A stretch of DNA of 26,898 nucleotides from Candidatus Hermodarchaeota archaeon (GTDB lineage: Archaea; Asgardarchaeota; Hermodarchaeia; Hermodarchaeales; Hermodarchaeaceae): the NCBI GenBank assembly GCA_016839365.1, contig JAEOUH010000017.1, positions 1-26,898 on the forward strand, given 5' to 3'. Under the pieces are notes generated by a model. That model worked only from the letters and a program-made list of their open reading frames with translations. It searched no databases and had not been told where the DNA came from. A program made the translations under genes and the position numbers. Positions 1 through 26,898 of this stretch are shown here, piece after piece; the first letter of the stretch is position 1, and every line of letters starts with the position of its first letter.

Positions 1-1399
1 TAATGACCTTCTCGGCGTAAATCTTGGCGTTCTTGAAGATGATCTGAAAACCTGGTGCACCACCGGCTGCTGGTACCGTGGTCATCATCTGACCCGGCAT
101 CATGAAAGGTTGAGTCTGTTGAGCCATCGGGGCGGCTTCTTCTAGTCGCTCCTCCTCTTCCAACCTTGCTGCTGCACCTGTTTCGACCCAACGTTTAACA
201 ATGGGATGATTGTGATCCTTAAGGTAGGTCTTTAGTTCGTCGATGTTTCCGACGTCATTTTCTGTGGGGATAATGTCACGGATATTTTCTGGCATGAAAT
301 CATAGACACGGTCTTTGATAGCCTTGGGGAGCCAGACAATCCGATCCCAACTACCATCCACAATCAAGAACTTCGGAGATCGCAGATATTCGATAGAAAG
401 CCCATGAAAGCCAGGGATCTGACGGCCACCTGCGGTTGAATCCGCCATAGTGGAGAAAGGTAGGCCATTGACTGCAGCCCCCTTATAGTCTCGGTGTACG
501 ATTCCCAATCCATCCACTTCGGGGATGATGAAAGCAATCGCTTCAAAGCAACCACAGCTGGTATGCGGGTTCTCAAAGGCACTATAAAGAGCGACATCCG
601 TGACTGCGCCAAGGGTCTTTTCTTTGTAGGCTTGATTTACCCCTGCGTAGATACCCCTTTCTGTGTCGATGGTTTCACCTTTTTCAATAGCAAATAGAGG
701 ACCTTTCGGATCGACCCGCGCAGCAGCGCGTCCATCGAACCAACTGATAGCCCCACAATTCGCATATCGTTGGGCGGTGATCACACACATGTGTGTGGGG
801 GAGAAAGATTGGCACAGGGTACAACCGTAGAACACATCGACGTCGTCGTCTTTGAGGCCACGTGTCCGTTCATCTCGTGCATTGTAGGTTGTCATGGCAG
901 TATTATAGATCTCGTCCATCTTGCTAGTGTCTGTGTAAAAGGTGACCTGGATTTTCTCTATAATAGGCAACTCTGATTTGTATAAGCGTTGGTAGACTTG
1001 CCCTAGGATTTTGAAGCTGTTGAAACCCTTCTGGAAGGATTTCTTCCCAATGCGGATCCAGATGTCATAACGTTGGTTGAGGTGCATCGTGCCTTCCACG
1101 AAGTTTGTGTACTCGTGGATGTGGCGTTCAATGACTCCTTCCAAGTCTTGTTCAATCTCTTTACCAGCGACTTCAATTAAGATACCAAAGGGGTGGCTTT
1201 CACCTTCTTCGAGATCTTTGAGGTCTGGGCCAATGATTAGGATCTTCCCGTCTTCGACTTCGTTCGACTTTCTGGATAGCACAAGCTCGAACTTCTTGTC
1301 AACCTTTGGTCCACCAAGTTCAACTTGCATGTCAGCTTTTCGAATGCGTTCTCCTTCAAAGGTTACTCCTACTGAAACTGGTAGGTCTTCAAATGACAT
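1..1399 (-). CDS. cdhC: Acetyl-CoA decarbonylase/synthase (CODH/ACS) beta subunit, 3'-truncated by the window edge
   Basis: Not in the ORF track; translated by hand from ATG at 1399, which overlaps the cdhB stop (TAATG): MSFEDLPVSVGVTFEGERIRKADMQVELGGPK...FYGCTLCQSFSPTHVC...YANCGAISW...HTSCGCFEAI. The A-cluster cysteines are present and the frame stays open to the edge. Confidence 0.96.
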   Translation of the reverse strand, partial: MSFEDLPVSVGVTFEGERIRKADMQVELGGPKVDKKFELVLSRKSNEVEDGKILIIGPDLKDLEEGESHPFGILIEVAGKEIEQDLEGVIERHIHEYTNFVEGTMHLNQRYDIWIRIGKKSFQKGFNSFKILGQVYQRLYKSELPIIEKIQVTFYTDTSKMDEIYNTAMTTYNARDERTRGLKDDDVDVFYGCTLCQSFSPTHMCVITAQRYANCGAISWFDGRAAARVDPKGPLFAIEKGETIDTERGIYAGVNQAYKEKTLGAVTDVALYSAFENPHTSCGCFEAIAFIIPEVDGLGIVHRDYKGAAVNGLPFSTMADSTAGGRQIPGFHGLSIEYLRSPKFLIVDGSWDRIVWLPKAIKDRVYDFMPENIRDIIPTENDVGNIDELKTYLKDHNHPIVKRWVETGAAARLEEEERLEEAAPMAQQTQPFMMPGQMMTTVPAAGGAPGFQIIFKNAKIYAEKVI

Positions 1400-1968
1400 T
1401 ATTTGCTACCTCCTGAGAGAGTGAGAATTTCTTTGAGTGCGTCATTCCAATTCTGTTTCTTCAGGTTTGGAAAACTCCATGTTGCGTGAGGTTGATAGTA
1501 GCGACCGAGGGACACGGTCTTGATGTGGGGGGAGAAATTAATGAGCGCAGACAACATGAGCCATTCCATATAGTATGGGAAGCCATAGGTCATGACGAGG
1601 TCATGGGGTCCTTTCTTCGATGCGACCATCCAATCATGATCCTGGAGGCGTCCAGTGATTTCCATGGCACCATAGGAGTAGGCGTTATCAAAACCTTTCT
1701 CTTTGAAGGCTGTGATGGTATTTGCTGTAGCCACGATGGGGATTTTCGCTGCAGTGGAGAATTCGATGAAGTAGTCAATCATGGATTTCTTTCCTGTATT
1801 CTCTGTTAGGGCTTGAGAGCCAACCACAAGTAGGGGATGTTTTGCCTTCTTGAGGAGGGCACCCACTACAGCGGGTTTTTTAATGCCTTGGGCCTTAGTA
1901 GGTCCACAGACTTCAGCAGTTTGCCAGGGTTCTTCTCGCATCATGTCACTTACCACCTCCGTTACCAC
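1399..1968 (-). CDS. cdhB: CODH/ACS epsilon subunit
   Basis: EPWQTAEV.GP N-terminus, AKHPLLVVG, G.PYY and YQPHATWSFPN motifs; lies between cdhA and cdhC. The true start may be a few codons downstream. Confidence 0.93.
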   Translation of the reverse strand: MVTEVVSDMMREEPWQTAEVCGPTKAQGIKKPAVVGALLKKAKHPLLVVGSQALTENTGKKSMIDYFIEFSTAAKIPIVATANTITAFKEKGFDNAYSYGAMEITGRLQDHDWMVASKKGPHDLVMTYGFPYYMEWLMLSALINFSPHIKTVSLGRYYQPHATWSFPNLKKQNWNDALKEILTLSGGSK

Positions 1969-4303
1969 CGTAGACTAAACGTCTCACTAGTGTGGGGTCT
2001 GGAATTGGTTTTTCTTGCCACTTGTTCTCTTTCATCTGAGCCTTGATTTTGTCTTTAATGGTGATTGGGATGTCTGTCTCTCGACGAATGTACGTGTGGA
2101 CATCGTCGGGGAAGTACCCCTTGTAGGTTTCATGTAAGTCGATGTAGTGGCTTAGTTTAATGGCTCGGCCCTTCGCAGTATCGTTTGGACGAATTGCTAG
2201 CTTTGCAGTCATGACCATTAGTTCTTCTAAGTTCTCAACGGCGTAAAAAAGGTGTTCAGGACCCGCTGCAACTTGGACACGATCACCAGTTCGAGCATCC
2301 CATACCATCCAGTCTTCGGGCTTGTCAGCACGACCAAGGAGCATTCGACGGTACTTGGTACCGTGTGGACCAACAATGACCGGAACTCCAAGTCGCCAGA
2401 AACCTGCAGCAATGGAGGCGGCTTTCTGAGACATTGCACCCCACGAGATTCCAACTGCACCCACACGGTTGTGAATGTAATCAGCAATCTCTTCGTAGTT
2501 TCCTCGGAGGTTACGTTTGGCGAAGATGTTGGCAATTTTAATGGCTGCGCCTGCGATGTGTGAGTTTGCCACACAAGATCCGACATTGAGGACACTTCCT
2601 GCATCAAAAGTGCCAGGGCGTCGCTCATAAATCGACTTACCCTCTTCATCTTTGATGGCTCCCACAGTCATAGCTGCGCATCCAGAGAATACCACAATGA
2701 AACGTCGTTTGGCGAACTCTTCAGCATGATCGTGAATCGCGCGTCCACCATCGGGATAGTTTGCACACCCTACGTGGGCGATTACTCCAGGAATTTCTCC
2801 GAAAACGATTGGCTGGCCCACCGTTCGAATTTCTGTATCCTTGATGGCACCTCGGCCTGACCGGACCATGAAAGATTCTTGTTTCCATCGTCCTTCAGCG
2901 GCTTTCACCATCCAACTGTGTAAGTCGTATTCGTTGGGGCACGCGGACTCGCATCGAGCACAGCCAATGCATTCGTCATAGACATCAGCGAGTGGTTCGA
3001 AGTTACCTTCAGCAGCTGCCAACACCGCATCCATGACAGGTTGGTCATTGGGGCAAGATCGGACACATTCAGAGCATTGTCGGCAAGCCTGGGCTAATTC
3101 CTGCATCTTAGCTTTACTTGGAAGCGAACCTTTCTTCTTCCGCTTCGGATGCATCTTAATGGCTGTTTTAACAACAACCTCACCGATTTTCTCATGATCC
3201 CGAATGTAGACACCAGGTGTCTTACCTGACACTAGGTCCTTCACGATGTCATCGACATCATCATCAGTGCGGTCTGGCAAGCCCATGGTCGATTTATCAC
3301 AGGTGGCAATGACAGGTGAATTAACCTTCTTTGCGTGTTCAAGGATATCGGTTCGAATACACTGTTCGTCGACAACGACCACATCAGCAAACCCGGCACG
3401 AACAAAGCGTAGTTGCCAGGAAATGGGGCCAACGATCTTTGTCTTGGCGTCATAACGGGAAATATCCCAGGCTGTGCAACAAATACCGGCAATATCGATA
3501 TTGTCAGAGACTCCTGTTTCGGAAGCATAATCCATAATATAGGTTGCTGGCACCACGTTATGCCCAATGGCAAGAATCATGGCTTTCTTCGGGTCCATGC
3601 TTGAAATACCGGCTTCAATAAGCGGTGCGTCCGGATCCGACTGTGGGAACCCAAGCGTGGAGATCTGGGCTAGGTCTGCGATTTCCATGCCCACCTGGTC
3701 AATCATGCCCACGTGGAAGGCCTTCGATTCAAAATCAATCCAGCTGCCCTCCTGTCCGGTGGCTACGGCAGATAATGTGTGGGTTAGTTGGGTTTCACAA
3801 TAGTCTAGAATCGCTGAAGCGTCCTCAAGGGTACGGGGTCGAATCCCAGTGACCAGTCGGCTGACTGGCGCTTCGATTTCAACTCCATCTCCTTGGCTAA
3901 GTTCAAAGCGAGGGCCAAATTCATGAATCATATAGTCAACCATATGTCGGGAGTGTGCAAGGTGTGCGGCACACCCGATGTTCGCAGCAGCCAACACAAT
4001 CCGTGCTGACTGTCCTTCAATGTCGAGTCCACATGCACCCCGTTTGCCACTAGTTAAGTCACATTTCCCGAACGTACACAGACAGCAGAGTTGGCAGGCT
4101 GGCATGTACGCGGGCCGGTACCGGGTTAGGAGTTTGTGGTCCCAGCTGCGAAGAGTGGTGACATCAGGCATCGGAGTGGGTCCCATGGGCTCATCCCAAT
4201 CATCATCTATGACCTTGCCGATCGTGACTTCGATGTTCCGGAAGGACCCAAATCCAGTGTCAAGCTTATCGGCTTTCAGTCGTGCTCGTTTTTGTTCTGT
4301 CAA
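1946..4303 (-). CDS. cdhA: CODH/ACS alpha subunit (Ni-CO dehydrogenase)
   Basis: MGPTPMP; CQLCCLCTFGKC; HxxHxxH (AHLAHSRH); C-cluster ligand motifs GHN, GICCT, DEQC, VGC, SGC, GSC; SQKA; two extra ferredoxin motifs CRQCSECVRSCP and CIGCARCESACP. TTG start. Confidence 0.97.
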   Translation of the reverse strand: MTEQKRARLKADKLDTGFGSFRNIEVTIGKVIDDDWDEPMGPTPMPDVTTLRSWDHKLLTRYRPAYMPACQLCCLCTFGKCDLTSGKRGACGLDIEGQSARIVLAAANIGCAAHLAHSRHMVDYMIHEFGPRFELSQGDGVEIEAPVSRLVTGIRPRTLEDASAILDYCETQLTHTLSAVATGQEGSWIDFESKAFHVGMIDQVGMEIADLAQISTLGFPQSDPDAPLIEAGISSMDPKKAMILAIGHNVVPATYIMDYASETGVSDNIDIAGICCTAWDISRYDAKTKIVGPISWQLRFVRAGFADVVVVDEQCIRTDILEHAKKVNSPVIATCDKSTMGLPDRTDDDVDDIVKDLVSGKTPGVYIRDHEKIGEVVVKTAIKMHPKRKKKGSLPSKAKMQELAQACRQCSECVRSCPNDQPVMDAVLAAAEGNFEPLADVYDECIGCARCESACPNEYDLHSWMVKAAEGRWKQESFMVRSGRGAIKDTEIRTVGQPIVFGEIPGVIAHVGCANYPDGGRAIHDHAEEFAKRRFIVVFSGCAAMTVGAIKDEEGKSIYERRPGTFDAGSVLNVGSCVANSHIAGAAIKIANIFAKRNLRGNYEEIADYIHNRVGAVGISWGAMSQKAASIAAGFWRLGVPVIVGPHGTKYRRMLLGRADKPEDWMVWDARTGDRVQVAAGPEHLFYAVENLEELMVMTAKLAIRPNDTAKGRAIKLSHYIDLHETYKGYFPDDVHTYIRRETDIPITIKDKIKAQMKENKWQEKPIPDPTLVRRLVYGGNGGGK

Positions 4304-4372
4304 TGTAAAATCAACCTTCGTTCTGCGCGCATTTTGAAGGTGAAGTAATAGGCAAATAGTGACAGTATATCC

Positions 4373-4383
4373 TTTAAGTTTTG
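4373..4383 (-). promoter_or_regulatory. Putative BRE/TATA box of the cdhABC operon
   Basis: The minus strand reads CAAAA-CTTAAA about 70 nt upstream of the cdhA start. Confidence 0.3.
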
Positions 4384-4460
4384 ATGCATCTACAAGGTTT
4401 CAGATAACATTGTTAATCGCACTGTCAAACCTGACCTCTACTGGAATTTTTTAATTTAGG

Positions 4461-5651
4461 TTACTCTAATGGGACTTTTTTCCCGTTGATATAGGCTTCT
4501 GTCACTTCACTATAGAAATCGAAGGGATGTCCGGACCAAACAATGATATCTGCATCTTTACCAGGTTCAAAGGAGCCGATGCGGTCTTGCAGGTTAAGGA
4601 TTTCTGCTGGGTTGATGGTTACGCATTTGAGTGCATCATCGCGACTCATGCCTTCCTTAATTACGTACATGGGCAGTAAGGGAAAATAGAGCATGGGAGT
4701 CAACGAATCGGTTTGCAAAGCTACCTTCACACCAGTCTCATTCAAGACTACTGCGGTTTTGAAGCTTTTCTCCTTGACTTCGGGTTTCCCAGACCAGAGA
4801 ATTGTAGGGCCGATTACTGCGGGATATTGTTTCTTGGCTAGGAACTTCGCAATCTTGTGACCTTCCGTGCAATGAATGAGGACCAATCGGAGATTGAACT
4901 CCTCTGCAATACGAATGATAGTCGCAATATCGTCAGCTCGGTGACAATGGGCATGAAGGGGGATTTCACGTTTGAGAACCTTCGCAATGGTTTCGAAACC
5001 GATGTCACGTTTAGGCGCTTTTGGAATGATTTCGCCCTTATCCTTGGCATCCTTCGCTTTGACTCCGAACGCTTTCCATTCATCGAGATAGTTCTGACCA
5101 TCAGTGAAGGTTTTACGAAGAAGGGCAGCAACACCCATGCGAGTCATTGGCATCCGTTTGTTATCTTGCCCATGAATCCGTTTGGGATTCTCGCCTAGCG
5201 CTACTTTCAGTCCTGATGGGGATATGACAATCATTTTTTCAACAACAGTTTCAGGAACAGGCTTAAAGACAAAAGCTTCACCGGATACGACATTCCCGGA
5301 TCCTGGACCTGTGTTGACTGTAGTAACACCCCCTTTGAGAATTTCTTTGATTGAATATTCAAAGGGGTGGAACCCGTCCTTCCCCCGCATTTCGGGTGTG
5401 ACAGGGGTAGTCATTTCATTGCCATCTTGACCCATTGGACCAATGGTGCCATCGAAGAGCCCGTGGTGGGCATGAGCTTCAACAAATCCAGGGACTACGT
5501 ATTGACCCTCAACATCAATTGTTGTGGTTCTACTGGGAATCGCAATAGATTTTCCAACATCAACAATTTTACCCCGGTCAAAGAGAATTGAACCGTTCTC
5601 GATAAGCCCTTGAACCGGACACCAAATTGTTGCGTTCACAATGGCTTTCAA
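4461..5651 (-). CDS. Metal-dependent amidohydrolase (imidazolonepropionase-like superfamily)
   Basis: PGFVEAHAH (HxH), PGSGNVVSG, LKVALGENPK, HAHCHRADD, IHCTEG, TINPA and GKDADIIVW motifs; TTG start with GGTGA RBS. Not FwdA by length or motif. Confidence 0.9.
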   Translation of the reverse strand: MKAIVNATIWCPVQGLIENGSILFDRGKIVDVGKSIAIPSRTTTIDVEGQYVVPGFVEAHAHHGLFDGTIGPMGQDGNEMTTPVTPEMRGKDGFHPFEYSIKEILKGGVTTVNTGPGSGNVVSGEAFVFKPVPETVVEKMIVISPSGLKVALGENPKRIHGQDNKRMPMTRMGVAALLRKTFTDGQNYLDEWKAFGVKAKDAKDKGEIIPKAPKRDIGFETIAKVLKREIPLHAHCHRADDIATIIRIAEEFNLRLVLIHCTEGHKIAKFLAKKQYPAVIGPTILWSGKPEVKEKSFKTAVVLNETGVKVALQTDSLTPMLYFPLLPMYVIKEGMSRDDALKCVTINPAEILNLQDRIGSFEPGKDADIIVWSGHPFDFYSEVTEAYINGKKVPLE

Positions 5652-5787
5652 TAAGAGTCACCTTCCTATACCTTGCAATGATTAACCACGAAAAGCTTTG
5701 GGTGATGAGAAAATGTCCTAATTTTTTCGGTTTGCGAAGTTTTGGGAATACTACACCAGTTCGTTGTTAAATTACCACCTGTGGAAA

Positions 5788-5815
5788 GACCATCACCCTA
5801 CTGTTAGGATGGGTC
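5788..5815 (-). terminator. Imperfect hairpin immediately after the cooC stop
   Basis: GACCATCACCCTA-CTGT-TAGGATGGGTC; partial pairing only. Confidence 0.2.
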
Positions 5816-5817
5816 GC

Positions 5818-6612
5818 CTAAGTATTTAAGCGGCTTCGAAGTTCGGGAATCAAAGCTTTGATGGATTGAACTGCCGGTGAATCGGGGGCAAAATCAATTG
5901 GAGCTTGACCTTTTTGGTTGGCTTGGCGGATTGCATTATCGAACGGAATGATAGTTAATAAGGGGACGCCAATCGCTTTGAGGGTGCGTTCGATGACCTC
6001 CTGATCCGTTTCATCCATTACCTTGTTACCTACTGCAAACACCGTTTCTACGCCGATATCATTTGCAAGCTTCTTGATCCGTTCAACGGTGTTGATTGAA
6101 GTTTGACCTGGTTCAACGACAACGATCAGAGCATCCATACCTCGTGAGGTTCCACGACCAAGGTTTTCGATACCCGCTTCAAGGTCCATGATAAAAGCTT
6201 CATCGCTGCCTACGATCAGATGACGAATGAGTGCTTTAAGGAGCGCTCCGGCTGGACACATACATCCTGAACCCCCGATGGTTACTGTTCCAGCAATGAG
6301 TAGCGTGGTGTTGTCAGGTCCAGGAACCCCATATTTTTTGGCAAGATCTGAAACGTGCGGGTTGAGTTTGAACATGCCACCATAGGTTTTTTTGTCCATT
6401 CCAGTTCTCTCTTCTACGAGTTCATCGTTCTCAGTTAGTGGAACGATTTTTGCAGCGACTTCAGCGGGAATCCCAAGCGTTGATGCAAGGGTTGGAGTTG
6501 GATCTGCATCAACTGCGAGGACTTGGATGTTTTCACGACCTAGGAAACGGGCAAGAGTACCAGCAACGAGGGTTTTTCCAACTCCACCTTTTCCAGCAAC
6601 AGCGACTTTCAC
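5818..6612 (-). CDS. cooC: CODH/ACS nickel-insertion ATPase CooC/AcsF
   Basis: VKVAVAGKGGVGKT deviant Walker A, AVDADP, Ni-binding GCMCP, DLEAGIENLGRGT. GTG at 6612 with GGTGG upstream is preferred over the ORF start at 6684. Confidence 0.93.
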   Translation of the reverse strand: MKVAVAGKGGVGKTLVAGTLARFLGRENIQVLAVDADPTPTLASTLGIPAEVAAKIVPLTENDELVEERTGMDKKTYGGMFKLNPHVSDLAKKYGVPGPDNTTLLIAGTVTIGGSGCMCPAGALLKALIRHLIVGSDEAFIMDLEAGIENLGRGTSRGMDALIVVVEPGQTSINTVERIKKLANDIGVETVFAVGNKVMDETDQEVIERTLKAIGVPLLTIIPFDNAIRQANQKGQAPIDFAPDSPAVQSIKALIPELRSRLNT

Positions 6613-6683
6613 AGTGACCACCGTTGGTCGTAGTACCTGGGAAGAGTGTTTAAAAGATTCCCATCTAGCTATGACCCAAGTCA

Positions 6684-7964
6684 TCAGAGTGTCACGAGAA
6701 TTTGTTGGAGAACGTTTTCTTCAGTAAGAACTCCCTGTGGTGGTTCTTTGAAGGGCTTCAAGGGGATGGCTACTCCATCCATCCGATAAGCTGTTCCACT
6801 TGTCTCTGCCCCCATTAATGCTGTGGGAAAGACAATCGAGGCCTTTTTCGTCGTTAGGGTTGGGAGGGTGGAAAAAGTGATCAGTGGGAGTTTAGATAGT
6901 GCTTGAGCCATTGGTCCCGGAAGGAGGCTCAACGCATCCCAATTGGTAATTATAGCACAATCGAACTGCCCATCTGTTAAGCTCTTGAAGATTGACGTAA
7001 TGGGCTTTGGAGGATTTGAGCTAAAGTCAACGGAGAATGGTAGTTTAGAGCTTTTTAGGCTGGCTTTAACTGAACCAATAGTATTACAATAAGCGACCAT
7101 TGGGAAGGTCCAACAGCGGCGTTTGCCACGATTAAGGGTGCTTTTAAGTTGTTTGAGGAGGGGTAAGCTTTGAGCGGAGTGCGTGGTGTGTATCAACCCG
7201 TTTCCATAAAATAATGCGATGGTTTCTGCTTCGCGGAGCTGTTTTGCGAAGCTAAGGAACTCAATTGTGGGAACACCACCAACTTTCTCCGCTAATGGCT
7301 GCTGGGTTCCTTTGAGTTCACCAATCAGTGCTTGGAGGAATTCCACATCTCCAGTAGTTGGGGAAAGAATGAGCTGGTGGTTCGCTAGCCCCATTGATTC
7401 GGTTTTGCGAACATCGAGCACCGAAACCACGCGGCTTTCTCGTCCTTCAGGGATGTTTTTTCCTTTGGGAAAGATGGAGAAGCGGCTAGCATGACGATGG
7501 TGACTTTCTGCTGGATTGACGCCCCAATAGACGATGTGATCAGCATAATCACGGACATCATCCAGTCTGACCTGCTCTGATTCACTGTCCTGGAGCTTAG
7601 TTCGAAGTATTTGTCCATATTCAAAACTTGCAGTACTTTCGAAGACTCCCTTCTGGTTTTTAGATAGTTGTAACCCGATTTGGATTGCTTCCTGTGTGCT
7701 GTTGGACCAACCTATGAATAATGGTCTTGAATTATCTTTTAGGAGACTTTTGGCCTGTTGAATTGCATCTTTGGTTGGTATCGGTCCGAGCTTACCACTA
7801 CCATCTTTATACAATGCTGTCGTGAGTCGGTGTTTATTAAAAACAGAATTGCAGTATTCATGACCCAATCGGCATAATCCCAAAGACTGCAGGTTTGTTT
7901 TCTTCACCGCTACTGCAACGTCATCGCAGACCACAGAACAGCCACAACACACAGTATCCTGCAT
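6684..7964 (-). CDS. fwdB: Formylmethanofuran dehydrogenase subunit B homologue with degenerate active site
   Basis: VCCGCSVVCDD...CRLGH 4Fe-4S motif, RPLFIGWS, ADHIVYWGVNP..SH.RH, DVRKT, FYGNG, PFSVDFS, G.ETSGTAYRMDGV. Canonical TASVCHGP reads TASFEYGQ. ATG at 7964 is preferred because 8039 overlaps fwdG. Confidence 0.88.
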   Translation of the reverse strand: MQDTVCCGCSVVCDDVAVAVKKTNLQSLGLCRLGHEYCNSVFNKHRLTTALYKDGSGKLGPIPTKDAIQQAKSLLKDNSRPLFIGWSNSTQEAIQIGLQLSKNQKGVFESTASFEYGQILRTKLQDSESEQVRLDDVRDYADHIVYWGVNPAESHHRHASRFSIFPKGKNIPEGRESRVVSVLDVRKTESMGLANHQLILSPTTGDVEFLQALIGELKGTQQPLAEKVGGVPTIEFLSFAKQLREAETIALFYGNGLIHTTHSAQSLPLLKQLKSTLNRGKRRCWTFPMVAYCNTIGSVKASLKSSKLPFSVDFSSNPPKPITSIFKSLTDGQFDCAIITNWDALSLLPGPMAQALSKLPLITFSTLPTLTTKKASIVFPTALMGAETSGTAYRMDGVAIPLKPFKEPPQGVLTEENVLQQILVTL

Positions 7965-7998
7965 GGTTCTATTCTTCCTAACACAATAAAGAGTTGTA

Positions 7999-8466
7999 TC
8001 ACCATATCTCGATAGCCTTAACATAGCAGCCCTGTTCACATACTCGGCAGTTCATCCGATCAGGAGGAAATCGACGACATCTCTCTAGATTGATAATTTT
8101 AACGATCCCATCTTCAACCCGAAAGACAGTTTCTGTCGTTCGAGCTGCTTTCCCAGAAGCTGTGTCAGGCTCTACAGTTGCATCTACGGGACAAACGACA
8201 ACACAGTTCCCACACCCTGTGCATTTGGTTTCATCTAGTTTTAAACCTGTTTCTTCGGTATCGAGAAGGGGGGTGATGAGGTTTGAAAGTTCGGCGAGTT
8301 GGGCTTTGTACTGCTTTTCTTCAAAGAGGGGCGTACATTCTTTGAGTTCGACATCACGGAGCGCTAATCGGGTGGCAAACGCCATGCACGTCATCCCACA
8401 TTTTTTGCAATTGGTTTGAGGAAGCAGTTTGTATAATTGCATCGGGTTGATTTTCTTATCCGACAT
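7999..8466 (-). CDS. fwdG: FwdG/FmdG-like ferredoxin with an N-terminal FeS domain
   Basis: LYKLLPQTNCKKCGMTCMAFA domain, then CTGCGNCVVVCPV and C...CRVCEQGC; directly upstream of fwdB. Confidence 0.8.
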   Translation of the reverse strand: MSDKKINPMQLYKLLPQTNCKKCGMTCMAFATRLALRDVELKECTPLFEEKQYKAQLAELSNLITPLLDTEETGLKLDETKCTGCGNCVVVCPVDATVEPDTASGKAARTTETVFRVEDGIVKIINLERCRRFPPDRMNCRVCEQGCYVKAIEIW

Positions 8467-8644
8467 CTGGGTACGACACAGCCTACATCTATTGTGTTCC
8501 GACTTGACCCTTTATCTCTTCGGTACCAACCAGCCATTTTCATTTACCAATTTCCTTAATAGTTCAATCAAAGGATAGTAATGTAAAAACTGTTAAAACG
8601 TATATTGCCGCCAGAAGAGATTGAAACGACTAATGGTGACTGCG

Positions 8645-11089
8645 GTGGCAAAGACCTCGAAAAAGAAAATACAGAAATCTCAACCCAAGAAGCCTCGCCG
8701 TAAACCCGCAACCAAATCATCTGGCAAGACGGCATTGTTTCTGTGCCACTGTGGGTCAAATATCGACAGTATTGTAGATATCGATGCACTAATCAAACAT
8801 TACAAAAAGCTGCCCAACCTGGTTGTAGTGGATGATGCCCATTTTTGTGTTGAACAGGGACTGAACCAAATTCGTGACACTATCCGCAAGGAGAAGGTGA
8901 CTCACGTCGTGGTTGCAGCCTGCTCACCTCGGTTACATGGAGAACTCATGAGCCAGACTGTCGAAGAAGTAGGATTGAATCGGGGACATCTCGCCATTGC
9001 CAATATCCGGGAACAGTGTAGTTGGGTTCACTGGGATAATCCCGTTGCAGCCACCGCTAAAGCACAACTGATGATCGATGCGGCGTTGACAATGGCTCAG
9101 CACGGGTTTGCTATTAGCTCGATTAGCGTTCCGATTACGAGACGTGTACTTGTCATAGGTGGGGGACCTGCTGGGTTAACCTCCGCACTACAACTTGCAG
9201 ATGCAGGATATGAAGTGGTACTCGTTGAGAAGAGTGGATTTCTAGGAGGACACATGGCTAAGTGGGACAAACTGTTCCCCAGTCTTGATTGCAGCCTCTG
9301 CATCCTCGGACCCCTTATGACCCAAGTGGGTACTCATCCTAAAATCAAGGTCCTCACACTCAGCGAGGTTACCGGGGTTCAAGGCACGCCTGGAGCATAT
9401 CAGGTCAAAGTTCATCAGGAACCCCGATATGTGGACCTGGAGACCTGCAATGGGTGTAATAAATGTCTAGAAATTTGTCCCATCGAGGAGCCCAATGAAT
9501 ACAATTATGGCATTGGAACACGGCGGGCGATTATACGCCCTTATCCGAATACAGTACCCCTCGCACCCTATATTGACATGAATACATGTGTAGGATGCCA
9601 GTCCTGTGTTGGCGTGTGCGAGAAAGAATCCATCCGGTTTGAAGACTCTGACCGCGACCATATCTTCAAGGTTGGGGCAATCATCGTTGCCACAGGATTT
9701 ACACCTTATAATCCCCAAAATCTCAAGGAATACGGGTATGAGCAGTATCCTGATGTTATTACCGCACCTGAACTCGAAAGACTATTGGATCCAATTGGAC
9801 CCTCCAATGGCGTCATTGTCCGACCCTCTACAGGAGATCCACCCAAACGCATTGCATTTGTCCAATGTGTAGGCAGCCGAGATATTCGGATTGACCGTCC
9901 TTATTGTAGTCGAATCTGCTGCACATACGCTGTTAAAGAAGCAGTCCAGCTCCGCCTCTCACAACCTGATACCGAAGTTTTCGTTTTCTATACGGATATG
10001 CGAACCTTCGGGAAAGGATTCGAGGAACTGTATGAAAGAGCTGCACGTGAATACGGCATCACCTTTATTCGTGGTCGTGTGGCAGAAATTGAGGAAGATC
10101 CCCAAACTCATAAACTTCATATCCGGGCTGAAGATACTGAACTTTGCGAGCCCATCGAGTTTCCTGCCGACCTTATCGTGTTGAGTGTCGGAGTTGATCC
10201 AGCACCTTCCAACGTGAAGTTGGCGACTTTACTCAACATCCCCCTTGATGAGAATAATTTCTTCTTAGAAAAACATCCCAAGCTTAATCCTACAGGTACC
10301 TATTCTTCGGGTATCTTTTTGGCAGGTACATCGCAAGGTCCAAAGGATATTGCAGATACCGTTGCGCACGCGGGGTTGGCAGCGGCCCAGGTTTCCGCTC
10401 TTCTGAACCGACGGAAAATCGAATTGGAAGTATATGCTCCTGTAGTAGACGAAACGTTGTGTGAAAGTTGCCGACTTTGCGAAAAGACCTGCGATGCCAA
10501 TGCCATCTCCTTTGAAAGTTCCGAAACTCCCCAAATCGATGAAATTGCTTGTACTGGTTGCGGGGCGTGTGTCGCCGCTTGTCCCACAGCCGCCTTGGAT
10601 CTGCCAGGATTCACGCGTCAGCAACTCCTTTCAGCGGTTGATGTAGCTTGTCAGAACAATTCATTGCACCCCGTTATCATTGGCTTCCTTTGCAACTGGT
10701 GTGCGTATGCTGCGGCGGATAGCGCCGGTGTCAACCGAATACGGTATCCTCCGCAAATGATTCCGATTCGTGTACCGTGTACAAGCCGCCTTGATCCGTT
10801 GCTAGTCCTAGAAAGCTTCAGTCAAGGAGCGGATGGTGTAGCAATCCTCGGTTGTCATGAAACCGATTGCCATTACCGCACGGGTATGACCAAAGCGAAG
10901 GCCCGAATTGATAAACTGCGTCCCTTGCTTGAAGAAATGGGGATTAACAGTGATCGAATCCTCTTTGCTAGTACAGCTGCATCCGAAGGAGCCAGGCTTG
11001 CTGAACTGGTTTCTGATTTTGTCAAATCTATTGCAGACATTGGTCCTCTCGGATCCGAATTGACAGTTACGACAAAAACCCGTCAATAA
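8645..11089 (+). CDS. hdrA: Heterodisulfide reductase subunit A fused to an MvhD domain
   Basis: CHCGSNI, AACSP, NIREQCSWVH, VIGGGPAG (FAD), FPSLDCSLC, inserted and C-terminal ferredoxins, QCVGSRD, YCSRICC..A.K, GPKDI. C-terminal MvhD from about 10670: IGFLCNWCAY, IRVPC, GADGV, GC...CHY. Start may be 8621, 8633 or 8645 (GGTGA precedes 8645). Confidence 0.95.
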   Translation: MAKTSKKKIQKSQPKKPRRKPATKSSGKTALFLCHCGSNIDSIVDIDALIKHYKKLPNLVVVDDAHFCVEQGLNQIRDTIRKEKVTHVVVAACSPRLHGELMSQTVEEVGLNRGHLAIANIREQCSWVHWDNPVAATAKAQLMIDAALTMAQHGFAISSISVPITRRVLVIGGGPAGLTSALQLADAGYEVVLVEKSGFLGGHMAKWDKLFPSLDCSLCILGPLMTQVGTHPKIKVLTLSEVTGVQGTPGAYQVKVHQEPRYVDLETCNGCNKCLEICPIEEPNEYNYGIGTRRAIIRPYPNTVPLAPYIDMNTCVGCQSCVGVCEKESIRFEDSDRDHIFKVGAIIVATGFTPYNPQNLKEYGYEQYPDVITAPELERLLDPIGPSNGVIVRPSTGDPPKRIAFVQCVGSRDIRIDRPYCSRICCTYAVKEAVQLRLSQPDTEVFVFYTDMRTFGKGFEELYERAAREYGITFIRGRVAEIEEDPQTHKLHIRAEDTELCEPIEFPADLIVLSVGVDPAPSNVKLATLLNIPLDENNFFLEKHPKLNPTGTYSSGIFLAGTSQGPKDIADTVAHAGLAAAQVSALLNRRKIELEVYAPVVDETLCESCRLCEKTCDANAISFESSETPQIDEIACTGCGACVAACPTAALDLPGFTRQQLLSAVDVACQNNSLHPVIIGFLCNWCAYAAADSAGVNRIRYPPQMIPIRVPCTSRLDPLLVLESFSQGADGVAILGCHETDCHYRTGMTKAKARIDKLRPLLEEMGINSDRILFASTAASEGARLAELVSDFVKSIADIGPLGSELTVTTKTRQ

Positions 11090-11155
11090 TGGAATCCAAT
11101 ATCATTAAAGTTTTAAATCAATCTTCGTTCACAGATACACAAGTAACTTTGAGAG

Positions 11156-12862
11156 TTGGAATGCGTGCGGAGGTTGAAATATCTACTCACCATTTGGTTG
11201 CTTTTATCAAGCCTTGCATTAAGCCTCGTTTCACCCAGTGCGATACAGCCAACACCAGTCAATAACCCAAGTAGCAGTCTCGTGAGTTCAGACCAAATCT
11301 GGAACGTGACTGAGGATTTAGGAATAGGGCAAAACATCTTCCATTCAGTTATTGCCTGTAGCGATGGTGGCTATCTAGCCACGGGGACCGGTATTTTTCA
11401 GAGTCGCTGGTCTATCTTTTTAATGCGGTTAGGAGAGAATGGAGAGGTCGTATGGCGCAGATTTTTCCAGGAATATATCTCGCAGGGCGGAATGGAGGTT
11501 GTTGAATGTCAATCAGGTGGATTTGCTGTAGTTGGCTACACCACCTCAAATAATCATGATGTCCTGCTCCTTCGTACTGATGAGGAAGGGCAAACCATGT
11601 GGTATCGAACTTATGGTGGAGTATCTTCTTATGAACAAGGAATGGCATTAGTTGAATGTCAGAACGATGGATTCGCATTAGCTGGATTTCAACGAAATTA
11701 TGGCAGTGATGATTCTGATTATTTCCTCGTCCGCACTGACGAAGAAGGCACCCAAGTCTGGAACAGAACCTATGGTGGAAATGCTCCTGATATCTGTTAT
11801 TCTCTTATCGAATCGCCTAGCCGATATTTCTATTTAGCAGGTTCAACTGAAAGTTTTGGTGAAGGGGAGGAAGACGCTTGGATCGTAGCGACCTATGGAA
11901 GCGGAAAAGAAGTATTTAACCGCACTCTTGGTGGCTCTATGACTGATATATGTCATGATATCATCGATTCAGGAGCAGAAAGGTATGCATTTGTTGGTAA
12001 TACTGCAAATTCCCCGAACATGATCGCCGATGGCTTTGTAGCTACACTTCATGGGAATGGCACTATTCTTTGGGAGACAACCTTTGGTGGTGTATTATTT
12101 GATAGCGGTTATGCAATTGCAAAATGCCAAGATGGGGGGTATGCGATAACAGGACAAACCTTTGACAGCTCAGGATCGACTAATCTGTTGCTTATCCGGA
12201 TAACCAGTGAAGGTGAATATCAGTGGATGAAGAGTTATGGAGCAGACAACGATGATGAAGGTCGATCCATAGTCCAAGCCGCGAATGGAGATTTCATCAT
12301 TGTAGGTTTGACGGATGAACACATTGAGGACTTCTATAATTCACACTCGATGGCTTTCGCATTACGAGTCCCCGATATTAGTCCGGAATATATTCCAACA
12401 CCTGAATATGGTCCACCAGATTTTGGGTTAATTAGTACTGGGGGTGGTCTTGCCATTCTCATGCTTCTTGGGGCCTACTTGATGCTAATACGCAGTCGAA
12501 GAGAGATCAGACAAAGTTGGGTTAAACCGAAACGCCGAGTAATCAAAAGGTCATTCTCAACCCCATGGTTACTTGATGAGTTGTCAGCTGTCTTGCGTGG
12601 TGAAATCCGTTGTTTGAAATGTAATGAACTTAACCCAAAGTCTAATCTTCGTTGTATTAAATGCACCAGTCATCTACATTGTTGCATATTTTGTGGCCAA
12701 ATCATCGCCCAAGGGAATGAAGTCCTTTTCTGCCCGAAGTGTAAGGTTCTAGCTCATTCCAATCATATGCTTGAATGGTTAGCGAAACGAAATTATTGTC
12801 CAAGTTGCGGCTATCGTTTCAAAAGTCAAAAAATTCTCAAAAGGGGAGACCAACCAGTGTGA
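11156..12862 (+). CDS. Single-pass membrane protein: signal peptide, beta-propeller repeats, TM helix, zinc ribbon and RING-variant finger
   Basis: About 7 repeats of W.RTYGG...D.G......C.DGG(F/Y)A..G; Pro-rich stalk; TM GLAILMLLGAYLMLI followed by RSRR; CLKC/CIKC; CIFC-x11-CPKC-x4-HSNH-x2-EW-x6-CPSC. Start uncertain (11156, 11165 or 11174). Confidence 0.85.
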   Translation: MECVRRLKYLLTIWLLLSSLALSLVSPSAIQPTPVNNPSSSLVSSDQIWNVTEDLGIGQNIFHSVIACSDGGYLATGTGIFQSRWSIFLMRLGENGEVVWRRFFQEYISQGGMEVVECQSGGFAVVGYTTSNNHDVLLLRTDEEGQTMWYRTYGGVSSYEQGMALVECQNDGFALAGFQRNYGSDDSDYFLVRTDEEGTQVWNRTYGGNAPDICYSLIESPSRYFYLAGSTESFGEGEEDAWIVATYGSGKEVFNRTLGGSMTDICHDIIDSGAERYAFVGNTANSPNMIADGFVATLHGNGTILWETTFGGVLFDSGYAIAKCQDGGYAITGQTFDSSGSTNLLLIRITSEGEYQWMKSYGADNDDEGRSIVQAANGDFIIVGLTDEHIEDFYNSHSMAFALRVPDISPEYIPTPEYGPPDFGLISTGGGLAILMLLGAYLMLIRSRREIRQSWVKPKRRVIKRSFSTPWLLDELSAVLRGEIRCLKCNELNPKSNLRCIKCTSHLHCCIFCGQIIAQGNEVLFCPKCKVLAHSNHMLEWLAKRNYCPSCGYRFKSQKILKRGDQPV

Positions 12863-12940
12863 GAAGAGCCTCAGAACAAAACGATTTTTAATCTACGGTC
12901 AACAGACAGTAGCCAAACTGTATGCTGAGGTATCGGTCGA

Positions 12941-14314
12941 TTGCCAAAAATCACCGGGCTGCTTCTTGGTCTGCTCCTCACGCCATTTAGCATTCCCCTT
13001 ATCCTCTTTCAACCTTTGAATTATGAGTCAGCCGTTGCACAACCACGATTAACTAGCAATCTGGAACGTGAGAATGACTTTCGATGGGTGCAATTTTTTG
13101 ATAATATAACTGCCAGACATCCCAGATCCATTTCTGAATGCCAAACAGGGGGGTTTGTCATTACAGGTTTCGTTGTGGAATCAGAGATTGGTCTCGGTGA
13201 TGAACATGCATGGATGGCTAGAATCAATGCAGTTGGGGAAATCATCTGGGAACACGATTACGCATCTGGACACCGTGGTTGGGGACAAGTTGTTATTGAA
13301 TGCGAAAACGGTGATTTTGTAGTGGCTGGAGGTGTGGATGATGAATTCTCGAATGTTCTTATTTTTCGAACTGACCGATGGGGAAACCTTCTATGGCAAC
13401 GGATTCTAGCCTTTACGGAGCATCAAGAAGGTTATGCAGTAACAGAATTACCAAGCGGGCTCTTGGTCGTGTGCGGATGGGCTTGGCACTATCGACCGAC
13501 CAATCCTATTGACGGATTGGTTATTTGTCTTAATGCTAGTGGCCAACTAATCTGGCATCGAGAATATGGTGGTCTTGGGGACGACTACCTATATTCTATT
13601 GCTAGGGATTCAAGTCAGGGATTGACCTTTGTTGGCTCGTCAGAGAGCTTCTCAGATAGCTCGATTAGAATGTGGGCAATGAATACTGATTTTGATGGAA
13701 CGCTAAAATGGGAACGGACATTTGGGTACTCAATGTATAGTCGGGGCAATAGCATTATCACAACAAGTGAGGGTGAATTGACCATGGCAGGTGTTATGCA
13801 GGATATGGGGGCTGGTCGGTTGGGTTCTTATATCGTTCATACAGCCCCGGATGGCTCGGAGTTATGGGAGCAGCAACTGGATTTAGGCACAGATAATGTC
13901 GCCCATTGTATCACGTCTTGTAGGGATGGTGGCTATGCAATGATCGGTGCTGTATCTCATTCAGAAAATAATCCCTGGCATGATATCATTGTTGTTCGAT
14001 TTGATCGAGATGGAAACATCCTTTGGCGAAAGGTCTATGGAGGAGAAGGAAATGATATTGGGGTATCGATAGTAGAGTGTCGTGAGGGGGATTTGGTATT
14101 TGCGGGTTCCACTTCTAGTTATGGATATTTGAGTGGAACAACTTGGCTCACCCAAATTCCAGATGCGCCACCACCACTCGTCGATCTGAGACGGGTGGAC
14201 TTGCTCATAACCCTGTTTGGATTGACTCTTGCTTTGATTGTTCTTGCGGTAACGGGTGGCATCTATCTTGTTAGCCGCAGAGAGATAAAACATCGTATTC
14301 GAGATTGTGCCTAG
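12941..14314 (+). CDS. Membrane-anchored beta-propeller protein, paralogue of the upstream gene lacking a cytoplasmic domain
   Basis: Hydrophobic N-terminus, the same W...YGG / EC..G repeats, IPDAPPP stalk, C-terminal TM followed by SRREI. Confidence 0.85.
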   Translation: MPKITGLLLGLLLTPFSIPLILFQPLNYESAVAQPRLTSNLERENDFRWVQFFDNITARHPRSISECQTGGFVITGFVVESEIGLGDEHAWMARINAVGEIIWEHDYASGHRGWGQVVIECENGDFVVAGGVDDEFSNVLIFRTDRWGNLLWQRILAFTEHQEGYAVTELPSGLLVVCGWAWHYRPTNPIDGLVICLNASGQLIWHREYGGLGDDYLYSIARDSSQGLTFVGSSESFSDSSIRMWAMNTDFDGTLKWERTFGYSMYSRGNSIITTSEGELTMAGVMQDMGAGRLGSYIVHTAPDGSELWEQQLDLGTDNVAHCITSCRDGGYAMIGAVSHSENNPWHDIIVVRFDRDGNILWRKVYGGEGNDIGVSIVECREGDLVFAGSTSSYGYLSGTTWLTQIPDAPPPLVDLRRVDLLITLFGLTLALIVLAVTGGIYLVSRREIKHRIRDCA

Positions 14315-14380
14315 GACGGTAACAAGCATTATAGGCGAAGATTCCGAAAGCTAGTATAGCAGTTTTTAGAGACTAATCCT

Positions 14381-15823
14381 ATGACAAAGGCTCAACGAGA
14401 TCGAATAACTGTGGGAGAACGCCCAAAGGTAACTAGTGAAGTCTTAGATGATACCAATATCCGGTACAATTGGAAAACATCACTGCTAAATAAAAACCTC
14501 AAATATGATCTGTCCCGCTGTGTTGGTTGCAGTCTCTGTCTGCCCTGTCCCTGGGATGCTATCACCTTGGGACCAGTGCAGGAAATTGCCGCAGGACGCC
14601 TTGAAGAAGCACCTCTCATTCTCATCGATGAGGATAAATGCACTTTCTGTGGCTTATGCGATTCTGCCTGCCTTTTTAATGCGATTGAGGCGCGATTTGA
14701 TGATATCCCTGCCGATCGACAATTTTTACGATTGAAAGGGAAACATGAACTCGATAAAGAGAAATGTGCCCCCTGTGTTTTGTGTGCCAAAGTCTGTCCC
14801 CGAAACGCTATCACCGTGGACCTCAAAGTTACTCCTAAAACCAAACTGGTCAGTTATAAGGATTCCAAGGCTGCCAGACGAGTGGCTGAGGGAAAACCAG
14901 ATGCCAAAGGAACCATTGCCATCGATGAGGACAAATGCACATGGTGTGGCTTATGTGAATTGTTGTGTTCTGAATGCGTCACTATCTACTGGTCAGAGGA
15001 CAAGCCAAAACCTCCCGAATTCGCACCTGCCGTTGGCATACGAGTTGACAAAACACACTGCGATTACTGTGGGCTGTGTGAGAAGATTTGTCCTTCCGAT
15101 GCCGTGAAGGTTAACTGTGAAAGCACACCTTCTCGGACAATCAAGGATCCCGAAGTCGAGGGAACTATGACCATTGATGACGGGCTTTGTGTTGACTGTA
15201 CACTATGTGCTGAAAAATGTCCCTATGAAGCCTTGGAGGTCACGTTACCACTTACCGGTGATATTGAGATTCAAAACCTTGAGAAATGTGATCCCACAGG
15301 GTGCGTTAATTGTTTTAACATATGCCCCACTAAGGCCATTTATCCGACCGGTGATAAGGATAAAATTGCCATCAACAAAGATATCTGTGTCTTCTGTGGG
15401 GCTTGTGAAAATGCCTGTCCTGAACAGGTCCTTAAAATTACGCGAGACAGTTATAAACTCTCTCAAATTGAGAAAGCCCGTGATTGGGAACGAGCACGAG
15501 CACATATGTTCTATGACCACTTGATTGGGTTAACTGCTCCACGAAACGATATTTATGAACGTGTTATCAAAGTAGCTCCCACCCAACACGAAACTGCCTT
15601 GCAAACAAAATCAGACCAGTGGTCAGAACACAACGTTAGTCGTACACAGGCCCAAGCACGAATTCAGAAACTACAAGAGATTATTCGGAAAAATTGGCGG
15701 TTACGTTTACTTTTCGAGCGAGGTCGCGTCGATCCTTTATGCGCAGCTGTCAAAGACGAGGCGCAAAAAAAACCAAGTTTAGGAGCTAGTGGAAAAGCTA
15801 CTTCAAAAAATCAGCCCCGTTAG
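14381..15823 (+). CDS. fwdF: Polyferredoxin, FwdF/FmdF-like
   Basis: Eight CxxCxxCxxxC-type motifs (two slightly irregular: CVGCSLCLPCP and CDPTGCVNCFNICP); fwd/hdrA context. Confidence 0.85.
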   Translation: MTKAQRDRITVGERPKVTSEVLDDTNIRYNWKTSLLNKNLKYDLSRCVGCSLCLPCPWDAITLGPVQEIAAGRLEEAPLILIDEDKCTFCGLCDSACLFNAIEARFDDIPADRQFLRLKGKHELDKEKCAPCVLCAKVCPRNAITVDLKVTPKTKLVSYKDSKAARRVAEGKPDAKGTIAIDEDKCTWCGLCELLCSECVTIYWSEDKPKPPEFAPAVGIRVDKTHCDYCGLCEKICPSDAVKVNCESTPSRTIKDPEVEGTMTIDDGLCVDCTLCAEKCPYEALEVTLPLTGDIEIQNLEKCDPTGCVNCFNICPTKAIYPTGDKDKIAINKDICVFCGACENACPEQVLKITRDSYKLSQIEKARDWERARAHMFYDHLIGLTAPRNDIYERVIKVAPTQHETALQTKSDQWSEHNVSRTQAQARIQKLQEIIRKNWRLRLLFERGRVDPLCAAVKDEAQKKPSLGASGKATSKNQPR

Positions 15824-16197
15824 AGTAATTGGTCAATGGGTGTAATAGGCTCTGTGCTTGGTTTGATGGTAACCTCGGTGCCCTGACTTGCCATCATTCT
15901 TTCAATGAGTGCATAGGCCCAAGGGCTAGGCTGCATTACGGCCATACCCGCAGGTTGATCGGATTGAATCTCAGCAACCACAACCACACTACCTGTATCA
16001 GACTTTACCAAAACGTGATTTCCCTCCTTGAGGTTCAATCGTTGGGCATCACGTAGCGCAATTCGTATCCGAGCACTCACTTGCTGATACTCTTTTGAGA
16101 GGCTTCCAAACCCTGCCTGTGCTTCATCAACATCCAAGGCTCGCGCAAGAATAAGTATCACCTCAAGATGTGGGTAAAGGAAATCACGAAGGGCCAT
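15820..16197 (-). CDS. fwdD: FwdD-like molybdopterin dinucleotide-binding-domain protein, divergent
   Basis: DAQRLNLKEGNHVLVKSDTGSVVVVA...PAGMAVM..SPWA; 125 aa length is typical of FwdD. Confidence 0.78.
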   Translation of the reverse strand: MALRDFLYPHLEVILILARALDVDEAQAGFGSLSKEYQQVSARIRIALRDAQRLNLKEGNHVLVKSDTGSVVVVAEIQSDQPAGMAVMQPSPWAYALIERMMASQGTEVTIKPSTEPITPIDQLL

Positions 16198-16329
16198 CTG
16201 GTCTCACTGCCTTACAAAAAGGACATTCACTCCTATTTGTTCTTTCCTTAACCAAAACATAAAACATAATAGGCTTTTCACCGTCAGCCAAATTACGAAA
16301 ACAAGTTTCTACGAAAGAGATGAAGCAGT

Positions 16330-17025
16330 GTGGCCTACGATATTGCTCGATCCAGCATATCCTACATGACTTATACTCTTATTCTACTCAATACTGTCAT
16401 ATTCATCCTCGTCTATGCTGTCGAGATACAAACTGGCTATCCTGTTATCACCTACATGTTCGCCCTGATTCCTTCAGTTATCGTTTCTGGACAAAATCTT
16501 CACACACTGATCACAAGCCAATTCCTTCATGCCGATTTCTTCCATTTGTTAATCAATATGTACTTCCTTTTCATCTTCGGACAAGTGGTAGAGCGTGAAA
16601 TGCACCCCTTTACTTATGTGGCTCTCTATCTCTTTGCAGGGATTATTGGAGGATTAGGACATGTCCTCATAATGTTTACAATTAGTTCTGCAGTGAATCC
16701 TTGGGGGATTTCTATCCCGACCATCGGAGCTTCTGGAGCTATCTTTGGAATAATGGCTGCTTATGCATATTTGCTTCCTCGTCGCCCCATTGGCATTTCC
16801 GGGGATGCTGGACGTACAGCCGGTGCCTGGAACATTATCATCATCTACTTTGCCATCGAAGTGATCATGATGTTTTTAGCTTTTGGCACAGGTGTCGCTC
16901 ATGGGGCTCATGTGTTTGGGTTTGTTGGAGGCTTCCTATTCGCGTTTAGTTATCGACGCATTCGAGTCTGGAGAAATCGATCCAAACCAGGAAGTGAGTT
17001 TGACCCCTATGAGTATTATGTATGA
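16330..17025 (+). CDS. Rhomboid intramembrane serine protease
   Basis: TSQFLHADFFHLLINM, catalytic GASG, AHGAH..G; multiple TM helices. Confidence 0.94.
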   Translation: MAYDIARSSISYMTYTLILLNTVIFILVYAVEIQTGYPVITYMFALIPSVIVSGQNLHTLITSQFLHADFFHLLINMYFLFIFGQVVEREMHPFTYVALYLFAGIIGGLGHVLIMFTISSAVNPWGISIPTIGASGAIFGIMAAYAYLLPRRPIGISGDAGRTAGAWNIIIIYFAIEVIMMFLAFGTGVAHGAHVFGFVGGFLFAFSYRRIRVWRNRSKPGSEFDPYEYYV

Positions 17026-17048
17026 AAGATTGGTTCGTGGGTTGAGGA

Positions 17049-17729
17049 ATGTCTGAACCGGAAATTGTTGCCTTTATTCCCATCCGATTTCTTCCTTCTA
17101 CTAAAAACAGGTTAGCACGCAGTTTGGATGTTCAACAACGACAGGACCTTGTAGAGTCCATGCTCTTTGATGTTCTCAAGGCCACTAGCGAATCTGATCT
17201 TATAACCCGAACAATCATCGTTACCTACGATGACAAGTTCCTCACTTCGTTTACTCGCTCCAGCTTTGAAATCTATAAGAGTAGCACGCAGGGCCTTAAT
17301 GAAGAACTAACTGAATGTCTTGAACATTGTAATCAAAGAAGCTCAGGCTATAGTATCATCATTCTAGGGGATTTACCGCTTTTATCAAGCAAAGTTCTGG
17401 ATAATCTCATTTGGACTGGCCTTCGAACAGCTCGCCCGGTTATCGCAAAGGATTGGAAAGGCGTGGGAACAAATATTCTCTTCTTCAAGTATCCCCGGAG
17501 GTTTCAATTTTGCTTTGGGGAGAGAAGCCTTCAAGAGCATTTACGTGAGTTCGAAGCTCACAGCTTAAATCCGATTATCTACTATTCCATTGAAACGGCG
17601 TTGGATATCGATGATATTAGTGCAATCGAACAGCTCATGAAGTTAGCTCAACTTGATGAAACCATCCAGCAAACGAAAACCTTCGCACATCTAGAGCTTG
17701 AAATAAAAAGAAAGGGTAAGGTGGCATAA
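17049..17729 (+). CDS. cofC: 2-phospho-L-lactate/PEP guanylyltransferase (F420 biosynthesis)
   Basis: IP......KNRLA, M..DVL.A, GLNE, GDLPLL, G.GTN, FG..S...H and ALDID motifs. Confidence 0.9.
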   Translation: MSEPEIVAFIPIRFLPSTKNRLARSLDVQQRQDLVESMLFDVLKATSESDLITRTIIVTYDDKFLTSFTRSSFEIYKSSTQGLNEELTECLEHCNQRSSGYSIIILGDLPLLSSKVLDNLIWTGLRTARPVIAKDWKGVGTNILFFKYPRRFQFCFGERSLQEHLREFEAHSLNPIIYYSIETALDIDDISAIEQLMKLAQLDETIQQTKTFAHLELEIKRKGKVA

Positions 17730-17743
17730 CATTTCTGCCACCT
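17719..17743. terminator. Inverted repeat between the convergent cofC and MFS genes
   Basis: AGGTGGCA-N9-TGCCACCT, a perfect 8-bp stem spanning the cofC stop. Confidence 0.45.
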
Positions 17744-17750
17744 ATGGGAT

Positions 17751-19106
17751 TTACTTGTTAAGCGGTTTTTCAAGGTCTGAGAAATCAGGGTCTATGTTAG
17801 TGTAATGGAGAATCACTGCCGCGATCACAAGGAAGATGGCAAATACTGGTCCCCACCAGAAGAAACCAAAGTTCACGGGTGGTGGTCCTGGACTCACTTG
17901 CAACACTAAAAGGAACCATCCGAGGAAAGTTGCTCCAATCGCTTGAAAGACGTTCAATGGAACACCTTGGAATCCTTCGTACATACCTGCACGGGCTTGG
18001 CCACTTTCCAATTCATCTTTGTGTGCTATATCAGCGATAACAACATATCGCATGAGATAAAGGGCTGCTACACAGCTTCCCAATGGAATGCCAAATGCGA
18101 TTACTTGGAACGTGACAGGACCAAAGGCTGGTAGGCCAAGGATGGCTGTGAAAGGTAATATTAAGGCTAGAATTATCAAGGCGGCCATGAGAATTCGTTT
18201 CTTCCCAAATCTCTTCACTAGTCTTGCAAGAATGAAGGGAACAATCATTAGTGCAATGAGAAAAATACCTGCAGCCAAAATAAGCTGAGTAAATCCTAGC
18301 AATAGCCCGTTTTGTAACATTGGAACGATGATTGCTGTGATTGTTGATAAGGTCAGAGACCAGAAACCAACCACCAAAATCCATTTCACATAGTTGGGAT
18401 TTTTAAGTGCTGTTTTAGTTTCCTCAACAATTGATCGGTCAATTGGCTTGATGCCCGGTCGGGACCGGACAAAAAAGATGGCAGGTAAAAACAACAGAAA
18501 ACACAATAACGATATTGTTACGAGAACAATGAACCCTATGGTCGTAGGGATACCACTGATGGGAACGAAGAGAATACCAGAAACAAACCCAAGCACAATC
18601 CCAATACCTGTGCCAATCCAGTTCGCGGTGTTTTGAATGGCACCAACATTTGGGCGTTCATCTGGGTCAGCAATCTCAGGTAACCAAGCTTGATACGCTG
18701 TGATGAGGAAGGCATAGAAGAATTTGAAGAGGGCTAGAGTGAGTAAGTAGTAACCAAAGGTCAAGAATTGCCAGGTCGGATCATTGATCGGATCCGGTGA
18801 GGGGGGAATAATCCAATGGGGAACGAATATCAGAAATCCGGTTATAGCTAGCGCTGGTGCACCGATGATGATGTAGGGTCGTCGTCGTCCAAAGCGGCTT
18901 TCTGTTCTATCACTGCGAAATCCCAAGTACCAGTGGGATAATCCAATAACAATGAACCCAAAGGCACTGGCCATTCCTGCATACAGAGGATTGAGTAGGA
19001 AGAACGAATAATAGATGTTCAATCCTGCAAAATCCACAAAGGTCAACAAGAGAGAAGAACCAGTGCGTCCTATTCCGTACGAAATTCGTCGTGGATAGGA
19101 TAACAT
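17751..19106 (-). CDS. MFS transporter, glycoside-pentoside-hexuronide (MelB-like) family
   Basis: G..SDRT.SRFGRRRPYI, AWLPEI, RFGKK, IADI...DE..SG..RAGMY.G; about 12 TMs. ATG at 19106 is preferred (ORF extends to 19118). Confidence 0.9.
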   Translation of the reverse strand: MLSYPRRISYGIGRTGSSLLLTFVDFAGLNIYYSFFLLNPLYAGMASAFGFIVIGLSHWYLGFRSDRTESRFGRRRPYIIIGAPALAITGFLIFVPHWIIPPSPDPINDPTWQFLTFGYYLLTLALFKFFYAFLITAYQAWLPEIADPDERPNVGAIQNTANWIGTGIGIVLGFVSGILFVPISGIPTTIGFIVLVTISLLCFLLFLPAIFFVRSRPGIKPIDRSIVEETKTALKNPNYVKWILVVGFWSLTLSTITAIIVPMLQNGLLLGFTQLILAAGIFLIALMIVPFILARLVKRFGKKRILMAALIILALILPFTAILGLPAFGPVTFQVIAFGIPLGSCVAALYLMRYVVIADIAHKDELESGQARAGMYEGFQGVPLNVFQAIGATFLGWFLLVLQVSPGPPPVNFGFFWWGPVFAIFLVIAAVILHYTNIDPDFSDLEKPLNK

Positions 19107-19307
19107 CCAATCACACACCTATAGAAGGTTGCTCTTTGCACGTTGTTTGTATGCAACTTCCATTTAAGGTAATAACCTTCAAGGAAGAGCAGGGTCCAGA
19201 AAAATCAATACGTTTATTAGATGCCTTTCAGGTCGTGGTTGCAGTTTGAGAAAATGAGCTTAAGCTGTAATGTACCTAAACTCATTACTCACTTGAGGTA
19301 TCAACAG

Positions 19308-22016
19308 ATGATGAAAAAATGGGTCTATTTGTTCAGCGAAGGTAACAGGGATATGCGAGATCTCCTTGGTGGCAAAGGAGCAAACCTAGCAGAGATGACC
19401 AATGCCAAACTGCCTGTTCCTCCTGGGTTTACGATTACCACAGAGGCCTGTAACGCCTATTTTGCAAATAACAGACAATACCCGGAGGGAATGTGGGAAC
19501 AGGTGCTTAAAGCTATCAAAACCTTAGAAGAAAGCACTGGAAAACGCCTCGGTGACCCAAGTAATCCTCTCCTCGTCTCGGCCCGGTCTGGTGCCCGTGT
19601 ATCCATGCCAGGCATGATGGACACCGTTTTGAATATCGGGCTGAATCCTAAAGTCTTGAAAGGCTTTGCTGAATTAACAGGTAATGAGCGTGTCGCCTGG
19701 GATGCCTATCGCCGTCTGATTCAGATGTTTGGAAACATCGTTAAAGAAATCGACCGCCACAAATTCGAAGCAATCCTAGATGAATACAAAGCCAAAACTG
19801 CTGGTGGTCGTGATACAGATCTCACAGTTGCCATGCTCAAAGAGGTAGTCCACGATTTCAAAACACTGTACAAAGCTGAAATGAAAGAAAAATTTCCCGA
19901 TGAGCCACTTGATCAAATTCGTGACGCAATAGGCGCAGTCTTCAATTCATGGTTCGGTGCTCCTGCAACCTCTTACCGAAATGCTGAAGGTATTCCACAC
20001 AACTGGGGGACAGCAGTCAATATTCAAACTATGGTCTTTGGTAATATGGGTGAAAGTAGCGGTACCGGTGTTGCATTCACACGAAATCCCGCCACTGGTG
20101 AGAAGGCAGTCTGGGGTGAATACTTACTCAATGCTCAAGGAGAAGACGTCGTTGCCGGGATTCGAACCCCACAACCGATTGCTAATCTTGAGAAAGATAT
20201 GCCCAAGATTTGGCACGAATTCTTGAAAATATCAGATCGGCTGGAACGCCATTATCGCGATATGCAAGATATGGAGTTCACAATTGAAAGGGAAACCCTT
20301 TGGATGCTTCAAACGCGAACTGGCAAGAGAACCGCGTTTGCTGCGGTTAAAATCGCGGTGGATATGGTTAGCGAAGGGCTAATCAAAAAAGAAGACGCAA
20401 TCCTTCGAGTGACACCAGCATCAATAGATCAATTTCTCCACCCCCGCTTTGCTCCAGAAGCTGTTCTAGAAGCCAAAAACAACGGGCTACTGTTAGCTTG
20501 GGGATTAAATGCTTCTCCTGGTGCGGCAACCGGGATGGCAATCTTTGATGCAGATACTGCTGCCAAACGTGGCCAGGCAGGGGAAAAGGTGATTTTAGTG
20601 CGTCCTGAAACCAATCCCGATGATGTCCACGGAATGATCGAAGCGCAGGGAATTCTCACCCAACGCGGTGGAATGACTAGTCATGCAGCGGTCGTTGCAC
20701 GTGGTTGGGGCAAGTCTTGTGTGGCAGGATGTGAAACAATCACGATTGACATGGCTGCTCGAAGTTTTCGAGTTGGTGATAAAGTCATTTATGAGGGTGA
20801 CTATATCTCAATTGATGGCACAACTGGAGCTGTCTTTCAGGGGCAAATCGCGACCATCGAAGCCAGCTTTGATGAGGAAAGTGAGCTCGTAACACTGCTT
20901 TCTTGGGCTGATAAAATCCGGAAATTAGGCGTATGGACCAACGCCGATAATCCCAAAGATGCAGCCCGTGCTCGGGCCTTTGGTGCCGAAGGTATTGGTC
21001 TTTGTCGAACCGAGCACATGTTCTTTGAAGAAGAACGACGCCCAATCGTAGTCAAGATGATTATGGCTGAAGATGATCTCGATCGACAGAAGCTTCTAGA
21101 AAAGCTAATTCCCTTCCAACGCACCGATTTTGAAGGAATTTTCCGAGCCATGGATGGGTCTCCTGTTATTATCCGGCTCATTGATCCGCCAATGCATGAA
21201 TTCCTTCCCACTAAAGACGAACTGGGGGAAGAAATTTGTCAGCTTAAACTTGAGCTCAAAAACAATCCCAGTGCAACAAAGCAAAAACGATTAAAAAAGA
21301 AACTCAAAGAAACTGAGGTCCTCAAAGACATCGTAGATAGTATGTGGGAAGTTAATCCCATGATGGGGCTCCGTGGTTGCCGTGCTGGCATCACACATCC
21401 AGGACTAACTGAAATGCAGGTTCGGGCAATTTTCGAAGCAGCTTGTAACGTAGCCCAGGAAGGGATTAAAGTATACCCCGAGGTCATGATACCTCTTGTC
21501 AGTCATGTCAATGAGTTAATGCTAGAACGTGAGAAACTTGAAAAAGTCGCCAAAGACGTGATGGAAGAGAAAGGTTGCCCCCTCGACTACAAATTCGGTC
21601 TTATGATTGAAACGCCACGAGCAGCCCTCACTGCTGACTTGGTGGCGAACTATTCTGATTTCTTCTCCTTTGGAACTAACGACCTGACCCAGATGACCTA
21701 TGGTGTATCCCGTGATGATGCCGAAGGTAAATTCCTCAGACAATATGTTACTTGGGGCGTTCTCCCGAATAATCCCTTTGAAATCCTCGACCGAGATGGC
21801 GTTGGAGTGCTAATGAAAATGGCTATTGAAAAAGGGCGCTCTGCTAATCCGAATCTTGAAATTGGAGGATGTGGTGAACACTTTGGCGAACCCAGCTCTA
21901 TTGAGTTCTCTCATATTGTTGGCCTAAACTATGTCAGTGCATCACCGTTTCGTGTGCCAATTGCCAGGCTAGCAGCAGCACAAGCAGCTCTCCAATACAA
22001 ATATGGCAGGAAATGA
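19308..22016 (+). CDS. ppdK: Pyruvate, phosphate dikinase
   Basis: LLGGKGANLAEM, RSGARVSMPGMMDT, phospho-His motif GGMTSHAAVVARG, GIGLCRTEHMF, SFGTNDLTQ, CGEH. ATG at 19308 has a GAGGT RBS (ORF extends to 19221). Confidence 0.98.
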   Translation: MMKKWVYLFSEGNRDMRDLLGGKGANLAEMTNAKLPVPPGFTITTEACNAYFANNRQYPEGMWEQVLKAIKTLEESTGKRLGDPSNPLLVSARSGARVSMPGMMDTVLNIGLNPKVLKGFAELTGNERVAWDAYRRLIQMFGNIVKEIDRHKFEAILDEYKAKTAGGRDTDLTVAMLKEVVHDFKTLYKAEMKEKFPDEPLDQIRDAIGAVFNSWFGAPATSYRNAEGIPHNWGTAVNIQTMVFGNMGESSGTGVAFTRNPATGEKAVWGEYLLNAQGEDVVAGIRTPQPIANLEKDMPKIWHEFLKISDRLERHYRDMQDMEFTIERETLWMLQTRTGKRTAFAAVKIAVDMVSEGLIKKEDAILRVTPASIDQFLHPRFAPEAVLEAKNNGLLLAWGLNASPGAATGMAIFDADTAAKRGQAGEKVILVRPETNPDDVHGMIEAQGILTQRGGMTSHAAVVARGWGKSCVAGCETITIDMAARSFRVGDKVIYEGDYISIDGTTGAVFQGQIATIEASFDEESELVTLLSWADKIRKLGVWTNADNPKDAARARAFGAEGIGLCRTEHMFFEEERRPIVVKMIMAEDDLDRQKLLEKLIPFQRTDFEGIFRAMDGSPVIIRLIDPPMHEFLPTKDELGEEICQLKLELKNNPSATKQKRLKKKLKETEVLKDIVDSMWEVNPMMGLRGCRAGITHPGLTEMQVRAIFEAACNVAQEGIKVYPEVMIPLVSHVNELMLEREKLEKVAKDVMEEKGCPLDYKFGLMIETPRAALTADLVANYSDFFSFGTNDLTQMTYGVSRDDAEGKFLRQYVTWGVLPNNPFEILDRDGVGVLMKMAIEKGRSANPNLEIGGCGEHFGEPSSIEFSHIVGLNYVSASPFRVPIARLAAAQAALQYKYGRK

Positions 22017-22039
22017 TCTAATACCCAACAGGGCTGAAT

Positions 22040-22861
22040 TTGCCAGAACATCTAAAGATCCGTCCCATGCAAAACGATGAATGGGTCATGTTTCATCAAC
22101 TCGATTGTGCCATATTCGAGGAGGACGACCAAGTCCGCGAAGAATATTTCCATCAGCGTGTCCAAAAACCTGGATTTTTCGCCATGAAATCACAAGATGG
22201 AGATCTCATAGGTTACTTGATATTAGGTCGGTTTTCCGATGAGATTGCCCATCTAGGACGAATTGGTGTTCAGAAATCCATGCAAAGTCAAGGCTTGGGC
22301 TCACAGTTAATGGAATATGCCTTGGATTGGTTTCGCAAACAAGAGGGAATCACGGTTGTGCGCCTTTATACCCAAATTGACAACCTGCACGCCCAGGTAT
22401 TGTATAAAAAGTTCGGATTCAAAGTAAGTGGCCACACCTGGCACTATTTTGTACCCTTCAGGAGCCTACAGGCCTCTAGAGATTATTCACTTCATGAAGC
22501 ACAACCGAATGAGTTTCAAACGATTGCTAACCTCTTCCCAGCATCGCTCCCGCTACAAGCAATTCAAAATTACATCAAAGGAGAGCAACTCATCTATATC
22601 CTCAAAGATTCATCAAATTGCATCGTAGGCGCCTGTCGCTTCACTCCAAGTTTTCCAGGTTGTTTTCCTTTTGAACTAACAGACCTTTCCTGTTTTGACG
22701 ATTTTGTTCGTGCCTTTCAGCCTCTTTGTGACCCTCCCTCAGACTTGCTCCGAATCACTTTTCATGAAAACCAAAATCTCGCCTCATTATGTGAAACACG
22801 AGGGTACCATCTCCATCACAAACTTTTCCAAATGCAATTAATCCTTAGCAAAAAGAAATAG
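22040..22861 (+). CDS. GNAT family N-acetyltransferase with a second, degenerate domain
   Basis: IGVQKSMQSQGLGSQL acetyl-CoA motif and N..A..LY.KFGF. Confidence 0.88.
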   Translation: MPEHLKIRPMQNDEWVMFHQLDCAIFEEDDQVREEYFHQRVQKPGFFAMKSQDGDLIGYLILGRFSDEIAHLGRIGVQKSMQSQGLGSQLMEYALDWFRKQEGITVVRLYTQIDNLHAQVLYKKFGFKVSGHTWHYFVPFRSLQASRDYSLHEAQPNEFQTIANLFPASLPLQAIQNYIKGEQLIYILKDSSNCIVGACRFTPSFPGCFPFELTDLSCFDDFVRAFQPLCDPPSDLLRITFHENQNLASLCETRGYHLHHKLFQMQLILSKKK

Positions 22862-23051
22862 AAATGGGGCGCTCATAGGGCACAGACCTTGGAATTCGTT
22901 TCTTCTCGCAGGTGAAAAGGGTAAACTCCTTCGAGTTCACCACAGACCCTTGTAGAATTCCTCCAACTATTTTCATCGACGGTAATAAGGCTAAAATAGA
23001 GCCTTGATTCCCTGTTGTATCGTATCATCTTTAATTAGGCGGAGTGTCAAA

Positions 23052-24377
23052 TTGTCACCTGAAAGGAAACTTCCCATAGAAAGCCAACCCAACGCGTTAC
23101 CCGATGAAATTGATCCAGAAAAATACGTTATCGCGACTTATTATTTCGGGGCACCGATTGGTCTACCAATCAAAGACATTTGTGAAATGGCGGCTGTTGA
23201 ACAAAGCACAGGAACTTGGGTACTTGTTCCTGGTGAAACCCCCCAGATGCGAAAAAAGTATGTGGCCAAGGTTATTGGAATCTATGAAGGACCTTACCCT
23301 GAATACAGTCAGCCCAAAGACGTCACGCACCGCCACTACATTGTGCAAGTGGCGTTTCCGTGGGTAAACTTCGGACAGCAAATACCAATGCTCCTGTCAA
23401 CTGTTGTCGGCAACATCAGTATGGGTGGACGGGTAAAAGTGTTAGATCTCCGGTTTCCAAAAAGTTGGCTGAAAGGCTTCCAAGGTCCCAAGTTCGGCAC
23501 ACAAGGTGTCTTCAAGGTGCTAGGGGTCAAAGGCCGCCCGTTACTCAACAACATGATTAAACCCTGCACCGGCTATCCACCCGAAGTTGGTGCAAAACTA
23601 CTATATGAAGCCGCACGGGGAGGAGCTGACATCATAAAAGATGATGAACTGATTGCTGACCCAGTTTTTAACAGGATCACTGATAGGTTACCTCTCTATA
23701 TGGACGCCATTGATAAGGCTAACTCAGAGAAAGGAGAAAAAACCCTCTACACCATCAATATCACAGATCGAATTCCTAAATTAATGGAAAATGCTGAAGC
23801 CGCCCTTGAACATGGGGCTAATGCTCTCATGATCAATTACCTAGCCGTCGGATACAGCGCTGTACGTCAGGTTACTGATGATCCCAGCATCAACGTACCC
23901 GTACTTGGGCACATGGATATTGCAGGAGCCATGAGCTACTCGCCGATCAGTGGCTTGTCAACTCAACTGGTCATCGGGAAACTCCCACGACTGGCAGGTG
24001 TTGATATCGAAGTATTCCCCGCTCCATATGGGAAGGCCCCTCTGCTCAAACAGCGATACATAGAGATGGCCCGGTCCATGAACTACCCGCTTCACCACAT
24101 CAAACCCACTATGCCCATGCCTAGCGGAGGCATCACACCTGGCCATGTCCCAATGGTCGTCGAAGATCTTGGACTTGAAATTATGATCGGAACGGGCGGA
24201 GGCATTCACGCCTTTCCTGCAGAACATGGTGGTCCGTCAGCTGGAGCGCGTGCTTTCCGACAAGCCATCGACGCCACTGTGAAAGGAATCTCCCTGAAAG
24301 ACTATGCCGAAGACCATCCAGAACTCAAAGTAGCCCTAGACAAATGGGGCACCGGAAAAACAGGTTTTGAAATGTAA
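23052..24377 (+). CDS. RuBisCO-like protein (form IV)
   Basis: EQSTGTW, GPKFG, MIKPCTG, GGADIIKDDE, PYGK, PSGG, GGGIHA. Lacks RuBisCO K177, R295 and H327 equivalents. TTG at 23052 has a GGAG RBS (ORF extends to 23004). Confidence 0.92.
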   Translation: MSPERKLPIESQPNALPDEIDPEKYVIATYYFGAPIGLPIKDICEMAAVEQSTGTWVLVPGETPQMRKKYVAKVIGIYEGPYPEYSQPKDVTHRHYIVQVAFPWVNFGQQIPMLLSTVVGNISMGGRVKVLDLRFPKSWLKGFQGPKFGTQGVFKVLGVKGRPLLNNMIKPCTGYPPEVGAKLLYEAARGGADIIKDDELIADPVFNRITDRLPLYMDAIDKANSEKGEKTLYTINITDRIPKLMENAEAALEHGANALMINYLAVGYSAVRQVTDDPSINVPVLGHMDIAGAMSYSPISGLSTQLVIGKLPRLAGVDIEVFPAPYGKAPLLKQRYIEMARSMNYPLHHIKPTMPMPSGGITPGHVPMVVEDLGLEIMIGTGGGIHAFPAEHGGPSAGARAFRQAIDATVKGISLKDYAEDHPELKVALDKWGTGKTGFEM

Positions 24378-24502
24378 TCCACACTAGTAGGTGCTTTGTG
24401 AGAACGGATAAAAATAGTATTGATCTCAAAATACTGCCTGCTCGACTTCACCAAATCACCGAACCCAAGACGATGCAAAAGCCAGAAAAAATCAGGTGAA
24501 AA

Positions 24503-24619
24503 TTGATTCGCCTTCGCCGTCGCTTCGTTAAAAACAAGCGTTATACGATAGAAATCCTTCTGTGCCCCATATGTCATTCAACAAGGTTACTCCGTTTCCA
24601 CCAAATATATCATAAATGA
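24503..24619 (+). CDS. Possible 38-aa basic CPxC microprotein
   Basis: TTG-start ORF MIRLRRRFVKNKRYTIEILLCPICHSTRLLRFHQIYHK preceded by AGGTGA; below the ORF-track cutoff. Confidence 0.25.
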   Translation: MIRLRRRFVKNKRYTIEILLCPICHSTRLLRFHQIYHK

Positions 24620-24671
24620 AAAATCCCTATTTGTGGATATTTTTTACATCCATTTACGAGCTCCCCATTGT

Positions 24672-24710
24672 AAAAGAAAGGAGGGGGAGGTACCTCTTTA
24701 GGAGGATACC
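24672..24710 (-). terminator. Hairpin plus pyrimidine/T tract after the FN3 gene
   Basis: GGTACCTC-TTTAG-GAGGATACC imperfect stem, followed on the minus strand by CTTTCTTTT. Confidence 0.4.
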
Positions 24711-25864
24711 TACTGTTGTTTGCGCTGGCGCAATACGAAAATTGCTCCCAACGAGAGAATTAATCCCAGCACTATTGCTTCAATGGGGAATCCAGGAATG
24801 CCAGGGATGGTAATGGGTGGAAATTCTATGTAAGTGCTGACGACATTACTCCAGGGGCCAGCGAGGGTATTGTTGTCGATGGCTCGAACCCTGAAGTAGT
24901 AGGTGTCGTTTGTGAGGAAGATAAACGTGTGGCTCAGGGTTGTGACACTGGCACTCTGACCGATGATAGCGAAACCTGCGTCAGCGCTGGCTTGGACTTC
25001 GTATTCACTAATGACTCCGTCGGAGTCGGTGGCAGCTGTCCAATTCAAGGGTACTTGAAAACCTGTGATGGTGGCGCCTGGATCAGCGAGGACTGGAGCA
25101 GAGGGTGGCTGGTATAATCGTATGGCGTTGCCTAAGATTTTGTCAGTTTCTGAGTCGCGATTATAGGAGTCGAATCCCATCACGACAAGATGTCCGACAC
25201 CCACTGGCTTGTGGAAGAGAATTGGGTCACCAGTAACGTTGACTGAGACGATAGGGGTCATTTCAGTGGTCACGAAACTGAGGGTTCCATCAGGGGCAGT
25301 AAAGTTTGTAATTCCATCTGCCAAGGGATTACTGGGTTCATCGATTACAATGGTTGAACCAACTCTGTTAGCGACGCCACTGAAGGTGAAGTGACCAGTT
25401 TCGTTAAGGATCCGTGCAGTAGCTCCGTAATCGAAAACATTCATGGAGTAATAGGTCATAAGGAGAACGATTCCACCAGCAGCGAGAAAATCGTCGAGGG
25501 GAGTTTGCCAGGCTGCAGCTATGTCGGTTATATTTTGTGTAAAAATTAATTCTTGTTCGATGATGAGGAAGATGTCGTGGTTTGGTAGTTCTGTAGAAGC
25601 ATCAGTGTAAGATGTGAGATTGGTTCGAAGATAATTGGTTCCGTGAGTTGCGTTGATGGCAGCCCAGACATTTTCGGCTTCGCCTCCTGGCGTATTATCA
25701 GCAAATTCGGTGTAGTAGAGAATTCGTGGTGTTACGGTTGGGGCAGGTAAGGCTGTCACTGAAACTGGAGTCGTCACTTGAAATCCTGAAAACCAAGTAG
25801 AAACGAAAGGAAGAAGCAAAGTACAGAGCGCAAAAAGGACTACAATATTACGAGTACTACGCAT
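24710..25864 (-). CDS. Secreted surface protein with a fibronectin type III domain and PGF/Loki-CTERM-like anchor
   Basis: Signal peptide; alpha/beta domain (FLAAGG.VL, GATase-like); FN3 (LNWTAATDSDG...YEVQ...YYFRVRAID...GPWS); tail IPGFPIEAIVLGLILSLGAIFVLRQRK; many NxT sequons. Confidence 0.85.
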   Translation of the reverse strand: MRSTRNIVVLFALCTLLLPFVSTWFSGFQVTTPVSVTALPAPTVTPRILYYTEFADNTPGGEAENVWAAINATHGTNYLRTNLTSYTDASTELPNHDIFLIIEQELIFTQNITDIAAAWQTPLDDFLAAGGIVLLMTYYSMNVFDYGATARILNETGHFTFSGVANRVGSTIVIDEPSNPLADGITNFTAPDGTLSFVTTEMTPIVSVNVTGDPILFHKPVGVGHLVVMGFDSYNRDSETDKILGNAIRLYQPPSAPVLADPGATITGFQVPLNWTAATDSDGVISEYEVQASADAGFAIIGQSASVTTLSHTFIFLTNDTYYFRVRAIDNNTLAGPWSNVVSTYIEFPPITIPGIPGFPIEAIVLGLILSLGAIFVLRQRKQQ

Positions 25865-25886
25865 ATTTGTAACCTCGATATTTCCG

Positions 25887-25909
25887 GAATTACTCGTTTC
25901 GAGTAATTC
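25887..25909. promoter_or_regulatory. Perfect palindrome in a divergent promoter region
   Basis: GAATTACTCG-TTT-CGAGTAATTC (10-bp arms), 22 nt from the ATG of the minus-strand gene. Confidence 0.5.
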
Positions 25910-26051
25910 AAAGAACGATTCCCCGGCTGCTTCTTAAGTCTGCCGTCATTGCGAGAAGGAGCGGGCAAAAACTGAACTTGCCGGTTCCCATGACTATTTT
26001 ACCACAGTCCCGGGGGATTATTGGTTGCTAACGTAAGGATAGTTAATAGCG

Positions 26052-26898
26052 ATGAAAATATCAAACATGTTTCTGCTGACACTATTGCTAATGTCACAGT
26101 TTATTGTCTTCCCTTTTGCTTTGTTTGCACAACCTCAGCGAGTCTTTGCTCAAAATGGCAGTACAGAATTTGGCTCAAACATCCGCGTTACTGATGGCAC
26201 ATCTCCGTATACGGATCAAGTTGAGCCCACCTTAGCCATCCTTAGTGATGGTCGAATCCTGGTTGGTTGGAAGGAAGCCGATACACATAATGGACCTGGC
26301 CGTCGGGTCGGTTTTGCCTATTCCACAGATGGTGGCATCACATATACACCGAACATACTCATGGCACGAATGTCAACTAATAACGCACAATCTGATCCCT
26401 GGCTAGTCGCTGACGCTGATGATAATGTGTACTTTGTGTGGATTGAGTTCAACGATATCGCCCAGAATTACCCGCCTGAAGGTATTGGGGTCGCAAAAAC
26501 AACCGATGGCGGTGAGACCTGGGCTGCCCCGGTCAATGCTGCTGATACCCCAGAATTTGATGACAAGGAAACAGCCTGCATTGATTCGGACGGTAATCTT
26601 TACATCGTCTGGGATCATTTCACCCTCAACTCAACTTACCATATTGTGGATTATGATCTTCGGATGACCAATTCCACCGATGGCGGGGCGACTTTTTCGC
26701 CTACCATTGTTCCTGCTGAAGTTTCGATTCCCTATATCCATTGTTCTTCAAATGATACGCTCTTTATCACCTACATCAATGGGACCACTGAAGAGGCCCC
26801 TAATACTCAGATCTTCTTGACGCGCTCCAGTGATCGAGGGGTGACATGGTCACCAAGCATAAGAGTGGGTCCAACACATTCTGAGGTTGATTTAATCA
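26052..26898 (+). CDS. Secreted BNR/Asp-box (sialidase-like) beta-propeller protein, 3'-truncated by the window edge
   Basis: Hand translation MKISNMFLLTLLLMSQ... gives a signal peptide and Asp-boxes STDGGITY, TTDGGETW, STDGGATF, SSDRGVTW, plus SDP and DKE motifs; open to the edge. Confidence 0.88.
   Translation, partial: MKISNMFLLTLLLMSQFIVFPFALFAQPQRVFAQNGSTEFGSNIRVTDGTSPYTDQVEPTLAILSDGRILVGWKEADTHNGPGRRVGFAYSTDGGITYTPNILMARMSTNNAQSDPWLVADADDNVYFVWIEFNDIAQNYPPEGIGVAKTTDGGETWAAPVNAADTPEFDDKETACIDSDGNLYIVWDHFTLNSTYHIVDYDLRMTNSTDGGATFSPTIVPAEVSIPYIHCSSNDTLFITYINGTTEEAPNTQIFLTRSSDRGVTWSPSIRVGPTHSEVDLI

Follow-up and report, generated by a model that had tools for sequence, protein, structure and literature searches.

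A Cys-less FwdB paralogue, probably catalytically dead, encoded in an HdrA2 gene set beside the CODH/ACS genes of Asgard archaea

Introduction

Models of Asgard archaea treat them as Wood-Ljungdahl organisms, and every 'fwdB' annotated in their genomes is taken to encode a CO2 reductase. The locus described here raises the question of what such a gene encodes once the active-site residues are gone. It lies in a stretch of 26,898 nucleotides from a Candidatus Hermodarchaeota genome (hereafter the window, meaning the whole stretch of DNA that was analysed), in which the gene at 6684..7964 (-) encodes an FwdB-fold paralogue without the Cys, His and Arg residues of the active site, here called FwdB2. 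According to the original prediction, this is a non-catalytic homologue of FwdB that still has its 4Fe-4S cluster and is reminiscent of the FhcB subunit of methylotrophs or, less likely, a Glu-ligated pterin enzyme.

Results and Discussion

An FwdB fold without the catalytic residues

The reading frame is unbroken over 426 amino acids, and its terminal TGA is the only in-frame stop. We place the start at the ATG at 7964 rather than the GTG at 8039, since all homologues begin with MQDTVCCGC; a purine-rich AGGAAG lies 10-15 nt 5' of this ATG. In HMMER alignments the protein matches solved FwdB chains end to end (8rja_B, 9e-52; 5t5i_B, 9e-50), and its TIGR03129 score of 290.5 bits falls below the family cut-off of 327.8. 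Aligned to FwdB of M. wolfeii (5t5i_B), the motif TASFEYGQ (residues 111-118, 7611-7634) falls on TASVCHGP, which puts Glu115 at the position of Cys118 and Tyr116 at that of His119 (codons GAA TAT, 7617..7622 (-)). The ligand position thus holds neither Cys nor Sec, and there is no internal TGA. PMVAYCN (residues 288-294, 7083..7103 (-)) stands in place of PMRGHYN, with Arg288 replaced by Val290 and His290 by Tyr292; TNWDA (6933..6947 (-)) stands in place of IASDP, with W342 where the canonical residue is Ser or Ala, and FSTLPT is aligned to IEPHRT. The four cysteines of the N-terminal [4Fe-4S] cluster, C6, C9, C13 and C31 (7872..7949 (-), motif C6-x2-C9-x3-C13...C31), are retained, as is WGVNPAESHHRH; these cysteines are conserved in canonical FwdB too and are not replaced in any clade member covering them. 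Translation and alignment therefore bear out the original prediction in its motifs, its intact frame, its GAA ligand codon, all four substitutions (E, Y, V, Y) and both altered dinucleotide-contact motifs, as well as in the elements that it had listed as kept.

A word-indexed search returned 57 proteins with 50-95% identity to FwdB2, and the hosts named among them are Promethearchaeota, Hermod-, Thor- or Hodarchaeota. The signature S-T-A-S-x-E-Y-G is present in all of the 56 that cover the ligand site, at identities down to 50%, and 75 positions are invariant in this Glu-Tyr clade over the same range. Position 290 is occupied by V, I, F or A across the clade and never by Arg, and residue 342 is bulky and hydrophobic (W in 41, M in 6, V in 4, F in 2, and I, L and Y in one each). 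Two cysteines were considered as substitute ligands and rejected. Cys293, in AYCN, is Cys in 48 members of the clade, Ala in 5 and Ser in 3. Cys284 sits at a buried position that is hydrophobic (F/W/A/V) in other groups, and is thus a core residue rather than a new ligand.

The AlphaFold2 model (48-sequence alignment, mean pLDDT 93.4) has the fold of MopB domains I-III, about 430 aa in all. FwdB chains are its top Foldseek matches (TM 0.91-0.94, rmsd 2.2-2.3 Å over ~430 columns), followed by formate dehydrogenases and nitrate reductases (TM 0.7-0.8). Both in sequence and in Foldseek the best relatives of FwdB2 are FwdB and not FdhA.

Conservation, selection and the canonical copy

We sampled 200 genomes of the Asgard phylum for FwdB-type genes. 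The FwdB2 type was found in 18 of the 18 sampled genomes of the source's family, with an intact frame in every one, and each of these genomes has a second FwdB match (those listed being ~30% identical). In the source genome (2.2 Mb, 84% complete) this second FwdB lies on contig C32 and is canonical: it scores 509.7 bits with TIGR03129 and carries SVCHGP and PLRGHFN, hence Cys, His and Arg. A canonical FwdD is encoded 3.5 kb from it, FwdA is also on C32 and FwdC on contig C3; no other gene of the genome, in the window or outside it, passes the FwdA or FwdC family cut-off.

In the comparison with the closest genome (80% identity), FwdB2 has a dN/dS of ~0.11, its neighbours have 0.03-0.07 and the FwdD-like partner described below (FwdD2) has 0.17; FwdB2 and FwdD2 evolve two to three times faster than the genes around them. 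We conclude that FwdB2 is under purifying selection, though about twofold more relaxed than its neighbours, because the Glu-Tyr pair is invariant, the gene is present in 18/18 family genomes and dN/dS is 0.11. The substitutions themselves are thus conserved among relatives, and the simple decay that the original prediction had named as counter-evidence, with Cys in all close relatives and relaxed selection here, does not agree with 56 Glu-Tyr relatives out of 56. Neither frequent frameshifts or deletions nor a dN/dS near 1 was seen among the 18 family genomes.

A derived loss within a second FwdB lineage

Among 1.8 billion cluster representatives, HMMER picked out 779 relatives. A FastTree phylogeny of 198 sequences splits these relatives into two groups. 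Group A comprises a large radiation without the Cys besides the canonical Cys-His-Arg proteins. No member of group B has the Arg, and Cys-His or Cys-Gln is retained in some only. We rooted an IQ-TREE phylogeny (64 sequences) on canonical FwdB; in it, the clade with Glu-Tyr (SH-aLRT 100) is sister to a clade with Gly-Leu at the ligand site (100), which occurs in Thor-type genomes and has the same genes around it. The two clades together (97) are nested among Cys-His-retaining proteins that belong to the same HdrA2 module in other Asgard families. The loss of the Cys is therefore derived, and it took place inside a module that already existed. By its sequence relationships FwdB2 is placed by descent in group B, an uncharacterised, Arg-less sister lineage of FwdB, and the tree locates the Glu-Tyr clade as a derived branch within it.

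An HdrA2 module adjoining the CODH/ACS genes

FwdB2 follows a gene for a chimeric Fe-S protein of 155 aa, FwdG2 (7999..8466 (-); PF04060 plus Fer4, supported by synteny). Its residues 74-131 match FwdG (5t5i_G, 1e-11), a 2x[4Fe-4S] ferredoxin, and residues 9-60 match the corrinoid-FeS protein CFeSP (9fzy_F, 7e-6), with a cluster domain of the CdhE/AcsC type. The FwdB2 stop overlaps the start of cooC (5818..6684 (-)), encoding the Ni-insertion ATPase of CODH (3kje_A, CooC1, 2.6e-41). Further along the same strand lie the archaeal CODH/ACS genes cdhA (1946-4303, TIGR00314, 1105 bits), cdhB (1399-1968) and cdhC (2-1399, running off the contig end), covered by TIGR00314, TIGR00315 and TIGR00316.

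Divergent from the FwdG2-FwdB2 operon, and 155 bp from its start, an HdrA2-type flavoprotein fused to MvhD is encoded at 8621..11089 (+) (NF040770, 918 bits, model positions 3-777 of 777; PF02662 FlpD/MvhD at residues 686-808); its true start may lie ~35 codons downstream of 8621. A full-length FwdF/FmdF homologue, the polyferredoxin FwdF2 (14381..15823 (+)), has six CxxCxxCxxxC motifs and 35 Cys (FmdF 7bkb_K, 4e-46; 5t5i_F, 8e-44). Convergent with it is the gene for FwdD2 (15820..16197 (-)), a 125-aa FwdD-like protein with a molybdopterin-dinucleotide-binding domain (PF01568, 2e-11; FwdD 8rja_D, 1e-8); the source genome has only two PF01568 genes, this one and the canonical FwdD. FwdB, D, F and G thus each have a second copy in the window, where an HdrA-MvhD is also encoded. 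The window contains no HdrB/C or other high-potential partner, and no FdhB/FrhB-type gene was found among its ORFs. All these partners beside CODH/ACS lay outside the view of the original prediction.

The synteny was followed by tblastn of the window proteins against 20 fetched loci of relatives. The core of FwdG2-FwdB2, HdrA2 and FwdF2 is present in 19 of them (8 in the source family, 4 in Thor-type genomes and 7 in further Asgard families), the exception being L062 (family f2), where an FwdB-like gene was seen alone. FwdD2 was detected by tblastn in 15/19 loci and by PF01568 in four more, in one of these on another contig. The cooC-cdhABC genes adjoin the module in 11 of 12 loci with Cys-less variants, and are adjacent or nearby in ~3 of 7 Cys-retaining loci and absent in the other four; the adjacency is also absent in the single locus examined from the second genus of the source family. 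Co-occurrence of cdhA and FwdB-type genes by family was discarded as a link, as it only follows from families having the complete pathway and says nothing specific about FwdB2.

A putative Fe-S relay or scaffold

From these comparisons we infer that FwdB2 is probably a catalytically dead and pterin-free descendant of the second (group B) Asgard FwdB lineage. We lean towards a role as an Fe-S relay or scaffold without catalytic activity, comparable to ElpA, FhcB and Nqo3, rather than as an enzyme, since it sits in an electron-splitting HdrA gene set beside the acetyl-CoA synthase genes. This is in line with the central claim of the original prediction, for which there is now support from non-ligand residues that never vary, from the canonical FwdB encoded elsewhere, from purifying selection and from the parallel degeneration of FwdD2.

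In methanogen supercomplexes, low-potential electrons from HdrA enter a polyferredoxin (MvhB/FmdF), cross FmdG and the cluster of FmdB, and finally reach the W/Mo-pterin (PMC13580544, PMC12350162). For each link of this chain the Asgard module encodes a homologue, and its complex would be a counterpart by homology of their Hdr-polyferredoxin-Fmd(BDFG) arm. Electrons may accordingly run from the flavin-based bifurcation core of HdrA2-MvhD to FwdF2, FwdG2 and the FwdB2 cluster, with FwdB2 and FwdD2 acting as a one-cluster relay, as a structural platform that holds FwdG2 and FwdF2, or as both. The module would then probably exchange low-potential electrons with CODH/ACS and perform no CO2 reduction of its own, because it is joined to cooC-cdhABC and because FwdG2 bears a cluster domain of the corrinoid-protein type. 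This domain might be where the output to CODH/ACS leaves, a suggestion drawn from gene linkage.

A more specific arrangement, which we put forward as a tentative and rather unlikely possibility, would make HdrA2-MvhD, FwdF2, FwdG2 and FwdB2-FwdD2 an Asgard supercomplex that docks on acetyl-CoA decarbonylase/synthase, with FwdB2/FwdD2 as the docking platform and the corrinoid-type domain of FwdG2 contacting CODH or the corrinoid protein, so that free ferredoxin is bypassed. There, low-potential electrons from bifurcation would either drive the step from CO2 to CO at CODH or take the corrinoid protein from Co(II) to Co(I). In a rarer variant of this arrangement, the invariant Glu-Tyr pair would form a new catalytic site.

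Co-variation of FwdD2 and the fate of the pterin

Whether FwdB2 still holds a cofactor bears directly on its chief enzymatic rival, in which FwdB2/FwdD2 would still carry a W/Mo-bis-pterin, or else a different metal. Glu115 would then serve as its ligand or in the second sphere, Tyr116 would act as acid/base, and HdrA2 bifurcation would power a low-potential reaction of a new kind. The metallopterin lies at the B/D interface, and the absence of D together with loop remodelling explains the loss of the cofactor in Fhc (PMC11656701). TGR..QG, PWA[N/S] and P-x-[FY]-K are common to canonical FwdD and to FwdD2 proteins from lineages that retain the Cys. In the source FwdD2 the C-terminal motif reads PWAYALIE..SQG (15880..15924 (-)), where the Asn of PWAN is replaced by Tyr, the loop is six residues shorter and the Lys of P-x-[FY]-K has become Gln. 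Across the Glu-Tyr lineages FwdD2 has VD for QG, the six-residue deletion and Gln for Lys, with Tyr or Phe in place of the Asn in 8 of 9 loci; in the Gly-Leu lineages the Arg, QG, Asn and Lys are all lost.

The tungsto- or molybdopterin is thus probably gone from FwdB2, to judge from sequence, because the Cys-less lineages are derived and their FwdD2 partner has lost motifs found in canonical FwdD. Its loss is further favoured because FwdD2 changes in step with FwdB2, because the Ser/Ala of the SDP motif is replaced by a bulky Trp, Met or Val, because both proteins outpace the Fe-S and Cdh neighbours in their evolution, and because the Gly-Leu sister, which has no conceivable ligand, still keeps the module.

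Several observations point the other way. Glu115 and Tyr116 are absolutely invariant, beyond what mere filler would need, and the D subunit is retained and, like FwdB2, under purifying selection. FwdB2 shows no large loop changes, and the canonical segments WGxNP..H.RH..R, DxRxT, FYGxG and GT.YRMDG persist in it. The share of retained canonical-conserved FwdB sites (0.67 in the Glu-Tyr clade, 0.67 in Cys-retaining group B, 0.75 in the Cys-less relatives of canonical FwdB) is uninformative on the pterin, since the groups do not differ. Arsenite oxidase is a MopB enzyme that holds its pterin without a side-chain ligand. Against a Glu ligand, a review of the MopB superfamily (PMC10100899) gives Sec/Cys, Ser, Asp or a missing cofactor as the known states, with no mention of Glu. 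Of the pterin biosynthesis genes, which the original prediction had considered as an indicator, MoaC, MoeA_N and the MoaA C-domain were not found in the source genome (84% complete). MoaC occurs in 2 of the 18 genomes of the source family, both with the Glu-Tyr variant, and in each of the six Thor-type genomes for which the Gly-Leu variant had been demonstrated, so that there is no clean link between Cys loss and pterin synthesis. With the losses in FwdD2, W342 in the SDP motif, a ligand-less sister in the same module, the missing precedent for Glu and the scarcity of MoaC set against its invariant residues and retained D subunit, we regard a Glu-ligated enzyme as improbable, more so than the original prediction, which had already ranked it second.

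The amidohydrolase and the FhcB hypothesis

In a further reading, FwdB2 would be an FhcB-type scaffold of a formate-releasing formyl-methanofuran complex, with the neighbouring amidohydrolase in the role of FhcA. FhcB has likewise lost the Cys ligand, and the amidohydrolase, two genes downstream of FwdB2 (4461..5651 (-)), has a weak N-terminal match to TIGR03121 (1.4e-8). This enzyme of 396 aa is not FwdA-like: its PDB search returned 3ooq_A at 5e-94 and no FwdA, and among the fetched loci it is confined to the source family's version of the cluster and absent from the Thor-type and Cys-retaining modules. We thus rejected it as an FwdA/FhcA analogue. No FhcC/FwdC or Ftr gene was found in the window, the over-cut-off FwdA and FwdC being on other contigs only; FhcB works without an Fe-S domain or D partner, both of which the FwdB2 locus has, and it is structurally remote (6s6y_F, TM 0.67 in Foldseek). 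We therefore give this reading very little credence.

Equally hard to credit is the notion that FwdB2 is a relic heading for loss and kept merely by linkage to essential neighbours, which could appeal to the faster evolution of FwdB2 and FwdD2 but is at odds with frames intact in all 18 sampled genomes of the family, the low dN/dS, the 75 invariant positions and the age of the Cys-less state, common to a sister clade in another family.

Implications

FwdB2 is mis-annotated as a CO2 reductase in public records, and pathway reconstructions that count it are therefore off. If the relay or scaffold role holds, a principle of methanogens, in which a bifurcating Hdr is wired directly to a low-potential CO2-fixing enzyme, would have been rebuilt in non-methanogenic Asgard archaea, possibly for CODH/ACS. 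FwdB2 would also extend the set of recycled molybdopterin-fold scaffolds (Nqo3, ActB, FhcB, ElpA) with a full-length member that retains both the cluster and the D subunit. As orthologues that retain the Cys are still living, the loss of this residue can be traced stepwise.

Comparison with known systems

By the features that define a catalytic FwdB, as by those that define FhcB, FwdB2 is neither. With FwdB/FmdB (M. wolfeii 5T5I_B; 8RJA_B; 7BKB_H) it shares the three-domain MopB fold and length at 26-29% identity, the N-terminal [4Fe-4S] motif and the partner types (FwdD-, FwdF- and FwdG-like, with HdrA as in methanogen supercomplexes). It differs in its Glu/Tyr/Val/Tyr for Cys118/His119/Arg288/His290, its score below the TIGR03129 cut-off and a cluster without FwdA/FwdC. 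That some FwdB-family members have no requisite Cys is mentioned in passing in the MopB review (PMC10100899); our literature search found no paper on the Asgard FwdB2-HdrA2 module.

The likeness to FhcB of Methylorubrum extorquens (6S6Y) stands as an analogy, both proteins being FwdB-derived and without the Cys ligand, and FhcB being a non-catalytic scaffold. As kinship it fails: phmmer gives no match between FwdB2 and FhcB, their structural similarity is low, and FhcB is a bacterial protein working with FhcA, FhcC and FhcD, partners that FwdB2 does not have, whereas FwdD2 is kept. FwdB2 is thus not a relative of FhcB. Nqo3/NuoG of complex I and ActB of alternative complex III are MopB folds that serve in electron-transfer complexes without Mo/W-bisPGD (PMC10100899), but they belong to other MopB lineages and other complexes, with other partners.

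A parallel in organisation comes from ElpA, shown by experiment to be pterin-free in an Hdr complex of M. marburgensis (8RVU; PMC12350162), and from the Cys-less Molybdop proteins encoded beside hdrA in Methanosarcinales/ANME (PMC12054007). Like these, FwdB2 would be a cofactor-less MopB subunit of an electron-bifurcating HdrA-MvhD complex, a likeness drawn here from the genes. ElpA and Molybdop descend from FdhA, are accompanied by an F420-oxidising FdhB-like subunit and belong to the electron-donor arm, and ElpA is truncated. FwdB2, in contrast, is full length, descends from FwdB and is accompanied by homologues of FwdD, FwdF and FwdG, which would place it on the low-potential acceptor arm, beside CODH/ACS.

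Genes surrounding the HdrA2 module

The FwdG-like ferredoxin of the HdrA2 module (7999-8466, minus strand) has at its N-terminus a cluster domain of the kind usually seen in RnfB and in the corrinoid iron-sulfur protein (CdhE/AcsC), and this chimera of cluster domain and FwdG-like ferredoxin is kept in every occurrence of the module. Two paralogous proteins of 568 aa (11156-12862) and 457 aa (12941-14314), both on the plus strand, are encoded between hdrA2 and the gene for the FwdF-like polyferredoxin; they gave no Pfam match and only a weak beta-propeller repeat signal. Their insertion at this position is found in the window's family (f1) only, with relatives differing in the copy number and similarity of the paralogues. 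Beyond the gene for the FwdD-like protein FwdD2 lie genes for a rhomboid protease and then a CofC-like guanylyltransferase (16330-17729, plus strand), an order conserved across the whole family. Further downstream, the plus strand encodes a PEP-utilising enzyme of the pyruvate phosphate dikinase/PEP synthase type (931 aa, 19221-22016) and a RuBisCO large-subunit homologue (457 aa, 23004-24377). The spacers separating cooC, the amidohydrolase gene and cdhA differ by 0.2-2.5 kb among relatives (loci L034-L040 versus 4303-5818 in the window), and additional genes or elements have therefore been inserted between these three genes in some genomes.

Pterin cofactor and FwdB relatives

MoaC, MoeA_N and the MoaA C-domain were looked for in the window's genome (84% complete) and none was found. 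MoaC was found in only two of the 18 genomes of family f1, yet a canonical Cys-FwbB-type FwdB is present in all of them. These organisms may therefore rely on a salvaged pterin cofactor.

In other Asgard families, the orthologue of FwdB2, the paralogue here devoid of catalytic residues, belongs to the same HdrA2 module and has Cys-His intact, with Ile or Ala replacing Arg288 (loci L028-L033; genomes G029, G002, G014, G053, G061, G041 and G007). This Cys-His-retaining orthologue is predicted to be a W/Mo enzyme and is probably active. In some otherwise canonical FwdB relatives with His119 and Arg288 (public proteins P0107, P0112, P0121, P0200 and P0206), Cys118 is replaced by Glu, Asn or Gly, and the four cluster cysteines are all retained across a large Cys-less radiation of FwdB relatives.

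Follow-up and report, generated by a model that had tools for sequence, protein, structure and literature searches.

Asgard archaea possess a eukaryote-like ubiquitin cascade, the genes of which adjoin ESCRT genes; only the small RING protein of the operon has been studied. The locus described here lies in a window of 26,898 nucleotides, the whole stretch of DNA that was analysed, and raises the question whether a ubiquitin ligase of such an archaeon could be anchored in the cell membrane. An earlier note had read its gene as encoding an ectodomain, a transmembrane (TM) segment, a zinc ribbon and a RING, in that order, and this architecture has been borne out over the full length of the gene. 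Sequence, homology and modelling agree that the product, P0001, is a type I protein that spans the membrane once, and that it belongs to an archaeon of the Asgard group (Promethearchaeota). Outside the cell it has a seven-bladed SBBP/CylK-like β-propeller on a Pro-rich stalk; the part inside begins with a basic linker, which is followed by a C4 zinc ribbon and then by a cross-brace finger of RING-H2-like type (Table 1). As judged from its sequence and the models, P0001 is probably a ubiquitin ligase anchored in the membrane, with a layout as in the eukaryotic receptor-type E3s.

Table 1. Features of P0001 and of the adjacent paralogue, with positions in the window
Feature	Residues	Position	Strand	Basis or remark
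Whole gene P0001	568 aa	11156..12862	+	ORF; type I membrane protein
Signal peptide	1-29	11156..11242	+	Predicted; hydropathy peak aa 7-25
Extracellular seven-blade β-propeller, SBBP/CylK-like	46-405	11291..12370	+	Repeats and profile match
Pro-rich stalk	406-423	12371..12424	+	Sequence PDISPEYIPTPEYGPPDF
Transmembrane helix	424-446	12425..12493	+	Kyte-Doolittle peak
Basic juxtamembrane linker with conserved L..VL.G segment	447-484	12494..12607	+	Alignment of 11 relatives
C4 zinc ribbon	C486, C489, C500, C503	12611..12664	+	Invariant in 11 full-length relatives
RING-H2-like finger	C510, C513, C526, C529, H534, H537, C548, C551	12683..12808	+	Profile, model, homology
Tandem paralogue P0002	457 aa	12941..14314	+	Same propeller and TM

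The Asgard origin claimed for this DNA is supported by the names of the homologues. A word-index homologue search returned two close relatives, and the closest named homologue (76 % identity) is labelled Promethearchaeota. The names Hodarchaeota and Freyarchaeota are attached to more distant relatives (31-39 % identity), and Heimdallarchaeota to members of the family found elsewhere. The start codon of P0001 is TTG, and in the alignment of the relatives the orthologues start at the same position. The signal peptide, which is kept among the orthologues, combines a basic n-region (RR/K) with the hydrophobic segment and a c-region reading SPSA, in agreement with the earlier proposal. The region described there as comprising about seven blades was found to consist of seven repeats of ~50 aa, anchored on W49, W100, W149, W202, F254, W306, and W357, and the ectodomain profile (A8) matched the CylK β-propeller with an E-value of 1e-22 over profile positions 148-369. 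Matches of the ectodomain to SBBP, delta-60, and DUF5122 were weak, and the leads from the protein atlas were of the SBBP/DUF5122/PQQ type only. In the Pfam search, P0001 as a single sequence stayed below the SBBP threshold and gave no match to a PA domain. All four N-x-S/T sequons of the protein lie within the ectodomain. The Pro-rich stalk is present as claimed, with its motifs RVPD and GPP kept among the relatives.

No Lys or Arg residue occurs in the 15 residues preceding the TM helix, and seven occur in the 15 that follow. The tail is therefore cytoplasmic by the positive-inside distribution that the earlier note had pointed to, and an extracellular location of the zinc domains, for which that note had left room, is at odds with it. 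Five residues of the linker (S447, E450, L476, L480, and G482) are kept throughout the alignment of 11 relatives. A helix spanning residues 470-480 appeared, at low confidence, in a first AF2 model of the tail that was built from three close sequences only (pLDDT 46).

The gene for P0001 lies between hdrA-mvhD and a polyferredoxin gene, with its RING-less paralogue beside it. Of 14 genomes belonging to the same genus, 12-13 have a full-length orthologue, and the synteny is conserved. A rhomboid protease gene is found 3.5 kb downstream of P0001, beyond the orthologous loci compared. The ectodomain of the paralogue, P0002, is 25-27 % identical to that of P0001, and its cytoplasmic tail of only 19 aa, in which there is one Lys, lacks zinc domains. 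A counterpart of P0002 is adjacent in three of the five orthologous loci compared (L004, L006, and L008) and in genome G096, and is absent or a remnant in the other two (L005 and L007). P0002 might be a partner or a substrate of P0001. Among the orthologous loci, P0001 is conserved to only 42-45 % identity versus 85-93 % for the flanking genes. A diversification specific to the ectodomain was considered and rejected, as all regions of P0001 diverge about equally among the orthologues.

Rapid evolution of this kind is often seen in surface proteins, and proteins with a propeller, a TM segment, and a short tail are common in Asgards, with matches in 175 of 301 genomes and four in the genome of P0001. 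Both observations would suit a surface adhesin or envelope protein in which the zinc tail is not a ligase but a target or regulator, for instance a zinc finger that binds ubiquitin, or an acceptor for a degradation tag by which the turnover of the propeller protein is controlled. This is rather improbable: the ribbon of P0001 does not have NZF spacing, and the conservation of the tail is better explained by its RING features and its homology to active E3s.

The finger of the tail follows the pattern C-x2-C-x12-CPxC-x4-H-x2-H-x3-W-x6-CPxC, with eight ligands, Trp541 four residues past ligand 6, and Pro549 directly after ligand 7. Ribbon and finger had been delimited exactly in the earlier note, and the Trp and Pro that it regarded as hallmarks are present. 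Across 11 full-length relatives (30-85 % identity), none of the 12 Cys and His positions of ribbon and finger varies except H537, which, like W541, is kept in ten of them. For the Cys residues of the ribbon, conservation across 61 family members is 90 % or more. A phmmer search with the tail against 1.84 billion representatives yielded 438 matching cluster representatives, canonical eukaryote-type RING-H2 proteins among them, and the same zinc motif was found in 144 of the best 150. As the pattern is both conserved in the relatives and recurrent in these matches, it is not due to chance. In this wider family, ligand 6 is His in 130 sequences, Glu in 10, and Asp in 4 (n = 144).

The canonical spacing between ligands 3 and 6 (C-x-H-x2-[HC]-x2-C) is not seen in P0001, which has C-x2-C-x4-H-x2-H instead; such a PHD/C4HC3-like ligand spacing has been described for prokaryotic RINGs (PMC11354881). 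The scores of P0001 for zf-RING_2 (PF13639; 15.3 vs 27.3 bits) and Prok-RING_1 (PF14446; 16.8-17.4 vs 29.1 bits) are below the Pfam gathering thresholds, and a search of Pfam and NCBIfam with P0001 alone gave only sub-threshold matches to these two families and to zinc ribbons. At the family level, zf-RING_2 was matched at E ≤ 0.01 by 58 of the 61 members (best 5e-9) and Prok-RING_1 by 55. The family profile also found solved RING E3s, namely RNF4, RNF24, EL5, RNF165, Arkadia, HRD1, ZNRF3, and RNF13, with E-values of 1e-8 to 1e-4.

Using the alignment of 61 family sequences, AF2 gave a model of the tail with a pLDDT of 80.8, in which the ribbon forms a pair of β-hairpins. RNF165 superposes on the modelled finger at 1.1-1.7 Å over 46-51 residues, RNF12 at 1.1 Å over 47, and RNF13 at 1.1 Å over 48 (Z 5.5-7.3), the matched structures all being E2~Ub-bound ones. 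The top 50 VIA rows for the model are all RING or U-box domains. On the strength of this model the tail is predicted to fold as a cross-brace RING, so that the non-RING zinc finger that the earlier note had kept in view is not borne out. A PHD finger, considered because of the C-x2-C-x4-H spacing, was ruled out by the fold matches and by the Trp and Pro hallmarks; PHD6 of MLL3 matched the model with a probability of only 0.57. A double zinc ribbon was likewise discarded, as the DZR matches stem from CxxC pairs and extend from the ribbon only halfway through the RING.

Those DZR matches, together with sub-threshold Pfam matches to Zn_ribbon_RPB9 and L40e, could also be taken to mean that P0001 is a membrane-tethered zinc-finger protein that binds nucleic acid or regulates transcription, a one-component signaller freed by proteolysis, for which the rhomboid gene would offer a protease. 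Given the origin of the DZR matches, the RING and U-box domains throughout the top 50 VIA rows, and the position of the rhomboid gene outside the orthologous loci compared, this is highly improbable.

Three residues of P0001 are candidates for contact with an E2: F512, the hydrophobic residue before ligand 2, W541, and P549. In the family, Val or Ile before ligand 2 is found in 136 of 144 sequences, Trp in 131, and Pro in 143, while Phe at C1+2, as in P0001, is rare (3 of 144). At the linchpin position after ligand 8, P0001 has Gly552 instead of Arg or Lys, with an Arg at +3; in the family this position is occupied by Gly in 56 of 144 sequences and by Lys or Arg in 47. In the small RING srfp of Caldiarchaeum subterraneum, I30, W58, and R69 are needed for activity, and the R69A mutation impairs it (PMC5654768). 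I30 and W58 are the equivalents of the hydrophobic neighbour of ligand 2 and of Trp541 in P0001, and R69 is the linchpin of srfp.

The earlier note had reckoned with a lineage devoid of E2 or ubiquitin, but the genome encodes an E1 (C71, 37318-38403), a ubiquitin ending in GG (P0160), a UQ_con E2 (P0159; HPN..C, loop-4 PY, loop-7 PS) as a single catalytic copy, and a small RING, P0005, the gene of which adjoins UEV-Vps23 and Vps4. The ligand spacing of P0005 is identical to that of P0001, the two share 33 % identity over 52 aa of the tail (BLASTP, E 1e-9), and both are found with the same HMM; P0005 keeps the linchpin Arg where P0001 has Gly. By this sequence comparison, the finger of P0001 is paralogous to P0005, the small RING E3 from the ubiquitin-E1-E2-RING-ESCRT cluster of the genome. 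The cluster is located on another contig, and no gene for ubiquitin, E1, E2, or JAB is present beside P0001. In Helarchaeia, an E1/E2/RING cascade was shown to ubiquitylate UEV-Vps23 (bioRxiv 10.1101/2023.07.25.550441). A co-fold of the E2 of the genome (30-row alignment) with three zinc ions and tail residues 1-80, run without controls, scored 0.19 against a mark of 0.32, a value that speaks neither for binding nor against it.

Among 301 Asgard genomes, the RING family was detected in 210 and a UQ_con E2 in 209, with a mismatch in one genome (77 % complete), and the presence or absence of the two was identical across the 30 Asgard families sampled. In one of these families (f6) both were found in 0 of 76, though propeller-TM relatives are retained. 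The correspondence is partly due to the operon RING, since this protein is detected by the same family profile. In some Asgard genomes at least 18 matches to the RING family were scored. The RING is mostly C-terminal, and a hydrophobic segment precedes it in 89 of 144 sequences. The same ribbon-RING tail occurs behind a TM segment in other Asgard proteins with extracellular PPC, CarboxypepD_reg, Big_7, fn3, LRR, or PEGA domains, and the full-length propeller-TM-RING form was found only within the same genus and in a few metagenomic clusters. No description of Asgard TM-RING receptors was found in the searchable literature, which covers few of the subscription papers and not the survey of RINGs in prokaryotes from 2011.

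The likeness of the tail is not confined to active ligases. The best profile match is the C-terminus of IFT144/WDR19 (E 4.8e-9, profile positions 3-78), and the best structural matches over the whole tail are the C-terminal domains of the GATOR2 subunits WDR24 and WDR59 (Z 8.0, 76-77 residues, Foldseek E 3e-4). The C-terminal RINGs of GATOR2 and IFT-A are mainly structural and serve as assembly modules. The tail of P0001 could thus be a non-catalytic module for assembly or oligomerization that clusters propeller proteins or docks them to a cytoplasmic scaffold, as in GATOR2/SEA, IFT-A, and HOPS, and the missing linchpin Arg and the tandem RING-less paralogue as a possible partner would fit such a role. 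This possibility carries some weight but is unlikely: the E2-contact Trp and Pro are kept across the family and the family shares its presence and absence with the E2, whereas the aligned IFT144 sequence, unlike P0001, has lost several zinc ligands as well as the E2-contact Trp and Pro. Moreover, the closest relative of P0001 within the genome is the operon RING, homologues of which are active E3s.

Taken as a whole, the data are best explained, with reasonable though far from complete confidence, by a receptor-like TM RING ligase that works with the ubiquitin cascade of the genome. Counting against it are the PHD-like ligand spacing, the scores below the Pfam thresholds, Gly at the linchpin position, the rare Phe before ligand 2, the whole-tail structural likeness to GATOR2 and IFT-A C-terminal domains, and the location of the gene apart from the ubiquitin cluster. 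The RING would bring the UQ_con E2, loaded with ubiquitin, to the cytoplasmic side of the membrane via F512, Trp541, and Pro549, and would promote transfer of ubiquitin to P0001 or to membrane proteins in its vicinity, among which P0002, encoded next door, is a candidate. Ubiquitylated targets might then be read by UEV-Vps23/ESCRT or be degraded, while the propeller would confer specificity for a target or ligand at the cell surface. P0001 is a putative ligase with candidate substrates; it might also sense a ligand, as the word "sensor" in the earlier note suggested, and ligand binding might regulate the RING.

A RING that is tied to the membrane behind a large ectodomain points to a place for archaeal ubiquitylation, the cell membrane, and to candidates for it, namely the protein itself, P0002, and other surface proteins. 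With place and candidates named, ubiquitin-dependent sorting of membrane proteins as it may have existed before eukaryotes becomes directly testable with recombinant proteins. The size of the family, with its mostly C-terminal RINGs and frequent hydrophobic segments, gives the finding relevance beyond this one gene. More speculatively, Asgards could own a broad, modular class of receptor-like TM RING ligases, in which varied ectodomains precede a TM helix, a zinc ribbon, and a RING. By tagging surface proteins with ubiquitin, these ligases would direct them to sorting or turnover through ESCRT, a prokaryotic antecedent of receptor down-regulation by ubiquitin; the ribbon-RING cassette would then be ancestral to the C-terminal ZnF-RING modules of GATOR2/SEA, IFT-A, and HOPS/CORVET and possibly to the RING of the PA-TM-RING proteins. 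This wider proposal is doubtful as it stands.

Several known systems resemble parts of P0001. Its ectodomain is alike in profile to the C-terminal propeller of CylK, SBBP (PF06739), and delta-60, and is anchored in the membrane; there is no sign of the N-terminal domain of CylK in P0001. The archaeal operon RINGs (srfp, the Helarchaeial RING, and P0005) belong to the same HMM family and have the same ligand spacing and the same positions of Trp and Pro. In P0001, however, the finger is fused behind a signal peptide, a propeller, a TM segment, and a zinc ribbon, the gene is located outside the ubiquitin cluster, and Gly and Phe replace the linchpin Arg and the Val or Ile before ligand 2, respectively.

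The layout of ectodomain, single TM segment, and cytoplasmic RING-H2 is shared with the PA-TM-RING proteins (RNF13 and plant RMR1) and with RNF43/ZNRF3, as the earlier note had suggested and as the topology, the repeats, and the superposition on RNF13 confirm. P0001 differs from these ligases in having a seven-blade propeller in place of the PA domain, an additional zinc ribbon, and another spacing of ligands L3-L5. As homology is absent outside the RING, the common layout may be convergent.

In GATOR2/SEA (WDR24, WDR59, MIOS, and Sea4) and IFT-A (IFT144/WDR19, IFT122, and IFT121), it is the tandem of ribbon and RING that is matched end to end. These proteins are cytosolic, lack a TM segment, and have an α-solenoid that separates the propeller from the RING, whereas P0001 is without a solenoid but carries a signal peptide and, between propeller and tail, a TM helix. 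They also carry β-propellers, as P0001 does, and the end-to-end likeness of the ribbon-RING tail to the C-termini of GATOR2 and IFT-A proteins provides a lead on the origin of these eukaryotic modules.

The TM-RING protein is a real feature. Its ORF starts with TTG, at a position common to its orthologues, and holds a signal peptide, a repeat region, a transmembrane (TM) segment, a zinc ribbon and a RING motif, the last two exactly where the earlier note had placed them. The 15 residues before the TM segment contain no K/R and three D/E, while the 15 after it contain seven K/R, and all four N-x-S/T sequons lie N-terminal of it; the C-terminal tail is likely cytoplasmic. In 11 full-length relatives (30-85% identity), one has lost H537 and one W541; every other Cys/His residue of ribbon and RING is invariant, a conservation showing that the motif is no chance pattern.

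Features of the TM-RING gene, its surroundings and the ubiquitin cluster of the source genome
Feature	Position	Strand	Remarks
CODH/ACS genes (cdhC, epsilon subunit, cdhA), cooC-like ATPase, Fe-S proteins	window 2-8466	-	
HdrA fused to MvhD	window 8621-11089	+	822 aa
TM-RING ORF	window 11156-12862	+	568 aa
Signal-peptide-like segment	aa 7-25	+	hydropathy; preceded by basic n-region
Seven repeats, ~50 aa each	between aa 7-25 and 424-446		anchors W49, W100, W149, W202, F254, W306, W357
Second hydrophobic segment (TM)	aa 424-446	+	hydropathy
Ribbon-RING cassette	tail aa 480-560; window 12593-12835		
Zinc-ribbon Cys C486/C489/C500/C503	window 12611-12664	+	
RING ligands C510, C513, C526, C529, H534, H537, C548, C551	window 12683-12808	+	plus W541, P549
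P0002, tandem RING-less paralogue	window 12941-14314	+	same signal peptide, propeller, TM; 19-aa basic tail with one Lys
Rhomboid intramembrane protease gene	window 16330-17025	+	
E1	C71		ThiF + Ubl domain
E2	C71		UQ_con 112 bits; WHPN...C; loop-4 PY, loop-7 PS
Ubiquitin	G000:C71:39018-39254 (locus L001)	-	Gly-Gly directly before stop codon
P0005, small RING	C71		131 aa

An exhaustive phmmer search of 1.84 billion cluster representatives with aa 480-568 yielded 438 proteins at E<=1e-3, ordinary RING-H2 proteins of C-x-H-x2-H spacing among them. Among the best 150 of the 438, the pattern C-x2-C-x(10-14)-CPxC-x4-H-x2-[HED]-x3-W-x(5-8)-CPxC occurred in 144, lay at most 30 residues from the C-terminus in 134 and was preceded by a hydrophobic segment in 89. 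The single tail sequence stays below the Pfam thresholds; members of A3, a 61-sequence alignment of the tail family, matched zf-RING_2 (58/61) and Prok-RING_1 (55/61) at E<=0.01. Solved proteins matched by the A3 profile were the C-terminus of IFT144/WDR19 (4.8e-9) and RNF4 (1.6e-8), followed by RNF24, EL5, RNF165, Arkadia, RNF126, HRD1, RLIM, ZNRF3, AMFR, RNF38, RNF13 and Listerin, and also the GATOR2 proteins WDR24, WDR59 and MIOS. An AF2 model of the tail built with A3 (pLDDT 80.8) consists of two hairpins and a beta-beta-alpha RING core. Using Foldseek and VIA-align, its top matches were the C-terminal domains of GATOR2 WDR24 and WDR59, covering the entire ribbon and RING (Z 8.0, 76-77 residues). 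It also superposed on RNF165 (Z 7.3, 1.7 A over 51 residues; 1.1 A over 46), RNF12 (1.1 A over 47) and E2~Ub-bound RNF13 (1.1 A over 48); EL5, RMR1, RNF38, RNF4 and U-boxes matched as well. A PHD finger was matched at a probability of 0.57 only, whereas all 50 top rows were RING or U-box. From the profile matches, the model and the structural matches, the tail is thus read as a RING fold, with a non-canonical spacing of ligands 3 to 5; the earlier note had proposed a RING variant.

On its own, the ectodomain gave weak SBBP, delta-60 and DUF5122 matches in Pfam and NCBIfam, and the protein atlas led in the same direction. A profile of 10 ectodomain sequences (A8) matched solved CylK at E 1e-22 (profile positions 148-369, chain residues ~403-650), a region that is the C-terminal seven-bladed beta-propeller of CylK. 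Judged by its repeats and by homology, the ectodomain is a beta-propeller. Propeller matches are present in 175/301 Asgard genomes. Of the four propeller-TM proteins of the source genome, only the TM-RING protein extends far into the cytoplasm, its tail being 123 aa long versus 18-24 aa in the other three, and the gene therefore looks like that of a common Asgard surface protein that acquired a zinc tail.

Full-length matches, from propeller through RING, were found only within the genus of the source genome, in 12-13 of its 14 genomes (36-85% identity); the same architecture occurs in five further metagenomic cluster representatives (30-39%). In the wider RING family, every searched member that bears a lineage name is Asgard (Promethearchaeota, Hodarchaeota, Freyarchaeota, Heimdallarchaeota). 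Some family members carry PPC, CarboxypepD_reg, Big_7, fn3, LRR or PEGA domains and others cytosolic HEAT, PCI or wHTH domains, a variety that makes ectodomain-TM-(ribbon)-RING a recurring modular layout. Within the genus, the order hdrA-mvhD, TM-RING, RING-less paralogue (missing or reduced to a remnant in two species), polyferredoxin (window 8621-15823) was seen in five fetched loci (L004-L008). Flanking genes are typically 85-93% identical between species (shorter HdrA fragments 71-83%), whereas identity of the TM-RING gene falls to 42-45% in four of the five loci, those of the more distant orthologues; it thus evolves much faster, its divergence being even along the protein. A P0002 orthologue adjoins it in three of the five loci and in another genome, G096; a 101-aa remnant is left in L005 and none in L007. 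P0002 is a candidate partner or substrate for the TM-RING protein. The rhomboid gene lies 3.5 kb downstream of these two single-pass propeller proteins. Farther along are genes for pyruvate phosphate dikinase, a RuBisCO-like large subunit and a BNR-repeat protein; a Pfam search of ORFs 6684-8039 (451 aa) and 24710-25864 (384 aa) gave no match.

The source assembly (2.2 Mb, 84% complete) encodes a complete ubiquitin cascade: the ubiquitin, E1 and E2 on which the earlier reading depended are all on contig C71, in the order E1, E2, ubiquitin, P0005, with a coiled-coil protein, UEV-Vps23 and further ESCRT genes including Vps4 running divergently. The TM-RING finger is, at the sequence level, a paralogue of the operon E3 P0005, with which it shares ligand spacing and 33% identity over 52 residues (E 1e-9). 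The homologous operon RING of Caldiarchaeum, srfp, is an active E3 in vitro, impaired by I30Q, W58A and R69A (PMC5654768), and a Helarchaeial cascade with such a RING is active in vitro and modifies UEV-Vps23 (bioRxiv 10.1101/2023.07.25.550441). The pro-ubiquitins of both systems have C-terminal extensions (PMC5654768; bioRxiv 10.1101/2023.07.25.550441), whereas that of the source genome ends directly in Gly-Gly, so that a processing step would be unnecessary. The A3 HMM detected five members of the family in the source genome, and four of them have a TM segment. Further membrane-anchored members besides the TM-RING protein include one on contig C46, in which a TM helix and a ribbon are combined with two tandem RINGs that have Tyr instead of Trp, one on C39 with Glu at ligand 6 (HANE) and one on C49 with Tyr instead of Trp. 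C42 carries a 49-aa fragment that closely matches the C39 RING in sequence, yet its Cys positions are broken; it is probably a pseudogene or contig-end artefact.

Among 301 sampled Asgard genomes, related and hence non-independent, the A3 family was found in 210 and UQ_con in 209, with the same presence or absence in 30/30 families and a single mismatch, G122 (77% complete). Both are alike in f6 (0/76), f16 (0/5) and f19 (1/7, the shared genome G105); f6 has propeller-TM relatives in 44/76 genomes, yet neither RING family nor E2. Taken together, the RINGs of the A3 family do not outlast E2 anywhere in the sampled genomes; since the A3 profile detects the operon RING too, E2 dependence of the TM-RING subfamily does not follow.

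The tail would recruit E2~Ub at the membrane via F512, W541 and P549 and place ubiquitin on the protein itself or on adjacent membrane proteins, which would then be read by UEV-Vps23/ESCRT or degraded; the propeller may have a role in sensing. Counting against a strong ligase are the Gly in place of Arg/Lys after ligand 8, the rare F at C1+2 and the assembly-type RING modules that are the best whole-tail structural matches.

No description of this architecture was found in the literature searched, and the protein may bear on the origin of ubiquitin-dependent membrane-protein control. By analogy, it would resemble eukaryotic receptor-type TM RING ligases in its way of working; lacking a PA domain, it falls outside the PA-TM-RING and RNF43 families. 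Its homology places it in the archaeal srfp/Prok-RING lineage, from which it differs in its non-operon context and added parts. The C-termini of IFT144/WDR19, IFT122 and GATOR2 WDR24/WDR59/MIOS match the ribbon-RING cassette end to end (E 4.8e-9; Z 8.0), and Pfam zinc-finger models of IFT121/IFT144/IFT122 match RING-family members too; the cassette may offer a clue to how the eukaryotic C-terminal modules of IFT-A and GATOR2 arose.
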